Positions 1 through 64,000 of a stretch of 64,000 nucleotides of DNA are shown here, piece after piece (within the stretch, counting starts at the first letter, position 1; each line of letters opens with the position of its first letter). Under the pieces are notes generated by a model, which did not search any database, was not told where the DNA came from, and was given only the letters and a program-made list of their open reading frames with translations. Source of the DNA: Bdellovibrionia bacterium (lineage in GTDB: Bacteria; Bdellovibrionota; Bdellovibrionia; Bdellovibrionales; UBA1609); assembly GCA_030432925.1 (NCBI GenBank), contig JAUILT010000001.1, forward strand, positions 13,468-77,467, in the 5' to 3' direction. Made by a program: the position numbers and the translations under genes.

Positions 1-601
1 AAAGAGAGAAACTCGAAGAACAAAGAGAATGACTTCAGTCAAAAAAAATCTAGAACTAGTCAAAAAACAACTCAATGACGCCAATCAGAATATGCGCCTA
101 GATCACTTGACCAAAGCCTTTAACAGAAAAAGCTTTGATGAACAGATTGAACAACAAATTCGGTTCTTTCAGGTAGCTCAGACACCTGCGACCCTTATTT
201 CAATGGACATTGATCACTTCAAAAAATTCAATGATACCTATGGGCACGCTATTGGCGACTTTATTCTAGTGGAGTGTGTGAAACTTCTCAAAGAATGTTT
301 TTCAAACGAAGGCGAATTTGTTGCCCGCACAGGGGGAGAGGAGTTTTGCGTAATCCTTCCTGATACAGGGTTGGATCAAGCCGTCAACAAAGCCAATAGC
401 ACTATCGAAAGAATTCGTAAAGAAACATGGCTAGAAGACGGTCACAAACTAAAGTTCACCATGTCCATGGGAATTGCTCAATTGATGGAGACCGAGTCTT
501 CAAATGATTGGATCAAACGAGCTGACGAGGCCCTTTATGCTTCAAAAAGTGGTGGTCGAAATAGGTATACCATTGCGTCTCATATCAAAACAGCTGCCTG
601 A
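1..601 (+). CDS. GGDEF-domain diguanylate cyclase, C-terminal part (5' end lies outside the window)
   Basis: The reading frame is open from nt 2 to the first ATG at 29. GGDEF core motifs are present: 'DIDHFKKFNDTYGHAIGD', 'RTGGEEFCVILPD', 'ADEALYASKSGGRNRY'. Confidence 0.85.
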   Translation, partial: KRETRRTKRMTSVKKNLELVKKQLNDANQNMRLDHLTKAFNRKSFDEQIEQQIRFFQVAQTPATLISMDIDHFKKFNDTYGHAIGDFILVECVKLLKECFSNEGEFVARTGGEEFCVILPDTGLDQAVNKANSTIERIRKETWLEDGHKLKFTMSMGIAQLMETESSNDWIKRADEALYASKSGGRNRYTIASHIKTAA

Positions 602-808
602 TCTACAAAAAAGTACGCCGTATCTTTTTGCAACGATAGGCGTCTAAATTGATCTGGTACTTTATTTTTTTATTCAGTTGAAAAAAGGTTGAATTCTTGC
701 CATTCCCTTTGACAGTTGTGGTGTGGTTTTTCAATTGTAGGAACTCTTAGCTTCAAAAAGCTCTTAATAAGCCTATAGGCTGGCTTTGCCCTTGCACATG
801 TCTCGGGT

Positions 809-1807
809 ATGAAAACTAAAAATCTTTTACTCAAAGCTTTATTCGTTTTCAGTCCGTGGGCTCTTGGCAATAACCTTTCAACGCCTGTGATGCTAGTGGA
901 AAAGTCTGAAGATTTTTTCACATCTTCAACACTCAATGACTTACCCAATGTTTTTAAACTGCAACGAACATACCACTCTAGAAGTCTGCACAGAGGCCTT
1001 TTGGGGTATGGATGGTGTCTAAGTTTTGAAAAGGTGTTAATTAAGCAACCAGATGGCAGAATTGATCTATTTTCCTGTTCATCAGACCGCCCAGTGCGTT
1101 TTCAGTTCCACCACCAGAGCCAAAAACACTCTATATATAAATCAGGGAAATATCCAACCCACACCTTAATTCTTATGCACAACCAGATGATCGTCACTGA
1201 TGGCCAAAGTAACCAGTGGTATTTTGACAGTGGCGGCCATCTCCGACGCTGGCTTCTCCCCCAAAATCAGAGGTTCTACCTGACTCGAAGTAGAGACGGA
1301 ACCCCAGAACAACTGGCAGGCCCCTTTGGAAAAGTGCGGCTAGTGATAAATCAAGAAACCGGTCTCCTCGAAAAAATAGATTGGAACCAGAGAAGAATAA
1401 CCTACTCTTTTAAAGAGTTTCTCCTGACTTCTGTTAAAACCCCCTCCACTTTTTGGTCTTATCAATATGATTTCTCCCGTAACTTAACTCGCATTGAAAA
1501 AAACGGACAGCATATTAAGTCTATCTCCTACAACACTAGCAACGATGAAGTTCAACAATTGATTGAATCGTCCTATATATTGAAGTTGAATCCTGCAGGT
1601 CAGATCATTACTATGGAGCACCCAAAGAAAGGAAAAGTCACTTTTAACTATGATAATGCAGGAAGTATCATCAGAGTTTACTGGAAACAACAAGTCTGGA
1701 CACTGTCTGAAATTCAGGGGATGCCAAAGCGAGATCCCCGACAAATACAAATTGTGGAGTATCTACTCGTTGCCTCACGTGCCATCCAATCCCTGAAATC
1801 CCTTTAA
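809..1807 (+). CDS. secreted YD/RHS-repeat-like protein
   Basis: ATG start with signal peptide MKTKNLLLKALFVFSPWALG. It carries 'GYGWCLSFE' plus YD-type repeats 'WSYQYDFSRNLTRI' and 'TFNYDNAGSIIRV'. It ends 14 nt before the subtilase gene. Confidence 0.5.
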   Translation: MKTKNLLLKALFVFSPWALGNNLSTPVMLVEKSEDFFTSSTLNDLPNVFKLQRTYHSRSLHRGLLGYGWCLSFEKVLIKQPDGRIDLFSCSSDRPVRFQFHHQSQKHSIYKSGKYPTHTLILMHNQMIVTDGQSNQWYFDSGGHLRRWLLPQNQRFYLTRSRDGTPEQLAGPFGKVRLVINQETGLLEKIDWNQRRITYSFKEFLLTSVKTPSTFWSYQYDFSRNLTRIEKNGQHIKSISYNTSNDEVQQLIESSYILKLNPAGQIITMEHPKKGKVTFNYDNAGSIIRVYWKQQVWTLSEIQGMPKRDPRQIQIVEYLLVASRAIQSLKSL

Positions 1808-1821
1808 CTAGGAGAGATGAC

Positions 1822-2976
1822 ATGCGATCAATATTTATTTTTATATTTTTACTCACTTTTTATCCCTTACCAGAAGATCAAAAGAGTATTCAACAACGAT
1901 ATATTGACCAAATCAATGAATTCTCTCCCTCACCAAAACCTTCTTCCAAATGGGATCGCCAGTTAATTGAAATTGATCAGGCACGGCAGTTCCTCAAAAT
2001 ACACAAAACCATTGTAGTTGCAGTGATTGATACAGGAGTGGATCTAGTTCACCCTCTTTTGCAAGATAAGATCTGGACAAACCCAGGAGAAAGTGGTGTT
2101 GATATTCATGGAAAAAATAAAGCCAGCAATGGTATTGACGATGACAAAAATGGCTTTATCGACGATATTCATGGCTGGAACTTTGTCAACCACAATGGCA
2201 ATACTCTAGATACTCATGGCCATGGCACACATGTTTCAGGTATTATTGCTCAGTTGGCCCCCGAGGTAAAAATTCTTCCATTAAAATATTTTGACCAAAG
2301 TTCCAATGGAGAAAAGCACATGATCAATACCATAAAGGCCATTGAGTACGCCCGTAAAATGGGCGCGCATATTATTAATTATTCAGCTGGAGGACTTTCT
2401 GCAAATGCCTCTGAAAAAGCTGCTATCGAAAGAACCTGGAGACAAAAAATCCTATTTGTTGCAGCTGCTGGTAATGAGTCCTCCAACACTGATGTTGTTG
2501 GCTACTACCCAGCTGGCTATGACCTCCCAAATATCATCTCCGTGACAGCCATTAATTCTAAAACAAAAATTCTACCTTCCAGTAACTACTCTACAACCAA
2601 AGTTGACCTTGCCGCTCCTGGAGAAGATATCATATCCAGTCTACCTGGGGGTGGATATGGGGCTCTTACAGGCACATCACAGGCCACAGCCTTTGTCAGT
2701 GCCACTGCGGCTCTTTTGATGAGCCATCGTCCAGAAGTAACAGACCCTGAAGATATCATTCACTACCTGGTCCAGACTGGAGACTGGAACAAGAATCTGA
2801 AAAATAAAGTTCGCAACGCCTCCCGCCTGAATGCCCTTTATGCACTCACAATGGCCGGATCTGTTGTCAAAGCAGACAATAGAGATATCTATGAGCCCAT
2901 GGCTCAACAATTAAAAATAGTTCTTGATAACATTGACGAAACAACCATCCATCGAGCGCCTTCAGGAGAGTTTTAG
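1822..2976 (+). CDS. secreted subtilisin-family (S8) serine protease
   Basis: RBS AGGAGAG lies just upstream. The triad motifs VAVIDTGVD / HGHGTHVSG / GTSQATAF and the oxyanion motif AAAGNES are all present. Confidence 0.9.
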   Translation: MRSIFIFIFLLTFYPLPEDQKSIQQRYIDQINEFSPSPKPSSKWDRQLIEIDQARQFLKIHKTIVVAVIDTGVDLVHPLLQDKIWTNPGESGVDIHGKNKASNGIDDDKNGFIDDIHGWNFVNHNGNTLDTHGHGTHVSGIIAQLAPEVKILPLKYFDQSSNGEKHMINTIKAIEYARKMGAHIINYSAGGLSANASEKAAIERTWRQKILFVAAAGNESSNTDVVGYYPAGYDLPNIISVTAINSKTKILPSSNYSTTKVDLAAPGEDIISSLPGGGYGALTGTSQATAFVSATAALLMSHRPEVTDPEDIIHYLVQTGDWNKNLKNKVRNASRLNALYALTMAGSVVKADNRDIYEPMAQQLKIVLDNIDETTIHRAPSGEF

Positions 2977-3044
2977 AAGTTTTCTGCAAAACTGATTCTT
3001 ACTAACTACCCGTTACTGAAGCTGATGGTTTCTAGAAGCAGTCT

Positions 3045-3326
3045 CTATTTGTAGCGTTTGATCAAATGATATCCAAACTGAGTCTGGACAGGAGTAGAAA
3101 TCTCATCCACATTCAAAGAAAATGCCGCTTCTTCAAAACTGGGTACCATACGGCCTTTTCCAAATTCACCCAGGTCTCCACCCTGTTTGCCCGATGGGCA
3201 TTTTGAAAACTTCTGGGCTAAGTCTTCAAAACTAGTGCCTTCCTCCAGTTTTTTCAGTAAATCCTGGGCTTCATGTTCAGCGTCGACAAGAATGTGCTTA
3301 GCAGCAACGGAATCCATATAATTCAT
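3045..3326 (-). CDS. ppiC: parvulin-type peptidyl-prolyl cis-trans isomerase (PpiC-like)
   Basis: 'HILVDAEHEA...CPSGKQGGDLGEFGKGRMVPSFEEAAF...TQFGYHLIKR' matches the rotamase fold. I chose the internal ATG at 3326 (MNYMDS...), which gives the usual ~93 aa and removes the overlap with the divergent ABC gene. The track ORF extends to 3458. Confidence 0.8.
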   Translation of the reverse strand: MNYMDSVAAKHILVDAEHEAQDLLKKLEEGTSFEDLAQKFSKCPSGKQGGDLGEFGKGRMVPSFEEAAFSLNVDEISTPVQTQFGYHLIKRYK

Positions 3327-3442
3327 CTCCTGAGTCAGTTGAAAAACGCCTATTATAGCTACTCCAGTGAATTTGTCACGTTTTGCGCAAGCCGACATTT
3401 TACTTGGGTCCCACTTAACTTTCATGTAAATTCCCCACTGGG

Positions 3443-5212
3443 ATGACAAAAAATTCAACAGCCTTATTTCAACTGCTTTTTCATATGAAATCTCATCGTC
3501 TCCAGGTGTTTCTGGCTACTTTGTGTTCAGTGATTAACAAACTTTTCGATATTATGCCGGAAATCCTTATAGGTATGGCCATAGACGTTGTGGTTCGAGG
3601 TAAGGAGTCCTTTCTTTCTCAATGGGGAATTCATGAACCCTGGCAGCAAATTCTAGTACTTGGTGGACTGACATTTTTTATCTGGGTGGGGGAATCAATT
3701 TTTGAATACCTATATATGATTCTTTGGAGAGGCCTTGCTCAGATGGTCCAGCATGACCTTCGCACGGAGACCTACTCTCACCTTCAACAACTGGATCTTC
3801 AGTTTTTTGAGGATCAATCTTCTGGAAACTTGACCACTATTTTGAATGATGACATCAACCAATTAGAAAGATTCCTTGATGGAGGAGCGAATCAAATCAT
3901 TCAGACCATCACTGCTGTTATTGGAGTGGGTGCCGTTTTCTTTTATCTCTCACCATCCATTGCAGTAGTGGCTTACCTACCCATTCCAGCCATCGTCTTT
4001 GGAGCTTTTTATTTTCAGAAAAAAGCCACTCCTCTTTACACTGAAGTAAGAGATAAAGTTGGTACCCTTGGAACTCGCATCAGCAATAATATCTCAGGAA
4101 TACAAACTATAAAAAGTTTCACCCAGGAGGCTCGGGAGTCTGACACACTCAAAAAAGAAAGTGCTGATTACGTGGAAGCCAATAAAAAGGCCATTGCCGT
4201 GTCTTCGGCTTTTATACCCGTGATTCGTATGGGAATTCTTTCTGGGTACCTGGCTACTTTTTTATTAGGCGCCCACTATGTTCTTACAGGCACTTTGGAG
4301 ATTGGTGCCTATGGCGTTCTTGTGTTTCTCACCCAACGTCTATTATGGCCTCTGACTGGAATTGCCCAAACTGTGGACCTATATGAAAGAGCCATGGCCT
4401 CTACAAGACGAGTTCTGAACCTTCTTTATCAACCCATCCATATTGACGATGGAATGATGTCTGCTGAAACTCTGAAAGGAGAGATAACCTTTGAAAGCAT
4501 CCATTTTGCTTACTCCTCAGGCCCTGAAATTCTTAAAAATCTAAGCTTCCAGGTCCCTGCAAAGCAAACTATAGCCTTTGTAGGCTCCACCGGTTCCGGA
4601 AAAAGTACTCTCATTAAGCTTCTATTGAGGTTTTATGAGCCCCAATCCGGCAGAATTCACCTGGATGGTCGCCCACTGGAGGAATACCGGTTAAAAGACC
4701 TTCGAAAAAATATCGGACTGGTCTCTCAAGACGTGTTTTTATTCCACGGAACAGTTCGTGAAAACCTCCTCTACGGACAGCCAGAGGCTTCTGAGGCAGA
4801 CCTTTTGAATGCTGCCTCAAAAGCTGAAGCCATAGAATTTATTGAAAAGCTCCCCAAAGGTCTGGACACCATTATTGGAGAAAGAGGGCAAAAGCTCTCT
4901 GGAGGGCAAAGGCAACGCCTATCACTTGCCCGAGCCATCTTAAAGAACCCTCCCATTTTGGTACTTGATGAAGCTACAAGTGCTGTAGACAATGAAACGG
5001 AAGCTGCCATCCAGAGATCTCTTTCTAAAGTATCCAAAGACAGAACTGTCATTGCCATAGCCCACCGGCTCTCCACCATCGTCAATGCAGATATAATCTA
5101 TGTACTAGAAGATGGGTGTATCCAACAAAAGGGACGGCATCAAGATCTCATGAAAAACCCTGGTGTATATAAAAATCTCTGGAGTGTTCAAACGGGCTCT
5201 GCCAACATTTGA
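3443..5212 (+). CDS. ABC exporter, fused permease/ATPase (MsbA/MdlB-like)
   Basis: The N-terminal half has six hydrophobic segments. Walker A GSTGSGKST, signature LSGGQRQR and Walker B ILVLDEATS are present. Confidence 0.9.
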   Translation: MTKNSTALFQLLFHMKSHRLQVFLATLCSVINKLFDIMPEILIGMAIDVVVRGKESFLSQWGIHEPWQQILVLGGLTFFIWVGESIFEYLYMILWRGLAQMVQHDLRTETYSHLQQLDLQFFEDQSSGNLTTILNDDINQLERFLDGGANQIIQTITAVIGVGAVFFYLSPSIAVVAYLPIPAIVFGAFYFQKKATPLYTEVRDKVGTLGTRISNNISGIQTIKSFTQEARESDTLKKESADYVEANKKAIAVSSAFIPVIRMGILSGYLATFLLGAHYVLTGTLEIGAYGVLVFLTQRLLWPLTGIAQTVDLYERAMASTRRVLNLLYQPIHIDDGMMSAETLKGEITFESIHFAYSSGPEILKNLSFQVPAKQTIAFVGSTGSGKSTLIKLLLRFYEPQSGRIHLDGRPLEEYRLKDLRKNIGLVSQDVFLFHGTVRENLLYGQPEASEADLLNAASKAEAIEFIEKLPKGLDTIIGERGQKLSGGQRQRLSLARAILKNPPILVLDEATSAVDNETEAAIQRSLSKVSKDRTVIAIAHRLSTIVNADIIYVLEDGCIQQKGRHQDLMKNPGVYKNLWSVQTGSANI

Positions 5213-5326
5213 ATTTTAGGTAACTATTGATCTCTGGTTTCATTCTGGATAGAGCATGATAAACTTTATCCCCAACACAATGCTGACTGGACACAAATAC
5301 CCCATCACCTATAAGCTCTCACGCTT

Positions 5327-5968
5327 ATGAAAGATCAGATTGCCTTTTTTCTTCTAGCACTAACAAGCATCTTCACCGTGGTAAACCCATTTGGAGCCAT
5401 GACTATGATTGCTTCATTGACTGCTGGCCTTACGCAAAATGATCACAAGGAAATTGCTAAAAAAGCCTCTTTAGTTGGTTTCTCTACAATGCTGTCATTT
5501 GCCTTTGCCGGAGAGTTTATATTCAACTTTTTTGGTATTTCTGTTTATGGTTTAAAAATTGTGGGTGGAGTTTTATTTTTTATTTCTGGCTACGACATGC
5601 TTCAAGGAAAAGAGTCTCGAACAAAAAGTGTGGATACCGAAGATACCGACGGCCACTATGGTACAGCTATCAGTCCCTTAGGTATTCCCACGATCTGCGG
5701 ACCAGGTTCCATTACTGCCAGTACAGTTCTTGTCAAACAATCCCAAGGTTTTATTGGAGTGGCCTCTGTCATTACAGCTATTTTAATTGTAGGAGCCAGC
5801 ACCTATTTATTTTTACGCAACTCCCGTAGACTTTTGCGGTTGATTGGTCCCAGTGGCAATAAGGTTTTTATGCGTCTGATGGGGTTGATTATAATGATGA
5901 TTGCTGTGGAGTACTTTTTCTCAGGCTTGGGCCATTACACTCAGCAAATCGGCCTTAATAAGCACTAA
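5327..5968 (+). CDS. MarC-family (UPF0056) integral membrane protein
   Basis: 213 aa and polytopic, with 'IFTVVNPFGAMTMI' typical of MarC-family N-termini. Confidence 0.7.
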   Translation: MKDQIAFFLLALTSIFTVVNPFGAMTMIASLTAGLTQNDHKEIAKKASLVGFSTMLSFAFAGEFIFNFFGISVYGLKIVGGVLFFISGYDMLQGKESRTKSVDTEDTDGHYGTAISPLGIPTICGPGSITASTVLVKQSQGFIGVASVITAILIVGASTYLFLRNSRRLLRLIGPSGNKVFMRLMGLIIMMIAVEYFFSGLGHYTQQIGLNKH

Positions 5969-5996
5969 AAAACCAGCCTCCAAAAAAAGGCTGGTT
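5966..5996 (-). terminator. rho-independent terminator between convergent MarC-like and csp genes
   Basis: Perfect 9-bp stem aaccagcct / aggctggtt (5971-5979 / 5988-5996). On the minus strand it is followed by a T-run (the complement of 5966-5970 'taaaa'). It lies downstream of the csp stop. Confidence 0.65.
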
Positions 5997-6031
5997 GACT
6001 CATTTCCAAGATATAAGGAAGTGATCGGAAA

Positions 6032-6232
6032 CTACTTTCCTGTCACTTTAACGCCGATAGCACATGGGCCTTTTTTCCCTTGCCCGACTTCATACTCTAC
6101 TTTGTCACCATCTTGAGGCTCCTGCCCACCTTGAACCTCAGAAATATGGAAGAAAATATCATCTCCGCTTTCCTGAACGATAAAACCGAAACCTTTACTT
6201 GCGTTAAAGAACTTAACTGTACCTGTACTCAT
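6032..6232 (-). CDS. cold-shock protein (CspA family)
   Basis: 'MSTGTVKFFNASKGFGFIVQESGDDIFFHISEV' contains RNP1/RNP2-like motifs. I chose the ATG at 6232 (66 aa); the track ORF adds 15 unlikely residues. About 200 nt of non-coding leader lies upstream, as is usual for csp genes. Confidence 0.9.
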   Translation of the reverse strand: MSTGTVKFFNASKGFGFIVQESGDDIFFHISEVQGGQEPQDGDKVEYEVGQGKKGPCAIGVKVTGK

Positions 6233-6446
6233 TAAAAAATACTCCATGTAATTGTTATTGTCCCTAAAAGTTACCATAGAATATCAACGGGAACGAATAA
6301 ATCTTAAAACCCGTTGGAAAATTTAAAAGGATCCAATGTTAAATCTGTTAAGATCTTGAAAAGATAGTGAAATTGCTAAAATTTCTTTTAAAAATACAAT
6401 TATTTATAAGGCTTCTGACCAAAGTATAAAAATTTAACACTTCGCA

Positions 6447-7535
6447 TTAATAAGTGACTATACCACTTTCTATAGGTCTATTTTTTTGAAGATTCAGCAG
6501 AGCTTGCATCACCACATCGGCGGCTTCTGAGGTTTTAAGATAAGGAAGGTAGTGATCAGAACCTCTCGATACCAATACTGGAAAGCCAAAATGACCTGCT
6601 ACACTTTCAATTTGCCCTGCTGGCACCAGTTGATCATTGTCACTACGAACAATAAGCATAGGAATCCCCAACTCTTGTATCTGCTGAAAGTCTTGCATGA
6701 TTTCAGCATGCTCCATTCCTATCAATTTTTGGCGAAGACCTTCTAGAACCTCTGAATCATCGACACCTAACTCTTCAGACAAAATCTTGTGAACCATCCG
6801 TTGATCATGAATATTCATATACATTTTGAAAGTTGATAAAGCCCACTTAGTTCCTGCTTCTTCAAGCAAAGATGCTGTGATACCTGCAGCCACACCTACC
6901 CCAGGCACCCAGCCCCAAAGCGTGTGTATCATGCGAAAGCCTGAGCTAAGAGCTTTTCCATGAAGTTGAGCATAATAATCTGGAATCCAACCCACGTAAG
7001 GGTTGAACTGAATAATACCAGCAAACCGATAATTTTCATGATAGGCCCTCACAAACCGGGAACTCACCAAAGTCCCTCGCGAATGATTGACAAAAAGTAA
7101 TTTTTTCCGAAAATGCTTTTTTGTAAACCCAAGATGCTCCAGTAGAGCATAAAGAAGTTCTGCATCTTCTTCAGGGGTCGGAGCTTCAAAAGGCCCTGTG
7201 CCGTTAATATTAATTAAGTCTAAGGATATGGCTTGCTCCCCCCGCTCACCAATAACTTCAACCATCTCTTCAAAGGAACCCTTATTTAGCCCTGGAATGA
7301 CAACTATTAAATCCTTACTTTTTAATAGGCGCTTCCTATTGGTAATAAAGCTCACCTTTAGAGGTTGCCCCCGAAACGTTGTAACAAAGCTCTCTTTGTA
7401 AGTTTTGGAGAAACTCCTTTTGCTTACTAAATCTGCACAGATAAAGCTTTGCTTCTCTAAGGGAGAAGTTGCATACAAACTTTGAGTCCATAAAATAAAA
7501 GATAAGAAAATAAAAATAGACCCCTGCCCCATCAT
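6447..7535 (-). CDS. secreted alpha/beta-fold hydrolase (putative)
   Basis: Signal peptide MMGQGSIFIFLSFILWTQSLYA. Nucleophile-elbow-like 'VNHSRGT', with a late 'SDNDQLVP' and 'GSDHYLP' (candidate Asp/His). Confidence 0.5.
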   Translation of the reverse strand: MMGQGSIFIFLSFILWTQSLYATSPLEKQSFICADLVSKRSFSKTYKESFVTTFRGQPLKVSFITNRKRLLKSKDLIVVIPGLNKGSFEEMVEVIGERGEQAISLDLININGTGPFEAPTPEEDAELLYALLEHLGFTKKHFRKKLLFVNHSRGTLVSSRFVRAYHENYRFAGIIQFNPYVGWIPDYYAQLHGKALSSGFRMIHTLWGWVPGVGVAAGITASLLEEAGTKWALSTFKMYMNIHDQRMVHKILSEELGVDDSEVLEGLRQKLIGMEHAEIMQDFQQIQELGIPMLIVRSDNDQLVPAGQIESVAGHFGFPVLVSRGSDHYLPYLKTSEAADVVMQALLNLQKNRPIESGIVTY

Positions 7536-7680
7536 GCTCCCCAGTCTCCTAACCAGTCATTACAGCAATCTTTGGATAAGTGCCAGAAGTAACTGAAAGT
7601 ACAAACTCCCATTGTAAATCTTATGGGTAAAACCAAATATAGCCTTTCCCCTAAGATAAAATTCGTCTAAATTAAACCTC

Positions 7681-8211
7681 ATGGGAAACTCAAATAAACA
7701 AAAAGTCCATATTTTGACCACTGGAGGGACCATTGAAAAATCCTATTGCGAAGCAGATGGCTCTATTAAAAATATGGAGTCCCAATTAAAGGCCCGGCTT
7801 CTGAGCCGACTTCGTCTGCCTCACACTGATTTTTGGGTCGAAGAGGTGATGGCTAAAGACTCACTGGACATGACTGAAGATGACCGAAAAATCATTCTTA
7901 AACGGATTCAGGTTAAGTTTCCAGATGGTAACCCTGTGGTGGTGCTACACGGAACGGACACCATGGAAAAAACGCTGAGATATTGCTACAAAAACATGAA
8001 GCGCCCACCAATAGCAGTGATCTTTACAGGAGCTATGACTCCCGCTGGTTTTATTGACTCCGATGCTCAACAAAACTTCACAGAAGCACTTTTTGCCTCT
8101 CAGATTGTCCCTCCAGGGTTCTATATCTCCTTTCATGGTGCCTTGTTTGAAGCTCCCAATGTAACTAAAAATCATATACTGGGAACCTTCGAAGAGTCGG
8201 CTTTTCAGTAA
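7681..8211 (+). CDS. asparaginase-family protein, N-terminal domain only
   Basis: Both asparaginase signatures are present ('ILTTGGTIEK', 'VVLHGTDTM'). The ORF stops at 176 aa. Confidence 0.6.
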   Translation: MGNSNKQKVHILTTGGTIEKSYCEADGSIKNMESQLKARLLSRLRLPHTDFWVEEVMAKDSLDMTEDDRKIILKRIQVKFPDGNPVVVLHGTDTMEKTLRYCYKNMKRPPIAVIFTGAMTPAGFIDSDAQQNFTEALFASQIVPPGFYISFHGALFEAPNVTKNHILGTFEESAFQ

Positions 8212-8313
8212 TTTCTACATAAATGTCTAATCTTACTACACATATTGTCTATTTTTTTGTACTTCGCTCTCTGAAGTTTAAAGACCATAAAAACTGAGGG
8301 GAGAACTTTACCA

Positions 8314-9207
8314 ATGACAATAAAAAACCTTGTTCTACTACTATCACTGGCTCTACCAACCATCACCTGGGCGGCAAATCTGGACGATGTATTAAAAGTT
8401 GATAACGGTCAAGTACTGCTGGAAAATAACGATGCCGGAGAAAAGGTTTATGGCAATGAGGTTTCCGAAGATCTCTTTCAGCCCACACATCACAAGTATT
8501 TTCACTATAAATTAAGTTTTGAAAACGTCACCAAAGTGATCACTCCAGAGGTTGAGGATGCTTTTGATCTATTTATTTTTGCCAATGTTTCCTATCAGGC
8601 CTATGGCAGCCCCAATGATGAAATCCCCTCGCAACGGATGAGAATTTACCGAAAGCCCACCTCCAGCACACGTATTTTTAACCGCGGCATGAGAGGCAAT
8701 ATTCTGCCTCATAACCCGGTCTCAGCTTCAGCCTTTGGAACTTCAAGTCACAAACCAGCTTTAGCAGGGTTGCCCGGAGAAATCCCTATTTCTTCGGGAG
8801 CTGGACACCTTGGAAGTTCTTATGTTGATACTTTTAGTGGTGTTTTTCGGATGAATCACAAAAAGTCTCGAACTCATCGCCATCAGGATGGAATGATTCA
8901 CTCTCTGTATGTGGACATCAAGTATCCTTGGGGGAAGTCCTCAGGAATCGCGGTCCATGGAACACCCAAAAATAATTACAAATATCTTGGCCAACAGGCC
9001 TCCCACGGCTGTATTCGTGTAAAACAAACAGTATCCCTTCCATTGTATGAGTATGCTATGGGACGCAATCTCTATGACTCCAATCTTTTAGATTTTTCTC
9101 GTAGCCAAAGACTTCCTACCGGACCTTTAAGAAATCCACGCCCCGGTCAGCGGGTTTTAATGGTTTTCTTTTATGGTTATAATGGCAATCAAGGGCTTGA
9201 TTTTTAA
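8314..9207 (+). CDS. secreted L,D-transpeptidase (YkuD domain)
   Basis: Signal peptide with a GAGGGGA RBS. Catalytic motif 'HGTPKNNYKYLGQQASHGCIRV'. Confidence 0.75.
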   Translation: MTIKNLVLLLSLALPTITWAANLDDVLKVDNGQVLLENNDAGEKVYGNEVSEDLFQPTHHKYFHYKLSFENVTKVITPEVEDAFDLFIFANVSYQAYGSPNDEIPSQRMRIYRKPTSSTRIFNRGMRGNILPHNPVSASAFGTSSHKPALAGLPGEIPISSGAGHLGSSYVDTFSGVFRMNHKKSRTHRHQDGMIHSLYVDIKYPWGKSSGIAVHGTPKNNYKYLGQQASHGCIRVKQTVSLPLYEYAMGRNLYDSNLLDFSRSQRLPTGPLRNPRPGQRVLMVFFYGYNGNQGLDF

Positions 9208-9640
9208 TAAAAGGACACTCCCTTTGGATTTATTGCGACTGTTCTTCACATCATGGAGTTTTTTTGACCGCCCTGGCGACAGTTTCCGAACCCGGCTGAC
9301 TCTCTACCAAGATGCAACTCCAATTCTGGAGCAGAACTGGCCGGAAACTGTGAGCTTCAAGTGGTGGCAACTGATATTTAACCCGGCAGGAAATGACTGG
9401 CACTACTCTAAACAACTGGAGTCCTGTGCCGCAATTTTGTCTCAAAAATATCCTTCAGAGGACTTTCTCCAATCTCGTGAGTTTAAACAGTATCTCAATC
9501 ACATCCTTAAATATGTAGGGCCCAAAAGTTTCGATACCATATCAGTACTTCTGGAAGTAAAAAAATATTCTGCGAACGCTGATTTTCAAAGGCTCGTGTT
9601 CCTCACTTTACCCACCACAAATAAGAAGACCTTCATATGA
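9173..9640 (+). CDS. hypothetical protein
   Basis: ATG start; overlaps the upstream gene by 35 nt and the downstream gene by ATGA. No recognisable motif. Confidence 0.4.
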   Translation: MVIMAIKGLIFNKRTLPLDLLRLFFTSWSFFDRPGDSFRTRLTLYQDATPILEQNWPETVSFKWWQLIFNPAGNDWHYSKQLESCAAILSQKYPSEDFLQSREFKQYLNHILKYVGPKSFDTISVLLEVKKYSANADFQRLVFLTLPTTNKKTFI

Positions 9641-10314
9641 GTTGGGAGTGGACCAGCATGGTGACAGCCAAGCTTCTAGGACTAGTATTCTTCACCTGTT
9701 CCCTTGAGTATTTTTCTTTGCCCCATCTAGCCCACAGACTCTTCCCTGCCTGGTCCTACCTACTCAGTGCCATTGTTCTTTGGTTCATTCCTATACCCCT
9801 TTTGATCTGGCTACCTGTAATCTCTGTGATCGCCTCGTCCTGTTTTTTTACACGCCGGTTCAATGGAGGAGCGGATTCCGTCATGTTTTGGGTAGGACTG
9901 CTCCTGGCATTAACTTACACCACTGCTGACTCAAAGACCCATTTTTCAGTTATTTCTGTTATGACCATTGGCTTTGTAGGAGCCTTTGCCTACTTTATGG
10001 CCGGAGTTAGTAAACTACTATCTCCTCAATGGCGCACTGGAGAAACTTTTCAATGGAGCCTATCACAGACTTGTTTTTCTGAAACTTTCCCCATACTCAG
10101 GCAGCACAGTCGTTGCTTATCCCTAGGGATCTTGCTCTGGCAGTTAAGTTTCCCTCTGGCTCTTACTCACAGATATCTAGCTATTTTTTACATTGTCTCT
10201 GGTTTGGTATTTCATATTGTCAATGCTCGAGTTCTTGGGCTCAGTAGATTTACCTTAGCCTTTTCCTGTTTTTATCCGGCAATTTTATTTTTATCCCATT
10301 CCGGTGACCACTGA
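9637..10314 (+). CDS. hypothetical polytopic membrane protein
   Basis: ATGA-coupled to the preceding ORF. It has 5-6 hydrophobic helices. Confidence 0.55.
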   Translation: MSWEWTSMVTAKLLGLVFFTCSLEYFSLPHLAHRLFPAWSYLLSAIVLWFIPIPLLIWLPVISVIASSCFFTRRFNGGADSVMFWVGLLLALTYTTADSKTHFSVISVMTIGFVGAFAYFMAGVSKLLSPQWRTGETFQWSLSQTCFSETFPILRQHSRCLSLGILLWQLSFPLALTHRYLAIFYIVSGLVFHIVNARVLGLSRFTLAFSCFYPAILFLSHSGDH

Positions 10315-10347
10315 TGGCTTTACATCTACCAGATGTGGTCCAATCAC

Positions 10348-13014
10348 CTAAAGTAGACAGCGCTTGACCTCTTCAATAGTAGTCAATCCATTGAGAACCA
10401 TACGAAGGCCAAATGCAAGAATAGTTTCGAAGCCATCTTTCTCGGCAATTTCCTTTAAATGATCCCACTCCTCTTTTTGAGTCAGTGCAAATTTGAAATC
10501 CTCTGTAGAACGCCAGATTTCAAATACCGGAATTCGGTTATTATAACCAGATCCATTACAGCGTACACAGCCTCTCCCCTCATGAACTGTCCCTGGTGGC
10601 GTCACCCCCTTCAGATTTTGCAAAAAGAAGGCTTTTTCAAATTCCGTAGTGGAACGTTCATGGGTACAACTGGCACAAATAGATCGTAAAAGTCTCTGAC
10701 TCACACACCCCAACATGGCGGATGCAATAGTGACAGGACTGATACCAAACTCTGACAGCCGGCTAATGGTATCTAAAGACGAATTGGTATGCATAGTAGA
10801 AAGAACAATATGCCCGGTAATAGCTGCCTCCAAAACAATATGAGCTGATTCCTCATCTCTAATTTCTCCCACCATAATCACATCTGGGTCTTGCCTTAGA
10901 AAGCTCTTCAGTGCAGCAGGAAAGGTCAAGCCAGCCTTGGGATGTAACTGTACCTGATTGAGTCCAACAATTTCCTTTTCTACTGGATCCTCCACAGTCA
11001 TGATATTCACACCCACTTGATTGATCTCATTGAGTAATGAATAAAGTGTTGTAGATTTTCCCGACCCTGTGGGTCCAGTTACCAAAAAGAGTCCTTGTTT
11101 AGCCTGTGAAACCTCTTTCAATACACTGATCACCCGCTTGTCGGGGGCCAACATATTCAATGGCACAATCCCTCCACTAGAGCGAATCACCCTAAGCACT
11201 GATTTTTCTCCTTTTTTTGTCGGAATAGTTGAAACCCTGGCCAAAAAGTCCAAGCCTTCCAACTTCACTTTGAGTTGCCCATCTTGTGGAGACTTATCAT
11301 TAGAAATATCCATCTCTGAAAGAATCTTAATCCGGTTGATCAACTCTCGATGAAACTCCATAGGCAAAGATTCTGAGCGCTCCTGAAGAACCCCATCCAC
11401 TCGAAAACGAATGGAAACACTCTCCTCACCCGGCTCAAAGTGAATATCGCTGGCTCGATTTTGCAAGGACTCCAAAAAAATCTTGTCTAACTCCTGAACA
11501 GGATCCACTTTTCCTTTAGTTTTGATATGAGTGATTTTAGTCGTTTCCCCTTCGGGCTGTTTGATGTATTCAGGGATTTTATTCATCCAGAGGTGGAACT
11601 GCTGCTGAGAGATCATCTGCAAAGACACCCGATAACCAGAAAGATACCTAGAAATCAGGGTATAAATTTCTTCACTTTCAGGGTTTACCAGACCCAATAC
11701 CAACTCATTGTCTTCACAAAGAACCGGTATCACCTTGTGACTTTTCATCACTGACATAGGAATCAAATCAGCAATGCCATCGAAGTTCACTTTGGACTCA
11801 TCTTCAAAGTACTTTAAACCAATTTGATTGTTTTTACTATGAAGACGTTTTGCCAGATCCTGAGCCAAGGGGAGCAAAAAGTTAGGAGCCTTCATCAGCT
11901 CTTGGAAAATTTTAAAGTCCAAAGCCCGCACTATGGATGGTCCAATTGACTTGGCTAAATGTTTATGAGCTGTTTTGTTCAAAAGAGACAGCTCACTGAA
12001 GCCCTCTCCCCGCTCCAATGCCACAACATGCGTGTATGCTTTGGTATTTTTCAAGGGATGAGAGATTTCAATTTTTCCCTGTTCCACAATAAAATAATGA
12101 CTGCTGGGCTGACCAACTTGAAATAGCACCTGTCCCGGCTGAAGCTGTATGGGCTTGAAATGAGGGAACAATTGCTTGAGTAGCTTATCTGGCAGGTCGG
12201 TAAATAAGTGATGGGTTTTGATCATGTCCTCAAATGACTGTTCACCGACATCACTCAATGTCTTTTTCTTTTGCTTAGAGTTCACCCCCTCTCCAAGATA
12301 ATAACCTCTAAGTTCCGTAGATGTTTTTTCAAAGTCTGAGTCACCAATTAAAAATACATTGATCACTCCTTTAGGAATTCTTGCGCTAATATTTTCGTAA
12401 AACTGTGGATTGTATGGAGTCTTCAGTGCCACAGTTAACACTCCCGATTCAAATGCCAATGGCAAAGCTTCAAATCGCTTCCACATATTGATGGGCAAAA
12501 TATCAAGAATCTTTTTGTCAACTTTGATACTTTCTGGACGGAAGTACTCCACAAAAACTTTGCTCTCTGCCACTGCATTATTAAGGCTGGCCAGCCGGTG
12601 CACTAGGTTTTTGGCCACCACAGGGTACCGGTTGAGAACTTCCAAAAAACTGGAACCACTCATTCGTAAAAGGTGAGTGTCTTCAGTGGCAAACCCCGAA
12701 GCTGATTTGGTAGTTCTGTTAAGTACAGAAAATTCAGAAAAATGCTGCCCAGCTTTAAGAATAGCCAGCCGATTCACCTGCTTTAATTGTGGAATATAAG
12801 TAACAATCTCAATAGATCCACTTTCGATAATAAATACATCATCGCTCACTTCATTTTGTAAAATCACGGGCTCACCAGAACGCACAAAGACCTCATTGAT
12901 GCGATCAGCAACAAACTGAAGGGCCTGTTCGTTCAGCCCCTGGAATAACTGAGAAGCTTTCAGCAATTCCATATATTTGACGCCCTTAGAATGGACGATT
13001 TTTGGTGCACCCAT
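10348..13014 (-). CDS. GspE/PilB-family secretion ATPase with two N-terminal cyclic-nucleotide-binding domains
   Basis: Walker A GPTGSGKSTT, Walker B DPDVIMVGEIRD, His box LSTMHTN, and Cys cluster CASC...CVRCNGSGY. Two cNMP-binding-like segments and two T2SSE_N-like segments lie upstream. An alternative start exists at 12972. Confidence 0.85.
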   Translation of the reverse strand: MGAPKIVHSKGVKYMELLKASQLFQGLNEQALQFVADRINEVFVRSGEPVILQNEVSDDVFIIESGSIEIVTYIPQLKQVNRLAILKAGQHFSEFSVLNRTTKSASGFATEDTHLLRMSGSSFLEVLNRYPVVAKNLVHRLASLNNAVAESKVFVEYFRPESIKVDKKILDILPINMWKRFEALPLAFESGVLTVALKTPYNPQFYENISARIPKGVINVFLIGDSDFEKTSTELRGYYLGEGVNSKQKKKTLSDVGEQSFEDMIKTHHLFTDLPDKLLKQLFPHFKPIQLQPGQVLFQVGQPSSHYFIVEQGKIEISHPLKNTKAYTHVVALERGEGFSELSLLNKTAHKHLAKSIGPSIVRALDFKIFQELMKAPNFLLPLAQDLAKRLHSKNNQIGLKYFEDESKVNFDGIADLIPMSVMKSHKVIPVLCEDNELVLGLVNPESEEIYTLISRYLSGYRVSLQMISQQQFHLWMNKIPEYIKQPEGETTKITHIKTKGKVDPVQELDKIFLESLQNRASDIHFEPGEESVSIRFRVDGVLQERSESLPMEFHRELINRIKILSEMDISNDKSPQDGQLKVKLEGLDFLARVSTIPTKKGEKSVLRVIRSSGGIVPLNMLAPDKRVISVLKEVSQAKQGLFLVTGPTGSGKSTTLYSLLNEINQVGVNIMTVEDPVEKEIVGLNQVQLHPKAGLTFPAALKSFLRQDPDVIMVGEIRDEESAHIVLEAAITGHIVLSTMHTNSSLDTISRLSEFGISPVTIASAMLGCVSQRLLRSICASCTHERSTTEFEKAFFLQNLKGVTPPGTVHEGRGCVRCNGSGYNNRIPVFEIWRSTEDFKFALTQKEEWDHLKEIAEKDGFETILAFGLRMVLNGLTTIEEVKRCLL

Positions 13015-13182
13015 ACTCTGTGCGTATCGGGTTTATAAATAACCTACATTATCAAGAGCTATTAGAACTGGCGAAAGGTCGCAAGACCCCTCTCCCCTTG
13101 TTACAAACCTGACAGAGACTGAAACTCCAGAAGACCCACCAATCCAGTGGACAAACGTCCAGACATCCCGTACTCTTTGCCG

Positions 13183-15006
13183 ATGAACCTACCTATTCGA
13201 AATATCGCCATTATTGCCCATGTGGATCACGGAAAAACCACCCTTGTTGACCACCTTCTCAAACAAAGTGGTACCTTTCGCGAAAACGCTGATGTTGAAG
13301 AACGTTTTATGGACTCCATGGATCTTGAAAAAGAGCGAGGCATCACCATTGCCGCAAAAAATGCCTCTTTTATTTACAACAATATTAAAGTGAATATCGT
13401 AGACACTCCAGGCCATAGTGACTTTGGCGGTGAAGTAGAACGAATCCTAGATATGGTGGACGGTGCAATCCTTCTCGTGGATGCCAGTGAAGGGCCATTG
13501 CCGCAAACCCGGTTTGTTTTGAAAAAAGCATTAGACAAAAATTTGAAAATCCTTGTTTGTATCAACAAAATTGATCGGCCAGATGCCCGCGCTGACGAAG
13601 TGATCAATGAAATCTTTGACTTGTTTGTGGATTTAGATGCCAATGAAGAACAAGCTGACTTCGATATTATCTATGCCATTGCCAAAGAAGGTGTGGCACG
13701 CACCGAAATAGACGGACCAGAAACAGACTTCAAAGTCCTATTTGAGTGGATCACCAATAATTTCCCCCCTCCCCCTGCCGAGCCCGATGAGCCACTTTCA
13801 TTGCTGGTTTCCAATATCGACTATGATGATTATGTGGGGCGATTAGCCATTGGGCGCATTCGATCTGGTGTCATTAAAGTCGGCGATGAACTCACGCAGC
13901 ACACTGAGGACGGTAAAAAACGACTGAAGGTATCAGCTTTATTCAGTTTTGAATCCAGCTCAAAAATCAAAGTTCTGGAGTTAAAGGCCGGGGACATTGG
14001 CGTGATTGCAGGTTTTGAAACTGTTCATATTGGTGATTCTATCACAGCACCCAACCAGGAACCCTTACCTAGAATTCGAGTCGATGAGCCAACAGTGGGA
14101 GTTTTACTTTCTGTCAATGACTCACCTTTTGCAGGACTTGAGGGATCCCAGGTGACTTCACGAAAAATCAAGGAGCGCTTAGAAAAAGAACTGCTTCATA
14201 ATGTAGCTCTCCGAGTGGAGCCAACCAGCACACCTGAAACCTTTAAAGTCGTAGGACGTGGAGAGCTTCAGCTATCTATTTTGTTTGAACAAATGCGCAG
14301 AGAAGGCTTTGAAATGCTGATTTCAAAACCCCAAGTGGAGGTTCAGACCATTGACGGTGAAAAAAAAGAGCCCATGGAAATTGCCGTGGTGGATGTCGAT
14401 GAAGCTTACGTAGGTGCTGTCACACAAAAGCTGGGTGAGCGCAAAGGTGTTCTGATGAATATGACGAACAAGGGCTATGGTCGAGCCCGAGCAGAGTTTC
14501 GGATCCCCTCTCGTGGATTGATTGGATACCGCTCGGAGTTTCTCACTGACACTCGTGGAACAGGCTTACTAAGCACGTACTTTGATGGCTGGGATAACTT
14601 TAAAGGCCCCTTAAAAGGCCGCAATACAGGGGCGATTATTGCCGACAGAAAAGGCGTCGCCACTCCCTACGCTCTCTGGCAACTTGAAGATCGTGGTCGT
14701 CTTTTTGTCACTGGCGGAACCAATGTCTATATGGGTATGGTTGTGGGTGAAGCCAATAAGGGAATCAACCTAGATGTGAATGTCTGTAAAGAGAAGAAAC
14801 TCTCCAACGTGCGTGCTTCTGGAAGTGACGAGGCTGTAAAGCTATCTCCTATCAAACCTATGACTCTGGAGGAAGCTCTGGAGTGGATTTCTGATCATGA
14901 GTTAATTGAAATCACTCCAGAAAATATCCGTATTCGTTGTAAAGAAATGGATCCCAACAAAAGAAAATCTGCCGAGAAAAAAGCAGCAGCTTCAGGCGCT
15001 CACTGA
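13183..15006 (+). CDS. typA: translational GTPase TypA/BipA
   Basis: 'IRNIAIIAHVDHGKTTLVD', 'DTPGHSDFGGEVER', 'NKIDR'. The ATG at 13183 gives the canonical N-terminus; the track starts at a GTG at 13147. Confidence 0.95.
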   Translation: MNLPIRNIAIIAHVDHGKTTLVDHLLKQSGTFRENADVEERFMDSMDLEKERGITIAAKNASFIYNNIKVNIVDTPGHSDFGGEVERILDMVDGAILLVDASEGPLPQTRFVLKKALDKNLKILVCINKIDRPDARADEVINEIFDLFVDLDANEEQADFDIIYAIAKEGVARTEIDGPETDFKVLFEWITNNFPPPPAEPDEPLSLLVSNIDYDDYVGRLAIGRIRSGVIKVGDELTQHTEDGKKRLKVSALFSFESSSKIKVLELKAGDIGVIAGFETVHIGDSITAPNQEPLPRIRVDEPTVGVLLSVNDSPFAGLEGSQVTSRKIKERLEKELLHNVALRVEPTSTPETFKVVGRGELQLSILFEQMRREGFEMLISKPQVEVQTIDGEKKEPMEIAVVDVDEAYVGAVTQKLGERKGVLMNMTNKGYGRARAEFRIPSRGLIGYRSEFLTDTRGTGLLSTYFDGWDNFKGPLKGRNTGAIIADRKGVATPYALWQLEDRGRLFVTGGTNVYMGMVVGEANKGINLDVNVCKEKKLSNVRASGSDEAVKLSPIKPMTLEEALEWISDHELIEITPENIRIRCKEMDPNKRKSAEKKAAASGAH

Positions 15007-15338
15007 TTTTTCTTTTTCATCCCTTTCATTTTATCACGCATAGCTTTTCTTTTGCCTTTCCATGCCATTCGATGCTCTTTACCAGCTTTGCGAGTGGCTT
15101 TTAGGGCTTCTCTTTGAGATTTGCACTTTTCCTTTGATATGTCAGAGTTGACTTTAAGGCAGTCAGCCAGTGCTTTATGCTGGACGGACAACGTATTAAA
15201 GTGATCTGCCATTTTCATATGAGCATCGGCATTCATTTCGGCCATTTCACCTTTTATTTTCATTTTATCACCATGATGATCGGCTTGAGCCGCCCAACCA
15301 AAACAAAAAACCAGTGCTATTACTATAATTGATTTCAT
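15000..15338 (-). CDS. small secreted His/Met/Lys-rich protein (possible metal-binding)
   Basis: Strong RBS GGAGGA, signal peptide MKSIIVIALVFCFGWAAQA, then 'DHHGDKMKIKGEMAEMNADAHMKMADH'. Its 3' end overlaps the typA stop by 7 nt (convergent). Confidence 0.6.
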   Translation of the reverse strand: MKSIIVIALVFCFGWAAQADHHGDKMKIKGEMAEMNADAHMKMADHFNTLSVQHKALADCLKVNSDISKEKCKSQREALKATRKAGKEHRMAWKGKRKAMRDKMKGMKKKNQ

Positions 15339-15426
15339 AGTTCCTCCATAAAAGAATTCAATAGATCATTGAATACCTCAATTATTCCTCACTTCTGAAA
15401 GAAAGCAACTCAATAAATTGTGGAAT

Positions 15427-15461
15427 TCAAAAGAGCCTCCCCCCCCCCCGTGGAAGAGGCT
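15427..15461 (-). terminator. possible terminator hairpin with a C11/G11 loop
   Basis: Stem agcctc / gaggct (15434-15439 / 15456-15461) encloses the C11 run at 15439-15449. Only a short T-run follows on the minus strand. Confidence 0.35.
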
Positions 15462-15484
15462 TCTTAATTCTTACAAATTCTTCT

Positions 15485-15832
15485 TTATTTTGGTGCCCCA
15501 GGAAGGTCCGATGGGAAAGAAATCAAGTTGGATCGGTCTTTTTTAAAGTTCAATCCCTTATGCTCCATACCAAGCTCTTCCACTGAAATCAGACTGTATA
15601 TTGAAAGATGTAGGCTTTTGACGTTTTCAAAACGCTTTTTTAACTGCTCTTCTGTAGGCCGAACTACTAAGGTCTCTGTATGAAAAATAAATCCTGATAG
15701 CTTTACAAATCCCAACCCCAGGCTAGAGTCTTCAATACTTTGTACTTTTAAAGCCACCACTTCACCATTTTGCGGGTCACGATAACTGACCAGATATAAT
15801 GTGCCTTTTTCTCCCGTTTTAGAACTTGCCAT
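15485..15832 (-). CDS. hypothetical protein (possibly DUF1820-like)
   Basis: ATG start, 115 aa. 'LYLVSYRDPQNGEVVALKVQSIEDSSLGLGFVKLSGFIF' resembles DUF1820 as I remember it; this is unverified. Confidence 0.5.
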   Translation of the reverse strand: MASSKTGEKGTLYLVSYRDPQNGEVVALKVQSIEDSSLGLGFVKLSGFIFHTETLVVRPTEEQLKKRFENVKSLHLSIYSLISVEELGMEHKGLNFKKDRSNLISFPSDLPGAPK

Positions 15833-15946
15833 GCCCCGGACTTAATCATAAAAGACAGTCCTTGTCATGGAATCTCAACTTTTATTGTTCATTTTCAAAA
15901 AACTGTCAAAATTGTGGACATAACCCGGGTCGGTACAACTGCAAAA

Positions 15947-16612
15947 TTAAGAATAAATAATAAGGGCTATCATAACGACAGCGACAATAACTGCAACAGA
16001 GACACCGACAAGTACAGGTACAGGTAGTGACTTTTTTTCACTCGAGTCTTCATTTTTATCCACATAATCTGTGGATAACCATTTTTTTCTATCCATATTC
16101 TGTACAGAAGGCCTGGATGCTTGAGTCTGTAGGACCGTCATAGGTCTCGATTGGGAGGCTGGCTTTGAACTCTTTGGCTTAGGAACTTTTTTACGAATAG
16201 GCTCATTAGAATCTGACTCTCCCCCCTCCTCAGAAAGGTTTTTCTTAAACTCTCTCTCTAGCCGAAAGGCTCCCTCAAAAGGTGTTCGATATTTATTTTT
16301 TTTCTCACCTGTTTGGATATTGTTGTACTGGCTAGTTTGAAAATATTCTCTAACATCCTTCACATCATACTGAAAGACCGACTGCAATTGCCCAATTGTT
16401 TCTACTGAGACGGCACCGTAACCACAAATACTTTCTAAAACAAGGACAATGCGATCTAGCTGATCCTCGGAGTTAAGATGAGAAAAGTCAGGGTAATCAC
16501 TCATAAGATGGCGCACCACCATCAAATCTCGTTTTTGAATATCACGAATGCGACGCTGCCCTGAAGATTCTTCTTTACCTGCTTTTTCCTCTTTGGCTGC
16601 GAAATCAGACAT
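15947..16612 (-). CDS. hypothetical protein with C-terminal membrane anchor
   Basis: RBS GGAGGGGG. The middle is acidic and Ser-rich, and the C-terminal helix is 'LPVPVLVGVSVAVIVAVVMIALIIY'. Confidence 0.55.
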   Translation of the reverse strand: MSDFAAKEEKAGKEESSGQRRIRDIQKRDLMVVRHLMSDYPDFSHLNSEDQLDRIVLVLESICGYGAVSVETIGQLQSVFQYDVKDVREYFQTSQYNNIQTGEKKNKYRTPFEGAFRLEREFKKNLSEEGGESDSNEPIRKKVPKPKSSKPASQSRPMTVLQTQASRPSVQNMDRKKWLSTDYVDKNEDSSEKKSLPVPVLVGVSVAVIVAVVMIALIIYS

Positions 16613-16703
16613 GTGCCCCCTCCAGCCTCCATTTTAAATGAAGAAATAGCGAATGCCTACACCTTGTGTTTCTAGGACTGGCCTTAAGGGTGGAAGAAAG
16701 CTC

Positions 16704-17522
16704 TTAAAAGCCAGCAGAAAGCTTGAGCCCGTAACGATCAGCATCCAGTTGGTTAGAGTATTCTACCCCAATCTTAAAAAATAGAAGGTTCAGGTTAGCC
16801 CCCAATAGAAACTGGGCCCCATCTACCTTTTTACTCGCACTTTCTCCAGCTGTTACAGCTGTATCAAAAATAGTGCCTGAACCAGAGTATTTTAAATTTC
16901 CATCTCCCATAATAAAACCCAACCCAGCATAGGGCTCGACAATAATAAAACTTTTACTGGCAAGAACCTGTAAACCCATGATCGTATTCTCAAAAGAAGC
17001 GTCGGCATCAGACCCTGCAGTCACTGCATCGGGAATTTTAAAATCCATATTTGTTTTCGTGTAATGCCCTTTGATGGCTAGAGACAGTGGCAAAAATGAT
17101 AACAGTGTTTCCGTAGGAGTCCACATTAATGCCAAAGACTTATTAGAAAACTTAAAATCTTCATCACCAATTTCAGGAATGATCAGAACTTCACCAGTAA
17201 TCCCAAAAGGCACAGTTAAACGCCCCAACAATCCTCCAAAGGGCAGTCCTGATACATCAGAGTTAGGATCCTCTCTCTGAGCAATTTTTTCAATTCTATC
17301 AACCGAAGCCATTCCCACAATAACTCCTACCTCAAAGCCAAAAATAGACCCCATGGTATTAGCACCAGAAATTGATGTATGAGTGAAAGCTGAAGTAAAA
17401 TCACTGACAATATCTTCCATATCTTTCTCAGAAATATTATCAAGAGCCAGGTCCTGGGCTAGTACCGAAGTAGACATCATAAAAATAGAGAGAAAAATCC
17501 AATTTAAAAAAGATATTTTCAT
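16704..17522 (-). CDS. outer-membrane beta-barrel protein (putative)
   Basis: Signal peptide ending ...VLAQ, an alternating beta-strand pattern, and a C-terminal '...YGLKLSAGF' ending in Phe. Confidence 0.6.
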   Translation of the reverse strand: MKISFLNWIFLSIFMMSTSVLAQDLALDNISEKDMEDIVSDFTSAFTHTSISGANTMGSIFGFEVGVIVGMASVDRIEKIAQREDPNSDVSGLPFGGLLGRLTVPFGITGEVLIIPEIGDEDFKFSNKSLALMWTPTETLLSFLPLSLAIKGHYTKTNMDFKIPDAVTAGSDADASFENTIMGLQVLASKSFIIVEPYAGLGFIMGDGNLKYSGSGTIFDTAVTAGESASKKVDGAQFLLGANLNLLFFKIGVEYSNQLDADRYGLKLSAGF

Positions 17523-17550
17523 AGTATGAACCCTTCATTGTAAAGTCTTG

Positions 17551-18354
17551 TTAACGAAACCTACGATTTTTTAGCAATGCGTACATTGCACCCCAAATGA
17601 AAATAAAATACAACCCAGCGATTAAAAATGAGAGACTTTCAGGAAGCTGTGCGCTGCTCCCCTTGTCAGATAGAGTTATTCCCAAATTCAAGATATCTTT
17701 GGGGGACTGAATCAAACTAGCAAACACCCCCAAAGGAAGGTATCCATGAACTTCCATTTTAAAATAGAAACTTAGGCTAAAAGCTACAACAGGCTCTAAA
17801 ATATAGCGGATTCCAAAATAAGCAAAAACTGTAGGAATAGATCGTTGAATAAGTGTAGCCAAAAGCACTCCTACACTTAAAAACCCCAAGCTTCTCATTA
17901 AAAAACCGCTCACTTGCAAGTAAGAAGGCCATTCCATCTCTTGCCCACTCACCCTCCCTGCGAATAGAAAAGAGAGCCCCATAATCATGACAAAGCTAAT
18001 TACCACGAGAAATAGCACCTGGATCAAACGGCCCAATACCACCTGTTCCAGGGATAAGCCATCAATTACATGTTGCTTTAAAGTACCTAAAGAACTATCG
18101 TTACTGATCATCATGATTAAAATTAACGCCAAAAATGGCTCGAAAAACCCAGAAAAATAAAAAATCATTGATAGCGTCTGAGAAAAATTAAAACCACTCA
18201 ACCCTGGCAAACTCACACCCGACATCAATTCCACCAATATACTGGAGCTCACCCAAAGAACCATAAGAAGGCACAAAAAATATCCGATCAAAAAAATCCA
18301 AAAAAATCGAAACCCTCTAAGTCTAAGCCATTCTAACTTCAAAAGAGTCATCAT
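17551..18354 (-). CDS. ABC-2-type transporter permease
   Basis: Six hydrophobic helices. Overlaps the upstream ATPase gene by 4 nt. Confidence 0.7.
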   Translation of the reverse strand: MMTLLKLEWLRLRGFRFFWIFLIGYFLCLLMVLWVSSSILVELMSGVSLPGLSGFNFSQTLSMIFYFSGFFEPFLALILIMMISNDSSLGTLKQHVIDGLSLEQVVLGRLIQVLFLVVISFVMIMGLSFLFAGRVSGQEMEWPSYLQVSGFLMRSLGFLSVGVLLATLIQRSIPTVFAYFGIRYILEPVVAFSLSFYFKMEVHGYLPLGVFASLIQSPKDILNLGITLSDKGSSAQLPESLSFLIAGLYFIFIWGAMYALLKNRRFR

Positions 18355-19244
18355 TGCCTCAAGACCTCCAAGAAGTGCTGCTCTAAACTTTGCTGTCGAG
18401 ATCGAAGCTCAGAAAGAATAATATTTTTATCAAATAAATATCGATTAAGTTCATCACCTCCCAAAGAGTTTTCTGGCACCACTTTTATGAACTCCCCTTC
18501 ATCTACAATCTCTTTGAGACGATGAAAGCTTTTGAGCGCTGCCAAAAGTTCAGCTTTATGAGCTGATTTTAGCTCAAACCAAATATTATGCCCAAGAACC
18601 TCTTCAATGGATCCCATCTGCAGAAGTTTCCCTTTTTTAAGAACGGCTACATGAGTACAAACCTTTTCTACTTCATCCAGGATATGGCTTGCTAGCAAAA
18701 TGGTTTTCTTAGCTTTACGTTGCTCAAGAATTATGTCACGTATTTCAGCAATCCCTTCAGCATCAATACCATTGGTGGGTTCATCTAAAACTAATACCTC
18801 AGGGTCTCCAAGTAGACATGAGGCTATGGCTAAACGCTGTTTCATTCCTAAAGAAAAACTCTCGTAGCGGCTCTTCCGACGTTCGTACAGGCCTGTTTTC
18901 TTAAGTACCCGGTCAATATCAGAAAATGCCACACCTCGAATAGTCGCCGTGATCTGAAGGTTTTGTACAGCATTCAACCAAGGATAAAATCGAGGCGACT
19001 CTAATAATGAACCAATGCGCTTTCTTAATGCAGGTGCATTGCCTGAGGCAAACCAGCTGTAGTAACCCGAGGTAGGCTTCAAAACCCCAAGAGCCATTGC
19101 CAGAGTCGTTGTTTTTCCAGAGCCATTGGGCCCCAAAAGCCCAAAAACCTGCCCTTTAAGTACTTTCAAATTCAAATCCGACACAGCCCACAAAGACTGA
19201 TAGCTTTTACTGAGCTTTTCACAATGAAAAACAGAAGATTCCAT
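18351..19244 (-). CDS. ABC transporter ATP-binding protein
   Basis: Walker A GPNGSGKTT, signature 'FSLGMKQRL', Walker B VLVLDEPTNGID. Confidence 0.9.
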   Translation of the reverse strand: MESSVFHCEKLSKSYQSLWAVSDLNLKVLKGQVFGLLGPNGSGKTTTLAMALGVLKPTSGYYSWFASGNAPALRKRIGSLLESPRFYPWLNAVQNLQITATIRGVAFSDIDRVLKKTGLYERRKSRYESFSLGMKQRLAIASCLLGDPEVLVLDEPTNGIDAEGIAEIRDIILEQRKAKKTILLASHILDEVEKVCTHVAVLKKGKLLQMGSIEEVLGHNIWFELKSAHKAELLAALKSFHRLKEIVDEGEFIKVVPENSLGGDELNRYLFDKNIILSELRSRQQSLEQHFLEVLRQ

Positions 19245-19327
19245 GTCAAAAATTCTCCCACAAGCCCATGAACAATGGAAGAAAAAACCCTCGCCACCTC
19301 AAAGGATTTGAGTTAACTTTTCTTGCA

Positions 19328-20083
19328 ATGACATTAGAATTTGAAAATACTTATATTATTTTTACAGACGGAGCCTGCTCAGGAAACCCTGGCCGAGGTG
19401 GCTGGGGAGCTGTTGTTTATTCTCCTGATGGTAGCATTGAAGAACTCGGCAGAGGCAGTTTTACCACTACCAATAATAAAATGGAAATGACCGCAACCAT
19501 TGAAGCTTTAAAGGTAATTGACGGAGAGCTGGGAAAAGACGTGTGGCTGTACACCGACTCCACCTATGTGATCCGTGGAATCACCCAATGGATATGGAGT
19601 TGGAAGAAAAAAGGCTGGAAAAACTCTGAAGGAGGTCAAGTTACCAATCAGGACTTATGGAAAGCCCTTGAACACGAAGTCATACGACTCAAAAAACGAG
19701 GAGTTAAAATTGACTGGCGCTACGTGCGCGGACATACGGGTGTGCCAGGAAATGAGCGTGTTGATGAAATTGCTGTTTGTTTTACTAAAAAATCTAACCC
19801 TCACCTATATTCTGGATCGTTGCTTCAATACTCCGTGGCTATTTTAGATCTTCCTGAATCCCATGAACTACCACCTATGCGAGAGCGCAAAGAAAAAAAA
19901 GCTGCTCATTCTTATTTAAGTTATGTCAATGGCCAGGTATCAAGACATCAAACATGGAAAGAGTGTGAGGCAAAGGTCAAAGGTCGTAGTGGAGCTCAAT
20001 TTAAAAAGGCTTTATCTGCATCCGATGAATTAAAAATTCTTAAAGACTGGGGCGTATCACCAGACCGCCTAAAGGATAATTAG
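19328..20083 (+). CDS. rnhA: ribonuclease HI with C-terminal RNase H1-type hybrid-binding (Cauli_VI-like) domain
   Basis: 'IFTDGACSGNPGRGGWGAVV', 'MEMTATIEAL', 'LYTDSTYV', 'VRGHTGVPGNERVDEIA', followed by 'YLSYVNGQVSRHQTWKECEAKVKGRSGAQFKKALS'. The start is uncertain; the track uses 19268. Confidence 0.85.
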   Translation: MTLEFENTYIIFTDGACSGNPGRGGWGAVVYSPDGSIEELGRGSFTTTNNKMEMTATIEALKVIDGELGKDVWLYTDSTYVIRGITQWIWSWKKKGWKNSEGGQVTNQDLWKALEHEVIRLKKRGVKIDWRYVRGHTGVPGNERVDEIAVCFTKKSNPHLYSGSLLQYSVAILDLPESHELPPMRERKEKKAAHSYLSYVNGQVSRHQTWKECEAKVKGRSGAQFKKALSASDELKILKDWGVSPDRLKDN

Positions 20084-20115
20084 AAGCCGCCTCAAGGCTG
20101 TCACAACGGCAGGCT

Positions 20116-21306
20116 TCAGCGACTTACACCTTTGGGCAAACGTAAATGAAAGTACAAAAACTGAGTTTTCTGAAAAGTAGTAAAGTTATTGTCACTTACC
20201 AGAATCAGTAAATGTCGCCCATCTTTAGTTTGAGGGCCTAAAGTCATTCCCTCCAAGTTATCAACTCTTGGATGCTCTTCACTGAGAGAACCAATCAAAT
20301 TATCAAAATCATAGATCATTTGTTTTTTACAAGGCTCCAGCTTCACACTCTTTACAGACTTTAAAGAAATTACATTTGTAGCGTTTGAACAGTCTGCCAG
20401 GAATAACTTCACCCGGTTCTTTGAGCGCCCGGCCAGATAAGCCCTTTCCAATACAAATACCTTTTTATTTTTAAAGCCTATAAGGTCAACCACACCAATA
20501 ACTGACTGGGTGTTTAAGCTCTTATCCGGAATAGGGGATAATTCATAAACGTGCTGCGAGCTTTCAAGAAGTACCTCTTCTGCGCTCAACTGATTAAAAG
20601 ACAATCGAACCCTTGTTCCCAGCTCATTGGTTGATTTTTCTCCGTCTTGAATAAGAGCAGATTCCGTCGTTGTCACCAATGTTCCGTCGTCTGGATTGAT
20701 ATCTAAAGACTCAAAGGAAAGATTATTTCTTACCCCATTATTCGAGTCCCAGTCTTCAGGGTCAGAGGAAAACCATGGCATTGGAAAATTATAACGATCT
20801 TGAAGAACCCCTGCAGCGTTTAATTTAAAGATTGCCGGCACAGCAGTTTTGGTCTCTTTAAAATCTCCTTCTGAAGACACATAGATCCATCCTGCAGCAT
20901 CCAGGGAGATACCTTCTGGGTCCATACTACGATCTGGAAAATTCTTGCCATTTTCAGCCTTGATGGTTTGCACAGCTTGAACATTTACTGAGTACTTTCC
21001 CGTATCAGATGAACTTAAACGCAGTTCATAAAACCGGCTGGGTCCAGCTCTTCCACCTCGGTCATCACTTATTGCATATAGGGTTTTATTTAAATCTGAC
21101 CAAGCCAAGCCAGAAAGCCCCCCAATCTCAACCTCATCACCTGGCCACTCAGGTGGTAAGATCTGATCGTTGATAAACTCCAAGTACTGTGGCTTGGGGG
21201 CTACGGCCTTATCTTGCCTTAATAAATGCGTCATATACTTGTCATGCAGGTAAAGGCCTAAGGCCACAGAAGCAGCAATGACAATCAATCCTATTACTTT
21301 TCTCAT
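20116..21306 (-). CDS. secreted phytase-like esterase family protein (PF13449-like)
   Basis: 'GLSGLAWSD...YAISDDRG', 'FESLDINPDDGTLVTTTESAL', 'NLEGMTLGP...LLILVSDNNF'. The ATG at 21306 gives a classical signal peptide; the track starts at a GTG at 21336. Confidence 0.6.
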   Translation of the reverse strand: MRKVIGLIVIAASVALGLYLHDKYMTHLLRQDKAVAPKPQYLEFINDQILPPEWPGDEVEIGGLSGLAWSDLNKTLYAISDDRGGRAGPSRFYELRLSSSDTGKYSVNVQAVQTIKAENGKNFPDRSMDPEGISLDAAGWIYVSSEGDFKETKTAVPAIFKLNAAGVLQDRYNFPMPWFSSDPEDWDSNNGVRNNLSFESLDINPDDGTLVTTTESALIQDGEKSTNELGTRVRLSFNQLSAEEVLLESSQHVYELSPIPDKSLNTQSVIGVVDLIGFKNKKVFVLERAYLAGRSKNRVKLFLADCSNATNVISLKSVKSVKLEPCKKQMIYDFDNLIGSLSEEHPRVDNLEGMTLGPQTKDGRHLLILVSDNNFTTFQKTQFLYFHLRLPKGVSR

Positions 21307-21371
21307 GAGAAGAAAGACATTAGTGATTGCTCCCACAAAAGGTCAAGCTTAAAAGGTCCACAGGTTGTCAA

Positions 21372-21854
21372 TCAGGGGGCTTTTCTTAAATGGGCTAAAT
21401 ACGGCTCCCAATCGCTAGGACAATGACTATTACGAGAGTAACTGAACTCCTTACTGGGCAACCACTTGGGTTGAACCGGTCGTTTTTTCAAACGCATCCC
21501 CGCCTGCTCAGGAGTCATATCGCCTTTTTTATTATTGCAAGGACCACAGGCCGCAACCACATTGGTCCATATATGTTGTCCTCCCTTTGAAACTGGGTGC
21601 ACATGATCCACAGTCAAAGCTTTTTCAGGAAACCGATCTCCACAATACTGACAAGTGTGATTATCTCGAAGAAACAAATTTTGCCTAGAGAGCTTAACGA
21701 CAACAGAAGAGAAGTTAGGTCGAATATATTTTCGAAGTCTCAGAACGCTGGGAAGGTGAAAAGCCGCCGAAGCACTTCTCACCTGAACAGAATGAAACTC
21801 CAACACGTCCACTTTGTTTTGCAGCCAGAGAATCATTGCTTTTTGCCAATTCAC
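21372..21854 (-). CDS. HNH endonuclease
   Basis: 'CQYCGDRF...LTVDHVHPVSKGGQHIWTNVVAACGPCNNKKG'. GTG start. Confidence 0.8.
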   Translation of the reverse strand: MNWQKAMILWLQNKVDVLEFHSVQVRSASAAFHLPSVLRLRKYIRPNFSSVVVKLSRQNLFLRDNHTCQYCGDRFPEKALTVDHVHPVSKGGQHIWTNVVAACGPCNNKKGDMTPEQAGMRLKKRPVQPKWLPSKEFSYSRNSHCPSDWEPYLAHLRKAP

Positions 21855-22083
21855 TACCTTTAAGGGCTCGTATCCGGCATTGAGAATGAGAGCGCCTGAA
21901 CCAGCTAATTTCTTATTGAAAGCGTCCCTCCTCTTTTTTATAATTCTTTATATATTTTCCCTGAAAACCGCTCAGGGACGCAAGTCCAGCTCTTGATCAA
22001 GATTGTGTTGGCTATGAAAAAGCAATTGTGCCTCAAGTTGAGACACAGTTAGAATTCCAAGCCTCAAGTATGCCTAGGCTATG

Positions 22084-22120
22084 AAAAATGCCTCTCTATG
22101 GGCAGAGAGAGGCTCTTTTC
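22084..22120 (-). terminator. rho-independent (bidirectional-looking) terminator
   Basis: Stem gcctctct / agagaggc (22090-22097 / 22106-22113) is flanked by an A-run and a T-run. It lies immediately downstream of the lipoprotein gene stop at 22127. Confidence 0.6.
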
Positions 22121-22126
22121 TCAAAG

Positions 22127-22837
22127 CTATAGACTTTTCACAGAGTTTTTGAACTCTGCAAGAACAGCTTTAACTGAAGAAAGCTCCATCTGCACCAGAA
22201 TGTTCACTGGAAATGGCACTGCAGCGGCCAACAAGTCTAACTTATTTCCAATAAAGTCCACTTTATCAGCTAATAAGCTCAGAATATCTTTATACCTAGA
22301 CTCTACCTTATCCACTTTTTCCATGACTCGCATCAAAGCAGCAATACCTCTTTGATGAAGAGGACTTGAGATATCCAACTTAGACATGGCATCGGCTAAT
22401 TTTCCACGAATCATGTCAAACTTGGATGGAATTTTTTGAAGACCTTCTAAAACCTTATCGAGAACCTTTTTAACGAGTTGATCCACAATCAGCTGTTGAT
22501 CTATTCCCCCAGAAGGACCAAAAGAAACTCCGCTACTTCCTAATGATATTTTATTCAATGCTTTTTCAGCCTCCTGAGCAGCCTGTTCAGCAGCTGCTGC
22601 AGCTGCTGCAACATCTTCCAAGGCCTTTGCCTGAACGGCCTCATAATCAATGGTATCAACGGTTGCGCCACCTCCCACGCTATCAGGACCACTTGGCGTA
22701 TTGTTATCCCCCACTCCTTGACCAGAATCCAAAGCTGTTGATGCCCAACGGCTATTTCCGGAGTTCATACCTTGCCCACAGGCGGTTAGTATCAGTGCAA
22801 ATACTATAACGATGATATGCATGACGTGCTGTTTCAT
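22127..22837 (-). CDS. lipoprotein, Ala-rich coiled-coil (hypothetical)
   Basis: Lipobox 'ALILTAC'; 'AAAAAAEQAAQEAEKA'. Confidence 0.6.
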   Translation of the reverse strand: MKQHVMHIIVIVFALILTACGQGMNSGNSRWASTALDSGQGVGDNNTPSGPDSVGGGATVDTIDYEAVQAKALEDVAAAAAAAEQAAQEAEKALNKISLGSSGVSFGPSGGIDQQLIVDQLVKKVLDKVLEGLQKIPSKFDMIRGKLADAMSKLDISSPLHQRGIAALMRVMEKVDKVESRYKDILSLLADKVDFIGNKLDLLAAAVPFPVNILVQMELSSVKAVLAEFKNSVKSL

Positions 22838-23288
22838 TTTTTTACCTCTACCCTTTTTTTATTTGTTTTTAAAATCGATACACCCAAACCTTGAGTGCAA
22901 CTCTAATACCGACAAAACTTTGCCTGAAGCTCTACAAAAGAACAGAAAAGTCGAAAAAAACGTCTAGCCTCATTTCTCTGACAATGGTCTTGTCTGTTTT
23001 AATAATTTTACACAGGACCCCAAACGTTTAAAAATTAAGCAGCTTTAAATCAATCAACGATTCCAAATATCTGCATACCCCCCTGTTGACACACTAGACG
23101 CGCCACTTTGATACACAATTTTATAACAACTCCAGGTTCATCTACAAAATGCTGTCGAACTTTTTCACAGGACTTTTACTGTAGACATTGTTTCAAACTT
23201 ATACCGCTTTGAAATCAGAGACTTAAAAAGTTTTTTTAGGTATCAAAATTGCTCTATCTACAGTCAAAGTTAAGAGGAGAAGTACACT

Positions 23289-23756
23289 GTGACAAAGTTT
23301 ATTATTGCCTTCGTTTCAGGGCTCTTTTTACTCTCAAGTTCATCTGCGGCCAATAATTTGGAAGAATCTATTGTTAGCTCCTTACAGGAGTTTGCACAAA
23401 GCTCCGTTCAATCAGTCAAGCTCAGTTGTGCACCTTCACGAGGACCCGCTAGCGTGAACAAGTCTTATATGGTATCTTTTCGCTCAAACTCCGATACAAA
23501 AACTCTCTTGATTCAATCTGAAGGTGACAGAGTCCAGTTTGTATCTTTGGTTAGAGACTTCGTTGAATTTACTCGATGGAAAACTTTTATTCCCAAAGAA
23601 GGGGCCTTTCGCGTAGACGCTGTTGGCAAAGATAAAAATGTTTCAGAACTTATTTTAAACAGTCACAAACCAGACTATATTAAAGCTTTGGAGTCTCTTG
23701 CCCCCAAAGCTCTTGATTGCTGTAGCAATAAATCTTGTCGATCAAAATTAAAGTAA
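23289..23756 (+). CDS. hypothetical secreted protein
   Basis: GTG start 8 nt after the RBS AAGAGGAGA. Signal peptide 'FIIAFVSGLFLLSSSSA'. Confidence 0.5.
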   Translation: MTKFIIAFVSGLFLLSSSSAANNLEESIVSSLQEFAQSSVQSVKLSCAPSRGPASVNKSYMVSFRSNSDTKTLLIQSEGDRVQFVSLVRDFVEFTRWKTFIPKEGAFRVDAVGKDKNVSELILNSHKPDYIKALESLAPKALDCCSNKSCRSKLK

Positions 23757-23796
23757 CCTAAACTGATCTGTCTTGAGCGACAAACGGAAGAACTTC

Positions 23797-24771
23797 TTAC
23801 CTTCCATATAAATAATAAAGCCGCTCTTTATCTACACGACTCAGTTCATCTCGGGAAGGGTGAATAGCCCTGCGTCCTTTGGAACGCATGGTTTTTTGTC
23901 CTTGAAGTTTCGCAAATGCGTTGTCGGGGTAAAGCATAATACTTTCAGAGTCAAATTCAAAGACCGAGCCCGAGTAATTGTGTACCATCTGATCCGGCAT
24001 TTTATTGAACTGAAACAAAAATTGCGGTTGGATATTTTCCCAAAGAATATCAATATAGTTATCTCGATCCTGCCGAGAGTGCTCATGCACAAACCCCAGC
24101 GCATGCATTAATTCGTGCATGACTTCGGTTTTTCCACATTTAGGTGAGATCAACACTGGCTGAGGTCCTCCTGTACGCCCCAGGTGACTTGCACAATGAT
24201 TCTCTATCGCTACAAACACCAAAAAACTTTGATCTCCCTCTTCAGCTGGTACAAAGCGCACAGAGGTATTATCATTAAAATAATCAATGGCCTCTACAAT
24301 AGGTTGAGTGTTGGTGATTTCACCAGTTATCGTATAAGGGATAATATTTGAGGGCCATAACAGAGTTTTCTTGGGTTGAGAAATCCCATTTTCAATACCT
24401 TTTTTATCTGAAGGCACTTGACCCATTAAAATATCTCCTTGAGTAATAGCATACCCACCTTCAATGACTTCAAAGTATACTTGGTTTTTAGGGAGATTGG
24501 AGGGGTATCTATTATCATTTGATTGAGGTTTTTGGAGAGCATTGGGTGCTTCTATTTTGAGTGGTTGGGGAGTATGACTTGGCTCGGCGGGTGCTGACTT
24601 GAATTGGATTGGCTCAGGGGCGTGCAGAGTTTCTTCACCTTCATCATCGATATGTATAACTTTTGTTTTTGGAGCCTCCGAGTGACTTAAAAAATAGATA
24701 GCTCCGCCGCCAACTACAAAAATAGCCATAGCTAACAAAAAGCCCAAAAATTTTTCCACAGCCGGATTCAT
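23797..24771 (-). CDS. astacin-family (M12A) zinc metalloprotease with N-terminal membrane anchor
   Basis: Full astacin signature 'HELMHALGFVHEHSRQDRDNYI' and Met-turn 'SIMLY'. N-terminal helix 'FLGFLLAMAIFVVGGGAIYFL'. Confidence 0.85.
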   Translation of the reverse strand: MNPAVEKFLGFLLAMAIFVVGGGAIYFLSHSEAPKTKVIHIDDEGEETLHAPEPIQFKSAPAEPSHTPQPLKIEAPNALQKPQSNDNRYPSNLPKNQVYFEVIEGGYAITQGDILMGQVPSDKKGIENGISQPKKTLLWPSNIIPYTITGEITNTQPIVEAIDYFNDNTSVRFVPAEEGDQSFLVFVAIENHCASHLGRTGGPQPVLISPKCGKTEVMHELMHALGFVHEHSRQDRDNYIDILWENIQPQFLFQFNKMPDQMVHNYSGSVFEFDSESIMLYPDNAFAKLQGQKTMRSKGRRAIHPSRDELSRVDKERLYYLYGR

Positions 24772-24906
24772 GCGATGATTGCAACTTATTTTACTCTTAT
24801 TGGCAATATCTCTTTAGAAGAACAATTTTGAACCTTTCCAAAAACTCGCTCCTACTGCGTTGCATTTTACTGCCCATTCAAAGTGGATCGATTTACCCTG
24901 ATAAGC

Positions 24907-27234
24907 ATGAATTCACAAAAAACATTACCCAAAGAACTAACAACAATGGTGAACTGGTCTGTGACCCTTCTTGGAGAAGTCATCAAGGACCAGGCTGGAG
25001 ATAAAACCTATCTAACTATAGAAGCTCTAAGAAAACGAACCAAAGAAACTCAAGATGCAGCTCCAGAAAAAGTTCACGCTATCCTGAATGAAATGACAAA
25101 AGAGCTCTATAAACTTTCACCTCCATTGCAGCACAACGTATGCCATGCGTTTGGTATGATGTTGGAGCTTATCAATGCCTGTGAGGCGGCCTACAGAAGT
25201 TTTCGCCTAAAATCTTACGCAAGCCCCGATCTCTCCAAAAGTTCTGTAGAGCGAATCACCTACGTACTCACAGCACATCCGACTGAAGCCAAAACTATTG
25301 AACTCATTGAAAGCTTTGAAAGAATTCAAGCTGTACTTGTAGAATCTCTAATTGAGGGGCGCCCTCAAGTGGAACAAAAGTTAAAGTTTTGGCTCACCAT
25401 GGCCTGGAAGTGGCCTATGGCTAAACACAAAAAACCAGCTGTGAGTGACGAGGCCAATGCTATTTGCACACTGGCATTGAGACCAAAAGTTGTGGATCGC
25501 TGGATTCAGCTCCATCAAACGGGAGTGCCTATCTATTTACGCACCTGGGTGGGAGGTGATAAAGACGGCCACCCTGGCGTAGATGAAATCACCATGCGAG
25601 CGTCTCTTAATATCAGTCGCAAACATATTGTAAAGTATATAGAAAGCCGCTGTGATGAGTCCCTCAAGGCATTGTCTCAAATTCCAAAGGATTATGTAAC
25701 ATTATCGTTAGCCACAAATATTCGTGGCCTTAAAGCCGACTTGCGAAAGTTAAGAGTTCTTGAAAAGGGCGATGGTGCTCGCTGTCAGAAATGGGCAGAA
25801 AAATTAGCTCGTGTAATGAAGGTCTATAAACAGGAACTGGGCGTAGAATGTTTTTATCTCAAACAAATGACTTCATTACTTGAAATCACGCCTGCATTAG
25901 TCATTCCTTTGGAGCTCCGAGAAGACTCTGCCGTCGTGGCCAAAGCCTTGAGTTCTCCTTCAAAATATGCCATTGGACGCATGCTCCAAAATTTACAAAA
26001 AATTAGTGGAAAAACACCTACAGATTGGTATGCCAAAGGCTTTATCTTGAGCATGTGTGAGAGTTCGAATGACCTGCTCAATGGTGTGGAGCTTATGAAG
26101 CGAATCATCAAGGCTCAAGATCTTCCGGTAGTACCACTTTTTGAAAATGAAAAAGCACTGTTGAAAGGGCCTGAAATTATCAAAGAGTTTTCGACAAAGT
26201 CGGGAATAAAAAAGCTGGTGCGGTCCTGGGGAAATTCTATGGAGATCATGGTTGGTTATTCTGATTCATCCAAAGAAAATGGCAGCCTTCGATCACGTCA
26301 GTTAATAGAAAGTGCTTTGTTTAAAATGGAAAAAGCCATCGAAGAATGTCACTTTGAAGCAAGGTTTTTCCATGGTAGTGGTGGAAGCGTTGCCAGAGGA
26401 GGTGGGAGCCTCGAGGAGCAAACCCGGTGGTGGCCAATAAGTGCCCAACGTCGCTTTAAAGCCACTATTCAGGGCGAAATGATTGCGAGAAGTTTTGCCA
26501 GCCCCGAAGTATTTACCAGGCAGGCCTCAAAAATTATGGCTCAATCAAATATCCAACCGCAAAATGTACCAGAAAATATAAGAGTCGCCGTAGAGGCACT
26601 AGCACTAAAAACTCGTGACCATTATCGTATGATGGTGAATGATAATGATTTCATGAAAATAGTAGCAGAAAGTACACCCTATAATTATCTACAACTTTTA
26701 AAAATAGGCAGCCGCCCCTCAAAGAGAAAAAAAGATCTCTCACTAAAAAGTTTAAGAGCCATTCCATGGATTCTATGCTGGACACAGACAAGAGTGTTAT
26801 TTCCCAGTTGGTGGGGTCTAGGAAGTGCCTGGGCCACTTCTACTCTTAAAGAAAAAAAACAACTTCAAGAGGCCTATAACAAAAGTCCTGTATTCAGAAG
26901 TTATATTAACTTGATGGGCTTCACGCTGGCAAAAGTTTCACTGGGTGTATGGCGCACCTACTTGAGCCGGACCGAACTGGATAAAAACGTTCAGGAGTCT
27001 GTGTATGAACTAGTCAGTCGGGAGTACAAAGAGACCGTATACTGCATTAAAGACCTCTCTGGCAGCAATGAGCTTTTATGGCATAAACCCTGGTTAGGAG
27101 CCTCAATCTCTCTGAGAAACCCATTGATTCACCCACTCAATGCCCTACAATTGATAGCACTAAAAAACCAGGACCACACTCTACTAAGAGAAACTGTCAC
27201 GGGAATTGCCTCAGGAATGATGACTACAGGCTAA
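24907..27234 (+). CDS. ppc: phosphoenolpyruvate carboxylase
   Basis: 'VLTAHPTE', 'GYSDSSKENG', 'FHGSGGSVARGGG', and a C-terminal '...MMTTG'. The start is uncertain (GTG 24883 or ATG 24907). Confidence 0.9.
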   Translation: MNSQKTLPKELTTMVNWSVTLLGEVIKDQAGDKTYLTIEALRKRTKETQDAAPEKVHAILNEMTKELYKLSPPLQHNVCHAFGMMLELINACEAAYRSFRLKSYASPDLSKSSVERITYVLTAHPTEAKTIELIESFERIQAVLVESLIEGRPQVEQKLKFWLTMAWKWPMAKHKKPAVSDEANAICTLALRPKVVDRWIQLHQTGVPIYLRTWVGGDKDGHPGVDEITMRASLNISRKHIVKYIESRCDESLKALSQIPKDYVTLSLATNIRGLKADLRKLRVLEKGDGARCQKWAEKLARVMKVYKQELGVECFYLKQMTSLLEITPALVIPLELREDSAVVAKALSSPSKYAIGRMLQNLQKISGKTPTDWYAKGFILSMCESSNDLLNGVELMKRIIKAQDLPVVPLFENEKALLKGPEIIKEFSTKSGIKKLVRSWGNSMEIMVGYSDSSKENGSLRSRQLIESALFKMEKAIEECHFEARFFHGSGGSVARGGGSLEEQTRWWPISAQRRFKATIQGEMIARSFASPEVFTRQASKIMAQSNIQPQNVPENIRVAVEALALKTRDHYRMMVNDNDFMKIVAESTPYNYLQLLKIGSRPSKRKKDLSLKSLRAIPWILCWTQTRVLFPSWWGLGSAWATSTLKEKKQLQEAYNKSPVFRSYINLMGFTLAKVSLGVWRTYLSRTELDKNVQESVYELVSREYKETVYCIKDLSGSNELLWHKPWLGASISLRNPLIHPLNALQLIALKNQDHTLLRETVTGIASGMMTTG

Positions 27235-27240
27235 AGAATA

Positions 27241-27498
27241 TTATTTTTTTCCAGGGCGTGATCCCCATTTCTTGCGGAATTTCTCTGCCCGACCCTCAGT
27301 ATCAATCAAGCGCTGAGTTCCTGTATAGAAAGGGTGAGAAGCACTGGAGATATCCACCTTTACCAAGGGGTACTCTTTACCATCTCTCCAAGTGATAGTC
27401 TCTTTCGCTTTGACCGTAGACATAGTCTTCAATTCAAAGTCACAAGAAATATCCTTAAAAACCACTTCACGAAACTCGGGATGAATATCTGCTTTCAT
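27241..27498 (-). CDS. rpmE: 50S ribosomal protein L31, type B (no CxxC zinc ribbon)
   Basis: 'MKADIHPEF...[28 protein letters not shown]'. Only one Cys is present. The start is at the ATG at 27498. Confidence 0.9.
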
Positions 27499-27629
27499 TT
27501 GCCTATCTCTCTTCAAAAAATAAAAATCCACTGAATCCGATGATTTATCACCTTTTGAGCGTCAACGCAAGGGGCAACACTGTTCTGTATATAGGTTCAT
27601 TAATTGAGTATTTTCAGTATGTTATAGTT

Positions 27630-29438
27630 CTATCGAAGAAATAGGTGAAAAGAGGGCTCTTTGTCCACAGAGCCCTTCTGGTCAACATTAAACAAGGCAA
27701 TCACCTCAGTAGTAACCCCTGAACGGATATTGAAAACCACTAGGTCTGAATTTTCAATAATCTGGTGCAATCCCCGGCCGGCCCCCCCTTTGTTGATCTG
27801 AAACTTTCCAGCCTCTCCTGTGTAGCAACTCTCCAAGTAATTTAAAATGGTCTCACCTTTAAGGCTCCCATTGGGATCTTGCACCGATACGGCCATCAGC
27901 ATTCCATCCGTAGCGTAACGAAGCTTGGCCTGATGCTCAGGACCTAGTTCTACTTTTGTTTTTCTATCTAAATGATTGTAAATAGCTTTGCCATTTTCAT
28001 CGGTAGGGGCATCATAAATAGCGTTCATTAACAACTCTTCCAAAACTAACCCAGCACGATCTCTATTTGCTCTCCGAATTCCCAGTTTTTCAAAGTACTC
28101 TTCTACGCTGCCAATTAAACTTGCTCGTTGATCACTACTTACAATATCGAGTTCACGAATTTCTACACCCCAAGACAAATATTTATCTGGTCCAAAAATA
28201 TCTTGGCTTGTTAGTTTTGAAACACTAGTTACAATATTCTTCATGGTAAAGGCTCTGTCCTCAGAACTACGAGACACGATATTTGGCATATAAGTCATGC
28301 TCTTTACCTGCTGAAGGTAATTGGGAACACTATCTGCAGTCATCAATACAACTTTAGATGTTGGACTTATTGATGGAACCTTATTGATAAAGTCAAACAT
28401 AGTTTCATCAGCAAAAATAATATCAAATGTAGATTTGGATATTGCCTCTTCAGCTTCTTCAGGGGTTGTTGCAATTTCCAATTGAGCTCCTGTTCCCCCT
28501 AACGCCATTTTTGCCAAAATTTGCTGCTTTTTCTGAGAATCAGCTAACAGGACCTTTTGCTGTTCCATAGCCTGTTCTGCTCGAAAAAGCTCTGTGATTG
28601 GCTCCAATAAACCGATGGTTTCCAGAACTTCGTGACCAGCTAGCTTGACCTCAGCCAATGATTCTTCAGGTACCTCCATCTCAAGAGTATCTAAAGTAAG
28701 CCTTAAAGGAATGAGGTGATCTTTATAAAGCTCTTCCAATTTTTTAAAAGTCATTTTCTTGGTCGAATAAAGCTCTTCTAGTTTTCTATGAGAAGCCAGA
28801 AGTTCCACATTTTGAGTTTCAAGTTTAGAATGTGAATTGATTAAATCTTGGGTTTTTCGATAAAGATCCTGAGTTCTTTGCTCTACCTTCTTTTCTAGTT
28901 TTTCATTAGCAATTTCCAACTCAGCCTTAGTGACCTCTAGCTCTTCATTGATATGTTCAATTTTTTTAGCTTTTTGGTTTGTAGCATGTAACTTATCTAC
29001 TAGGACACTGGCATAGATTTTATAAAGTGTGTGGCGAAGCCTGTCTCGGTCACCTTTACTGAAGTTATTAATATCGTTAATCCCTATACGAAATAACTCA
29101 ACAGAATCTTCCGCACGAATAGTTGCTGAGCAGGCTTTACCCTGAATTACACTCATTTCACCAATTAAATCACCAAAAGTTTCTAATTCAGCGACTTTTC
29201 CATCGTCCACATAGACGCCAATTTTACCTGAGATAATCAAATAAATACTGGAGTTAAACTGCCCTTGCTTTAAAATATCTTCACCGTTTTCAAAACGCAC
29301 CACATTGGTGATTTCAGCAATTTCAAAGAGTAATTCATCTGGAAAGTCTGCAAAGAAACAAACTTCACGCAACCGTTGAGCCATCTGTATGATCACCGGG
29401 CTGTGATTGGAAATTTCAGACTTTTTTGCTGCTCCCAT
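27630..29438 (-). CDS. signalling protein: cNMP-binding domain, coiled coil, receiver-like domain, RsbW/SpoIIAB-like GHKL ATPase domain
   Basis: N-terminal 'FADFPDELLFEIA...GDLIGEMSVIQGKACSATI'. A long heptad region follows, then 'VLLADS...IIFADE...VVLMTAD'. The C-terminus has 'LVLEELLMNAIYDAP' and 'GGAGRGLHQI'. Confidence 0.7.
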   Translation of the reverse strand: MGAAKKSEISNHSPVIIQMAQRLREVCFFADFPDELLFEIAEITNVVRFENGEDILKQGQFNSSIYLIISGKIGVYVDDGKVAELETFGDLIGEMSVIQGKACSATIRAEDSVELFRIGINDINNFSKGDRDRLRHTLYKIYASVLVDKLHATNQKAKKIEHINEELEVTKAELEIANEKLEKKVEQRTQDLYRKTQDLINSHSKLETQNVELLASHRKLEELYSTKKMTFKKLEELYKDHLIPLRLTLDTLEMEVPEESLAEVKLAGHEVLETIGLLEPITELFRAEQAMEQQKVLLADSQKKQQILAKMALGGTGAQLEIATTPEEAEEAISKSTFDIIFADETMFDFINKVPSISPTSKVVLMTADSVPNYLQQVKSMTYMPNIVSRSSEDRAFTMKNIVTSVSKLTSQDIFGPDKYLSWGVEIRELDIVSSDQRASLIGSVEEYFEKLGIRRANRDRAGLVLEELLMNAIYDAPTDENGKAIYNHLDRKTKVELGPEHQAKLRYATDGMLMAVSVQDPNGSLKGETILNYLESCYTGEAGKFQINKGGAGRGLHQIIENSDLVVFNIRSGVTTEVIALFNVDQKGSVDKEPSFHLFLR

Positions 29439-29661
29439 GCTTCTCCACTGTGGATGAACTCAAGTAAATTATAACTACAATAAGGTTATCGACACTCCAC
29501 ATCGCCGCCTTAAAGAACTCCTCGACCAGTGGACGATCTAGAAATCAATTGTAGACCTAGGTCCTAAGCCCTACACACGGCTGACTTCCGGCACTGATTT
29601 TGTAGCTCCCCAGCCAGATGGAATAACCTTACAGCCCGTTGATCTCTATAAGGAGGTTCAT

Positions 29662-30105
29662 TTGGATTTAAAGCAAAGTACAGATGATCAATACAAAAAG
29701 AGAGTGACAATTTTTGTCGTATACTTGCTGTTATTGGGACTCAGTCAGGCCTCTTCGACATGGGCCACAACTGAAGATGATGATGCTGATTTTAGTATTA
29801 AGAGGCCATTGCCCTTAAGACCTTTTGGAGGTCCCAATACAACTAAAAATAAATATAGAAGTAACAGTACAGATGAGCCAAAAAGACGTGATAAATATAA
29901 GTGGGATAAAAGCAAAGGCCACACAGCCCCAAGTATAAAGGCCAACGAGCGGTTTGGAAAAACTGAAGGTAAAGTGGAATTTCGCCTTGTTCATGACACT
30001 CTGATTAAAAAAACTCTTCAGAAAAAAAATAAGACCGGAAAAAACTTTTCAAAAGCTCCTCTACTCCCCAATCTTGATACGAATAAAAGATCTTACAAGC
30101 CCTAG
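29662..30105 (+). CDS. hypothetical basic secreted protein
   Basis: TTG start 5 nt after the strong RBS AAGGAGG (29650-29656). Hydrophobic signal 'IFVVYLLLLGLSQASS'. Confidence 0.4.
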   Translation: MDLKQSTDDQYKKRVTIFVVYLLLLGLSQASSTWATTEDDDADFSIKRPLPLRPFGGPNTTKNKYRSNSTDEPKRRDKYKWDKSKGHTAPSIKANERFGKTEGKVEFRLVHDTLIKKTLQKKNKTGKNFSKAPLLPNLDTNKRSYKP

Positions 30106-30135
30106 TATCTCAACCAGTAAAGTCTGGCCGAGACA

Positions 30136-32631
30136 CTAACTTTCATGAGGGCGTCGAACCACCATCTCAGGACCTGTCTCAGGCAGCCCTCCAGGGCCAT
30201 ACTCATGGCTATTAAATGAGTCCACTTGAATGGCATCGTAACGCAACATTTCGGCTTCTTTAATCACCTCCAACTCTTGTTGTGAGATAATTTTTTTCTC
30301 AACAGCCAAATCCAACACACTCACTATGCGACCTTTGGGCAGTTCTTTTTTACGTATGGCTTTTTTTATTTTCTTCTCTACTGGCTCTGCTTCACGAATT
30401 TTATAGTAAGCCCGCTCCATACGGCCTAAGCCTTCATTGGGATCTTTAGGAATATAAATGCCTCGACTTAACACTTCACGAACACTCTCATCTGTGAGCA
30501 TTCCACGAACTACCCGATGCCCCATTTCATCACTTGGTTCAAAGCTCATAGTATTGAACCGAGACCACCAACGGATAGGTCCCTTAAAGAAAAGTCCCAA
30601 AATCGGGATGTCCATGTTAGCAAAAATACCATCGAAAGCTATTTGAATGTTGTGAAAAGCAACTGCCATAGAGTAATGAAATAGAGGTTCATGCTCTTTT
30701 TTTCTTCCATCAGCATCAAATTTTTTGAGCATAGCAGAGGCTATGAACATCCAGATCAAGATATCTGCAAATCGACCAGTGAGCTTCTCTTTGATTTTTA
30801 ACTGCCCACCCAATAGCCCCATAGCTAAGTCCGCTAAAATAGCAAAACTGGCCGAAGCCCAAGCCAATTTTTTAAAGTACCTCTTACTAGGACCACTGTG
30901 AGGGCTGGTCGCCAAACACCCTCTAGTAAAGCTTAACACCACAGAACGTAAGGTATTTCTAACAATGTGTCCAATATGCCCCCAAAAAGCTTTATCAAAA
31001 GCTTTAAGGTCATTGTTTTCAATGGCATCTACCTCTTTAAAGGCAAATGGGTGAGCTCTCAAAGCCCCTTGGCCAAAAATCATCAATGTACGAGTTAAGA
31101 TATTTGCTCCCTCCACCGTAATGCTGATGGGAATAGCAATCCAACCAGTGGCAATACTATTTCTAGGCCCCATAGAAATAGCAGCTCCGCCAAGAACATC
31201 CATTCCCTCTTTTAGAGTTTCTCTTGCCATTTCTGTACATGCAAACTTTGCCATAGCCGTAACAACAGGAGGGGCTATACCTTGATCCAGAGCACTCAAC
31301 ACATACTGAGACATAGCTTCTGTATGATAAGTTTTTGCTGCAATACGAGCCATAGGCTCTTCTACGCCTTCAAACTTTCCGATAGGGAGACCAAACTGCT
31401 TTCGAATTACAGCATGATTTGAAACCAAACGGGAAACCAGTTTATTCCCTCCAGCACTTTGTGCTGGAAGACTGATTCCACGACCAGCCCCCAGCGACTC
31501 CATTAACATGCCCCAACCTTTTCCAGCATTAACTAGCCCACCAATAATACATTCTTCAGCATCAACAATGACATCCTTGCCTTCCATTGGACAATTATGA
31601 AAAGGAATACTCAAGGGGTCATGCCTTAACCCCAATGATATACCGTCCAGATGAGAGGGAATTAGAGCACAAGTGATACCAATATCTTCCCCTTTCCCCA
31701 AAAGGTTTTCCGGGTCACGCAACTGAAAAGCCAAACCAATGAGAGTAGAGATGCTCGCCAAAGTAATCCAGCGCTTGCGCCAGTTCAATTTGATTTTTAT
31801 ACGACCATCACTATCTTTAAATAGAACTCCTGAAGATGTAATACTCCCTGCATCGCTTCCCGCCATAGGTTCAGTCAGACCAAAACATGGAATCTCTGTT
31901 CCGTTTGCTAAACGCGGTAAGTATTTGTTCTTTTGCTCATCTGTTCCGTAATGATTGAGCAGCTCTGCCGGTCCTAATGAGTTGGGAACCATAATAGTAA
32001 TACTTGCTGGAATTGAACGCGATGAAACTTTTTGCAAAATCATTGAGTGGGCGGTATGGGAAAAACCTAGGCCTCCATACTCTTTAGGGATAATCATTCC
32101 AAGAAACTTTTTCTCTTTCATGAAATCAAAAACTTCAGCCTGCATCTCGCGAGTCTTCCAAAACTTCCAATCATCAATCAAACGACAAAGCTCGTTCGCC
32201 TCGTTATCTAAAAACTTTTGCTCTTCATCAGATAACTTTCCGTAAGGCTGATCCATCATTTTTTTAAAATCTGGCTTCCCACTAAATAGCTCTGCTTCCA
32301 TCCATACAACTCCGGCTTCAAGGGCCGTCCGCTCCGTATCAGAAATCTTGGGAATCAATTGCAATGCCTTCATGACTTTCATGACTCCACTAGATACAAT
32401 GGCTTGCCTCAGGGGTTGAATGTTAAATAGTAGTAACACCATTGCCAGAGCATAGATCATAACCGGAGGCGCTGAGTACCCAATGGCAACAGCTACAAGA
32501 TACAAGGACCAAACCACCAATGGGGACCCCATATAACCGATGGTAATTCCAGCAACCACCACGCCAATTAAAGTTGGCCAACAGTAAGCTGCGTTGGTGA
32601 GTATTCCATAAAAAGGACCGAGAAATTCCAT
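30136..32631 (-). CDS. fadE: large acyl-CoA dehydrogenase (FadE type)
   Basis: 831 aa with an N-terminal membrane region. 'GLTEPMAGSDAGS'. RBS AAGGAGA. Confidence 0.85.
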   Translation of the reverse strand: MEFLGPFYGILTNAAYCWPTLIGVVVAGITIGYMGSPLVVWSLYLVAVAIGYSAPPVMIYALAMVLLLFNIQPLRQAIVSSGVMKVMKALQLIPKISDTERTALEAGVVWMEAELFSGKPDFKKMMDQPYGKLSDEEQKFLDNEANELCRLIDDWKFWKTREMQAEVFDFMKEKKFLGMIIPKEYGGLGFSHTAHSMILQKVSSRSIPASITIMVPNSLGPAELLNHYGTDEQKNKYLPRLANGTEIPCFGLTEPMAGSDAGSITSSGVLFKDSDGRIKIKLNWRKRWITLASISTLIGLAFQLRDPENLLGKGEDIGITCALIPSHLDGISLGLRHDPLSIPFHNCPMEGKDVIVDAEECIIGGLVNAGKGWGMLMESLGAGRGISLPAQSAGGNKLVSRLVSNHAVIRKQFGLPIGKFEGVEEPMARIAAKTYHTEAMSQYVLSALDQGIAPPVVTAMAKFACTEMARETLKEGMDVLGGAAISMGPRNSIATGWIAIPISITVEGANILTRTLMIFGQGALRAHPFAFKEVDAIENNDLKAFDKAFWGHIGHIVRNTLRSVVLSFTRGCLATSPHSGPSKRYFKKLAWASASFAILADLAMGLLGGQLKIKEKLTGRFADILIWMFIASAMLKKFDADGRKKEHEPLFHYSMAVAFHNIQIAFDGIFANMDIPILGLFFKGPIRWWSRFNTMSFEPSDEMGHRVVRGMLTDESVREVLSRGIYIPKDPNEGLGRMERAYYKIREAEPVEKKIKKAIRKKELPKGRIVSVLDLAVEKKIISQQELEVIKEAEMLRYDAIQVDSFNSHEYGPGGLPETGPEMVVRRPHES

Positions 32632-32765
32632 GGGAGTCTCCTTGCTGATTTCAGCTCATATGATACCAATTATAGGAGTAATTTTAATCATATTCTAGCA
32701 TTTATTCTTGCCCCTTTCTCAATAGTTTGAGACCATGGTCTTGGTGACCACGGGGGGCATACATC

Positions 32766-33917
32766 ATGAAACTCTTCTGTTTGATAGGGCTGTTTATAAC
32801 CCTCCAAGCCGTACCGGCCTTTTCCTATTATGATGAGTTTGTCATTGGCTCCTCCGCAGATAAGTTCACCTTGAAAAAACAACCTGATGGCAACTACTAT
32901 GTGGGAAATAAAAAAGTTCAACTTGGCTCCTTCAACGATTTTATTTATTTATTCGGCACTGAGATTGCTGGCGCCTGTCCTCAACTCAACAAAAAACCAG
33001 ATATCACTATTATTGCCAAACGCTTCAAGACTGATGCCATGGGGGATACAAAAACCAATAAATCCGAAAGACAATTCTTTCTAGATAAAAAAATTGTTAA
33101 AGGCGATCAGGGCTGTGCACCTATTACTGGCGATGGTATCTATTATCTTCCTATGCACAAATACTGGTTCACTGGCGAAACAGTTTTATCCTTACCTAAA
33201 ATACAAACCCTCAGAATTGAAAAAGACGGCATTGTTCTAGCTCATGTAAAAAATAATAAAGACACCCTTGAGGCCCATGAAGATATAGAAGGCATGAACT
33301 GGGAGTTTTTTAATAATTTCAAAGGCTCCCTTCAAAAATTTCCGATTTTTGCAAGGCTTCACCCCACTATAGGAAAAGGCAAGCCCACCTTCACTATGAC
33401 TGTGAACAATCGCGAGTACCAAGCCTACTACGTAGCCAGGAATCTCTGGGCCATGAAGTTTCCTAAATCTCCCTGGCTAGTGGCTTCGCAACAGTGGTCC
33501 ACTTGGGAAGACATGCGACAAGAACTATGGAAAGACCGACACTTTGACCTAATACAAGCGTTCACCAACCCAAAAAATCCTCCTGACAAGCGCTATGCCA
33601 GCATGCAAGACTTAGGAAGTCGCTGGTCCCCGTCCATCAAAAAATCTCTACAAAAAATCATTAAAAACCCCACCAACCCTAAAGAACTCCGATCCTTAGC
33701 TCTTCGTCACCTCAAGCAAAAACCGAGCCTTGATAACTTCAAGGCCATGATTCAAGCTCTTGAAGTCACCGAGGACCGAGACCTTTTGACTCAGCTGACA
33801 AAAACACTAAAAATCCGAAACCCTAAAGGGCCCGTGATTGAGGAAACTACCGCTGACGAAAATGTACAAAAAGCTATTGCACAATGGCTCCAGTGGTGGA
33901 AAAAAATTGATCAGTAA
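32766..33917 (+). CDS. hypothetical secreted protein
   Basis: Signal peptide MKLFCLIGLFITLQAVPAFS. No recognised motif; the C-terminus is helical-repeat-like. Confidence 0.55.
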   Translation: MKLFCLIGLFITLQAVPAFSYYDEFVIGSSADKFTLKKQPDGNYYVGNKKVQLGSFNDFIYLFGTEIAGACPQLNKKPDITIIAKRFKTDAMGDTKTNKSERQFFLDKKIVKGDQGCAPITGDGIYYLPMHKYWFTGETVLSLPKIQTLRIEKDGIVLAHVKNNKDTLEAHEDIEGMNWEFFNNFKGSLQKFPIFARLHPTIGKGKPTFTMTVNNREYQAYYVARNLWAMKFPKSPWLVASQQWSTWEDMRQELWKDRHFDLIQAFTNPKNPPDKRYASMQDLGSRWSPSIKKSLQKIIKNPTNPKELRSLALRHLKQKPSLDNFKAMIQALEVTEDRDLLTQLTKTLKIRNPKGPVIEETTADENVQKAIAQWLQWWKKIDQ

Positions 33918-35166
33918 AAAGATTCTTCTCAACAAAAAAACTCTCAGTTGGGCTCTCTATGATTGGGGGAATTCCGCATTCGCCACCACAGTCATTGCAG
34001 GTTTTTTTCCGATTTTTTTTAAATCCTATTGGGCTCATGATGTATCTCCCCAAGACTCTACATTTTATTTGGGCCTAAGCAACTCCATAAGTAGTTTCTC
34101 TCTCGCTCTATTGGCTCCTTTCCTTGGTTATTTAGCTGATCAAGGTCGCTGTAAAAAACAGTTTTTATCAGGCTTTGCAGCTTTGGGGATTCTCTGCACA
34201 GCCTGTTTGTTTTTTCTCTCCCAAGGGCAAATGTTTTTGGCCTGTACGCTCTTTGCCTTGGCGTCTTTAGGCTTTTCTGGTGGAAATATATTCTATGACG
34301 GCTTAATTGTGGATATCTCTGACAAAAAGTGGTTTCACATAGTTTCTGGGTATGGTTATGCCCTTGGCTACCTTGGCGGAGGTTTATTATTTGCTGTCAA
34401 TGTAGCTATGACTCTAAAACCAGAGTTATTTGGTCTTGCTGATAAAGTCGAGGCTGTTCAAGTGAGTTTTTTAACAGTTGCTGTCTGGTGGTTGGCGTTT
34501 ACCGTTCCTTTAATTCTCAATATCCATGAAGAAAGGGGACAACGCCAACATTTACCCCTCTTGCAAGGCCTAAGAGAGTTTATTTCCACACTCAGGACTA
34601 TGATCCATAATCGACCACTGATTTTATTCTTTGTAGCCTATTTATTTTATATTGATGGCGTCAATACGACCATTAAGATGGCCGTGGATTATGGCATGTC
34701 TCTTGGGTTTGAATCAACTCACCTAATTACAGCTCTGCTTATAGTTCAATTTATCGGCTTTCCTGCTGCTATTGGCTTTGGATTTTTGGGACAAAAAGTG
34801 GGCGCTCGACCAGGAATTTTTTTAGCCATAGGGGTTTACGTACTGGTTATTATTGGTGGCTACTTTATGCAAGAGCCCATACACTTTTATCTTATGGCCA
34901 TAGCTATAGGGTGTGTTCAAGGCGGAATTCAGTCCCTGAGCCGCTCTTTTTATGCAGAAATGATTCCTTCTGAAAAATCTGGAGAATTTTTTGGCATATT
35001 CAACATGGTCGGCAAATTCTCCGCTATTCTAGGGCCCATGGCAGTAGGCCTAGTCAGTCACGCAACAGGAAGCTCTCGTTTGTCCATTTTAGTGCTGTTG
35101 ATCTTTTTTGGTATCGGCGCTTTACTATTATACAAAGTCACTGAAGGAGAAACAAAAACCACATGA
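33862..35166 (+). CDS. MFS transporter, UMF1/Atg22-like family
   Basis: 'LSWALYDWGNSAFATTVIAGFFPIFFK' and 12 predicted helices. The start is uncertain: TTG 33838, ATG 33862, or TTG 33907 preceded by GGTGGA. Confidence 0.8.
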   Translation: MYKKLLHNGSSGGKKLISKKILLNKKTLSWALYDWGNSAFATTVIAGFFPIFFKSYWAHDVSPQDSTFYLGLSNSISSFSLALLAPFLGYLADQGRCKKQFLSGFAALGILCTACLFFLSQGQMFLACTLFALASLGFSGGNIFYDGLIVDISDKKWFHIVSGYGYALGYLGGGLLFAVNVAMTLKPELFGLADKVEAVQVSFLTVAVWWLAFTVPLILNIHEERGQRQHLPLLQGLREFISTLRTMIHNRPLILFFVAYLFYIDGVNTTIKMAVDYGMSLGFESTHLITALLIVQFIGFPAAIGFGFLGQKVGARPGIFLAIGVYVLVIIGGYFMQEPIHFYLMAIAIGCVQGGIQSLSRSFYAEMIPSEKSGEFFGIFNMVGKFSAILGPMAVGLVSHATGSSRLSILVLLIFFGIGALLLYKVTEGETKTT

Positions 35167-38090
35167 GAATACTTGTGTTAATTGGGATGATGATATCAGG
35201 AGGATTCCCTTGTTGGACTTCAGCCCAATTGGACCCTTCTCTCTCTTGGAGAGTGATTGAAACAGATCATTTTGAGGTGATTTACTCCACCTCTTATAAC
35301 GAACTCGCCCGTGTTTACGCCTATGAGGCCGAACAAAGTTATACAAGCCTGAAGCCTGTATTTGGAGAAGTCACAGAGAAAACCATTGTTGTTATTGTGG
35401 ATAATACAGACCTTACTAATGGCTACGCTCATTTTCTTCCCTACCCGCACATAGTGCTCTTTCCCGTGCTTCCAGGAGATCTAACAACTATTAACTACTT
35501 TGATAACTGGGCCCGAGATCTCATGATTCATGAATATACTCATATTCTCAGTCTTCAGCCCTCCAATGGGTTTTATACACCATTAAGGTGGATTTTTGGA
35601 ACTATTGTCCGCCCCAATGCGATTTTACCAAGGTGGTTTCTTGAGGGTGTCGCTGTGCAAGTGGAAAGTCGCTATACGGCCAAAGGAAGACTGAACAACC
35701 CAGCCACAATGGGCGTTCTTCGAGCCATGGTCAAGGACAATACACTTCAAGAAAATAGCCTCGATAAAATCAATGAAACTGACATCCCTACTTACCCCTT
35801 TGGACGACGCCCCTATTTATTTGGATCTCTTTTATGGCAAGAAATGCTTGAGAAAGCAAAACCTGGTTTAGTAGAGCGTCTGCACCAACGTCACTCTCGT
35901 AGACTACCATTTTTGCTGAATACCCCCATCAATGATGAGACTGGAAGCACTTACGCTCAGCTTTTGCATGACCGTTATCAAAAAATTACTGAAAATGCCC
36001 AACGACAAATTCGCTATCTAAAGTCTTCCGGAGACTTCAGCGGTAAGAGAATAAAGACGCTTAATGGCAACACTCATATATCTCCAAAAGTCAGCCCCAA
36101 CGGGCAGCACCTGATATTTATTAACTATGACACCAAAGCAGGATCTCGCATTCAGATCCTCTCTAAAACCGATCAAACCAGCGATTCATTTCAAAGAATA
36201 AAAGCTAAAAATCTATTGACCTCTTCAGGAACACAAAGGCTTGACTGGTTCCCTGATTCAAAGAAGTTTATTTACGAAAAAGTAGGACGCTGGAAACGTT
36301 ATTATTACTTTTCTGATCTCTATATCTACGATATGGAGAAAAAAACATCTGAGAGACTCACCCATGGAGCTCGAGCTCGTGAGGCAGCAGTATCTCCTAA
36401 TGGCACTCACCTGGCTTTTGTCTCCTTAAAAGGTGCTCGCACTTCACTCTCTATTTTAAATTTATCTGACAAATCCACCTCTCAACTCTTTCAACCGGCA
36501 GCATTCAATCGCATCAGTTCTCCACTTTGGTTAAGCCCCCAGCGCTTAGCCTTCATCGGCCGAAGTAAAAAAGGAGGAGCTCAATCTCTTTATGCCTATG
36601 ATCTCAATACGGATAAAACAAAAGTCATCGGCAAACCCAGGAAACTACTTACCAAGTTCCACCACATCTCACAACCAGTAATGACCAATGCTGGACTCCT
36701 TTTTGTATCTCATGATTCAGGTGTCGCCAATTTATATCTGGCACCCAAACCCTTTAACCGAGCCTGGGCCATTTCTAATTCTCTAACTCATGTCCTTAAT
36801 GGAGATATGGACCCTCAATCCAAAGATATCATATTTTCTCAGTCCACAGGCAGTGGGCCCAAGCTACACACTCTGCGCAATCAAAAACCTGTGCACCTTA
36901 AACGTCTAAAAAAATCTGCTGTTAAAAATTTAAAACCTTTAGGTCCTGTGTCCAAGCGAGACTCCAAATCAGTGCGCATGGAAGAGGAGGATTTTTGGGG
37001 TATTGAGTACCTTCTTCCTCGCTATTGGATTCCGTTTGTATTTCCCATCGAAGGGGGGGCTATTTTTCAAGGCTCTGTTGCGGCCAATGATCCACTGAAT
37101 ATCAATACCTGGTACCTCAATGGATCTGTTGATACGGTCACAGAGAAGGTCAGTTACGGAGTGGGGTACTTCAATCAAAGCACTCCCATAGGGCTAGGAC
37201 TTGATTATGCTGAGTTTCAAAATTTTCTTCCCGGAACAGATCTTGTACTCACTCACCGTTTTGCCGCTGCTTCTACAAGTTTTTTTCTCCCATGGCTGTC
37301 ATATAAATGGCGTGGATATTTGAGCTATGTTTATGAGGAAACTGAAATCCCATCAAAAACTTTAAAAGGGTCTGGCCCTAGTGTTGGATTTATCTATTCC
37401 GGCTCCGAGCAAGATGTAAATACTACTGAAACCACACAAAATAGCTCTCTCGTTTCCGTTACTCATACCGAATATCTGGAACAAAGTAGTCACTACAGCT
37501 TTGGCCGTACTCGCGCCCACCTTTATAAATCTTCAAACTTATTTCTTCCCCAAACCCATTCACTAAACCTACATATAAAAGGTTCGCACAGCCCACTCAT
37601 GAACTCAAATCATATTATTCCGTTGGGAGATAAAACTGTCGGTGGAAATTATCTAGTAAATATTATCAATAGCTCCTATATCATGAGGGGTTATCCCACT
37701 GGAGCCTTTGCAGGAAAAATCCTGGTCAATACAAATATAGAATACAAGTTCCCACTTAACGATATTTATAAAACAAATGACTTATTCCCATTGTTTTTCA
37801 AAAATCTAACTTCAACAATTTTTCTCGATGGTGTCGCTGTTGATGGAGGCTATCTTGATAGCAACACAGAAAATTACGAAACCTCTACCATCGAAGAACC
37901 CTTCTGGTCTACAGGTATAGAATTTAATATAAACACAACAGTGGCCTACCACCTACCTGTGACATTCACTCTTGGTCTGTATTATGGTTTCACTGAAAAA
38001 TCTGGCGGCGGCTTTACACCCTTTATAAGCCTTGGTTACACAGGTCACGGTGGTGTGGACACTAACAAAAGTCCCCATTCACAGAAATAA
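35163..38090 (+). CDS. fusion protein: HExxH peptidase-like domain, TolB-like beta-propeller, C-terminal Omp85/D15-like beta-barrel
   Basis: The ATG overlaps the MFS stop (ATGA). It has a signal peptide and 'ARDLMIHEYTHIL'. PD40-type repeats are 'ISPKVSPNGQHLIFINYD' and 'AAVSPNGTHLAFVS'. The C-terminus has 'ILVNTNIEYKFPL'. Confidence 0.75.
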   Translation: MRILVLIGMMISGGFPCWTSAQLDPSLSWRVIETDHFEVIYSTSYNELARVYAYEAEQSYTSLKPVFGEVTEKTIVVIVDNTDLTNGYAHFLPYPHIVLFPVLPGDLTTINYFDNWARDLMIHEYTHILSLQPSNGFYTPLRWIFGTIVRPNAILPRWFLEGVAVQVESRYTAKGRLNNPATMGVLRAMVKDNTLQENSLDKINETDIPTYPFGRRPYLFGSLLWQEMLEKAKPGLVERLHQRHSRRLPFLLNTPINDETGSTYAQLLHDRYQKITENAQRQIRYLKSSGDFSGKRIKTLNGNTHISPKVSPNGQHLIFINYDTKAGSRIQILSKTDQTSDSFQRIKAKNLLTSSGTQRLDWFPDSKKFIYEKVGRWKRYYYFSDLYIYDMEKKTSERLTHGARAREAAVSPNGTHLAFVSLKGARTSLSILNLSDKSTSQLFQPAAFNRISSPLWLSPQRLAFIGRSKKGGAQSLYAYDLNTDKTKVIGKPRKLLTKFHHISQPVMTNAGLLFVSHDSGVANLYLAPKPFNRAWAISNSLTHVLNGDMDPQSKDIIFSQSTGSGPKLHTLRNQKPVHLKRLKKSAVKNLKPLGPVSKRDSKSVRMEEEDFWGIEYLLPRYWIPFVFPIEGGAIFQGSVAANDPLNINTWYLNGSVDTVTEKVSYGVGYFNQSTPIGLGLDYAEFQNFLPGTDLVLTHRFAAASTSFFLPWLSYKWRGYLSYVYEETEIPSKTLKGSGPSVGFIYSGSEQDVNTTETTQNSSLVSVTHTEYLEQSSHYSFGRTRAHLYKSSNLFLPQTHSLNLHIKGSHSPLMNSNHIIPLGDKTVGGNYLVNIINSSYIMRGYPTGAFAGKILVNTNIEYKFPLNDIYKTNDLFPLFFKNLTSTIFLDGVAVDGGYLDSNTENYETSTIEEPFWSTGIEFNINTTVAYHLPVTFTLGLYYGFTEKSGGGFTPFISLGYTGHGGVDTNKSPHSQK

Positions 38091-38120
38091 AATACACTCA
38101 CCGAGTCAGTATAACTAACT

Positions 38121-39059
38121 CTACTTATCTTTTTTTTTCATAGAGGTCTCATAAACAGACACTCTGTTTCGCCCATAGTCCTTGGCATCATAAAGGGCAT
38201 GATCAGCCCTGCGGACGAGAGCTCGAGCATCCAGCCCTTCACTTCCCTTGGTTACACAAAACCCTATAGAAACAGTGAGTTTCATACTGCTTTTACCGTC
38301 GTCAAAGGTGTGGTTGAGAATATTTTCTCTGAGACGATTACAAAAAATCATTGTCCCCTCTTTATCAGTTTCCGTAAGTACCATTAAAAACTCATCACCT
38401 CCATAACGAGCGGCAAAATCAATCTCTCTCATGGTATTTTTAATAATCTCCCCTGTTTCCTTTAAAACAAAGCTTCCAAATAAGTGGTCATTAGTATCAT
38501 TTACTGATTTAAAGTGATCCATGTCCATCATGATGCAAGAAACATTTCGCCCAAATCGCCTTCCCCTCTTAAGTTCAAAGTCAATGCGGTCATACATGGA
38601 ACGCATATTGTACAACCCTGTGAGGTAATCCAATTCTACCATTTTCTGAAGTTTATCATTGGCCTCCAGAAGATCTCGGTGAAGATTATTAACCCTTAAA
38701 CTGGCTTCAATTCGTGCTAGCATCTCTTCAAAACGAAAGGGTTTTCTAATATAATCATCAGCTCCAGCTCTTAATGCTTGCGCCACAAGAGAAGACTCTC
38801 CTCGGGCAGATATAAAAATCACTGTAGTGTAGTTTTTCTGCCGACGAAGGTCTTCCAACATCTCAAGACCTGTCAACCCTGGCATATCATGATCGGTAAG
38901 AACAATCGTTGGAGAAAAACTATCTACCTTTCTCAAAGCTTCGTCGGCCTGAGAAGCCTTATCCACTACATATCCAGCCTGGACCAAAGCCTCACAGATC
39001 ACCTCAAGAGTATTAGGGTCATCATCTACAACGAGGATTTTTACTTTTTCAGATGCCAT
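38121..39059 (-). CDS. response regulator-diguanylate cyclase (REC-GGDEF, PleD-like)
   Basis: 'KILVVDDDPNTLEV...VLTDHDMPGLTG...RKPF' then 'RYGGDEFLMVL'. The ATG at 39059 (MASEKVKILVVDD) is preferred over the track start at 39107. Confidence 0.85.
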   Translation of the reverse strand: MASEKVKILVVDDDPNTLEVICEALVQAGYVVDKASQADEALRKVDSFSPTIVLTDHDMPGLTGLEMLEDLRRQKNYTTVIFISARGESSLVAQALRAGADDYIRKPFRFEEMLARIEASLRVNNLHRDLLEANDKLQKMVELDYLTGLYNMRSMYDRIDFELKRGRRFGRNVSCIMMDMDHFKSVNDTNDHLFGSFVLKETGEIIKNTMREIDFAARYGGDEFLMVLTETDKEGTMIFCNRLRENILNHTFDDGKSSMKLTVSIGFCVTKGSEGLDARALVRRADHALYDAKDYGRNRVSVYETSMKKKDK

Positions 39060-39179
39060 CTTCTTTATTCTAGGAACTGTCCTAACAAAGAACAAACACC
39101 ATCCCATACCCGCAGCGACAAAAGTCTAGAACCTCATTTGTAAAATAACACTTTTCCTAAGGAATTCCGATAACATACC

Positions 39180-41546
39180 GTGGAGAAAAAACTGCTTTAC
39201 AGTGCCATTGCACTGTTTACCCTGGAACTGGTTATATTTTTGGCAGATCTTGGTTATCTACCAACTCCCATATTTGAATCCAATGAGGTCCAAACACGTC
39301 AACCCATGATTGGATTTGTCAGAAAAACCAGAGAGACTGTTCGAAAAAAGTCCCATGAATCTATTTTCTGGCAACCTACGTCCAATAAAGATACTTTAAA
39401 TGCCTATGACTCGATACTCACACTTGAAAATAGTGCTGCCGAACTGGAATTGGAAAATGACATTCAGCTAAATCTCAACGGCAATACCCTAGTGGTGTTG
39501 GAGCCTGTAGAAGCCCAAGGACAAAAGCGTTTTCGTATTCAGTTTCAAAAAGGTAATCTTCGAACTCTTTCTTCAAAACAAGATGTCACCATGAAAACCA
39601 GCGACTGGATACTAGAAGCCAATAAAGGCACTGATATTTCTGTTACTCAGATGAAAGATCAACACATTCAAGTGGAAGTCTTAAAAGGTCAGGCTCGAAT
39701 AAGTCATACAGAGGTCAAAAAAAACAGTACCATTATCAGCTCTGGATCAAGAGTGGCTCTATCCAAACAACACGTAAAGTCTGCAGTAAAAATTTCAAAA
39801 GACTTTGAGTGGATAACCAATAACAACCAAATGGTGAAGTATGATTATCAGTTTCCAACACCCGTAACACTGAGCTGGAAAGGTCGTGCTACACGACTGC
39901 GCTTACTTCAACCAGGACAAAACTTTATAAATAAAAAACTACGGACTGACCGCCATGGCACTTGGACTGGTCAATTTGAACCCGGTACATGGCTCATCAC
40001 TGCAGAAACAAACACTTCCACCTCCCCCACTCTAATGCTTAAAGTTCTTCCGACAAAAAAGCCTCGCTACCTGAGCCCTCTTCCTAGAGATCGACATGAC
40101 GCAACCACAACCACTCTCTTCGATTGGTTAAAACATCCAGATATAGATGAATATGAATTACAAATTTCTGATACCTCAGATTTTTCAAACATCTTGGAAA
40201 CCTATAAGACTAAAGATACACATTTGGACATTTTTTTAAAATCTTCAGGCCTTATCTACTGGAGGCTTCAAGGAAATGATCACAGAGGCTATCAAGTTCC
40301 AGCATTTTATATTTACCCCCTATATAACGTAAAAACTCCTCTGGACCCACCTCAACTTCGACCACCTTTACAAAGACAACCCGCTCAGAAAAAACAAAAA
40401 AAAGGAACCTCTTTATTAAAAAAGTTTTATCAAAAACAGTCCGTTTTGGGTATAATCGATTGGCTGCTTCCAACAGCTCATGCTAAAAATACTCCCTCCC
40501 CTTCGCCAGAAAAAACAAAAAAAACTATAATTTTCAGTTGGTATGAAGTTCCCGAAGCAGATTATTATGTGATCGAGATTTCTGTCTCGAAAGACTTTCT
40601 AAACCCTCTTTTGGTAAAAAAAGTGACTCAAACAGAGTTTTCCTGGTCAGAATTTGATATCAATACCTACTATTACAGAGTCGCGGCGGCACAAAATAAT
40701 GGGCGTATGGGATTATTTTCTACACCAGAAGAGGTTAACCTAAATCTTCTTGATACAGAAACAGCATCTAAAGAACTTAAACCCGGAGTGCGTTTGAGTA
40801 TTGAAAAAATAAAAAATAAAATTAAAAAACAACAAAAAGAAGATACAACAGAACTTGAAAAAAAAACCACCAAACCAAAGAATATAGTTGTGCGCTCTGT
40901 ACTGAAAGTAGAGAAGCCAGTGGCTCTTAAGCGCCATGAAATGAACATTACAGGGTCACTATTTTGGTCCGGAGGATATATTATCAACTCTCACTCCACA
41001 AAAAATAGTGTTAAAGCCCATCAAAGTGGCTTTTCTGTCCGAAGACTGGGACTCAACTTGACCCTTCCTATGCACAAATATGGACATCTGTCTCTTCATT
41101 CAGAATACAATGAAAATAAATGGCAGTCTGACACTGATAAACTGCCATTTCAAAACTCTCTGATACAGACTCATTGGTTCCACTCCTTGATGTACGCCTC
41201 TCAAAACTCCCCATCCCCTTATGGATTATTTTATGAATCTATTGGTATTGCCGAACGATCTGGCAGCGAATCAATGAGTTTAAAGAATATTGAGATCTAC
41301 GGCCTATTAACAAAAACCAGATATCAATTTTTTTCATCATGGAATACACAACACACCTTGGGTATGGGTTATGGCCCCCCTTTCTTTGTTCTTCACTCTG
41401 ACAATTATGTATTTTACGGATTAAATTTTTGGGGAGAACATACTGGCAATACAGGCTTAGAGTTTAACATCAAATACGGCCAAGGCAGCAGTGGTCTCAA
41501 CTTTATTTATTCACAGATTATGTACCGCATTGGCTTTGAGTTTTAA
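39180..41546 (+). CDS. large envelope protein: N-terminal TM, FecR-like region, two repeated beta-sandwich modules, Lys-rich linker, C-terminal barrel-like region
   Basis: GTG start. Repeats are 'YELQISDTSDFSNILE...LIYWRLQG' and 'YYVIEISVSKDFLNPL...YYYRVAA'. It ends '...MYRIGFEF'. Confidence 0.6.
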   Translation: MEKKLLYSAIALFTLELVIFLADLGYLPTPIFESNEVQTRQPMIGFVRKTRETVRKKSHESIFWQPTSNKDTLNAYDSILTLENSAAELELENDIQLNLNGNTLVVLEPVEAQGQKRFRIQFQKGNLRTLSSKQDVTMKTSDWILEANKGTDISVTQMKDQHIQVEVLKGQARISHTEVKKNSTIISSGSRVALSKQHVKSAVKISKDFEWITNNNQMVKYDYQFPTPVTLSWKGRATRLRLLQPGQNFINKKLRTDRHGTWTGQFEPGTWLITAETNTSTSPTLMLKVLPTKKPRYLSPLPRDRHDATTTTLFDWLKHPDIDEYELQISDTSDFSNILETYKTKDTHLDIFLKSSGLIYWRLQGNDHRGYQVPAFYIYPLYNVKTPLDPPQLRPPLQRQPAQKKQKKGTSLLKKFYQKQSVLGIIDWLLPTAHAKNTPSPSPEKTKKTIIFSWYEVPEADYYVIEISVSKDFLNPLLVKKVTQTEFSWSEFDINTYYYRVAAAQNNGRMGLFSTPEEVNLNLLDTETASKELKPGVRLSIEKIKNKIKKQQKEDTTELEKKTTKPKNIVVRSVLKVEKPVALKRHEMNITGSLFWSGGYIINSHSTKNSVKAHQSGFSVRRLGLNLTLPMHKYGHLSLHSEYNENKWQSDTDKLPFQNSLIQTHWFHSLMYASQNSPSPYGLFYESIGIAERSGSESMSLKNIEIYGLLTKTRYQFFSSWNTQHTLGMGYGPPFFVLHSDNYVFYGLNFWGEHTGNTGLEFNIKYGQGSSGLNFIYSQIMYRIGFEF

Positions 41547-43184
41547 AGCCAAGAGTAAAGGTACCACTAACAAGACAGTCAATACAAAAAGAAAAAATAT
41601 GGGCGGTTTTTTTCTATCAAAATCTACAACCATTCCACACCCTCCTCCCTGATCAAAATCAAATTTCTGCTGAAAATAAGGTGAGTAATGAATCTGTATG
41701 CCTTGCAGATAAGACCCATTAGACTCATCAACATTCGTCAAGCTTGCTCTAAAACGAATGTATCGCCCCTGGGGCTCTGTTAGGCTATTAACTTCTACCC
41801 AGGATACAGGAACAAAATCATTACTTTCACCAGAAGAAATATCTAAAAAACTCGAAGCTCCCGAAGAAAGAGAACTTGTCAATGTGACCCCTGTCACACT
41901 GGGACGTGTGCTCATAAAATCAATGGGCTGAGAAGATAAAGTGAATGTTCCTGCTTGAAAGCGGCTATACCCGACATGAGCAAGCAGGGTATCTGGTTTT
42001 TCTGCATTTAAAGCATAAGGCGGAAGAGCTATCGAGTAACCACTCTTACCAGAAGCCCAAGTACGACCAGCACCTCCACGACCACCATTCACTCCAAAAA
42101 TATTGCTCCCCCCCACTCCGCCATAGGCTCGCACCGGACCAGAAATATAAACATCACCCAGTGCAAAAAGCTGAATAGACCCCCCACCACCACCGCCGCC
42201 AGCTCCTGAATTCTGAGTAGCGTTTCCACCACCATTTCCACCATTGGCATAAATACCTCCTGAGGGTGAAATTTTAATATCTCCAAAGGCATGAATAATA
42301 ACTCCTCCACCACCGGCACCTCCACCACCGCCAGAAAGATTCGAAGCCCCCCGATGATCACCTCCTCCACCACCAGCGCCTCCACCTAAAAATAAGAAAC
42401 TATGATCAGGTTCCACATCACCGCTTACGCCACCTGTTCCTGGCATCTGTGCGGTTCCAGCCTCTGCAACGCTGGCCGCAGTATTGGCTGTATAAGAGCC
42501 ACCGCCACCGCCGCCAGAACCAGTTCCACTAGAAGAGGCTGCTCTCCCAGGACTCGGCTTTCCGGGAACAACTGTCACGCCCAAAAACTCACCACTTTCA
42601 GCCTCCACAGTAATGGCTGAAACAACGTAGGATCCGGCGCCTCCAGCCCCACCTCCACAACGGCCTGTTCCTCCCAAGGCCTTTGTATCAAGATTTTGAA
42701 AGCTCTCTCCATCCTCTCCAGAGCAATCAATAGAACCATCAATAATGACATCTCCTTGAGAGTAAATGACCAGAGCGTTATCTCCCTCAGGCTGCAATGT
42801 CCAACCAGAATCCAAATAAAATCCTGTTACCTGAAGCTGTGAATACATCGACGTATCTAAACGAATAATGTTACCAGAAATATCACCATCTTTTGAGAAA
42901 TGAGAATATGTTGTAGAATCAAAAACCCCATGCTCCCCACTACCAATATCAAAATTTTTGGAAAGTGTAACATTGCCTGCCGTTACGTAGTTATTGATTT
43001 TTAAAGGGGGATGAAGCGCTTGCAGAGAAATATTCCACTCCAAAGTACCGGAATCTTTATTAAGTAAAAGTGAAAAATCCTCAGAAACCTGTGCTGCCTG
43101 AGCCAAGTTTGACACAATAAAAGAAGCCATCCAGCCACTCAAAATAAATACAAGGTTTGTTCTCCAATCAGGCAGATTCCACAT
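41511..43184 (-). CDS. glycine-rich repetitive secreted protein with C-terminal hydrophobic anchor
   Basis: It has a signal peptide. Gly runs include 'GGGAGGAGS', 'GSGGGGGGSY', 'LGGGAGGGGGD' and 'GAGGGGGGGS', interleaved with 'VIIHAFGDIKISPSGGIYANG'-type strands. The tail is 'GGGCGMVVDFDRKKPPIFFLFVLTVLLVVPLLLALKLK'. Confidence 0.65.
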   Translation of the reverse strand: MWNLPDWRTNLVFILSGWMASFIVSNLAQAAQVSEDFSLLLNKDSGTLEWNISLQALHPPLKINNYVTAGNVTLSKNFDIGSGEHGVFDSTTYSHFSKDGDISGNIIRLDTSMYSQLQVTGFYLDSGWTLQPEGDNALVIYSQGDVIIDGSIDCSGEDGESFQNLDTKALGGTGRCGGGAGGAGSYVVSAITVEAESGEFLGVTVVPGKPSPGRAASSSGTGSGGGGGGSYTANTAASVAEAGTAQMPGTGGVSGDVEPDHSFLFLGGGAGGGGGDHRGASNLSGGGGGAGGGGVIIHAFGDIKISPSGGIYANGGNGGGNATQNSGAGGGGGGGSIQLFALGDVYISGPVRAYGGVGGSNIFGVNGGRGGAGRTWASGKSGYSIALPPYALNAEKPDTLLAHVGYSRFQAGTFTLSSQPIDFMSTRPSVTGVTLTSSLSSGASSFLDISSGESNDFVPVSWVEVNSLTEPQGRYIRFRASLTNVDESNGSYLQGIQIHYSPYFQQKFDFDQGGGCGMVVDFDRKKPPIFFLFVLTVLLVVPLLLALKLKANAVHNL

Positions 43185-43584
43185 AGTCTTCCCAGCCCAT
43201 AATATCCCAAATCTTTTTTCTTAAAATATCGGCACGAAATGGTTTAATGATATAGGAACTCACTTTCATTTGTGCCGCCTGAGTAACTTTAAACCGTTCC
43301 ATGGACCTCTGGGATGTAATCATTATGAAGCTCGTGTTCTTCCTCAATGGATGATTACGCACAGCTTTTAATAAGGTAAGTCCATTTAATCCAGGCATTT
43401 CCCAATCTGATATGATTAATCCAATGGAATTTTTTTGGTCATTGATATATGACAATGCGCTCTTGGGATCTTGCATGGATTTTATATTTGTAAAACCATA
43501 TCCCTTCAAGTACTCAACAAGAACTTCTCTTACCATAGCATCGTCATCTATTAATAATATTGGCAATGTATAATTAGCGTTCAT
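43168..43584 (-). CDS. single-domain CheY-like response regulator
   Basis: 'ILLIDDDAMVREVL...LIISDWEMPGLNG...YIIKPF'. The ATG at 43584 overlaps the upstream stop by 1 nt (TGATG). The first 'M' in the track is a TTG. Confidence 0.85.
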   Translation of the reverse strand: MNANYTLPILLIDDDAMVREVLVEYLKGYGFTNIKSMQDPKSALSYINDQKNSIGLIISDWEMPGLNGLTLLKAVRNHPLRKNTSFIMITSQRSMERFKVTQAAQMKVSSYIIKPFRADILRKKIWDIMGWEDYVESA

Positions 43585-44876
43585 CAAACAGCTCCATTTG
43601 GTTTACATGCTTTTGGTAATCGAATCACTGCCTCAAGGCCCTTAACTCCATGGTTAACTAGTTGAAACTCTCCTTGATGATCTACCTCAATAATTTCACG
43701 GCAAATAGGAAGCCCCAATCCGGTGCCTTGTTTGCCCTTTGTCGTATAAAAGGGCTCTAATACCTTGTCCATAAGTTCTTTTTTGATACCAGGTCCATAA
43801 TCTCTCAATCGAATTTCAGCAAACTCACCAACATCAGTAACTGTTAAGTCAATTTGTCCACTGTTTCCCATTGCGTGAATAGAGTTAATAGTAAGATTCA
43901 CAAGCACTTGAAGTATTGAGGTTTGATTAACGTGAATACTAACTTTTTCTGTTTTAATCCTGCAGACTTTTAATTGAGATACTTTAATCTTATGCTCCAT
44001 TAATACCAGAACCTCATCCAATAAACTATGAGCATAAATATCTGTTTTTTCTCGTGCGGACTCTGCAGGATTGGACAGATCCTTAAATTTTTCTAAGATC
44101 TCATTTGCTCTTCCTGTAGCGTCCAAAATGACTTCTAACCCTGCTTTCATTTTTTCAGGATTCTTTTCCGCCAAACAAATATCCGCTTTACCCATAATTT
44201 GCATAAGTAGATTACCAAATTCGTGAGAAACCCCTCTAGCGACAGCCGCAATGGAGCTTAGTTTTTCACTCTCCATCAAACGCCTTTGAGCTTCAGCTAA
44301 TTGTGCGTTCTGCAGTTTTTTTTCTTCGTTCAGATTCCATAATGAAGTAAAATTTCTAGCCTTTTGCAGAATCTCCCCATTACTGAAGGGTTTATTTAAA
44401 TAATCCCAGCGGTTAGTTTTATCCTCACCAAGAAATTGCTGAATAGAATCAACACTCCGATCATTGAAGGCAGTAACAAATACTGCGTACATGTTTGGAT
44501 CCAAATCATGAATTTCTTTAACCAAATCAAACCCATCTTTGCTCCCGCCTAACAATACGTCAAAGAAACCCATAGCAAATGGCGCCCCTTCACGAATTTG
44601 CTTTTTAACAATGGCTAGAGCTTCATCATAGTTTTTTGCTACAACAACCCTGAACTCTGTATCACTTCGAATAGTTTCAGGCCTTTGTGACCTGGAGCTT
44701 TTTATGGAAATCACATTATTTTCGGCTTCAGGGGTTAAAATATCTAGGTAGGATTGAATAATTTCTCTTTCATCATCAACAACCAAAATCCGATGATTGT
44801 GTTTAAACTCAGACTTAGATAATGCCTGGTTTTCTTGCATGGATTTATGCTTAACAATTTTTGCTAGCTGCTTCAT
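43584..44876 (-). CDS. histidine kinase with N-terminal receiver-like domain
   Basis: 'ILVVDDEREII...FFDVLLGG...LNKPF', H-box 'SHEFGNLLMQI', G-boxes 'GPGIKKE' and 'GTGLGLPICREI'. The ATG at 44876 forms an ATGA overlap with the upstream kinase stop. Confidence 0.85.
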   Translation of the reverse strand: MKQLAKIVKHKSMQENQALSKSEFKHNHRILVVDDEREIIQSYLDILTPEAENNVISIKSSRSQRPETIRSDTEFRVVVAKNYDEALAIVKKQIREGAPFAMGFFDVLLGGSKDGFDLVKEIHDLDPNMYAVFVTAFNDRSVDSIQQFLGEDKTNRWDYLNKPFSNGEILQKARNFTSLWNLNEEKKLQNAQLAEAQRRLMESEKLSSIAAVARGVSHEFGNLLMQIMGKADICLAEKNPEKMKAGLEVILDATGRANEILEKFKDLSNPAESAREKTDIYAHSLLDEVLVLMEHKIKVSQLKVCRIKTEKVSIHVNQTSILQVLVNLTINSIHAMGNSGQIDLTVTDVGEFAEIRLRDYGPGIKKELMDKVLEPFYTTKGKQGTGLGLPICREIIEVDHQGEFQLVNHGVKGLEAVIRLPKACKPNGAV

Positions 44877-46969
44877 GCCACATCCCTCTCTTCTACACCT
44901 TGAACAGGTGGCAGGGTTACGCAAAATATGGCACCTTCGCCTGGCACTGATTTCTCTAGGGTAATATCACCACCATGGGCCCTTATGAATCTTCGGCTAA
45001 TATTTAACCCCAGGCCTGTTCCTTGTTCTCTTTTTTTCGTGGTAAACTGAGATTGAAAGAGCTTTTTTATATGGTTCTCTTCAATTCCCACACCATTATC
45101 CTCTATTAAAATCTCTGTGGATTGGTCTTGTTTTCTTCGCACATGAATCTGAATTAAACCTCGAAATCCAGCCTCAACATCTTTCGCCTTATATTCCATA
45201 ATAGCCTGAATGGAATTTCTAATCATATTTGTCATGCTCTGCAGAAACTCATCTCTATCTAGAGCTACTTGAATTGTCGGGTCTGGTTGTGAGATAACGA
45301 CTGTAATATCTTCTTTAGAAGCAAAGTCAGCCATGATATTGACTGTCTCATCCAGTATAGGAGCCAATTCATGAACACGTTTTTCACTTTTTACAATAGA
45401 TAAATTTCTCATACTCTGAACAATCCGGTTGATTCTCTCAGATTCTCGAATCAAGAACTCTGTATCGCTAATTAAACTTTTCCATTCTAAATGAAAGTGA
45501 GCATCCAGTTTCTGTAAATTATCTAGATCTTCATCCCAAAGAGATTCTCCAGGTTTTAACAAAGATGGCTGTTTCCAGTTTTTGATCAACTCATTAAAGC
45601 CTCCTTGAGAATAATCCCTCCTCCAGCTTTCTGTGATTTCTCGAAACAACTGTGATTTCTGGTTTTTTTCTAGTCGACTTTTAATTTTCTGAATGCGCGA
45701 TAAAATAGATGTTAATGGGTTAAGAACTTCATGAGCAGCCCTTCCAGCGATCTCTCCGACTGATGCCAACCTTGTCGTTCGTAGCAAGGCTTCTTGAGCA
45801 TCCTTCACAGCCTGATTTTGTTTCTCTAACTGCTGAGTACGCTCTTTAACCTTGGCTTCCAAGTTTCTGTTAGCCTCTTCCAACTGCTCACGACTCTGCT
45901 TCAAGTCAATAATCATTGCATTGAACTGATCGGCAAGAACTCGGATTTCATCTCTTGACTGAACTTCAATCTGTGTTTCAAGATTTCCCGTAGAGACCTC
46001 TTTCATCCCCCCGACAAGAACCTCCAGAGGTCGAGTCAGTGACTGAGAAAATAAAATAGCCGCGATAAAAGCTAGGGTTCCTACCATCATAGCAAAAAGA
46101 AGAGAACGCATCACCAACCGGTTCACTACTGAAAATGCCTTAGCTTCAGAGACCATAGAAATTACGTTCACTTGATCACCATAGGTTCTGGAAAACCCTC
46201 CTAAAATTCGACCATGATTTGTCTGCATTTCAAGAACAGATGTTCTTGCGGGAGTGTTTAAAGCTTTTTCGATCACTCCACTTTCAACAACTTGCTTACC
46301 ACGCATAACTTCAGCATTTGAATGGATCAGCACTTCTCCATCTTTATTAATAAGAAAAACGTCATTATAAGTTCCACTAGTGATAGATTTTAAAATTTTA
46401 TCTGCCTTAATAAAGGCTACCACTGCGTAATGATTTACAACCTGTCCACTTTCAGTCTCCTCCACAACGCTCTTACCATACCCTATCAAAGGAGGTCCCG
46501 CTTTTTTGGTGGCATTCCAGATGGCTTCTCCATCTCGTTTAATTCTTGCAAAAGGAATTTGAGATGAAAGGTCTACAGTAATATAAGAATCACTGACCCC
46601 ATAGGTTTCTAGATAAGTTTTGTCCAGATGAAATTGCCGAGTTAAGCCCTTAAAATCCTCACTTCCAGAGACGTAAACCAAATCTGAGTTATCATGAATT
46701 AACTTTTGAATAACACCCAGTGATTTTTTACTTTTCGAACGAAAAAAATAAGCCACTAACTCCATTTTATCAGAAGAGTTTTGAAACAAAGACTGAACAT
46801 CTGAGGATATATTGGTAACAAGGCTCCGGTTATAATCAAAAACCAGGTTCAGTTTATCCGTACGAATCACAGTAGTTGCCATTAACAAATAGGCCGTCAC
46901 ACAAAAAACCAACAGGGCTGTTGTCACCATGAGAAATTTGTAGCGAATAGAAAATCTTTGTTTCTTCAT
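44873..46969 (-). CDS. membrane sensor histidine kinase (periplasmic Cache-like domain, HAMP, HisKA, HATPase)
   Basis: Two TM helices flank a loop of about 270 aa. HAMP 'RPLEVLVGGMKEVSTGNLETQIEV', H-box 'AHEVLNPLTSI', 'GTGLGLNISRRFIRAHGG'. Confidence 0.85.
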   Translation of the reverse strand: MKKQRFSIRYKFLMVTTALLVFCVTAYLLMATTVIRTDKLNLVFDYNRSLVTNISSDVQSLFQNSSDKMELVAYFFRSKSKKSLGVIQKLIHDNSDLVYVSGSEDFKGLTRQFHLDKTYLETYGVSDSYITVDLSSQIPFARIKRDGEAIWNATKKAGPPLIGYGKSVVEETESGQVVNHYAVVAFIKADKILKSITSGTYNDVFLINKDGEVLIHSNAEVMRGKQVVESGVIEKALNTPARTSVLEMQTNHGRILGGFSRTYGDQVNVISMVSEAKAFSVVNRLVMRSLLFAMMVGTLAFIAAILFSQSLTRPLEVLVGGMKEVSTGNLETQIEVQSRDEIRVLADQFNAMIIDLKQSREQLEEANRNLEAKVKERTQQLEKQNQAVKDAQEALLRTTRLASVGEIAGRAAHEVLNPLTSILSRIQKIKSRLEKNQKSQLFREITESWRRDYSQGGFNELIKNWKQPSLLKPGESLWDEDLDNLQKLDAHFHLEWKSLISDTEFLIRESERINRIVQSMRNLSIVKSEKRVHELAPILDETVNIMADFASKEDITVVISQPDPTIQVALDRDEFLQSMTNMIRNSIQAIMEYKAKDVEAGFRGLIQIHVRRKQDQSTEILIEDNGVGIEENHIKKLFQSQFTTKKREQGTGLGLNISRRFIRAHGGDITLEKSVPGEGAIFCVTLPPVQGVEERDVA

Positions 46970-47038
46970 TTATTTTACCTACTTGCTTACCGATGCTATC
47001 GGTTTTTTTACATCCAAAAAGTAGGCAAAAACCCCTAT

Positions 47039-48208
47039 TTAACGACTGGTTCTAAAGTCCACTGTTGAGGAGCTTGCCGAAAGACCTGTGGCTCCCTTAG
47101 AAATCCCCTTCACTCTGTAGAGACGGTTAGACATAAGTCCTGTTGCGTTTACTGAGTGACTCGTCACCATACTGATGTCTTCCGTGGTAAATATTATTGC
47201 TCCTGATAAAACATCTAGAATTTCCACTTGAGATGTTGAGGCAATGTCCGTATCCCAAGTCACCGTTGCCCCACTGGTCCCAATACTACTAACGGCAATA
47301 TTTGAAAGTGTCGGAGGAACAGGATCATCACAAGGATTATCCTCTTCACCATCCGGAAGTGAGTAATTTTCAGGAGTCAAAGGCGCCCAAGTTCTATCTA
47401 ACAAACCTAAGTAGGCTTGCTGTGGCTCCGGAGGACTCTGCTTCGAGTCAAAAAATCTGGAATTTCCCTGCTTGCCACACTCAGGATCCTCTCGGTCAAC
47501 CACCTGCTCTGGCAATGGTCGCATCATGACCACCAGAGAAATGTGGTACCGAGGCCCTTGAAAATATTTTATGCGAAACTTGTATTCTGTATTTTCACCA
47601 AAATACACAGGCATCTGTCCACACCCCATTTTTGTAGGATGAGTGCCATCACTATCTACAATGGTTTCAAACTCACCATCATCATCCAAATCCATTTCCA
47701 TAACGACTCCATCATCTGCCAGAATAGCAAACTGGTAATTACCAACTGCTTGAGTCGAGTTGAGATGAATTTTTCCATGAATATCCAAGGCAAACCACTC
47801 ATACAAGGTATCTCCCTCAGGAGTCATCATTGTGGTTCCACCCTCAGTAACAAACCCCCTATTAAATGGGCGTGTTGGAAGATTCAGCTGATTAAAATAT
47901 ATATCCACATCTTCATAGGAAAGCCCATAGTCCAAGTAGTCATCAACATACTGATATTCTGGGGCATCATCTGGGAGGTAATAAAGTTGAGCTAAAACAC
48001 CTTGTCGATCATCAATGACCGAAGGTGGATGACCTCCACTGTCTGGGTCTACAACGGGATCACAGATATATGTATCCCTGTCCCTTGGAAGCTCTGCCGG
48101 CCATGTTGCTTCTGTTCCATCTTCTTGAATTGTACCTTGATCCTCACAGGCCACCAAAAATATACAGGACGCAATGAGAACCAAGATTCTTGCACAAACG
48201 TCCCGCAT
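47039..48208 (-). CDS. lipoprotein with PA14-like domain and C-terminal fibronectin-III-like domain
   Basis: Lipobox 'FLVAC'. 'GVLAQLYYLPDD...EWFALDIHGKIHL...GNYQFAILADDGVVMEMD' and 'PTLSNIAVSSIGTSGATVTWDTDIASTSQVE'. Confidence 0.65.
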   Translation of the reverse strand: MRDVCARILVLIASCIFLVACEDQGTIQEDGTEATWPAELPRDRDTYICDPVVDPDSGGHPPSVIDDRQGVLAQLYYLPDDAPEYQYVDDYLDYGLSYEDVDIYFNQLNLPTRPFNRGFVTEGGTTMMTPEGDTLYEWFALDIHGKIHLNSTQAVGNYQFAILADDGVVMEMDLDDDGEFETIVDSDGTHPTKMGCGQMPVYFGENTEYKFRIKYFQGPRYHISLVVMMRPLPEQVVDREDPECGKQGNSRFFDSKQSPPEPQQAYLGLLDRTWAPLTPENYSLPDGEEDNPCDDPVPPTLSNIAVSSIGTSGATVTWDTDIASTSQVEILDVLSGAIIFTTEDISMVTSHSVNATGLMSNRLYRVKGISKGATGLSASSSTVDFRTSR

Positions 48209-48645
48209 CGTGAATCCCTTTGGTTAGTTCTTCCTCTAGTATAAAATCTCCTCCAAGGAATGTGTGCAAAAACTGCCTATGACTGACTCGTGTTGAGAAA
48301 CAGATGAAGAGTTCCATGTAACTAGCTAAAATTTCTAAATAAATATATGATATTTTTTTAACAAACTGTGTTTCAGTTGGAGGCAAATCTTCTGGATGTA
48401 CTTTTTCGGCAAAGCTTCTGAGAAGACTGAGAAAGAACCAATAAATTATAATAGTTAGTATATTCAATAAGTTAAAGAGTTATGTAACGACTCTTAAAAA
48501 AACTCCCCCATGGCACTAGACATTAAACACCAGTTGTCATATACCTACCTCCTTAAAACCACTGAATAATCCAGCCTTTAGGCACTGTTACGGACAGGGA
48601 GGATTCAGGTCTGTTAAACGCCGTGAAGATTGAAAGGTCTACTTC

Positions 48646-49281
48646 ATGGGAAAAAAGAAGCCGGGCAAAATAGCTCGTTTTAAGATTCAAAGACGATTTG
48701 GAGCCGAACTTCCTGGCCTAGGTAAAGCAGGTGCTCTAGAGAGGCGCCCTTATCCTCCAGGGGAAAATGGAAACAAAAGAAAAAAATACTCTGACTTTGC
48801 GCTTCGCCTTGAAGAAAAACAAAAAGTCCGTTTGCACTACGGGCTGAAAGAAAAGCAGTTACGCCGTTTCATACGTGACTCCAAACGGGGCCAGGGAACC
48901 AACTGGGTTGAGAAGCTTGTTGGCCGCCTTGAATGCCGGTTGGACAACCTTGTCTTTCGAATGGGCTTTGCCCCGAGCATTCGTTCTGCACGCCAACTCG
49001 TAAGCCACGGACACATTCTTGTTAATGGTAAAAAAGTCGATGTTTCTTCTTTTGTCACCAAGGTCAGTGATGAGGTGACAATCACCGATAAAGCTAAAGA
49101 AAACCAAATTTACTTACAGGCTCAAAAGTCACCTCGCCTAGAAGTGGCTGATTTCCTTAGAGTTGAGGAAAAAGACGGAAAGCCTTTAGGAATTGTCCAA
49201 GCCGTCCCTGGCAAAGAACATGTTCCCTTTGGTTTTGATGCCGGTTTGTTTACAGAATACTATGCTGCGAGAAAAGCCTAA
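48646..49281 (+). CDS. rpsD: 30S ribosomal protein S4
   Basis: 'RLDNLVFRMGFAPSIRSARQLVSHGHILVNGKKVDVSSF'. It is monocistronic, with about 150 nt of leader. Confidence 0.95.
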   Translation: MGKKKPGKIARFKIQRRFGAELPGLGKAGALERRPYPPGENGNKRKKYSDFALRLEEKQKVRLHYGLKEKQLRRFIRDSKRGQGTNWVEKLVGRLECRLDNLVFRMGFAPSIRSARQLVSHGHILVNGKKVDVSSFVTKVSDEVTITDKAKENQIYLQAQKSPRLEVADFLRVEEKDGKPLGIVQAVPGKEHVPFGFDAGLFTEYYAARKA

Positions 49282-49295
49282 GGCAGAAAAAGACA

Positions 49296-49341
49296 AAAAG
49301 CCTCTCTCCTGCAGAAAATAAGTGCTGGATTGAGGCTTTTT
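49296..49341. terminator. long imperfect hairpin/terminator between the convergent rpsD and YceI-like genes
   Basis: aaaagcctc (49296-49304) pairs with gaggctttt (49332-49340). Inner pairing tcctgca/tgctgga adds to the stem. An A-run lies before it and a T-run after it. Confidence 0.5.
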
Positions 49342-49343
49342 AC

Positions 49344-49985
49344 TTAGCGGTCTAGAAAAAATGAAGAACCAAGTATTTTCTTTGGCTGCAATTGAAATAA
49401 TAAACTTAAATCCTTACTCACCTTTGCTCCGATCCCTCCCCACAGTCGTGGTGGTTTCAAGTCAAAGTCCTTAAATTTTGTGGATATCACCCCTTGAATA
49501 GCCATCTGCTTTCCACCATTATTTTCAACAATTTCAATTTGGGCCACAACAGGGTACTCTTTACCCGCAATTTTTAAAAACCCCTTAAGATCAAATCTTC
49601 CTGCAGAGATTTTTTCTTTCCAAATATTCAAGGTCAGGGACTCTGAATGAAAATCTAAATTTTTTTGTGACTCTACTTTAAGAAATTTAGCAACATCTCG
49701 ATCTCTTTCTACTTCTCCACTTTCAAAACTGAGAATGGGAACAGAGACTTCCACATGAAATAAATTTCCAGGTTCAGGAATAACTTCTGAAGAAATATCA
49801 CAGTTTTTACCAATGACGCCAACGGAAGCAATAAAAAACACTCGCTTTTTCGTCTTGTAGGCAACACAGTGCTCTTCTACTGAGAAAACCTCACTAGAAA
49901 ACAACGAGGCCGTAGAACCCCAAACCTGTGCAGGACTCATAAGAAAAGTTAGAATAGATACATAATAGAGCAGAGAGTCCTTCAT
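49344..49985 (-). CDS. YceI-like periplasmic protein (putative)
   Basis: It has a signal peptide. 'FHSESLTL...GRFDLKGFLKIAGKEYPVVAQIEIV...FKDFDLKPP' resembles the YceI fold pattern. Its start overlaps the upstream stop by 1 nt. Confidence 0.5.
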   Translation of the reverse strand: MKDSLLYYVSILTFLMSPAQVWGSTASLFSSEVFSVEEHCVAYKTKKRVFFIASVGVIGKNCDISSEVIPEPGNLFHVEVSVPILSFESGEVERDRDVAKFLKVESQKNLDFHSESLTLNIWKEKISAGRFDLKGFLKIAGKEYPVVAQIEIVENNGGKQMAIQGVISTKFKDFDLKPPRLWGGIGAKVSKDLSLLFQLQPKKILGSSFFLDR

Positions 49986-50584
49986 TACCCCTCAGACTTG
50001 CTTTTCTCAGCCTCTACTTTTTTCTTTTTTATTTCGAACTCTTTACTCTTCACAGCAGCATCACAAATATCCACTTTTTCCTCATACTCATCCTGACGCT
50101 TTTGCAAAGTTCTTTTATATTTTTTAAAGCGTTTGATCCGGTCTTTCAAAAATTCTTCAGAAACACCTACAATTTTTTCTTTTTCATCAATTCCTATTTC
50201 AAAATCCTCTTCTTTGTCAGTGACACGATCAATGGGCTCTGTCCACATGAGCTTGCCATCGCCACCCATCTCACGAGAAACAAGTTTTAACCGACAGGCT
50301 TTCAAGGTGCCATACAAACCTTTAGACCCGTACTTACGATTTCCATAAACTCGATCTTCCAAACCATAGACTTCATTTTGTAATCTTCGAAGCTCCTCAT
50401 TCATTTGAACTTTCTTTTGCACCACAAGATTTCCATCCTTGATGCCCATTTTAGTATCACCAGAAACTGTGGAGTTTTTGTCCATTTTGGTTTCAATTTT
50501 TTCGGCTTTATGAGGATTACTGGAGCACGCACTCAAAACAACGGCCACAGCCAAAACACCCATAATGAGCAGCTTATTCTTCAT
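49985..50584 (-). CDS. lipoprotein, Lys/Glu-rich (hypothetical)
   Basis: Lipobox 'VVLSAC'. Confidence 0.6.
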   Translation of the reverse strand: MKNKLLIMGVLAVAVVLSACSSNPHKAEKIETKMDKNSTVSGDTKMGIKDGNLVVQKKVQMNEELRRLQNEVYGLEDRVYGNRKYGSKGLYGTLKACRLKLVSREMGGDGKLMWTEPIDRVTDKEEDFEIGIDEKEKIVGVSEEFLKDRIKRFKKYKRTLQKRQDEYEEKVDICDAAVKSKEFEIKKKKVEAEKSKSEG

Positions 50585-50710
50585 AGAACACCTCTCCTAT
50601 AACAAGGTTGATCACTTTTGAAGGCCATTATGACATGTCTAATAGCAATGAAAACACTGATTTTTTTATCTACTGACAAGATGCATGAATCTGCTTATTT
50701 TCATAGCAAA

Positions 50711-51478
50711 CTATTCACTCAACCGCTCATAAAAAACACTCTTCATTGCATGAGCCTTATCCGAGAGCTTTAAACCTCTTAAAGTTGAAAACTTTCGTTT
50801 TACTACAGGAAATAGCTTTTCCGGAATACTATCTAGAGTCATTGCACCCAGCCAATCGTCAATAGGCTGGCTTTGAAGCTGTTCAGCCAACTCTCCAGAG
50901 GCCCAGGCTTGAATGTCTCCAATAGGAGTGCAACTCTTAGAGGGCTGACTTTGCCAATGGAGTCCATCCAACTCAAGACTAAGTTCTGCATCCACTCCAA
51001 TACCTGTTTTTAGAATCAAAGACTGAATACGAAACCCAATTTCTGTAGTAAGACTCTGCTCTCCGTGCATAGACACCTTCAAGCGCTCCCCAAGATCCAC
51101 ACAGACGGACTCCCAAACAACACCATTAGGAAGAGGCACTGAAGAGGCCAAAGACCAAAGCCCTTGCCCTAGAGCCTCGAGCGTCAACACAGAGCTTTCC
51201 CACTTCATCTCATTAAGAAACCTATGATCCCAGACTTTGAGTGAGTCTTGTATTTTTTCTTGTAGACCCTCAATAGTTTTGACCTGTGGCCATCCACCAT
51301 TAACAACGGGAATACTCACTGTGCCTGTCAGCAAAAAGTTTCCCCCACAACCTTCGGGGCTATATAAGCTCCCCAACCACTTCTGGTTTTCTGCAAAACT
51401 CCAGTCAGGATGGACCATACAAAAGCCACAGCTCACCCATTGATGGACAGAATAAGAATGGACAATTTGTACACTCAT
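50711..51478 (-). CDS. hypothetical protein (weak PTPS/QueD-like pattern)
   Basis: ATG start, 255 aa. 'GNFLLTGTVSIPVVNGGWPQVKTIEGLQEKIQDSLKVWDHRFLNE' is loosely like 6-pyruvoyl-tetrahydropterin synthase family strands; this is unverified. Confidence 0.45.
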   Translation of the reverse strand: MSVQIVHSYSVHQWVSCGFCMVHPDWSFAENQKWLGSLYSPEGCGGNFLLTGTVSIPVVNGGWPQVKTIEGLQEKIQDSLKVWDHRFLNEMKWESSVLTLEALGQGLWSLASSVPLPNGVVWESVCVDLGERLKVSMHGEQSLTTEIGFRIQSLILKTGIGVDAELSLELDGLHWQSQPSKSCTPIGDIQAWASGELAEQLQSQPIDDWLGAMTLDSIPEKLFPVVKRKFSTLRGLKLSDKAHAMKSVFYERLSE

Positions 51479-51617
51479 AGTCTGGTATCATGCCTGCTTT
51501 ACTCCATCATGTACAAGTTTTAACCGATCCGGCATGAATTTTAAAGATTGAATTTTGAACAGCCCTTCGGAATACTGAAAAAGCATAAAAAACACACAGA
51601 ACTTCAAGAGGTGCTCC

Positions 51618-53309
51618 ATGAGTCAGCCCATAGATAAAATCTGGTTAAAAAATTATCCCAAAGGTATCCCTCACGAAATTGATCCAAACAAATACCAGTC
51701 CATCACTGAATTATTTGAGATCAGTTGCAAAAAGTACAGAAACAATGTGGCATTTAAAAACTTTGGTGCCACTCTCACTTATGATGAACTTTTCAAGGCT
51801 TCAGCGGACTTTGCTTCTTTTTTACAAAATACAGCTGGCTTAAAAAAAGGGGATCGTGTTGCCATTCAAATGCCCAACGTTATGCAATATCCAGTGGCAT
51901 TATTTGGAGCCTTAAGAGCCGGGCTTGTTGTAGTCAATACCAACCCCCTCTACAGCCCCAGAGAGATGGAGCATCAATTCAATGATTCCGGAGCCAAAGC
52001 TCTTGTTGTCCTTGAAACCTGTGCCCACAATACTGAACAAATTCTTCACAAGACTGGTATTGAAACAGTGGTCGTCACTGGAGTAGGAGATATGTTGGGT
52101 TGGCCCAAAAGCCTTCTTATCAATTCAGTGATCCGACATGTAAAAAAAATGGTTCCCAAGTATAACCTTCCAAAAGCCTACAGGTGGTTTGAAGCACTGG
52201 ACCTGGGCTCAGAAAAACCTTTTACTCCCACTGTCACTGGACATGAGGACCTTGCCTTTCTGCAATACACGGGAGGCACAACAGGCGTGGCCAAAGGCGC
52301 TATGCTCACCAATAGAAATATCATTGCAAATATGCTTCAAATTAAATCCTGGATCAGCCCATCTCTAAATGAAGGAGAGGAAGTAGCTATTCTAGCTCTC
52401 CCCTTGTATCATATATTTTCCCTAACGCTCAATGGTTTAGCCATTATTGACTTTGGCGGAACCAACCTAATGGTCACAAACCCAAGAGATATCCCCGGCT
52501 TTATTAAAACTCTTAAAAAAGAACGGTTCACGCTGTTTCCAGGAGTCAATACCCTATTCAATGCGCTTTTAAACCATGAAGACTTCGACAGTATCCACTG
52601 GAAACAGTGCAAAGTTGCTGTAGCTGGAGGAATGGCTCTTCAAACAAAAGTTGCTTTGGAATGGAAAGATCGAACCAAAGGAATTATCGTGGAAGGCTAC
52701 GGCCTCACTGAAACTTCTCCTGTGGCCTCAGTAAACCCCATTAATGGGACTGACCGGGTGGGCACCATTGGCCTACCAGTTCCCTCTACAGAAATCTGCC
52801 TCATGGACGATAATGAGAATAGAGTTCCTCTCAACGAACGAGGAGAAATCTGTATTCGAGGTCCTCAGGTCATGAAGGGGTACTGGCAGCGTCCTGAAGA
52901 AACTGCCTGTGTAATGACCAAAGACGGTTGGTTTAAGTCTGGCGATATTGGGATTATGGACGAAGATGGCTTTACTAAAATTGTAGATCGTAAAAAAGAT
53001 ATGATTTTAGTCTCGGGCTTCAATGTTTATCCCAACGAAATAGAAGATGTTCTAGCTATGAATCAAAAAGTATTAGAAGTCGCTGCTATCGGTATTCCTG
53101 ATGAAAAAGCCACCGAAGTTGTCAAAGTCTTTATCGTAAAAAAAGATCTCACCCTTACTGAAGAAGAAGTCATTTCCCACTGCAAAAAACACCTCACTGG
53201 CTACAAGGTCCCCCGAGCGGTTGAGTTTCGAGAGGATCTCCCCAAAACCAATGTTGGGAAAATTTTAAGACGAGCTTTAAGGGACGAAGTCACTCATTTG
53301 AACTTATAG
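51618..53309 (+). CDS. fadD: long-chain-fatty-acid--CoA ligase
   Basis: AMP-binding motif 'LQYTGGTTGVAKGAMLTNRN'; 'GYGLTETSP'; 'SGDIGIMDEDGFTKIVDRKKD'; 'PKTNVGKILRR'. Confidence 0.9.
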   Translation: MSQPIDKIWLKNYPKGIPHEIDPNKYQSITELFEISCKKYRNNVAFKNFGATLTYDELFKASADFASFLQNTAGLKKGDRVAIQMPNVMQYPVALFGALRAGLVVVNTNPLYSPREMEHQFNDSGAKALVVLETCAHNTEQILHKTGIETVVVTGVGDMLGWPKSLLINSVIRHVKKMVPKYNLPKAYRWFEALDLGSEKPFTPTVTGHEDLAFLQYTGGTTGVAKGAMLTNRNIIANMLQIKSWISPSLNEGEEVAILALPLYHIFSLTLNGLAIIDFGGTNLMVTNPRDIPGFIKTLKKERFTLFPGVNTLFNALLNHEDFDSIHWKQCKVAVAGGMALQTKVALEWKDRTKGIIVEGYGLTETSPVASVNPINGTDRVGTIGLPVPSTEICLMDDNENRVPLNERGEICIRGPQVMKGYWQRPEETACVMTKDGWFKSGDIGIMDEDGFTKIVDRKKDMILVSGFNVYPNEIEDVLAMNQKVLEVAAIGIPDEKATEVVKVFIVKKDLTLTEEEVISHCKKHLTGYKVPRAVEFREDLPKTNVGKILRRALRDEVTHLNL

Positions 53310-53421
53310 CTTACGACTAGAGTCCAGGTGCGGCGCAGTAATTAGAACTCCTTATTGCACTTTTGGCCAGTCAGCGCGCAGACTAAGACCTCATGGAAGA
53401 ATCACAATACATGGAGATATT

Positions 53422-54930
53422 ATGAAACGTATACTTTTATTTGCTTTTTTTATATTTTCGGCGGCCTCACAGGCCGGTGAATACATTGTAAAGTTCAAAG
53501 ACCACACTCATATGGGACTGACTCAGGCCGCCCAAAGCCTAGGGCTTAAAGTCCAAGATACACACGAAAAAGGCCGATTGGTTCAGGTAAAGATTCCCGA
53601 TAATCAATTGCTTGAAAAATATAAACAAATCAAAAATAACAAAAATGTTGAGTACATTGTTGAGACATTTCCGCTGAAAGCTTTTCGCGCGCCCTACACT
53701 TTAGCAGAGCTACGTGAGCAATGGGCTCTTGCTAAAGTGAACGCAGAAAAAGCCTGGCAATTGGCCGGAAATAAAGGCCATAGAAACATCATTGTAGCTG
53801 TGATTGATACTGGTGTGGACTACAATCATGAGTCTCTAAGTCCCAATATGGTGCCTGGCTATGACTTCAATGCCAACGACGATGACCCTATGGATGAGAC
53901 CAGTTTTCAAAACCCTGGCCACGGCACTCACTGTGCCGGAGTTGTGGGGGCTACAGGTGAGGTCAATGGCGGAATTGTGGGGCTAAGTGCCAGAGTCTCC
54001 ATTATGCCCCTTAGGTTTCTCGGAGCCAATGGCAGTGGGGATTTAATGGCTGGCATTAAGGCTATCGACTACGCTATCGAACACGGTGCTAAAGTGATCT
54101 CTGCTAGCTGGGGAGCCGAAGTACAAAAGTCTCAAGCAGAGCCTCTTATTGAAGCTGTCAAACGAGCCAGTGATGCCGGCGTTATTTTTATTGCCGCTGC
54201 TGGAAATAGTAATAAAAATAATGACACCAGTGGCTTTTGGCCCGCCAACGCAAAATTTGAAAATACAATCACAGTTGCTGCCAGCAATTCTTCTGATGGC
54301 AAACCCAGTTGGTCCAACTACGGACGAGCGATTGTTGACTTGGCTGCCCCTGGTGAAAATATTATGAGCACCATCCCTGGTAACAAATATAAAAATCTCA
54401 GTGGTACTTCCATGGCAACCCCTTTAGTATCTAGTCTTGTTGCCCTACTCGCCTCTCAAAACCCTGAGATAACTGGTGCAGAAGCCCGCTCTCTTATTCA
54501 GGCCACTGGCGCTCAAGTAGATATCCAAACAGCATGTAACTGCCGCATTGATGCTGGTGCTGCTATGGAAGCCTTGAAGAATAACACCATGATTGTTGTT
54601 CCAGCGGCTGGAACTATTGCCCCCAACTCTACTTCCAAGTTTTCTGCCTTTCAAGGGACAGCCCCGTTGTCCTTTACCAGCTCGAATACAAATGTAGCTG
54701 ATATTGCTGCTGACGGAACTTTTACAGCTAAGACTAAAGGAGAAACTACAATTACTGTGACCGACGCTCATGGCAAAACAGCCACTTCTCTACCCATTCG
54801 CGTGGCTGAACTCAGTGATGGGGGTGGCGGTGGGGGAACCCCTCCCCCTGGTGACGGTCAATGTCCGTTTGACCCACAAACATGTGAGCTTATTTGTGGT
54901 ATAGCACCTGATATGCCTTGGTGCCAATAG
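53422..54930 (+). CDS. secreted subtilisin-family (S8) protease with Big_2-like domain and Cys-rich C-terminal tail
   Basis: Triad motifs VAVIDTGVDYNHE / HGTHCAGVVGA / GTSMATPLVSS. Big_2-like 'SSNTNVADIAADGTFTAKTKGETTITVTD'. The tail is 'GGGGGGTPPPGDGQCPFDPQTCELICGIAPDMPWCQ'. Confidence 0.9.
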   Translation: MKRILLFAFFIFSAASQAGEYIVKFKDHTHMGLTQAAQSLGLKVQDTHEKGRLVQVKIPDNQLLEKYKQIKNNKNVEYIVETFPLKAFRAPYTLAELREQWALAKVNAEKAWQLAGNKGHRNIIVAVIDTGVDYNHESLSPNMVPGYDFNANDDDPMDETSFQNPGHGTHCAGVVGATGEVNGGIVGLSARVSIMPLRFLGANGSGDLMAGIKAIDYAIEHGAKVISASWGAEVQKSQAEPLIEAVKRASDAGVIFIAAAGNSNKNNDTSGFWPANAKFENTITVAASNSSDGKPSWSNYGRAIVDLAAPGENIMSTIPGNKYKNLSGTSMATPLVSSLVALLASQNPEITGAEARSLIQATGAQVDIQTACNCRIDAGAAMEALKNNTMIVVPAAGTIAPNSTSKFSAFQGTAPLSFTSSNTNVADIAADGTFTAKTKGETTITVTDAHGKTATSLPIRVAELSDGGGGGGTPPPGDGQCPFDPQTCELICGIAPDMPWCQ

Positions 54931-54943
54931 CTACAAAAACATT

Positions 54944-54975
54944 GGGCCCATGTTCAACATACATGGGCCTTTTTC
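54944..54975 (+). terminator. rho-independent terminator of the S8 protease gene
   Basis: gggcccatg / catgggcc stem followed by ttttt (54970-54974). Confidence 0.7.
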
Positions 54976-55038
54976 TCAAAAAGGTGAAACATCAAAACCT
55001 TGTCTTCAAATCAAGTCAAATAAACAAGAATAGAGCTT

Positions 55039-55452
55039 CTATTCAGCAAATATAAGAGCTCTGTAATTGAGCGAAGATGCTCTACGCCCTACCCTACTAG
55101 TTCTCGCTTTTACATCAATGTGCTCAATACAGGCCTGACGGTTCAATAAAATATCCACTCCTCGAGACGTCAGGATTTTTCCACTAAACTCAACTTTTTG
55201 AGGTTGTCCGGCAGCAAAATAAATATATACGGTCTCAAGACGGAGCCTTTTCTTCTTTTTAAACACTCCGAGTCTTTTTATTTGAACTTTTGAAAGGGCT
55301 CCATAAGAACACCCCACAGGCACCCTCTCGATTGTAGAACTTCTACCAAATTTTCCTGTTTCTGCAGAAAAACTTTCAGCGAACCCCGTTGAACAAAACC
55401 AAAACCCCAAAACAACAAAAGATAACAATACAGGTTTTCTTAGTGGAAACAT
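55039..55452 (-). CDS. hypothetical secreted protein
   Basis: RBS GGAAGGGGGG; signal peptide 'LLSFVVLGFWFCSTGFA'. Confidence 0.55.
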   Translation of the reverse strand: MFPLRKPVLLSFVVLGFWFCSTGFAESFSAETGKFGRSSTIERVPVGCSYGALSKVQIKRLGVFKKKKRLRLETVYIYFAAGQPQKVEFSGKILTSRGVDILLNRQACIEHIDVKARTSRVGRRASSLNYRALIFAE

Positions 55453-55533
55453 TTTACCCCCCTTCCTCTTGTCTTCACTAATAATATTTATGATATGTGG
55501 TCAAACAAATTCATAAACGCAAGTGAGTTGAAA

Positions 55534-55704
55534 ATGACTCCCAAGGGGCAAATTGTCATCCCTGAAGAGATCGTCAGCACCGCCCCTTTAGAGCCAAAAA
55601 TAGAGAAACAGAACCAAAATTCCAAGAAAATGTGCACTCGACTGAAGTTCTTGGAGGGCTTCACCATCATTATTCGTTTGTTGGATGAATTTTTGCTATG
55701 GACA
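55534..55704 (+). mobile_element. collapsed remnant of an AbrB-antitoxin/PIN/rve-transposase module (antitoxin head joined directly to transposase tail)
   Basis: 55534-55572 aligns with 60816-60854 (the antitoxin start). 55574-55704 aligns without gaps with 61952-62082 (the last ~37 codons of the rve gene, its stop, and 16 nt beyond). The final ~55 nt are identical. Confidence 0.7.
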
Positions 55705-56406
55705 GCTTTAAAAGGTGCTTTAAGAGCTAAGGGAGTGTCTTATAAAGATCTAGCCGAATCTTTGTCACTGAGCGAAGCCAGCATAAAAAGAATTTTTTCC
55801 ACAGGCTCATTTAGCCTAGATCGCTTTTTAGAGATTTGTGAAGTATCGGGGATCACACCTCAAAGCCTATTTAGCTTAATGAGTGAAAAATCGGCAAAGG
55901 TGTATGAATATAGCGAGATACAAGAGCAATTTTTTGTTGAAAACCCGAACCATTTATCCTTTTTTGATCTACTCCTGAAGGGTAATTCACCTAAATCAAT
56001 AGCCAAGAAGCACGAGCTAACAATCACTCAAGTTCAAAAGTTTCTACGAGATCTCGAAAAAATCGACCTTGTAGATTGGTTAGCCGGAGATCGAGCAAAA
56101 TTAAAGGTATCTAGGAATGTTCGCTGGCGAAAAGGCGGCCCACTGAAGCAAAAACTCTTGCCGAAGGCAAGAGAAGAGTTTTTAAGAAGCTCTTTTGAAG
56201 ATATACACGCGGAGAGTAAATTTATGCTAATAGACCTGTCCGAAAGAAATCAGAAGAAATTGAAAGTTCGCTTTCATGAACTCATCGAAGACCTTTCAAA
56301 AGACTCTAGTATCGATCAATTGGCAAAATCGAAACGAGAAACAATTGGTATATTTTTGGCTTATCGACCCTGGAACTTTTCGTTACTTAAGACTCCAAAA
56401 ATGTGA
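55630..56406 (+). CDS. XRE-type HTH transcriptional regulator (two-domain)
   Basis: 'LKGALRAKGVSYKDLAESLSLSEASIKRIFSTGS' is an HTH_3-like helix-turn-helix. The frame is open back to 55495 through the transposase-tail remnant, so the true start (ATG 55630 or a TTG near 55676-55681) is uncertain. Confidence 0.6.
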   Translation: MCTRLKFLEGFTIIIRLLDEFLLWTALKGALRAKGVSYKDLAESLSLSEASIKRIFSTGSFSLDRFLEICEVSGITPQSLFSLMSEKSAKVYEYSEIQEQFFVENPNHLSFFDLLLKGNSPKSIAKKHELTITQVQKFLRDLEKIDLVDWLAGDRAKLKVSRNVRWRKGGPLKQKLLPKAREEFLRSSFEDIHAESKFMLIDLSERNQKKLKVRFHELIEDLSKDSSIDQLAKSKRETIGIFLAYRPWNFSLLKTPKM

Positions 56407-56632
56407 CTGGCAAAGAAACTTTCGATACTTGAGATATCGTGACTTAGCGATGTCTTAGCCATAAGAAAATATTGACTTAAGTATAAATTGCACTGAGACC
56501 ATGTCTTGTTAACAGAACATAGGCGCCATGGTGTACCAAGGTTGAGAGTGCGTATTTTCAAAAAGAAAAATTACTGTAGAATCATCAACTTAAGAGTTCT
56601 GGTTTTTTTCACTCAAGACAGACTGTTAACAA

Positions 56633-56752
56633 ATGTTAATGGATAATTTCAAGATTGCTTTTGTCTCATTGCTCGGTGGTTTTGCTCTTGCTAATTTGCA
56701 TCCAGTAATCGCGATTCAGTTAAACTATAAAAGTCAACGAATGGGGGAATGA
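56633..56752 (+). CDS. possible 39-aa hydrophobic leader peptide ORF
   Basis: It encodes MLMDNFKIAFVSLLGGFALANLHPVIAIQLNYKSQRMGE. Its stop overlaps the ATG of the next gene (ATGA). There is no clear RBS, and it is below the ORF-track size cutoff. Confidence 0.2.
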   Translation: MLMDNFKIAFVSLLGGFALANLHPVIAIQLNYKSQRMGE

Positions 56753-57663
56753 TGAAATCTATTATTTTACTGCTTACAATAAGTCTAGCGAATGCAAATT
56801 TTGCTTTCGCAGATACTAACTACTACCAAGACCACTTGGATCTACAAAGGGCATGGGGAATCACTACTGGTTCGGAAGACGTTCATATAGCAATTTTGGA
56901 TACTGGAATGAACTACAGAATCGAAGAGTTCAATGGCAAGATTGCAAAACATCCGATAAATGGAAGTTACGGGTTTGATGCTGTCAACGGGACCTCGGAT
57001 CCATTTGACACGTTTGGGCTAGGAACTCAGTTGGCCAGCCTGATTGTCAGTGATGAGCTGGGTGTCGCTCCAGGGGCAAAGATCGTCCCAGTTCGAGTCT
57101 TTGACGACCGAGTTGGCGGTAGTCAAATTACTATCGCGAGAGGTATCGAATATGCGATTTCAAGAAACGTGGACATCATCCTTCTAGCGATAGGTATCGG
57201 ATCACCTGGAGCAACTATTTGTAACAGTCTGCAAAAGGCTGCAAACGCTAATATTTTTGTTGTCCTGTCCGCAGGAAATCAAGCCGAAGAGATCACAGAT
57301 GGTCATTTTCCAGCCAATTGTGGTGTAGAAAGTTTGATTACCATAGCTTCCTCAGACCAGGAAAAGAGCTTGGCAAACTACAGCTCGTATGGATTTAAAA
57401 ATGTGCATACAGCAGCCCCAGGTACTATGGTGAACGGCATTGATCATACTGGAGCGATGGTTGAGGGAACCGGAGGATCTTTTTCTGCAGCTCTTGCTGC
57501 GGGTACGGCGGCTCTTGTTTTAAGCCATAACCCCTCTTATTCGCCCCTTCAGCTTAAAGAAGCTCTTATTAGAGGCTCAAATACTAGTGTAGCATTGAGA
57601 GGGCTTGTCTCCTCAAATGGTATTCTAAGTGCATACAAAGCCTTAACGGTAGATCTTGATTGA
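56749..57663 (+). CDS. secreted subtilase (S8) homologue lacking the catalytic histidine
   Basis: It has a signal peptide. The Asp motif 'HIAILDTGMN', Asn motif 'LSAGNQA' and Ser region 'GTGGSFSAALAAG' are present. The His motif position reads 'DTFGLGTQLAS' where 'HGTH' is expected. Confidence 0.8.
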   Translation: MMKSIILLLTISLANANFAFADTNYYQDHLDLQRAWGITTGSEDVHIAILDTGMNYRIEEFNGKIAKHPINGSYGFDAVNGTSDPFDTFGLGTQLASLIVSDELGVAPGAKIVPVRVFDDRVGGSQITIARGIEYAISRNVDIILLAIGIGSPGATICNSLQKAANANIFVVLSAGNQAEEITDGHFPANCGVESLITIASSDQEKSLANYSSYGFKNVHTAAPGTMVNGIDHTGAMVEGTGGSFSAALAAGTAALVLSHNPSYSPLQLKEALIRGSNTSVALRGLVSSNGILSAYKALTVDLD

Positions 57664-58544
57664 TGACTTCATCTTCTGCAACCAGAGAGAAGAATGAGCA
57701 ACTTTCGGTATTCGACTATGTCGATTACCGAAAGTTTTTATGTGAGTATTACAAAGTCCAAAAGAGTCGGCGATCAACATTTTCTTTTAGAAACTTTGCA
57801 CAAAAAGCAAAACTATCTTCAGACAACTATCTGAAGCTCGTGATGGATGGAAAGAGGAGAATAACTGATAAAAATCTCCCGGCATTTATTAGAGGCTTAG
57901 GACTAAAGAGCGATGAAGCTAAATACTTTAGACTCATCGTTTTGTTCAACGAGGCTAAAGATCCCGATGAAAAAAGAGATCTACTGTCAAAAGTTTCTGT
58001 ATTGCGAAGTCGGAAAAAGCGATCATCTCAAACGATGAGCCCTAGCCAAGAATCAGTTTTGAAACACTGGGCTACTTGGGTAATTCGTGAAATGGTCCTG
58101 TTGAAAGATTTTAAATCTGATTCCAATTGGATATCCAAAAAGATCAATCGAGAGATCACCCCTAAAAAAGCGGAAGAAAGCTTAGATCTTCTCTTAGAAT
58201 CAGGACTGATTGAATGCATAGATCGTGGCAGATTTTCTCCTACAGCTCGCAAGCTTGCGACACAGGATGAGGTTGTTAGCTGCTTGATCCGTGACCTTCA
58301 TGCTCAATTTATTGAGCGAGGTCTTAAGTCTTTGTTTGAAGATGATCTTCCACATAGAGAGTTTGCTGGACTGACGATTGCACTGTCTGATGAACAAATT
58401 CCAAAATTTAAGGAAAAGATCAAGCAGTTTAGAAAAGATCTCAACAATGAGTTCTCTGACAGTAGCCTACCACTAACAAAAGTACATCACTTTGAAATGA
58501 TGTTCTTTCCTGTAACCGATGGAGAAATTGAATGCGAGAATTGA
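57663..58544 (+). CDS. TIGR02147/DUF4423-like putative DNA-binding protein
   Basis: 'DYRKFLCEYYKVQKSRRSTFSFRNFAQKAKLSSDNYLKLVMDGKRRIT...YFRLIVLFNEAKD' matches my recollection of the TIGR02147 N-terminal pattern. The ATG overlaps the upstream stop (TGATG). Confidence 0.6.
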   Translation: MTSSSATREKNEQLSVFDYVDYRKFLCEYYKVQKSRRSTFSFRNFAQKAKLSSDNYLKLVMDGKRRITDKNLPAFIRGLGLKSDEAKYFRLIVLFNEAKDPDEKRDLLSKVSVLRSRKKRSSQTMSPSQESVLKHWATWVIREMVLLKDFKSDSNWISKKINREITPKKAEESLDLLLESGLIECIDRGRFSPTARKLATQDEVVSCLIRDLHAQFIERGLKSLFEDDLPHREFAGLTIALSDEQIPKFKEKIKQFRKDLNNEFSDSSLPLTKVHHFEMMFFPVTDGEIECEN

Positions 58545-59017
58545 GAATAAAATCAATGATGATTTTTGTTGGCGTTTTAATATGGAATAATCCGGGATGG
58601 GCTGGAGGTGAACTAGGTAATGCATACGTTAAATATGAAAATTTCATCGGCAACTATTCTATTGCATACCCAAAAAATTGGAACTACTTGGACCTCAATA
58701 CATCTGTCAGTTTCGTGAAGTCCTCAGATGTCGAACCAATTATGACATCTTCGTTGTCAGTTGTCGAAAAAAGATTTCCCAACATCACTTCAACCGGAAA
58801 GCTGCTTCGGATGATTCAACACGAACACCCTAATGAGTCTTGGACTCCAGTTAAGCTATCAGGTTGTGAAGGCTATAGGAGCAATAAAGGTTCGGCGGGT
58901 ACTCTCTACTTATTAAGAGAGCCAGAAAATGTAATGACTTTGCGTTTTCAATCCAATGCTGAGCCAACGGATTCTGACAAAATAGAGAAAATGATACAAA
59001 CACTTGAAATTGACTAA
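58532..59017 (+). CDS. hypothetical secreted protein
   Basis: RBS GGAGAA 5 nt upstream. It overlaps the previous gene by 13 nt. Signal peptide 'MMIFVGVLIWNNPGWA'. Confidence 0.55.
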   Translation: MRELRIKSMMIFVGVLIWNNPGWAGGELGNAYVKYENFIGNYSIAYPKNWNYLDLNTSVSFVKSSDVEPIMTSSLSVVEKRFPNITSTGKLLRMIQHEHPNESWTPVKLSGCEGYRSNKGSAGTLYLLREPENVMTLRFQSNAEPTDSDKIEKMIQTLEID

Positions 59018-59037
59018 ACTCTCAGGCCTGCGGGTTT

Positions 59038-59061
59038 TGCCCCAGCAATAAAGCTGGGGCA
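59038..59061. other. perfect 9-bp hairpin between convergent genes
   Basis: tgccccagc aataa gctggggca. No flanking T-run follows the stem on either strand. Confidence 0.5.
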
Positions 59062-59113
59062 TCTAATCTGGAGGATAGTAATGAATATCATCTGGTCTGG
59101 ATCGAGAGACATT

Positions 59114-59335
59114 TTAATCAAGGTCAACCAAAAGATTTAAGACTTCTACTGATTCAGTTACCTCATTCATGACTCTTCTGTGATAAATATCAATGGGATG
59201 CTCACTTTTGAGCATTTCATCCTGAGCTTTTTTTAAATCAATGGCTTTCAGGTAGTAAATAAGAAACTCTCTTCCGACACTGCTTTGCATTTTCGGTACT
59301 TTTCTGACGAATTTTCGACAGTGAAGATTTTCCAT
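59114..59335 (-). CDS. hypothetical small protein
   Basis: The first 'M' in the track (59356) is a TTG. The first ATG is at 59335. There is no motif and no clear RBS. Confidence 0.3.
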   Translation of the reverse strand: MENLHCRKFVRKVPKMQSSVGREFLIYYLKAIDLKKAQDEMLKSEHPIDIYHRRVMNEVTESVEVLNLLVDLD

Positions 59336-59401
59336 ATGGGTGAACCTAAAATTCAATATCGCTCCTACTCAATTGACACGAAGCTACAAGTGGTTCTCAA
59401 C

Positions 59402-59767
59402 TCAAAAAAGTTCCCAAACTTTGCCCGTATAAGAGTCATATATCTGAGACTCACTCAGTATCTCAAAAGTCATTGTATCCGGCATATCGCCTGGTGAAAC
59501 TGACTTGAGTATAATTTCACTACCATTCTCAATTGAATACTCCGCTCGATTAGCTATATCCGTCAGCATAACCATGGCAAATCCATCAACCTCAAAGGTT
59601 ACAGCTCGAAAACAATTGAACCACTCCCCAGTCTCTTTCTTAAAATCTTCACACTCTTTTTCCGTCTCAAAATCACCTACAAGGTGCCTATAGGATGTTT
59701 TTGAAGGAAAAAAGTCTCCAAACGCTGAACAAGTCAAAAAAATCAAAGCTAAACATATTTTTCTCAT
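59402..59767 (-). CDS. hypothetical secreted protein
   Basis: Strong RBS GGAGG 6 nt upstream; signal peptide MRKICLALIFLTCSAFG. Confidence 0.6.
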   Translation of the reverse strand: MRKICLALIFLTCSAFGDFFPSKTSYRHLVGDFETEKECEDFKKETGEWFNCFRAVTFEVDGFAMVMLTDIANRAEYSIENGSEIILKSVSPGDMPDTMTFEILSESQIYDSYTGKVWELF

Positions 59768-59797
59768 AATTGACCTCCATACTTCTGATGAAAATTT

Positions 59798-60202
59798 TTA
59801 ACAAAACCCACATGGCTCTTTGCACCCTCCATCTCCAAATACAGAAACAGACCATTGCCCTGACTGAAACTTTACTCTAGCCGTCTTAATGACATTTCCA
59901 GAGGGGTTTTTGAAATTCAACTGAACCTCATAAGGATTCTCATTCAAAGGATTGTCAACGGTCAAGGAGACTTTGACCTCAGTTGGCGAACACAGGTCAT
60001 AGCAGAGCCTATCCATGACAAACGGTCCATTTTTATCATAGGTAATTCGCAGACTCACATCACTCCGTTCAATTTCAGCAGCATAAATGGGCCGGTCCCC
60101 AATACGACAGTCGAAAGAATCAAAGCGTAAGAGCTGGGCGTCTTTACGTTCCCACAGACACCTTTCTGGATCTTGAGATAAAAAACCAGGGAGAAAAAAC
60201 AT
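59798..60202 (-). CDS. hypothetical Cys-rich protein
   Basis: ATG at 60202 (the track starts at a TTG at 60205). It has 8 Cys, including the C-terminal 'GDGGCKEPCGFC'. No RBS is seen. Confidence 0.45.
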   Translation of the reverse strand: MFFLPGFLSQDPERCLWERKDAQLLRFDSFDCRIGDRPIYAAEIERSDVSLRITYDKNGPFVMDRLCYDLCSPTEVKVSLTVDNPLNENPYEVQLNFKNPSGNVIKTARVKFQSGQWSVSVFGDGGCKEPCGFC

Positions 60203-60730
60203 CAATTACAATCCGAGTTCGCAGAGCCCCATCTGAAGACATGGTATTGCCGTATTACCTTTCAGGTGTCACTTTCCGAGTCTATAATTATTCTTTGGAG
60301 AAAGTGCTTCTGAAAAGGGATTTTGACTTCACGGCTGACTGCACCTCTTCACTAAGCATCATGCCTGGTCAAGCGACAGTTTTGACGGAAACCGAAGTCG
60401 AGGTCCCAGCAAATCATTCTTATTTTGTTGAGATCTCATCCCAAGGCAGCAATTAAAGTTTCTCAAGTGTTTCTTTGCTTGTACTAGATCTATCGAAATC
60501 CCTCTATTTTTGAGAAGACCAGCGATTTCGCAGCAATTGGGACTCCTCGCCCCTCCGCAGAGGCGGACCACATTTTCATCCGAATAGCTCTCGATCAAAA
60601 GAACGGACAGATTTTTGATGCCTAGAAGGTCAATGACCTCTACTCATCAGGTCACCTAACCTCGGAAAGACCAGTAATTCCTTAACAATAGTCCCCCTGA
60701 CTCTAATCAAAAAAAGAAATAAAAATCATC

Positions 60731-60774
60731 TTTACTTTGGCATCGAAATCTTGCTATAATCTTACCAGTAAGAT
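60731..60774 (+). promoter_or_regulatory. candidate sigma70 promoter plus palindromic operator of the AbrB/PIN module
   Basis: TTTACT (60731-60736), an 18-nt spacer, then TATAAT (60755-60760). The palindrome ATCTTAC-CA-GTAAGAT (60759-60774) lies between the -10 element and the RBS AGGAG (60777-60781). Confidence 0.4.
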
Positions 60775-60788
60775 TTAGGAGAAAGAAT

Positions 60789-61055
60789 ATGTCTTCAGCT
60801 GTAGCTACCACTAAAATGTCGTCCAAGGGACAAATTGTGATCCCTGAGGAAATCCGAGAACGCCTTGGTCTCGATGCGGGAACTCAGTTCGTGGTCCTCG
60901 GAGATGGAGACTCCGTATTACTAAAAGTGATCACTCCCCCTTCCAAAAAAGAGTTTCGAGAGATGCTCAAGAAAACTCGGGCCTCCGCAAAAAAGGAAGG
61001 CCTTAAAAAAGAAGACCTGGCAAAAGCCATCCGCTCGGCCCGATCTAAAAAATGA
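60789..61055 (+). CDS. AbrB/SpoVT-family antitoxin
   Basis: 'KMSSKGQIVIPEEIRERLGLDAGTQFVV' is a SpoVT-AbrB fold. Its stop overlaps the toxin ATG (ATGA). Confidence 0.8.
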   Translation: MSSAVATTKMSSKGQIVIPEEIRERLGLDAGTQFVVLGDGDSVLLKVITPPSKKEFREMLKKTRASAKKEGLKKEDLAKAIRSARSKK

Positions 61056-61345
61056 AAGTTGTCTTAGATACAAATGTGCTGATGTCAGGCATTTTCTGGT
61101 CTGGCACTCCTTGTAAGATCCTAGAACATTGGGCTGATGGAAAATTCCACATCCTTTTGAGCATAGATATCATTTCTGAATATCAGAGAGTTTTCGAAAT
61201 TCTCGGCAAAAAGCACCCGGACTCCTCTCAATCAGGAAGTTCTATAATAAGTGCTATTATCGCAGGCTCATCAATTGTCGAAATTAAACTTAAAAATCCA
61301 CAACAGATCTCCAGTGACCCCGATGATGACAAATTCACCCACTGA
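61052..61345 (+). pseudogene. PIN-domain toxin (TIGR00305-like), C-terminally truncated at the junction with the rve gene
   Basis: 'VVLDTNVLMSGIFW...ISEYQRVF...SSDPDDDKF', after which the frame ends 'TH*'. The last ~30-40 residues usual for this family, including the fourth acidic residue, are missing. Confidence 0.7.
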
Positions 61346-62066
61346 ACAGCTTGTACTTCGGCTAAAAAGTGAAAACAGACTCTGGGGAGTCCCGCGTATT
61401 CACGGAGAACTGGTCAAACTCGGCTTTAAGATCAGCAGGACAACCATCAGAAATATTCTTAAAAGAAATGGCCTCTATCCCAAAGACATCGGGCAAAATT
61501 ACCAAACCTGGAGTCAATTTTTACGGCAGCACAAAAAGGTTTGGGCCATCGACTTTTTTACCGTGGAAACGGTATTCCTAAAAACAGTTTATGTCTTCGC
61601 AGCCATTGATATTCATAGCCGACAGCTCGTTGAGTTAAGATGCTGCACGACTCCTCTGCAAAGCTGGACTCGAAATGCTCTTTTGCAAAGATTTGGATTC
61701 GATGATGCCCCAGATCTCATCATCAGAGACAGCGATTCCAACTACGGCACCTTAGACAGCATAGGCAATGTCAAAGTAATCACCTCCCCACCAGGATGCC
61801 CTTGGTTTAATACTTATGTTGAACGCTTCATTGGCTCGGCGCAACGGGAGTGTACTGATCACTTCCTTTATTTTTCATCAGAGCAAATACAAAAAACGCT
61901 CAATGAGTACAAAAAGTATTACAACCACCACCGACCCCACCAATCATTGGCTCAGCACTGCCCCTTTGAGGCTGGAAACAGAGAAACAAAAACGAAATTC
62001 CAAGAAAATGTCCACTCAACTGAAGTCCTCGGAGGGCTTCACCATCATTATTCGTTTGTTGGATGA
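61323..62066 (+). CDS. rve (DDE integrase-core) transposase, apparently N-terminally truncated
   Basis: 'ENRLWGVPRIHGELVKLGFKISRTTIRNILKRNG', 'DFFTVETVFLKTVYVFAAIDIHSR', 'IIRDSDSNYG', 'PWFNTYVERFIGSAQRECTDH', and a tail 'LGGLHHHYSFVG'. The first ATG (61323) is built from the Asp codons of the PIN remnant in another frame. Confidence 0.75.
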   Translation: MMTNSPTEQLVLRLKSENRLWGVPRIHGELVKLGFKISRTTIRNILKRNGLYPKDIGQNYQTWSQFLRQHKKVWAIDFFTVETVFLKTVYVFAAIDIHSRQLVELRCCTTPLQSWTRNALLQRFGFDDAPDLIIRDSDSNYGTLDSIGNVKVITSPPGCPWFNTYVERFIGSAQRECTDHFLYFSSEQIQKTLNEYKKYYNHHRPHQSLAQHCPFEAGNRETKTKFQENVHSTEVLGGLHHHYSFVG

Positions 62067-62082
62067 ATTTTTGCTATGGACA
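61337..62082 (+). mobile_element. IS/transposon remnant (right end defined, left end not defined)
   Basis: The right boundary is placed where the two copies stop matching ('...tttttgctatggaca' at 62082 and 55704). I found no matching inverted repeat on the left. Confidence 0.5.
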
Positions 62083-62122
62083 ACATAAAAAACAGGATAC
62101 TTGGCTCAAATCAGTTGAGAGC

Positions 62123-62371
62123 TCAAGAACCCGTTTTCTTTTGGAAGACTTTCTTTTCAAGCTTTTCTAAGCGTTCCTCAACAGACTCACGCTCAAGCAT
62201 AACCTTTCTCAAAAACCAGTTTAAATAGGTCTGATAACCCATTCCCTCGGCCTCGCCTTGCTCCTCAAGCCACTCTAAAATATCGACATCCAAGCGAAAA
62301 GTTTTTGAAACCTTGATCTCTTTAGCCGTTTTACCTTTCTTTCCTTTTGAAAAATCATAGTTCTTTTTCAT
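62123..62371 (-). CDS. brnA: BrnA antitoxin
   Basis: 'DFSKGKKGK...KVSKTFRLDVDILEWLEEQG...GYQTYLNWFLRKVM'. ATGA overlap with brnT. Confidence 0.8.
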   Translation of the reverse strand: MKKNYDFSKGKKGKTAKEIKVSKTFRLDVDILEWLEEQGEAEGMGYQTYLNWFLRKVMLERESVEERLEKLEKKVFQKKTGS

Positions 62372-62658
62372 AGCTTTAACCTCTCAGTATAGGTCTGTTG
62401 TTCCATCTTATCTGCTTTTCTGGCAGAGATAATTCGTATGGTCTCGGCCTCGGCCTTCTCTGCAAAAACGACCACAAGGATTCTTAATTTTTTAGAGAAA
62501 CCAAGTCTTACCCAACGATCATCGTCATCTTTAGAATGATCCTCGTCATGGATTTCGATAGAGTTGGGGTCAAGCCAAATTGAGGCCGCCTCGGTGAAGC
62601 GAACTCCGTGTTTTTTCAGATTACTCGCAGCTTTCTTGTCATTCCACTCAAAATCCAT
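62368..62658 (-). CDS. brnT: BrnT (DUF497) ribonuclease toxin
   Basis: 'MDFEWNDKKAASNLKKHGVRFTEAASIWLDPNSIEIHDEDHS...IRIISARKADKMEQQTY'. Confidence 0.85.
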   Translation of the reverse strand: MDFEWNDKKAASNLKKHGVRFTEAASIWLDPNSIEIHDEDHSKDDDDRWVRLGFSKKLRILVVVFAEKAEAETIRIISARKADKMEQQTYTERLKL

Positions 62659-62803
62659 GCTTAAAGATACTACAAAGTAGTAACGATGTAAATACTATTT
62701 CCTGAAACTGAATTTATTTAAAATAAACTTTATTGCCACAAAGATATTCTCACCAAACTCGACTCGCAAAGAATGCGGGGTGAGCTTCTTAGTAATGGTA
62801 GCC

Positions 62804-62840
62804 GGTAGACGCACCTTAGATTGAATCCTGTGCGTCTACC
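62804..62840. repeat. perfect 11-bp-stem hairpin whose right arm is a 14-nt copy of the tRNA-Leu D-arm/anticodon-stem segment
   Basis: ggtagacgcac (62804-62814), a 15-nt loop, then gtgcgtctacc (62830-62840). 'tcctgtgcgtctac' at 62826-62839 is identical to 63062-63075. Confidence 0.85.
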
Positions 62841-62902
62841 TCAGATGCCGTTTGATTGGAGCTTATCCCCGGTTTTAGCAACTGTTTCTGACTTAAAAAC
62901 AT

Positions 62903-62929
62903 CAACTGTTTGTTACGTATGTGTTGCGG
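62903..62929 (+). repeat. 27-nt direct repeat, copy 1 (caactgtttgttacgtatgtgttgcgg)
   Basis: Matches 63232-63258 with 3 mismatches by hand alignment. Confidence 0.85.
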
Positions 62930-63004
62930 TCCTTGATTTTTAGTCAAGATTCATGTTGTTGTGGTTTTTAGAGGTCCTATAAATATCTAGAATTAATTGA
63001 CTTT

Positions 63005-63075
63005 TGGTCCCCGAGGCCAGACTTGAACTGGCACGACCGGTGAAGGTCCCAGGATTTTAAGTCCTGTGCGTCTAC
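63005..63075 (-). pseudogene. 3' fragment of tRNA-Leu(UAA) (D-loop through encoded CCA); att-site-like remnant
   Basis: The minus strand reads GTAGACGCA-CAGGA-CTTAAAA-TCCTG-(variable arm GGACCTTCACCGGTCGT)-GCCAG-TTCAAGT-CTGGC-CTCGGGG-A-CCA. No complementary 5' acceptor strand (CCCCGAG) lies upstream. Confidence 0.8.
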
Positions 63076-63176
63076 AGAGTCAAATTCCTAAAAGCGGAAA
63101 GCTGAAAGTGAGGTAAAGGGTTGAAGTTACTTAAACTTGAAGAACTAAGCCCTTTTCTAAATCACTGAAAGACTTT

Positions 63177-63210
63177 GGTTTTCCAACTTCAAACCGACGT
63201 TTGGAAAACC
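63177..63210. repeat. perfect 10-bp inverted repeat
   Basis: ggttttccaa (63177-63186), a 14-nt loop, then ttggaaaacc (63201-63210). Confidence 0.8.
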
Positions 63211-63231
63211 TTGAAAATACGTCCAACCTAC

Positions 63232-63258
63232 CAACGATTTGTTACGTATGTGTTACGG
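63232..63258 (+). repeat. 27-nt direct repeat, copy 2 (caacgatttgttacgtatgtgttacgg)
   Basis: See copy 1. It contains two GTTACG words. Confidence 0.85.
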
Positions 63259-63273
63259 AAATTGGGCGAAAAA

Positions 63274-63303
63274 CCTTGTTACGGTTCCTAAAACGTAACA
63301 AGG
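63274..63303. promoter_or_regulatory. perfect 10-bp inverted repeat carrying GTTACG/CGTAAC (operator or terminator-like)
   Basis: ccttgttacg (63274-63283), a 10-nt loop, then cgtaacaagg (63294-63303). A T6 run begins 9 nt downstream. Confidence 0.6.
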
Positions 63304-63384
63304 CCTGCTTATTTTTTAGGATCACCATCTCGGGCTTCCGTACACAAAGGCGAAGCCCTCAACTTTTTGACAAGGAGAATTATT

Positions 63385-63570
63385 ATGCGGGAAGCAATCG
63401 ATTTCGCAATCGCAATCATTTTTAGCGGGTCACTGATTTTTGGTGGCGGTTACTCAATTAAGCAGATACACGATTATGTGAAGAAAGAGGCTATCGAGCA
63501 AATTTCTCAAGGCATGAGTTCATCTGAAGCCCAGGCAAACTTATTGACTGGAGAAAAATTAGATTTTTGA
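63385..63570 (+). CDS. small single-pass membrane protein (hypothetical)
   Basis: ATG 7 nt after the GGAG RBS. 'AIDFAIAIIFSGSLIFGGGY' is a TM helix. The track start at 63367 is a TTG inside the RBS region. Confidence 0.5.
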   Translation: MREAIDFAIAIIFSGSLIFGGGYSIKQIHDYVKKEAIEQISQGMSSSEAQANLLTGEKLDF

Positions 63571-63575
63571 TGCAA

Positions 63576-63600
63576 AGAGAGAGGGATCTCCCCTCTCTCT
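63576..63600. other. 10-bp perfect hairpin between convergent genes (non-canonical terminator)
   Basis: agagagaggg atctc ccctctctct followed by A8 on the plus strand. On the minus strand the T8 run precedes the stem rather than following it. Confidence 0.5.
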
Positions 63601-63659
63601 AAAAAAAAGTGAATTGCTCAACTCATGACGTATGGTTTGATCGCTAAATCAAAATCGAT

Positions 63660-63989
63660 TCAAAAAAAACCTTCTTCTTCAGATTCATTTTTTTTACAAA
63701 ATAAATTTAAGGTCATCATTTCAGGCGCTCCTCTTTCAAGAGTATCGGAGATTCCGACAAAGTGAACCATATGATAGCCATTATCTGCATCAACCCAATA
63801 TTGATACTTAACAAAAGTACCGCCTTCGACCCGCAAAGGCTCCCATAGATCGCTCAAAGAATCTGAGTCCATTTCAAGATAATCAAGGGTTACAACTTTT
63901 GGCCCAAGGTGTCCGTCATCATCAATGAGCTTATGGCAATTAAAACCAGCCCAAGATTTTGGTGTAAAAACACAAAGAAATAAAACCAT
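63660..63989 (-). CDS. hypothetical secreted protein
   Basis: ATG at 63989 (the track starts at a TTG at 63992). Signal-like 'MVLFLCVFTPKSWA'. No motif recognised. Confidence 0.5.
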   Translation of the reverse strand: MVLFLCVFTPKSWAGFNCHKLIDDDGHLGPKVVTLDYLEMDSDSLSDLWEPLRVEGGTFVKYQYWVDADNGYHMVHFVGISDTLERGAPEMMTLNLFCKKNESEEEGFF

Positions 63990-64000
63990 CAAAGAAACTG

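Follow-up and report, generated by a model that had tools for sequence, protein, structure and literature searches.

The 888-residue protein encoded at 10348..13014 (minus strand, ATG start) of the 64-kb window, the whole stretch of DNA analysed here, is a GspE/PilB-type ATPase that lacks the c-di-GMP-binding helical half of the MshEN domain, with a CNB domain occupying its place in both of two tandem modules. It is best read as an architecturally new form of a known kind of protein, the MshE/PilF-type ATPases with fused sensors, and specifically as a ligand-gated accessory assembly ATPase of the GspE/PilB class in which each MshEN_N has been replaced by a CNB, the N1 domain kept and the unit duplicated; we put the probability of the latter reading at about 0.6. 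The gene is real and comes from an uncultured predatory bacterium (Bdellovibrionota). The CNB-N1-CNB-N1-ATPase proteins form a small, lineage-restricted and uncharacterised family, of which 44 full-length members (868-928 residues) turned up when 1.84 billion cluster representatives were searched with a profile.

Domain architecture and internal duplication

The domain order is CNB, N1, CNB, N1 and GspE/PilB ATPase, with all five domains above their Pfam thresholds. The features are as follows, with conservation counted over the 44 family members.

10348..13014, minus: whole gene, 888-residue CNB-N1-CNB-N1-GspE/PilB-type ATPase (open reading frame, translation, Pfam, neighbours)
12562..12972, minus: CNB1, residues 15-151, beta-barrel and long C-helix (131-151) running directly into N1a (Pfam 53.5 bits; AF2 pLDDT 80-92)
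12697..12741, minus: CNB1 cassette FSEFSVLNRTTKSAS, residues 92-106, canonical length, Glu94 kept, Gly replaced by Ser93 and Arg by Lys103 (family alignment; Bd1971 comparison)
12295..12552, minus: N1a, residues 155-240, T2SSE_N1/MshEN_C-type alpha/beta domain, helix-strand-strand-helix-strand-helix (PF05157 42.0 bits; alignment to PilF 73-119)
12232..12294, minus: linker between the modules, residues 241-261 (identity 0.18; pLDDT below 50)
11827..12231, minus: CNB2, residues 262-396, C-helix (377-396) leading into N1b (Pfam 41.6 bits; AF2)
11953..12000, minus: CNB2 cassette FSELSLLNKTAHKHLA, residues 339-354, His350 at the Arg position (family alignment)
11560..11817, minus: N1b, residues 400-485, N1/MshEN_C-type, directly before the ATPase as is N1 in PilB and GspE (PF05157 30.2 bits; alignment to Geobacter PilB 90-154)
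10360..11493, minus: secretion-ATPase core (N2 and C-terminal domain), residues 508-885 (PF00437 370.8 bits; PilF/PilB/GspE in the PDB; Foldseek)
11047..11076, minus: Walker A GPTGSGKSTT, residues 647-656 (G, K and T positions kept in 43-44 of 44)
10978..10995, minus: Asp box VEDPVE, residues 674-679
10855..10890, minus: Walker B DPDVIMVGEIRD, residues 709-720
10783..10803, minus: His box LSTMHTN, residues 738-744
10558..10677, minus: tetracysteine (zinc) motif CxxC...CxxC, Cys780/783/816/819 (kept in 44 of 44)

All peptides quoted in the preliminary description are present in the translation of this reading frame, and the order of elements that it proposed, with a duplicated module of a CNB and a T2SSE_N-like segment, is borne out by the Pfam thresholds and by profile alignment. 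The searches that it suggested with the cNMP_binding, PF05157 and PF00437 profiles support every domain, the cNMP folds included. Over the whole protein, cNMP_binding scores 87.3 bits in two stretches and MshEN (PF05157) 64 bits in two stretches; scanned singly, the four pieces reach the scores listed above, against cut-offs of 27.5 bits for PF00027 and 23.1 bits for PF05157. The CNB fold is recognised twice by Pfam and by AF2 secondary structure, and Foldseek matches it to the tandem CNBs of PKA-R and PKG (E about 1e-18). The two CNB+N1 units, which hhalign pairs collinearly across 220 columns (99.8 %, E 5.9e-29), arose via internal tandem duplication. Within the family, mean pairwise identity is 0.56 for CNB1, 0.41 for CNB2, 0.18 for the linker and 0.59 for the ATPase core.

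AF2 models the N-terminus with a pLDDT of 81.8 and a pTM of 0.73, and places both C-helices (131-151 and 377-396) against the N1 domains. For the ATPase, where the alignment was shallow, the model is of moderate confidence (pLDDT about 50-85). By Foldseek, the ATPase together with N1b matches GspE/GspL (4pht), PilF and PilB, and the N-terminus matches tandem-CNB regulators; N1b finds its best match in 4pht, the complex of GspL with GspE that includes the N1 domain of GspE.

The MshEN receptor binds c-di-GMP through two tandem 24-residue motifs, RLGxx(L/V/I)(L/V/I)xxG(L/V/I)(L/V/I)xxxxLxxxLxxQ, in the four-helix MshEN_N (Wang et al. 2016; for the definitions of MshEN_N and MshEN_C, PMC5013675). 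The 888-residue protein contains no strict, relaxed or 9-of-11 match to this motif, and 14 of its homologs contain no strict or relaxed match; the relaxed pattern, [RKPN]hGxxhhxx[GAS]hh..., finds two motifs in a control protein (P0019). The PF05157 matches cover the MshEN_C/N1 half only, aligning to what follows the helices in PilF (73-119) and PilB (90-154), and in the structure model a CNB barrel, not a helix bundle, precedes each N1. Because the motif is absent and PF05157 covers only the C-terminal half, a c-di-GMP receptor of MshE type is rejected, as is a complete MshEN domain with an added CNB. The segments first called T2SSE_N-like do match PF05157 twice, but they are half-domains of the N1/MshEN_C kind, a point overlooked at that stage.

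The ATPase core belongs to the T2SSE superfamily, with 370.8 bits against a PF00437 cut-off of 24.9 over profile positions 11-370 of 370, and it matches PilF, PilB and GspE in the PDB with E values of 1e-80 to 1e-91. The core is complete, as first described, with Walker A, Walker B, His box and tetra-Cys site intact; the Walker A, Asp, Walker B and His boxes are kept in 43-44 of 44 members. The invariant Cys4 motif and the position of N1b ahead of N2 place the protein in the assembly-type (PilB/GspE) branch rather than with PilT-type retraction motors, and PilB, PilF and GspE score about 270-310 bits in comparison with about 109 bits for PilT. The protein falls below the NCBIfam equivalog cut-offs both for PilB (TIGR02538, 425.4 against 675.65 bits) and for GspE (TIGR02533, 406 against 630.25 bits).

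Gene neighbourhood and family distribution

On one flank lie, convergently, genes for a YkuD L,D-transpeptidase and two unknown open reading frames, the second hydrophobic by translation (8314-10314, plus strand), and on the other flank lies a divergent typA/bipA (13147-15006, plus strand). These are the membrane protein operon and typA named earlier, to which the minus-strand orientation of the ATPase gene is added. Since its lower neighbour is convergent and its upper neighbour divergent, the gene is monocistronic. A promoter and terminator scan of 10150-13250 gave a site count no higher than in shuffles.

The orphan location also stands. No adjacent platform (PilC/GspF), PilM/GspL, pilin or secretin gene that would make up a pil or gsp cluster is found in the window. 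By tblastn, PilC, PilT and a second PilB are absent from the 64 kb, and the PilC, PilT, PilB, PilS and PilR proteins of one homolog-bearing locus (L002) match only the 888-residue gene and generic two-component genes. The prepilin motif G-F-T-L-I-E is absent from all six frames of the window (regular expression), and open reading frames of at least 150 residues there include no pilus or secretion Pfam family and no class III cyclase gene. The window also encodes a second CNB protein, with Cys at the Arg position of its cassette. Within the window, the search for cognate platform and pilin genes returned none, and one of eight homolog contexts has pil genes; the other seven have no pilus or secretion genes within about 10 kb. 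The sole exception, the L002 homolog (43 % identity), adjoins hexapep-GGDEF-pilR-pilS-pilC-pilT-pilB. Since this context includes a canonical pilB, the homolog is an extra paralog beside canonical PilB. The gene of the most distant branch lies in an apparent Hpt-ATPase-REC operon.

The same architecture is present in all 15 close homologs, and the family is seen only in Bdellovibrionota MAGs, all uncultured; a further search for named or cultured members, made with a profile of diverse N-termini, added no new protein. With 44 independent full-length sequences sharing the architecture, an assembly or annotation artefact is rejected. Among the best 150 matches, four candidates for a single-module CNB-N1-ATPase (P0089, P0093, P0095 and P0153) all start mid-domain and look like truncated open reading frames. 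The preliminary description had named, as a point that would tell against it, this exact architecture being an already characterised family with a known role; literature searches (T2SSE with cNMP_binding, MshEN with cNMP, PilB with CNB) found no paper on the architecture.

Phosphate-binding cassettes and alternative readings

Inspection of the phosphate-binding cassettes, as had been suggested, finds both to be non-canonical with respect to F-G-E-x-A-x(6)-R-[ST]-A. FGE has become FSE in both CNBs of the 888-residue protein (Ser93 and Ser340), and Lys103 and His350 stand at the phosphate-cradle Arg position, so that neither the Gly nor the Arg expected of a functional cAMP/cGMP receptor is found in either domain. 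Across the family, the CNB1 Arg position is K22/H17/R4/T1 and the CNB1 glycine position S35/A8/G1; in CNB2, the Arg position is His in 32 of 44 and Arg in none, and the FGE Gly is kept in 21. In 418 background CNB domains, Gly is present in about 100 % and Arg in 67 %, with Lys outside the six most frequent residues at the Arg position (each 3 % or less). The ribose-binding Glu is retained in all 44 members in CNB1 (Glu94) and in 34 in CNB2 (Glu341), and the CNB1 cassette region further keeps Ser96 (42/44), Ser106 (43/44) and Ala109 (43/44). The CNB1 cassette is thus non-canonical yet strongly conserved, nearly as much as the ATPase core. CNB2 is much less constrained and, judged by its sequence, may be a pseudo-sensor. 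Because the canonical Arg and Gly are missing from both cassettes, classical high-affinity binding of cAMP or cGMP is doubtful for both CNBs, and with the binding pocket altered, the signal sensed is probably not ordinary cAMP or cGMP.

The preliminary description had taken both CNBs to be genuine cAMP/cGMP receptors and the motor to be gated by cyclic mononucleotides, which in that form is rather doubtful: the CNB folds are supported, but the signature residues of cNMP binding do not fit, with Arg missing from 40 of 44 members in CNB1 and from all 44 in CNB2, and the FGE Gly missing from CNB1 in 43, as set against the near-invariant Gly, frequent Arg and rare Lys of the background domains. 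A further point against it is R209K of PKA RI-alpha, the classical mutation crippling cAMP binding; in its favour, Lys103 preserves the positive charge and four members have Arg in CNB1. Both CNBs do pass PF00027, with a cassette of canonical length, the ribose Glu largely kept and Ser104/Ala105/Ser106 fitting R-[ST]-A-[ST]. Bdellovibrio uses cAMP, its proven sensor Bd1971 being a cAMP-activated EAL enzyme (PMC6717892), and four adenylate cyclases are annotated in strain HD100 (PMC8846402); c-di-GMP is elevated in the Bd1971 R67D strain, however, as it is in the deletion strain (PMC6717892), which fits a loss of function, and the window's open reading frames of at least 150 residues hold no class III cyclase. 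It is possible, if tentative, that the CNBs instead sense another ligand (a nucleoside, 2',3'-cNMP, c-di-GMP or 3',3'-cGAMP, or a prey-derived metabolite), with the Ser and Lys or His as adaptation; this is a specific version of the main reading. It is suggested by the strong purifying selection on a non-canonical cassette, and by Foldseek neighbours that include guanosine- or inosine-bound structures of the "cAMP-independent" PKA regulatory subunits of trypanosomes (6hyq, 6hyi, 6flo) and a T318R-containing reversion mutant (6h4g), although more cassette residues are replaced in those subunits than in the ATPase family, and weak cNMP binding would still be compatible with Lys or His. In CRP-like Clp proteins, a CNB domain binds c-di-GMP (PMC10333796), Bdellovibrio makes cGAMP (PMC9140294; PMC10333796), Bdellovibrio Bd2879 has an Arg-less cassette too (PMC12750041), as does the second CNB protein of the window, and a GGDEF gene lies beside the L002 homolog.

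That the CNBs are ligand-free scaffolds (pseudo-receptors) for oligomerisation or partner binding, with any regulation exerted by partner proteins, is improbable. The poor conservation of CNB2 and its degenerate cassette (Glu in 34 of 44, variable flanks) would fit such a role, and protein-level control is suggested by the apparent Hpt-ATPase-REC operon of the most distant branch. The pocket-lining residues of CNB1 (Glu94, Ser96 and Ser106), however, are the most conserved of the N-terminus, which is unexpected of an empty pocket. A stand-alone signalling or remodelling ATPase, departed from the pilus and T2SS machines and no longer a filament or secretion motor, is similarly improbable: N2 and the C-terminal domain, the catalytic boxes and the zinc-binding Cys4 of assembly ATPases are all kept, as are two N1 domains, of the type that docks GspE to GspL in 4pht, and in one lineage the gene neighbours a type IVa pilus cluster. 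Such an ATPase would account for an orphan, monocistronic gene in seven of eight contexts and for scores under both equivalog cut-offs, and machine-free proteins of the MshEN family exist, such as PA3740 and FrgA (Wang 2016).

Known relatives, proposed mode of action and significance

Like the c-di-GMP-gated MshEN-T2SSE proteins, Vibrio cholerae MshE and P. aeruginosa PA14_29490 (PDB 5HTL), the 888-residue protein has a GspE/PilB-class core and an N-terminal regulatory domain with a PF05157-matching N1/MshEN_C, and it shares with them the concept of a second-messenger input in cis. It differs in that MshE binds c-di-GMP via the two 24-residue motifs of a four-helix MshEN_N, where this protein has a CNB, and in that its regulatory module is doubled. 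[quoted passage not shown] PilF is the pilus assembly motor of its organisms, whereas the 888-residue protein is an orphan paralog, with a canonical PilB also present at L002.

Extra sensory domains on this ATPase family were catalogued previously (Wang 2016, Suppl. Table 4) in GAF-MshEN-T2SSE (Glov_1971), REC-MshEN-T2SSE (Gmet_3473) and MshEN-T2SSE-cNMPbind (Desulfotalea DP2226). There a complete MshEN is present alongside the added sensor and the cNMP-binding domain is C-terminal, whereas here the CNB is N-terminal, duplicated and replaces MshEN_N. The preliminary description had limited the characterised inputs of the family to c-di-GMP or partner proteins; because sensor fusions, a C-terminal cNMP domain among them, were already catalogued, an input in cis other than c-di-GMP is less new than was implied, but (CNB-N1)2-T2SSE is absent from that table, and the literature searches found no paper that describes it.

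Bdellovibrio bacteriovorus Bd1971, from the same phylum, is a CNB-EAL protein, a cAMP/cGMP-activated c-di-GMP phosphodiesterase in which the CNB is likewise joined through its C-helix to the output domain and allostery passes through cassette and C-helix. Its output is an EAL domain rather than an ATPase, and its cassette is canonical, FGEMALIDNQNRSA with an Arg67/Ser68 cradle, compared with FSEFSVLNRTTKSA (Lys) and FSELSLLNKTAHKH (His) here. The trypanosomatid PKA regulatory subunits (6flo, 6hyq, 6hyi) have tandem CNB folds with an Arg-less cassette and bind nucleosides instead of cAMP, a precedent for an Arg-less CNB as a functional sensor of another ligand. They are eukaryotic kinase regulators with homology limited to the CNB fold and cassette substitutions that differ in detail, and the 888-residue protein, unlike them, has an N1 domain between its two CNBs.

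In the main reading, a ligand-gated accessory assembly ATPase, the N-terminus would be built on the multi-MshEN plan of Thermus PilF and the clostridial (MshEN)2-T2SSE, with the four-helix MshEN_N swapped for a CNB sensor in both tandem modules and the alpha/beta N1/MshEN_C kept. A small phosphate- or nucleoside-type ligand would bind the CNB barrel, chiefly that of CNB1, and move the cassette helix and the long C-helix fused directly to N1. The N1 domains would be re-oriented by this movement, which would thereby govern either how the protein docks to a platform of PilM/GspL/PilC type, encoded at another place in the genome, or how active the ATPase ring is. The protein is presumably a hexamer, like its relatives, and coupling via the C-helix is proposed by analogy with other CNB proteins such as Bd1971. 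We infer the use in trans of a type IV pilus or T2SS machine, as well as the allosteric route and the ligand class.

The second-messenger input known for assembly ATPases of type IV pili and type II secretion is almost always c-di-GMP through MshEN. This family fills the same regulatory slot with a different sensor fold, twice, and is a concrete case of sensor-module replacement in a molecular motor. With all members from uncultured MAGs, practical value is limited for now. An unlikely, more specific proposal is a pilus or secretion motor particular to the Bdellovibrionota, in which the c-di-GMP sensor was exchanged for a CNB pocket re-tuned by Ser and Lys or His to a ligand other than cAMP or cGMP, such as a nucleoside, cGAMP or a metabolite from the prey; if true, predatory bacteria would have an extension motor set aside for this use and gated by a chemical signal, which would commandeer a type IV pilus machine during one particular stage of the attack. 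The family offers a candidate for a new CNB ligand specificity in predatory bacteria, which require pili to enter their prey and in which signalling by cAMP, c-di-GMP and cGAMP is active.

Gene, ATPase core and setting

The gene at 10348..13014 (-) is a single ORF of 888 aa with an ATG start, and every peptide quoted from it in the preliminary description is found in its translation. The domains that had been assigned to it are borne out by Pfam, each above its cut-off; for the whole protein, cNMP_binding gives 87.3 bits and MshEN/PF05157 gives 64 bits, each over two stretches, and T2SSE gives 370.8 bits over residues 508-885. Use of the upstream ATG as the start is supported by the N-terminal 'MGAPK', which several homologs keep. 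The conserved peptide MGAPK(I/L)... ahead of CNB1, the first cyclic-nucleotide-binding-fold domain (residues 1-14; window 12973-13014, -), occurs in homologs P0003-P0005, P0007, P0008 and P0056 and is disordered in both AlphaFold models (pLDDT below 50). Two homologs are annotated with a start at internal Met15, not at the upstream ATG.

Domains of the 888-aa protein: Pfam match; score of the piece scanned alone vs gathering cut-off; mean pairwise identity in a 15-member alignment
CNB1: residues 42-130; 53.5 vs 27.5 bits; 0.56
N1a (T2SSE_N1-type): residues about 155-232; 42.0 vs 23.1 bits; 0.42
CNB2: residues about 291-376; 41.6 vs 27.5 bits; 0.41
N1b (T2SSE_N1-type): residues about 421-485; 30.2 vs 23.1 bits; 0.46
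ATPase: identity 0.59
Linkers: identity about 0.2

The complete secretion-ATPase core proposed earlier is confirmed by the T2SSE score and by intact motifs, with Walker A, Asp box, Walker B, His box and four Cys all present. The closest solved relative is Thermus PilF (E 3.4e-91), a 913-aa protein with three N-terminal MshEN/GSPII domains, followed by Geobacter and Myxococcus PilB and then GspE, with PilT far weaker. The NCBIfam scores for PilB (425 vs an equivalog cut-off of 675.65) and GspE (406 vs 630.25) are both below threshold, which sets the protein apart as a branch of its own within the assembly-ATPase class. The catalytic boxes are kept in 43-44 of 44 full-length family members and the four Cys in all 44, and an active enzyme is thus predicted.

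The gene is a monocistronic unit, with these neighbours:

8314-10314 (+): YkuD and two unknown ORFs, convergent with and below the ATPase gene
13147-15006 (+): typA/bipA, divergent, above the ATPase gene

No PilC, PilT or PilB paralog or prepilin motif was found within the 64-kb window, and its ORFs of 150 aa or more include none from a pilus, secretion or class III cyclase family, in keeping with the orphan location first described. Other genes in the window include the following:

1822-2976, 23797-24771, 53422-54930 and 56749-57663: three subtilase (S8) genes and one astacin (M12A) metalloprotease gene
21372-21854 (-): stand-alone HNH endonuclease ORF
43584-46969 (-): HAMP histidine kinase (698 aa), its 3' end overlapped by a hybrid REC-HisKA-HATPase ORF (446 aa, TTG start)
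61251-62066 (+): integrase-core (rve_3) transposase-like ORF

The dense protease genes fit a predatory Bdellovibrionota genome, and the two kinases form a two-component pair. The rve_3 and HNH ORFs are possible mobile-element remnants with no relation to the ATPase finding.

Architecture of the N-terminal modules

MshEN consists of two subdomains, the four-helix bundle MshEN_N (residues 1-62) and the alpha/beta subdomain MshEN_C, or T2SSE_N1 (Wang et al. 2016, PMC5013675). Both PF05157 pieces map past the helical part, onto residues 73-119 of PilF and 90-154 of Geobacter PilB. Neither the strict MshEN_N c-di-GMP motif nor the relaxed motif of Wang et al. was found in the protein or in 14 homologs, and a 9-of-11 match to the protein alone also found none; as a positive control, the relaxed pattern gives two motifs in an unrelated multi-MshEN protein (P0019). 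In both AlphaFold models, N1a and N1b have the helix-strand-strand-helix-strand-helix order expected for N1, and long CNB C-helices (131-151 and 377-396) run directly ahead of them. Against the full-length model Foldseek ranks GspE highest, in the 4pht structure where its N1 domain binds GspL; PilF and PilB come next. Together, the missing motif, the post-helical alignments, the modeled secondary structure and the 4pht match indicate that each module is CNB + N1, with the CNB domain in the slot held by MshEN_N in MshE. The T2SSE_N-like segments of the preliminary description therefore stand as two PF05157 matches above cut-off, but only as the MshEN_C/N1 half.

An MshE-type c-di-GMP receptor was considered and ruled out: the protein cannot be one, given that CNB stands in the MshEN_N position and the motif is absent. 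Two GGDEF (diguanylate-cyclase) genes lie in the window:

29-601 (+): stand-alone 190-aa ORF near the start
38121-39107 (-): REC-GGDEF

Thus c-di-GMP signalling is present in the organism, although the MshEN_N site is gone from the ATPase.

Profile-profile alignment of module 1 (15-245) with module 2 (262-492) gives 99.8 % probability and E 5.9e-29 over 220 collinear columns at 24 % identity, the C-helix/'YF' junction included. This collinearity upholds the duplicated module noted earlier and shows it to be an internal tandem duplication of the two-domain unit. Constraint on CNB1 is close to that on the catalytic core (0.56 vs 0.59 in the 15-member alignment).

Sensor fusion in cis and module multiplication are already familiar in T2SSE-type ATPases; (MshEN)2-4-T2SSE, GAF-MshEN-T2SSE, REC-MshEN-T2SSE and MshEN-T2SSE-cNMPbind are catalogued (Wang 2016, Suppl. 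Table 4). In contrast, the CNB domain of (CNB-N1)2-T2SSE lies at the N-terminus, stands in for MshEN_N and occurs twice. This architecture is absent from that table, and none of the papers searched was found to describe it.

The family and its loci

A word-indexed search returned 15 full-length homologs of 41-100 % identity, one labelled 'Bdellovibrionales bacterium', with an identical Pfam set in all. Searching exhaustively with a profile of the first 505 residues gave 331 matches at E < 1e-30. From the best 150 of these and the word-indexed homologs, sorted by HMMs built for each domain, at least 44 proteins proved to be full-length (CNB-N1)2-ATPases, 868-928 aa long; the others retrieved were multi-CNB proteins or fragments. 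The CNB2-like profile also pulled out giant metagenome proteins (P0023, P0032, P0035 and others; 2651-3779 aa) with unusual arrays of 12-16 tandem CNB domains. All family members come from MAGs, under generic source names such as 'PilB', 'GspE/PulE/PilB-like', 'CRP-like...' and 'TadA'. When one genome per GTDB species was scanned with family-specific patterns, nine loci came up, every one in a Bdellovibrionota MAG (Bdellovibrionales, Bacteriovoracaceae, Pseudobdellovibrionaceae); such patterns may miss more divergent members, such as any in cultured strains.

The locus of a homolog with 67 % identity (L001) shows synteny to the window in typA, YkuD, asparaginase and MarC, and the neighbours in L003, L004, L005 and two JGI contigs are unrelated. 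In locus L002 (9314-19317; P0011, 43 % identity) the gene is convergent with hexapep-GGDEF-pilR-pilS-pilC-pilT-pilB, in which the GGDEF protein has 819 aa. The pilB there shows that the family protein co-exists with canonical PilB as an extra paralog. L002 is the only one of eight contexts tying the family to type IVa pili, and this position is a hint. L014 has the same hexapep neighbour, where its contig stops. In the most distant branch (P0065; L015 9561-13094 and L016 5243-8776), the ATPase gene follows an Hpt-domain gene after a gap of 77 nt and is itself followed, 16 nt on, by a gene for a single-domain response regulator. All three share a strand, in an apparent operon that suggests phosphorelay input.

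Nucleotide cassettes and a proposed working

The CNB fold of both domains is not in doubt: both pass Pfam, and Foldseek matches the N-terminal model (pLDDT 81.8, pTM 0.73) to the tandem CNB domains of PKA-R and PKG at E about 1e-18. The phosphate-binding cassettes read F92-S-E-F-S-V-L-N-R-T-T-K-S-A105 in CNB1 and F339-S-E-L-S-L-L-N-K-T-A-H-K-H352 in CNB2, with His350 at the Arg position. In Bd1971, a proven Bdellovibrio cAMP sensor (F56-G-E-M-A-L-I-D-N-Q-N-R-S-A69), the ribose is bound by Glu58 and the phosphate held by Arg67/Ser68, and c-di-GMP is elevated in an R67D strain as it is in the deletion strain (PMC6717892). CNB1 shares the cassette length, the Glu and the Ser-Ala with Bd1971, but has Ser93 for Gly and Lys103 for Arg. 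Cassettes were surveyed with one HMM per domain in the 44 members, from a search of 1.84 billion representatives, against 418 CNB domains of 105 non-family proteins from the same match list.

Cassette residues: family CNB1; family CNB2; background
FGE glycine: S35/A8/G1; G21/S15/other 8; Gly ~100 %
Ribose Glu: 44/44; 34/44; Glu 92 %
Phosphate Arg: K22/H17/R4/T1; H32, R0; Arg 67 %

Lys at the Arg position is outside the six most frequent background residues, each 3 % or less. The cassette is derived relative to background yet strongly conserved in CNB1, which argues for a functional CNB1 pocket of a specificity or affinity unlike that of classical receptors; that the CNB domains are ligand-free is improbable. 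The gating by cAMP or cGMP proposed earlier keeps its CNB folds but is not favoured by cassettes without Arg and Gly, and these nucleotides are rather doubtful ligands, with the phosphate Arg in only 4 of 44 members in CNB1 and none in CNB2, and the Gly in 1 of 44 in CNB1. Another small molecule is a tentative possibility, for which Arg-less CNB sensors provide precedents. Trypanosome PKA-R with guanosine or inosine (6hyq, 6hyi, 6flo) is among the structural neighbours, as is its T318R-containing reversion mutant (6h4g). The CRP-like Clp proteins bind c-di-GMP via a CNB domain (PMC10333796), and Bdellovibrio Bd2879 also is without the Arg/Ser cradle (PMC12750041).

A second CNB-domain protein is encoded in the window:

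27630-29438 (-): 602 aa; cNMP_binding 49.4 bits, residues 47-126; remainder coiled-coil-like, with no domain assigned at the C-terminal end

In its cassette IGEMSVIQGKACSAT the Gly and Glu are kept but the Arg position holds Cys, so this genome encodes a further CNB sensor of non-canonical type.

The family itself is well supported, and its conserved Arg-less, Gly-less cassette is moderately surprising. The proposed working draws on the intact assembly-type ATPase, the two N1 domains, the two CNB folds, each joined to N1 by a C-helix, and the lack of an MshE-type c-di-GMP site. The N1 domain is described in the 4pht entry as the GspL-binding domain of the GspE-GspL complex. A ligand bound in CNB1, and perhaps also in CNB2, would shift the cassette and the C-helix, as happens in Bd1971 and other proteins with CNB domains. 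The C-helix shift would reposition N1, which may in turn govern either ring activity or docking to a platform whose genes lie elsewhere. It is quite unlikely that the protein is no filament motor at all. By analogy, and with a probability of roughly 0.6, signals would pass from CNB through the C-helix to N1, and the (CNB-N1)2-ATPase would serve as an accessory, signal-gated extension motor.

Follow-up and report, generated by a model that had tools for sequence, protein, structure and literature searches.

A minus-strand gene cluster that recurs across the Bdellovibrionia couples two histidine kinases (HK1 and HK2) and a CheY-like response regulator (RR) to a glycine-rich (Gly-rich) exported protein and a convergently encoded FecR/Ig/beta-barrel envelope protein (Table 1). 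It lies in the 64,000-nucleotide stretch of DNA analysed here (the window). With two kinases and a CheY-like RR joined to the Gly-rich and barrel proteins, the module probably serves as an envelope or surface sensor of a type not described before. The reading we favor, and hold tentatively, is that sensing falls to the two exported proteins, which would feed a two-kinase relay without transcriptional output in a conserved, envelope-spanning module. The evidence computed here comprises gene content, conservation, coupling, catalytic residues, export signals, folds and a Hypr signature in a neighbouring enzyme.

In the proposed mechanism, the Gly-rich beta-solenoid protein would be exported by the Sec pathway, and its C-terminal tail, composed of a Cys, a linker, a TM helix and basic residues, would then retain it or direct its sorting. 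The geometry of the model would differ between a helix that stays as an inner-membrane anchor and one that is cleaved off as a sorting signal. Together with the FecR/Ig/fn3-barrel protein of the outer membrane it would form an extracytoplasmic pair, often joined by an fn3/PA14-like lipoprotein. The periplasmic domain of HK1 would sense whether this pair is in contact, under load or bound to ligand, and the signal would pass from HK1 to HK2 to the CheY-like RR, with an output that would not be transcriptional. We infer here that the exported proteins and HK1 touch one another, which way the signal runs, how phosphotransfer is ordered and what the output is. For the window's subclade, the likeliest output would be the adjacent REC-Hypr-GGDEF protein of the Bd0367/DgcA type, which may generate cyclic dinucleotides that steer surface behaviour, e.g. 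gliding.

Table 1. Positions of the module genes and adjoining features in the window.
Feature	Position	Strand	Length and basis
Lipoprotein gene	47039-48208	minus	389 aa; ORF list
HK1, sensor histidine kinase gene	44873-46969	minus	698 aa; Pfam
HK2, REC-HisKA-HATPase_c kinase gene	43584-44876	minus	430 aa; ATG start; Pfam
RR, receiver-only response regulator gene	43168-43584	minus	138 aa; ATG start; Pfam
Gly-rich exported protein gene	41511-43184	minus	557 aa; ORF list
FecR/Ig/beta-barrel envelope protein gene	39180-41546	plus	788 aa; convergent with Gly-rich gene
REC-GGDEF gene	38121-39059	minus	312 aa; Pfam
Intergenic region, divergent rpsD to lipoprotein gene	48209-48645	no strand	437 nt; presumed operon promoter region

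Gene order and coupling in the window and its relatives

The original prediction described five minus-strand ORFs with three overlaps, a short gap and a convergent overlap, and all of its coordinates were borne out. Read directly in the sequence, the HK1 stop and the HK2 start share an ATGA overlap at 44873-44876, HK2 and RR overlap by one base within TGATG at 43584, and RR and the Gly-rich gene overlap by 17 nt (43168-43184). A 69-nt gap (46970-47038) separates the lipoprotein gene from HK1, and the 3′ ends of the Gly-rich and FecR/barrel genes overlap by 36 nt (41511-41546). The longest ORF for HK2 begins at a TTG at 44924, upstream of the ATG start, and RR has an alternative TTG start at 43587; NCBI gene calls give the same RR (138 aa) and Gly-rich (557 aa) products. 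Neither the promoter scan nor the terminator scan exceeded its shuffled controls, and the operon promoter was not located in the intergenic region upstream of the lipoprotein gene. The sole hairpin in the lipoprotein-HK1 gap is terminator-like and lies on the opposite strand, and an Rfam scan of the whole window returned no RNA family.

Related loci were identified by a genome scan with a trimmed N-domain alignment of the Gly-rich protein. A metagenome scan contributed only 2 further loci, a profile search with the Gly-rich N-domain gave two fragments only, and a poly-Gly pattern used as scan query returned 600 false stretches and was discarded. At least 18 related metagenome contigs contain the module; its carriers are Bdellovibrionales, Pseudobdellovibrionaceae and Bdellovibrionia MAGs. 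The order HK1-HK2-RR-Gly-rich and its overlaps are kept in the loci long enough to show them, apart from a rearranged locus (L004). A 4-nt HK1/HK2 overlap was present in all gene-called loci having that junction (8/8), and an RR/Gly-rich overlap of 4-28 nt in 8 of 9. All module genes are under strong purifying selection (pN 0.03-0.17 vs. saturated pS of 0.64-0.82). Divergent rpsD lies on the same side of the module in L008, L009, L011 and L019.

Because order and overlaps recur in ~18 loci at 30-50% protein identity and with different flanks, these alignments indicate an arrangement beyond chance. Loss of gene order in relatives had been named as grounds for abandoning the original prediction; the order is conserved, and its picture of a self-contained module, in which the genes are coupled translationally and the regulator is receiver-only, is upheld by the comparison of loci.

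Three variant loci bear on how the parts belong together. In L004, the Gly-rich gene directly follows HK1, and HK2 is located past the barrel gene. At L007, the neighbours of a sensor-HAMP-SpoIIE phosphatase are a short homolog of the Gly-rich protein and a homolog of the FecR/fn3/barrel protein; the sensor half of the phosphatase aligns to HK1 residues 206-375 (E 1.6e-8), and the similarity at this locus is distant (P0032, E 1.7e-6). At L017, genes for a Gly-rich protein and a FecR-family protein (hhalign 99.5%) are present and no kinase is visible, which shows that the exported pair can occur without nearby kinases. Because of these variants, we suggest that the exported proteins may travel with a sensor-HAMP input module and not with a fixed output. 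A homolog of the barrel protein was found in every locus with enough DNA, including L004, L007 and L017, where the kinases are rearranged, replaced or absent. Of all its partners, the Gly-rich gene is most constantly accompanied by the barrel gene, which had been taken for a mere flanker.

Signalling proteins and the neighbouring REC-GGDEF enzyme

HK1 consists of TM1, a periplasmic domain of ~250 aa, TM2, HAMP (45.9 bits in Pfam), an H-box and HATPase_c (73 bits), and its orthologs show 33-50% identity in all loci. The periplasmic domain is weakly dCache-like: against dCache_1 (PF02743, gathering score 45 bits) the window protein scored 11.9 bits (E 0.16), and weak matches were seen in 6 of the 11 HK1 sequences scanned, window included (best E 5.7e-4), which leaves the Cache label of the original prediction below the family threshold. 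HK2 is cytoplasmic, with Pfam REC, HisKA and HATPase_c domains, and its REC residues (DD/D/T/K) and H-box (SHEFGN) are conserved in 12 loci. RR contains Response_reg (78.9 bits) as its sole domain, and the motifs DD, D-W-E-M-P, T, Y and K are conserved across orthologs. By sequence, it is CheY-like in the motifs D-W-x-M-P, T, Y and K only, and it scored 72.3 bits against the CheY equivalog model NF007901 (cut-off 189). The residues of a two-component phosphorelay (H-box and HATPase_c; receiver acidic pocket, phospho-Asp, Thr/Ser and Lys) are all present and are conserved in 12-13 orthologs. Pfam and NCBIfam scans found no DNA-binding domain in any module gene, in agreement with the claim that the output regulator has none.

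A plausible output enzyme of the module, overlooked in the original prediction, is encoded by the REC-GGDEF gene on the far side of the barrel gene. It has an intact GGDEF, an RxxD I-site and a Ser at the PleD-D344 selectivity position; its GSFVL aligns to GDEVL of PleD and GDEAL of WspR, and the Ser was found in 5 of 5 copies examined (the window and 4 adjacent orthologs). Ser or Thr in place of PleD D344, with an intact GGDEF, constitutes the Hypr signature (PMC9140294), by which the enzyme is predicted to be of the Hypr type (Bd0367/DgcA/GacA). Likened by this signature, Bd0367 (DgcA of B. bacteriovorus) and GacA of Geobacter share with it REC plus GGDEF, the selectivity Ser and an intact I-site (PMC9140294), and Bd0367 also comes from a predatory Bdellovibrionia lineage. 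The REC-GGDEF gene adjoins the module in 6 of the 14 loci showing DNA past the barrel gene, window counted, and these are the window's closer relatives; the gene in this position in L009 was considered and ruled out as a REC-GGDEF. Bd0367 governs gliding and exit from prey, and the authors of that work propose that it integrates surface signals (PMC9140294). A text search of the same article found no mention of a histidine kinase, and a literature search on bd0367 neighbours found nothing.

The exported proteins

The Gly-rich protein begins with a predicted signal peptide (…AQA, then A) and a beta domain with a conserved Cys pair, continues through a solenoid-like core of short strands and invariant Gly runs and a beta-sandwich, and ends in a disordered linker bearing Cys516 (GCG), a TM helix in which a Pro is conserved, and a basic tail (AF2 model pLDDT 80.8, pTM 0.78). 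Cys516 is near-invariant (at least 90% conserved, alignment A1), and a hydrophilic spacer of 12-25 residues separates it from the helix. The protein belongs to no Pfam or NCBIfam family, and its own family comprises at least 394 clusters at E<=1e-30. When PDB sequences were searched by profile, the only match, to the Obg-type Gly-rich domain of MTG2, was insignificant (E 0.6), and a polyglycine-II structure is not claimed. A relation to gliding_AgmC_N was rejected as too weak, as three giant relatives scored 17-21 bits against a cut-off of 275. In the predicted topology, the cytoplasmic part of the Gly-rich protein is only the basic tail of ~10 residues; the protein as such had been proposed as the target of the regulator, and nothing found pointed that way.

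The barrel protein is composed of an N-terminal helix, a FecR-like domain (PF04773, 30.2 bits vs. a threshold of 24), three Ig/fn3-like domains and a C-terminal 10-strand beta-barrel, with Phe as its last residue. The AF2 model (pLDDT 79.4) places 10 long strands at 591-787 (block-mean pLDDT mostly 80-94), in what is predicted to be a closed antiparallel outer-membrane barrel with a terminal aromatic residue. Foldseek matched the FecR-like domain to the PupR CCSSD (6ovk_R, E 2.8e-6) and to 4m0h (E 2.7e-5), with further matches of the protein to tandem fn3 proteins. The helix begins at residue 2, and an N-terminal cytoplasmic anti-sigma domain was not found; the gene tables of 11 loci contained neither an ECF sigma factor nor a TonB-dependent transducer.

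In the lipoprotein, a lipobox (LVAC; Cys retained in 7 orthologs) is followed by a PA14-like middle region and, at the C-terminus, an fn3 domain that is above threshold in 4 of 6 orthologs scanned. Against PA14 (PF07691, gathering score 24 bits), the window protein fell short at 21.4 bits; of 6 orthologs one scored 28 bits, three 15-22 bits and two gave no match, so that the earlier PA14 label passes in 1 of 6 orthologs. The gene was said to head the cluster. It does lie directly upstream of HK1 in 9 loci, but it is missing from L001, L004 and L008, and by its distribution it is a frequent yet dispensable module member.

Proposed sensing and the alternatives

Because the Gly-rich gene is translationally coupled to low-abundance signalling genes, we infer that a stoichiometric partner fits better than a bulk structural product. 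The modelled resemblance of the FecR-like domain to the PupR periplasmic signalling domain likewise counts for sensing. Co-variation of distances lends weak support: with shared background removed, partial r was 0.66 for the Gly-rich and barrel proteins and 0.49 for the HK1 periplasmic domain and barrel protein. Against the sensing model are the near lack of residual co-variation between the HK1 periplasmic domain and the Gly-rich protein (partial r 0.12), the partial REC-GGDEF adjacency, the giant adhesin-like relatives described below, the kinase-free L017 and the distant L007. If the model is true, it would represent a new coupling of outer-membrane events to two-component signalling, through a FecR-barrel fusion and a new Gly-rich fold family, and a first functional handle on this widespread Gly-rich domain. 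It would also offer a candidate input pathway for Hypr-GGDEF/cGAMP signalling, which controls Bdellovibrio gliding and prey exit (PMC9140294). If it fails, a conserved operon in an uncultured lineage remains. We regard as unlikely the proposal that the Gly-rich solenoid and FecR-Ig-barrel proteins form a novel trans-envelope contact sensor of predatory Bdellovibrionia, from which surface or prey contact would pass through the two-kinase relay to cGAMP/c-di-GMP via a DgcA-type Hypr GGDEF.

A possible alternative, to which we give somewhat less credence than to sensing, is that the exported proteins build a surface structure and the relay is its controller. The Gly-rich adhesin-like protein would be released by loss of its C-terminal helix, with lipidation at Cys516 as a possibility, and the dedicated barrel would help to display it. 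Acting through the CheY-like RR, the phosphorelay would exert post-translational control over how the protein is assembled or displayed or how active it is, or would merely report on it. Giant adhesin-like proteins with TIG, Calx-beta and LamG (Laminin_G_3) domains contain 2-8 repeats of the Gly-rich core, a finding that points to a surface adhesin or structural role over that of a periplasmic co-sensor. The fold weakly resembles viral fibre-like Gly-rich proteins, evolution is faster in the exported than in the cytoplasmic proteins (p-distance 0.70-0.71 vs. 0.52-0.54), and the L017 pair lacks kinases. A 10-strand barrel, as modelled, would however be small for a protein conduit, and the regulator could touch only the short basic tail. 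This alternative stands close to the view of the original prediction.

The C-terminal tail cuts both ways. Its near-invariant Cys, hydrophobic helix with conserved Pro and basic cluster match the tripartite design of sorting signals (design rules in 10.1101/2023.06.07.544157) and are shared with MYXO-CTERM and JDVT-CTERM, but the spacer sets it apart, as the motif of known Cys-type signals abuts the helix (10.1101/2023.06.07.544157). No sorting-signal model matches the tail; the MYXO-CTERM HMM (TIGR03901, threshold 20) reached 9.1 bits in 1 of 5 Gly-rich tails. A second protein with such a tail was not seen among 493 ORFs in ~280 kb of window and loci, a partial genome sample, and the gene tables of the loci list no CPBP or rhomboid protease or myxosortase-type gene in the conserved neighbourhood.

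More doubtful still is a generic multi-kinase network with its true partners elsewhere in the genome, in which the exported genes would be passengers on the transcript and serve an unrelated purpose in the envelope. Operons that combine several kinases with receiver-only regulators are common, and the partial REC-GGDEF adjacency would suit such a network. Linkage of the exported genes nevertheless outlasts saturated synonymous divergence, changed flanks, the L004 rearrangement and the L007 transmitter exchange, and the RR/Gly-rich overlap is retained in nearly every gene-called locus. For practical purposes, the notion that the Gly-rich ORF is a low-complexity artefact is refuted: despite locally high GC (0.52 at 42000-42499) and a same-strand ORF overlapping in another frame (42089-42385), purifying selection (pN 0.159, pS 0.71 relative to L019), full-length homologs in >140 clusters at 50% identity, invariant Gly runs, conserved Cys residues and a confident AF2 model bear out a real protein, exported as originally proposed.

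A literature search for the module found no matching described system, as the original prediction had anticipated, and the Gly-rich protein, as noted, has no named family. The nearest relatives in logic are partial. FecA-FecR-FecI and PupB-PupR share a FecR domain above the Pfam threshold, the fold match to PupR and an outer-to-inner-membrane signal logic; unlike them, the module lacks a cytoplasmic anti-sigma domain, an ECF sigma factor and a TonB-dependent transducer, it carries the FecR domain in one protein with a beta-barrel and Ig/fn3 domains, and its cytoplasmic limb is a two-kinase relay. The Rcs envelope-stress system (RcsF/OMP-IgaA-RcsC-RcsD-RcsB) combines a lipoprotein and a barrel in the outer membrane with an accessory protein in the inner membrane and a phosphorelay of several steps. 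Its architecture is analogous, but no sequence relation was found, and Rcs ends in a DNA-binding regulator whereas the module does not. Myxococcus RedCDEF is a four-component operon with two kinases, receiver-only proteins and no transcription-factor output, like the module, with a different domain order and no exported partners. Caulobacter DivJ/PleC-DivK-PleD likewise has two kinases, a receiver-only regulator, a REC-GGDEF and no DNA-binding output in the unit; it differs in that HK2 of the module has its own receiver, the module GGDEF is Hypr (Ser for PleD D344), and the exported Gly-rich and barrel partners are without counterpart. The window REC-GGDEF is not orthologous to PleD, scoring 191 bits on the NCBIfam PleD model against a cut-off of 474, and it aligns to PleD with E 1.9e-41.

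Gene layout and conservation of the cluster

All ORFs named in the original prediction, which proposed a surface-sensing and surface-structure module, were recovered in a six-frame ORF list, and direct reading of the sequence bore out the couplings claimed for them: an ATGA shared by the two kinase genes (HK1, a sensor-HAMP histidine kinase, and HK2, a REC-kinase), a TGATG at the junction of HK2 with the receiver-only CheY-like regulator (RR), a 17-nt overlap of RR with the gene for the glycine-rich (Gly-rich) protein, a 69-nt gap after the lipoprotein gene, and a 36-nt overlap of the Gly-rich gene with the convergent gene for a FecR/Ig/beta-barrel envelope protein (the barrel protein). Public gene calls give the same lengths for RR (138 aa) and the Gly-rich product (557 aa), and include a REC-GGDEF protein (312 aa).

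Features in and around the cluster, in window coordinates
Feature	Position	Strand	Remarks
975-aa exported protein	35163-38090	+	N-terminal-proximal HEYTH (HExxH); TolB/Tricorn-like propeller matches
REC-GGDEF	38121-39059	-	GGDEF and RxxD I-site intact
Barrel protein	39180-41546	+	convergent on cluster
Long ORF within barrel gene	40673-40987	-	antisense
Gly-rich/barrel overlap	41511-41546		convergent 3′ ends
Gly-rich protein	41511-43184	-	
Long ORF inside Gly-rich gene	42089-42385	-	same strand, other reading frame
RR/Gly-rich overlap	43168-43184	-	
RR	43168-43584	-	
HK2/RR junction	43584	-	
HK2	43584-44876	-	
HK1/HK2 overlap	44873-44876	-	
HK1	44873-46969	-	
Hairpin and T tract	46989-47003	+	terminator-like
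Lipoprotein	47039-48208	-	
rpsD (ribosomal protein S4)	48646-49281	+	divergent from cluster

Pfam searches returned the expected domains for the kinases (HAMP and HATPase_c in HK1; REC, HisKA and HATPase_c in HK2), the regulator (REC alone) and the convergent protein (FecR), while two other labels were weaker than proposed. The lipoprotein has the C-terminal fn3 domain, but its PA14 match fell short of the threshold (21.4 vs 24 bits); among six orthologs scanned, PA14 exceeded the threshold in one and the fn3 domain exceeded its own in four. HK1 is a HAMP kinase as described, although its Cache match is weak (dCache_1, E 0.16 in the window protein; weak matches in 6 of 11 HK1 sequences scanned). 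The stretch between the H-box and HATPase_c is about 158 residues long in HK1, versus about 96 in HK2, which suggests that ∼60-70 residues are inserted within the DHp hairpin or after it, at about residues 430-510. Neither of the two additional long ORFs looks gene-like, and the one inside the Gly-rich gene probably reflects sequence rich in Gly codons. The hairpin, ACCGATGCTATCGGT followed by TTTTTTT, lies antisense to the cluster in the lipoprotein/HK1 gap, and no plus-strand gene ends there.

A word-indexed search with the Gly-rich protein matched 32 clusters, nearly all of metagenomic origin. Nineteen loci (L001-L019) were gathered around relatives, and the ORFs of each were compared to the window proteins. 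Conservation of gene order, on which the original prediction depended, was observed: HK1-HK2-RR-Gly-rich is kept in L001-L003, L005, L008-L011, L014-L016, L018 and L019 and, up to the contig ends, in L012 and L013. The HK1/HK2 overlap is 4 nt in all eight gene-called loci having the junction, and RR and Gly-rich genes overlap by 4-28 nt in eight of nine. In most loci the barrel gene is directly convergent on the Gly-rich gene, usually overlapping it by 10-66 nt at the 3′ end; in L014 and L009 it is shifted by 1.2 kb and 4.6 kb, respectively. The overlap is itself conserved (the window, L002-L005, L008, L010 and L019); it leaves no space for a terminator between the genes and implies overlapping antisense transcripts.

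Flanking genes vary from locus to locus. Nine loci, and probably L005 as well, have the lipoprotein gene upstream; L001, L004 and L008 lack it. The divergent rpsD is kept in L009, L011 and L019, and also in L008 despite the lack of the lipoprotein gene there. Every carrier with a name is a MAG assigned to Bdellovibrionales, Pseudobdellovibrionaceae or Bdellovibrionia. In comparison with L019, the closest relative, pS was saturated (0.64-0.82) and pN was 0.03-0.17 for every gene; pN was 0.159 for the Gly-rich ORF, which is a genuine gene.

The Gly-rich and barrel proteins

The Gly-rich protein matched no Pfam or NCBIfam family. Its alignment shows a signal peptide with a cleavage site between AQA and A, Cys154 and Cys176 conserved in the N-terminal domain (invariant in the eight-sequence alignment A2), invariant Gly runs, and a near-invariant Cys516 in the context F-x-F-x(2-3)-G-C-G. 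After Cys516 come a 12-25-residue hydrophilic spacer and a hydrophobic helix, in which 16 of 21 sequences have Pro at the same position; the protein ends in a K/R-rich stretch. A confident AF2 model (pLDDT 80.8, pTM 0.78) places N- and C-terminal beta-sandwiches on either side of a short-strand core with ordered Gly-rich segments between strands; beyond these, residues 506-526 form a disordered linker and residues 529-554 a helix. Foldseek found no convincing match in the PDB and only Gly-rich viral proteins in BFVD (E 5e-8 to 3e-5, TM-scores 0.25-0.4).

An exhaustive profile search detected 394 clusters at E<=1e-30, a much larger family than the word-indexed search had implied. The best 150 are mostly full length (about 500-580 aa). 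Giant proteins, the largest of 7437 aa, also contain the core (profile positions about 107-371), in 2-8 repeats; P0056 (7437 aa), P0057, P0151, P0157, P0158 and P0192 have 5-8 copies. Some of the giants carry TIG, Calx-beta or Laminin_G_3 domains; the core therefore acts like an extracellular module. The AgmC gliding-protein N-domain model matched three related large proteins very weakly.

Homologs of the barrel protein carry only the name "FecR domain-containing protein". Its AF2 model (pLDDT 79.4) opens with a helix from residue 2 and closes with a C-terminal 10-strand barrel ending in Phe; it also contains a FecR-like beta domain, three Ig/fn3-like domains and a pair of disordered linkers. 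Foldseek matches were to tandem fn3 proteins, the PupR periplasmic cell-surface signalling domain (6ovk_R, E 2.8e-6) and the putative anti-sigma factor 4m0h. The protein shares its periplasmic module with FecR-type regulators but is not one of them: an anti-sigma domain is lacking, and neither a sigma factor nor a TonB-dependent receptor occurs in any locus.

Three variant loci indicate which parts are constant. In L004, HK1 is directly followed by the Gly-rich gene, and HK2 lies on the far side of the barrel gene. The distant variant L007 (2945-12341) encodes a short Gly-rich homolog retaining the core and the Cys-helix-basic tail, together with a convergently encoded FecR/fn3/barrel homolog (1085 aa); adjoining genes encode a sensor-HAMP-SpoIIE (PP2C) phosphatase, whose sensor half aligns to HK1 residues 206-375 (E 1.6e-8), a 156-aa protein, a hybrid kinase and a receiver. 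In L017, a FecR-family gene (hhalign probability 99.5%) lies 1.9 kb downstream of the Gly-rich gene on the opposite strand, and no kinase is present on the 9.5-kb contig. What stays constant is therefore the exported pair of Gly-rich and barrel proteins, which usually accompanies a sensor-HAMP transmembrane protein, whichever transmitter this carries.

A possible trans-envelope sensory module

We tentatively favor a reading in which the cluster is a trans-envelope sensory module. The Gly-rich and FecR/Ig/barrel proteins, often with the lipoprotein, would form an extracytoplasmic apparatus whose state is sensed by the HK1 periplasmic domain, and the signal would pass through HK2 to the CheY-like RR and a non-transcriptional output. 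This reading is favored because of how the variant loci behave, because a DNA-binding domain is lacking, because the Gly-rich gene is translationally coupled to low-abundance signalling genes, and because the FecR domain has a signalling pedigree. A mirror-tree test with the cytoplasmic-protein background removed is only suggestive (partial r 0.66 for Gly-rich vs barrel; for the HK1 periplasmic domain, 0.49 vs barrel and 0.12 vs Gly-rich).

The main alternative, which we consider somewhat less likely, casts the Gly-rich protein as an adhesin-like protein displayed on the surface, partnered by the barrel protein and controlled or monitored by the relay. Core relatives among giant proteins argue for it, as does the resemblance of the tail to sorting signals. 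Cys-type sorting signals have a similar design; in these the motif abuts the helix, and several such proteins occur per genome (10.1101/2023.06.07.544157). No sorting-signal model matched the Gly-rich tail and no second ORF with such a tail was found among 493 ORFs from the window and loci, so membership is unsupported, and processing of the tail is possible. Chance co-location of the cluster genes and a non-coding origin of the Gly-rich ORF were both rejected.

The signalling part is an ordinary multi-kinase two-component network. What is new is the Gly-rich family, the fusion of FecR to Ig domains and a barrel, and the fixed coupling of both to a relay; a literature search found no described counterpart of the module.

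The relay and a candidate output

In the HK2 receiver the acidic pair, phospho-Asp, Thr and Lys are retained, and a conserved insertion at about residues 47-75, between the first strand and helix, carries an SSR motif strictly conserved in 13 sequences. The HK2 H-box and the D-W-E-M-P, Thr, Tyr and Lys of RR are conserved in 12 loci. RR was rejected as a CheY ortholog (72 bits vs a cut-off of 189).

Beyond the barrel gene lies a REC-GGDEF gene in 6 of the 14 loci with DNA there (the window, L001, L008, L011, L013 and L019), all of them the window and its closer relatives. Its GSFVL aligns to GDEVL of PleD and GDEAL of WspR, placing Ser at the PleD-D344 selectivity position, as in all four adjacent orthologs checked (L001, L008, L011 and L013). 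This Ser is the Hypr-GGDEF signature, as in Bd0367/DgcA and GacA. Hypr enzymes are defined by Ser/Thr at this position and are rare (0.17% of GGDEF domains); B. bacteriovorus Bd0367, a cGAMP producer of this type, is required for gliding and exit from prey and has been proposed to integrate surface signals (PMC9140294). A text search of that paper returned no mention of a histidine kinase. The REC-GGDEF protein is a concrete candidate for the relay output only in the subclade with the adjacent gene, where this Hypr GGDEF would be the likely output. The gene for the 975-aa exported protein adjoins REC-GGDEF and occupies the same place in L011 and L019.

Follow-up and report, generated by a model that had tools for sequence, protein, structure and literature searches.

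Two stretches of a Bdellovibrionia bacterium contig each place an AbrB-type antitoxin sequence ahead of the end of a transposase gene, raising the question of whether they are copies of one mobile unit, whether a toxin-antitoxin (TA) pair belongs to that unit, and whether the DNA between them travelled with it. Both lie in a window of 64,000 nucleotides (GCA_030432925.1 JAUILT010000001.1:13468-77467), and all features described below are on the strand given (+). Self-BLASTN of the window, a check proposed in the first-pass annotation, detected both the antitoxin-derived heads (E 5e-6; TBLASTN E 7e-4) and the transposase-derived tails (E 1e-44, the match reaching 140 nt at 87% identity). The upstream copy (A) and the downstream copy (B) are direct repeats with a spacing of 6,378 nt, and the interval that had been described as ~6 kb of cargo is in fact 5,084 nt (55705-60788).

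A gap-free alignment of the tails (55574-55704 and 61952-62082) shows 116 of 131 positions identical, matching the roughly 15 differences counted previously by hand, and translation reproduced the transposase-frame peptides quoted for both. All 15 differences are confined to the first 79 nt. The identical terminal stretch is present but measures 52 nt rather than ~55 (55653-55704 and 62031-62082), with no third copy in the window when up to three mismatches are allowed. The heads (55531-55572 and 60813-60854; peptides KMTPKGQIVIPEEI and KMSSKGQIVIPEEI) share 35 of 42 positions (83%), a likeness to be read with care: the family N-terminus in 120 antitoxin homologues is the motif KGQ[IV]VIPEE[IV], the exact string KGQIVIPEEI is present in 33 of those 120, and only 6 of 10 third positions agree between the copies. 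The head likeness is largely that expected from the conserved N-terminal motif alone.

A related metagenome contig, L087 (89% nucleotide identity), carries the unit undamaged and bears out the proposal that A and B are diverged copies of one antitoxin-to-transposase unit. Its order is an AbrB/MazE antitoxin, a complete 135-aa PIN_3 toxin, a 7-nt spacer, and a full-length 347-aa IS481-like rve transposase. The toxin covers the full Pfam model (1-115/115), with a C-terminus collinear with that of a stand-alone paralogue. The transposase begins at the family-typical start, 7 nt after the intact toxin stop, and runs for 347 codons without a stop until the contig ends just before the stop codon; over the 31 nt of the terminal block that the contig reaches, it is identical to A and B. 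L087 is the sole intact example known, its right end and flank lying outside the contig, and it has some sequence in common with copy B left of the leader, so the two may stem from a single insertion instead of separate ones. We consider it probable that the intact unit is ~1.85 kb long and comprises a leader with promoter and palindrome, antitoxin, toxin, spacer, transposase, and right inverted repeat. The reading we favor, with fair though not full confidence, is that two copies of this unit, decayed and diverged independently of each other, lie in the window, copy B having arisen by a 443-nt deletion and the tip of copy A abutting codon 8 of a regulator gene.

Copy B retains most of this layout. 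Its leader (60731-60775) holds a promoter-like TTTACT-18-TATAAT (60731-60760) overlapped by the 18-nt palindrome AATCTTACCAGTAAGATT (60758-60775), a likely antitoxin operator, and the leader stretch is kept in L087 at 86% over 88 nt. The AbrB/MazE-type antitoxin (60789-61055) is intact at 88 aa, matches Pfam PF04014 (33.2 bits, cut-off 24.7) and TIGR01439, and is 97% identical to the L087 protein. The PIN_3 toxin that follows (61052-61345; PF13470, 41.9 bits, cut-off 27) is adjacent and co-oriented with a 4-nt ATGA overlap, the arrangement of family-matching genes that defines a type II AbrB/MazE-PIN_3 pair. Its PIN domain is incomplete, with 97 of 135 residues retained (model positions 1-97 of 115), which leaves an orphan antitoxin in copy B. 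The rve-type (IS481-like) transposase (61345-62066; annotated from ATG 61323; Pfam rve_3 61251/61323-62066) is truncated at its 5′ end and ends 16 nt short of the tip. The terminal block (62031-62082) covers both its last 12 codons (11 residues and the stop) and the right inverted repeat, which has its tip at 62082. Pfam thus agrees with the first-pass description of copy B as antitoxin, truncated PIN, truncated rve, and 16 nt past the stop.

Beyond that description, copy B is itself a deletion derivative of the intact unit. Positions 60694-61344 correspond to L087 1524-2174 and positions 61341-62061 to L087 2618-3338, placing the junction at 61341-61344, where 443 nt are gone across an ACTG microhomology. 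Lost with this segment are the 3′ part of the toxin gene, the 7-nt spacer, and transposase codons 1-107. Gauged against relatives of 335-362 aa (one of them a 340-aa partial) and the L087 orthologue, the transposase has lost ~107-112 residues from its N-terminus, the putative DNA-binding part among them. This illegitimate deletion at the microhomology truncated toxin and transposase together.

Copy A is far shorter. What remains is antitoxin codons 9-22, followed without a break by the final 37 codons of the transposase and the right end. The head, an AbrB/MazE remnant (55531-55572, K-M-T-P-K-G-Q-I-V-I-P-E-E-I), matches L087 at 36 of 43 positions. It contains an ATG at 55534, and although it had rightly been recognized as antitoxin head, it does not represent the antitoxin's start codons, since the matching methionine in copy B is codon 10. 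The tail (55573-55704) carries its TGA stop at 55686-55688, followed by 16 nt to the tip of the right inverted repeat (55683-55704; from the tip, TGTCCATAGCAAAAATTCATCC), which is identical to 62061-62082. Copy A is 1,097 nt shorter than copy B, in line with the ~1.1 kb internal deletion proposed earlier, and 1,544 nt shorter than L087. Left of 55531 it has no unit homology to copy B or L087, and a further rearrangement, or more than one, is needed to explain that side.

The substitutions between copies retain the imprint of the original reading frames, a mark of purifying selection. In the tails, read in the transposase frame, 15 nucleotide changes alter only 5 amino acids (P ~1e-4; the frame of the fusion described below gives P 0.44); in the heads, 7 changes yield 2 amino-acid changes (P 0.007). 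At ~11% divergence, copy B and L087 show strong third-position bias in all three genes: 61 of 80 differences in the transposase, 25 of 35 in the toxin, and 13 of 17 in the antitoxin. From this synonymous bias we infer that copies A and B descend from once-functional modules, as had been suggested for copy A on the view that it evolved separately. Each right junction would have been produced by a transposase-mediated event, and later deletions would have inactivated both copies, so that neither could transpose now.

What kind of element supplied these ends? The related elements are 1,092-1,114 bp long with TGT...ACA terminal repeats (TGTGTGTACCGAAAAC / TGTCC...GAAAAT) and a single transposase ORF, the layout of IS481 elements (~1-1.3 kb, one transposase ORF, TGT repeats). 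The point at which A and B both stop matching had been read as a right end, and the family agrees: in many distant relatives the right repeat tip, with its TGT/ACA tip, also lies 16 nt past the stop codon. The window tip resembles the left repeats of relatives L005 and L003, the copy A repeat matching that of L005 at 17 of 22 positions from the tip. IS481 (NCBIfam NF033577) is the best-scoring transposase family at 113 bits, below its cut-off of 224, and relative P0002 (66%) likewise scores 113 bits. The IS3 model NF033516 came second (91-102 bits, cut-off 160); we rejected it given that score and the one continuous ORF (335-362 aa; 347 codons in L087), where IS3 elements use two overlapping ORFs joined by programmed -1 frameshifting.

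The window holds only the right element end, ...TGGACA, with both left ends missing. Searches of the toxin-transposase gap, of the sequence ahead of the antitoxin, and of that left of copy A gave no left inverted repeat: every alignment to the right repeat stayed within shuffle noise. No target-site duplication was evident beside the repeat tips of 19 relatives. The terminal block is identical in A, B, and L087 as far as its contig reaches, which argues for constraint on the element end and not for recent conversion.

The tip of copy A lies inside a resident gene. Native homologues of the downstream XRE/HTH_26-type regulator (P0122-P0124; 66-70% identity, 240 aa) start MKEQLV(L/S)SLK, and homology to them restarts immediately after the repeat tip (55705-55708), with the DNA match to relatives L092 and L093 beginning at 55708/55709. 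In relatives a promoter of its own precedes the regulator, and the upstream neighbor is another gene; the promoter region conserved in L092 and L093 is absent from the window. The native part (55705-56406; Pfam HTH_26/DUF6471) has thus lost its first 7 codons and promoter. The ORF is open from 55495 to 56406, confirming that the regulator frame runs through the entire transposase tail, in a frame other than that of the transposase; the ATG at 55495 and that of the antitoxin head (55534) both lie in the regulator frame. Starting at the latter, the ORF would encode a 290-aa chimera (55534-56406) in which 13 aa from the antitoxin head and 44 aa from the element tail precede regulator residues 8-240. 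A database protein of 290 aa (P0121, 100% identical, on an 81.6-kb NCBI contig) begins at the same ATG. By its predicted reading frame, the copy A tip replaces the regulator's first 7 codons and promoter to form an in-frame 290-aa chimera. The remnant therefore supplies the gene's 5′ end, as anticipated; the companion suggestion that it also supplies a promoter is not upheld, with no sigma-70-like site in 55380-55760.

Gene truncation or fusion by IS ends, with solo-end "IS scars", is known in insertion-sequence biology. Copy A resembles such scars in that its tip lies within the 5′ portion of a resident gene and only a short terminal fragment of the element survives. It differs in that the predicted fusion ORF would begin within a third gene, that of the antitoxin head, and cross the element tail in a non-transposase frame.

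Might these junctions be a product of assembly? The source is a single metagenome-assembled contig, and the 52-nt exact repeat common to both copies means that an assembler could in principle swap their right flanks, so that the right junctions and the regulator fusion would reflect a mis-join. Coverage by independent Logan contigs is confined to 59945-61468, and their breakpoints are the same in two runs, which suggests further repeat copies in those samples. We nonetheless regard such a mis-join as very unlikely. The 15 differences in the first 79 nt make the head-tail and gene-tail junctions copy-specific; only the right flanks are swappable, and a tip abutting regulator codon 8 holds either way.

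The regulator also bears on the proposal that the copies bracket accessory cargo. As a composite transposon, they would be arms that moved 5.1 kb containing the regulator, a subtilase, a DUF4423 protein, and small genes; direct repeats do bracket 55705-60788, and the interval holds lineage-typical, accessory-looking genes. Compound transposons have usable outer ends, a functional transposase, and a target duplication. Here both copies are without a left end and carry an incomplete transposase gene (A keeps 37 codons, B lacks the first 107), and a flanking target duplication is not definable. The first gene of the interval is the decapitated resident regulator, cut by the element end, and interval G+C is like that of the surroundings. 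We hold a composite transposon to be extremely improbable, and the 5.1 kb between the copies is not supported as cargo.

That the TA pair travels with the element is partly supported. The idea gains from L087, where only 7 nt separate PIN and transposase with no left repeat between them; it loses from the lack of a left repeat upstream of the antitoxin and of such linkage elsewhere. None of 85 transposase-family loci has an AbrB or PIN gene, and none of the 67-73%-identical TA homologues whose neighborhoods could be read is linked to a transposase. Stand-alone homologues are many (antitoxin 87 aa, toxin 133-138 aa), and a paralogue at 72% identity, with no transposase, turned up in the sequencing run that also contains the window strain. 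With no left inverted repeat found, the TA pair is a putative passenger of the transposase.

These observations allow the TA genes and the transposase to have met independently. The copy A head would derive from a resident AbrB-PIN locus, an IS would have landed downstream, and a deletion would have joined them; the order in L087 and copy B would be a one-off, an IS that lost its left end beside a TA pair that never moves. AbrB-PIN loci are common and often clustered, the closest readable TA homologues stand alone, the conserved motif can account for the head likeness, and the missing left repeat, the 85 transposase loci, the solitary paralogue, and the loss of homology left of 55531 all fit. 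Even so, we judge independent association unlikely. Within 6 kb, the same gene order and orientation would have had to come about twice; a transposase lacking its left end should decay, yet third-position bias is strong in three genes at ~11% divergence; and a 7-nt gap from an intact toxin stop to a family-typical transposase start is hard to reach by chance deletion.

The two broken copies are mostly ordinary genome decay, but the intact unit would be an unusual, TA-led insertion sequence. In it, the transposase would probably be transcribed from the autoregulated TA promoter. A more ambitious version, which we offer tentatively and rate at somewhat below even chances, is that the L087 unit is an active IS481-like IS that recruited an AbrB/PIN_3 pair to head its transposase operon, gaining TA-gated transposase synthesis and its own addiction module, with the window preserving two dead copies and one rewired regulator. 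If true, it would be a small-IS counterpart of TA-bearing Tn3-family transposons.

Those Tn3-family transposons embed TA pairs in the transposition module, for example as "A> T> tnpA>" with PIN_3 toxins in Tn5044 and TnXc5 (Lima-Mendez et al. 2020, PMC7157771). The unit shares with them a PIN_3 type II pair directly upstream of the transposase in the same orientation, placed so that TA autoregulation could govern transposase expression. It departs from them in its 347-aa rve/IS481-like transposase in place of a TnpA of ~1,000 aa, in having no resolvase or res site, and in its AbrB/MazE antitoxin in place of RHH_6. Its right repeat is defined, but neither the toxin-transposase gap nor the sequence ahead of the antitoxin gave a significant left repeat. 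IS481-family passenger carriers are on record in ISArsp12/ISPfr21, where an ArsR regulator and a permease, instead of a TA pair, make up the two passengers (PMC6305408). Like that family, the unit has a single rve transposase and terminal repeats beginning TGT; unlike it, its transposase scores 113 bits against the cut-off of 224 and its relatives have no obvious target-site duplication. Compared with VapBC-like type II loci, the window toxin is truncated at residue 97 and the third gene in L087 is a transposase after 7 nt, while the family matches above cut-off, the 4-nt ATGA overlap, and the palindrome overlapping the promoter are alike.

The first-pass annotation described two diverged direct copies of an antitoxin-to-transposase unit, and ungapped comparison, a repeat finder and BLASTN of the window against itself all bore this out. 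When anchored on their common ...TTTTTGCTATGGACA, the tails of copy A (55574–55704) and copy B (61952–62082) were identical at 116 of 131 positions without gaps, and the repeat finder and BLASTN returned the same pair as 140 nt at 87% identity (E 1e-44). All 15 differences fell in the first 79 nt, the final 52 nt were identical, and the similarity ended sharply after the final ACA. Adjoining the tail on its left, the heads (55531–55572 and 60813–60854, encoding KMTPKGQIVIPEEI and KMSSKGQIVIPEEI) matched at 35 of 42 positions (BLASTN E 5e-6). The peptide KGQIVIPEEI recurs in 33 of the 120 closest antitoxin homologues, and the head match alone is therefore no proof of close paralogy. Neither strand of the window held a third copy of the 52-nt end at up to 3 mismatches, and the 22-nt end was found in the window just in copies A and B, with no left-end copy. 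The window rests on one metagenome-assembled contig, in which the 52-nt exact repeat is common to both copies, and independent contigs cover 59945–61468 only. The repeat is real, its anatomy is well explained, and it mainly records element decay of an ordinary kind; two copies of one unit is the best reading of it, and probably the right one.

In copy B, Pfam and NCBIfam confirmed the proposed gene content: an AbrB/MazE antitoxin (60789–61055), a PIN_3 toxin (61052–61345) that matches model positions 1–97 of 115 only, and a truncated rve_3 transposase that ends at 62066, 16 nt before the repeat end. In NCBIfam the transposase fragment scored best against IS481 (113 bits; cut-off of 224), followed by IS3 (91 bits; cut-off of 160), which makes the protein an IS481-like rve enzyme that falls short of both curated models. 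Its aligned relatives are 335–362 aa long, except for one partial protein at 66% identity, and have the C-terminal motif LGGLHHHY in common; by alignment to them, the window fragment is without ~107–112 N-terminal residues. A family-profile scan of metagenomes yielded 80 distant loci (33–37% identity), informative for anatomy, and no close copies. Loci with clear inverted repeats define a family element of 1,092–1,114 bp, with repeats that read TGTGTGTACCGAAAAC or TGTCC...GAAAAT from the tip, a left tip ~60 nt upstream of the ATG, and a right tip 15–18 nt past the stop codon, exactly 16 being commonest. The window end reads TGTCCATAGCAAAAATTCATCC from a tip exactly 16 nt beyond the stop. Counting from that tip, 17 of 22 positions agree with the left repeat of L005, the contig of a 48% transposase relative, and the end is also similar to a site in L003, the contig of the 66% relative; each of these lies ~105 nt upstream of its own transposase ATG. 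Because the spacing is that of the family and the L005 repeat matches, the shared stop point, proposed earlier as a right end, is a genuine right inverted-repeat tip. The transposase query against 185,579 species genomes returned nothing beyond a 29% match, a plasmid collection gave matches at no more than 35.6% identity, all annotated 'integrase core domain-containing protein', and the 22-nt end had no match in the JGI metagenomes.

An undamaged unit is carried by Logan contig L087 (run SRR33375173), whose antitoxin is the closest homologue of the one in copy B (97% identity). L087 aligns to copy B at 89% nucleotide identity in two blocks, window 60694–61344 with L087 1524–2174 and window 61341–62061 with L087 2618–3338, and has 443 extra nt between them. 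Besides the antitoxin, it encodes a complete 135-aa PIN_3 toxin (Pfam model 1–115 of 115), whose end is collinear with the end of a stand-alone paralogue, and, after a spacer of 7 nt (TAA AACTCCT ATG), a transposase of 347 codons whose N-terminus aligns with that of the family. Copy B is therefore this unit with 443 nt lost. Both breakpoints carry ACTG (61341–61344), and short shared sequence at breakpoints is typical of illegitimate deletion. Copy A has 1,097 nt fewer than copy B and 1,544 nt fewer than L087, and neither context look-ups nor collection scans revealed a second intact copy of the unit. The L087 contig stops exactly 31 nt inside the 52-nt terminal block common to both copies, and two independent SRA assemblies (L001 and L002) are interrupted at matching window coordinates, 59945/6 and 61467/8; such breaks would be expected from k=31 graph branching if further copies of the element were present in those samples.

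The idea that A and B diverged as once-functional modules gained support from a synonymous bias. The 15 differences in the tail change 5 residues in the transposase frame (random-substitution simulation mean 10.8, P ~1e-4) and 10 in the regulator-fusion frame (P 0.44), and the 7 differences in the head change 2 residues (P 0.007). With fewer residue changes in the original frames, the copies evidently diverged while encoding a working antitoxin and transposase. Between copy B and L087, the share of differences at third codon positions is 61 of 80 for the transposase, 25 of 35 for the toxin and 13 of 17 for the antitoxin, which places all three genes under purifying selection during most of the ~11% divergence and makes the 443-nt deletion comparatively recent. 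The terminal block is identical in A, B and L087 (over the 31 nt reached by its contig), against a similarity of just 68–81% among the three over the neighbouring 79 nt. This difference points to constraint on the end, as a putative transposase binding site and conserved C-terminus, and speaks against A and B having undergone gene conversion recently.

Downstream of copy A, the regulator frame is indeed open through the transposase tail, as had been noticed: ORF 55495–56406 shares its frame with the ATG of the antitoxin head at 55534, and exactly this 290-aa product is the one annotated in the source contig's public entry. Three close regulator homologues (66–70% identity) are 240–242 aa long and start MKEQL(V/L). 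DNA homology to two of them begins at 55708/55709, 4–5 nt past the repeat tip at 55704, and the conserved upstream promoter region and divergent neighbour gene of these two are missing from the window. The regulator has therefore had its first 7 codons and promoter replaced by the element end, and all the in-frame starts left to it are in remnant sequence. Of the suggestion that the remnant supplies both the 5' end and the promoter of this gene, the first half was supported and the second was not, a consensus scan of 55380–55760 having found no sigma-70-like promoter. The leader of copy B holds TTTACT-18-TATAAT overlapped by an 18-nt palindrome (AATCTTAC-N2-GTAAGATT), a candidate antitoxin binding site. 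Since the same alternative frame is open in copy B (61816–62088) as well, its being open reflects the tail itself and is no evidence of selection.

The copies had also been taken to bracket ~6 kb of accessory cargo, a claim that found no support. The interval between them is 5,084 nt long, with a G+C content like that of its surroundings; its first gene is the resident decapitated regulator, after which come genes for an S8 subtilase and a TIGR02147/DUF4423 protein, together with small unannotated ORFs. There is no sign of a compound transposon, since both copies are without a left end and a working transposase, and a resident regulator as the first gene also counts against one. No tRNA gene was found in the window as an island marker.

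The proposal that the AbrB–PIN pair travels as cargo of the element held in part. The 7-nt toxin–transposase linkage in L087, where no left inverted repeat lies between the two genes (the 3' end of the toxin gene included), argues for it, as do the sustained selection on the transposase in that position and the same order and orientation of copy A in different flanks. Against it, no left repeat was found upstream of the antitoxin: alignments of the right repeat to this region in L087 and copy B, and to the left of copy A, were all within shuffle noise. Candidates picked by eye at L087 1549 (TGACATGAAAATCATC), L087 1459 (TGCCCATA) and window 60560–60581 were not accepted. The 105-nt leaders of L003 and L005 gave nothing significant against the antitoxin upstream region (best P ~0.02–0.04, a short A-rich match). 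Copy A is without unit homology upstream of 55531, its left flank having none to the copy B leader, and its head was rejected as the left repeat of a miniature element, there being no inverted repeat in 55531–55704. The linkage is missing from the other loci compared as well. In 85 family loci phmmer (E up to 1) found no AbrB or PIN gene beside the transposase, and the toxin–antitoxin homologues at 67–73% identity with readable neighbourhoods are ordinary stand-alone loci, often in toxin–antitoxin islands. Classical members of the transposase family are without passenger genes. To the left of the leader, L087 and copy B match over another 21 nt (90%), with ~164 nt of window-specific sequence between, and they may represent one ancestral insertion. 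That the unit is a mobile, toxin–antitoxin-carrying insertion sequence is possible, if unproven, and we lean slightly against it.

The nearest functional analogues of the unit are Tn3-family transposition modules with embedded toxin–antitoxin pairs, including antitoxin–PIN_3–tnpA layouts (PMC7157771), but its other transposase type and lack of a resolvase exclude it from that family. Some members of the IS481 family, such as ISArsp12 (PMC6305408), carry two passenger genes; our literature search found no IS481-like element with a toxin–antitoxin pair. The window offers well-resolved mobile-element decay, in which two deletions are dated, an antitoxin is left as an orphan and a regulator is decapitated, and for annotation it identifies the 247-aa 'transposase' record as a fragment and the 290-aa 'regulator' record as a chimera. 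Its one moderately interesting lead, and its wider interest, is the three-gene unit, a transposase operon headed by a toxin–antitoxin pair, with purifying selection maintained on all three genes over ~11% divergence and no left end between toxin and transposase. If the pair truly lies inside the element, the toxin–antitoxin control of transposition proposed for the Tn3 family would extend to simple rve-type insertion sequences, with the unit as a compact system for testing it.

Beside copy B, a minus-strand BrnT toxin (62368–62658, Pfam 87 bits) and BrnA antitoxin (62123–62371) form a pair (62123–62658) that converges on the copy and ends 40 nt from the right repeat tip; with the AbrB–PIN pair, this makes the region rich in toxin–antitoxin genes. 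Downstream of BrnTA lie the copies of a 27-nt direct repeat, 329 nt apart (62903–62929 and 63232–63258, 89% identity, CAAC..TTTGTTACGTATGTGTT.CGG). The ~164 nt missing from L087 (60544–60707), flanked by two aligning blocks, contain short palindromes (CCGCAGAGGCGG, and AGGTCAATGACCT at 60627–60639) and a stretch, ACATTTTCATCCGAATAG, like the inner part of the L005 left repeat, and may be either an inserted small repeat or a fragment of an old end. A 72%-identical AbrB–PIN paralogue with a complete toxin (137 aa) occurs on L091, a contig from a run containing the window strain (Logan ERR3428547); the 28 nt after its toxin gene contain no transposase sequence. In more distant genomes (L088–L090, L094), the homologous AbrB–PIN pair sits in a conserved neighbourhood, with a DUF4160/DUF2442 pair upstream, a 460–471-aa protein directly downstream (DUF6973 in L094) and other insertion sequences nearby.

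Copy A is surrounded by two S8 subtilase genes and a gene of the TIGR02147 (DUF4423) paralogous family (53422–54930, 56749–57663 and 57660–58544). Just inside the start of the TIGR02147/DUF4423 gene, the repeat finder placed a 17-nt inverted repeat with 3-nt spacing and 94% complementarity (57700–57736, AACTTTCGGTATTCGAC / GTCGATTACCGAAAGTT). L005 has a DUF4423 gene too (3242–4072, 26% identity), and its presence in both suggests related, probably Bdellovibrionota-like organisms as hosts of the element lineage. Window 42001–43000 has a G+C peak of 0.489, against ~0.40–0.44 elsewhere, and the strongest negative GC skew in the window.
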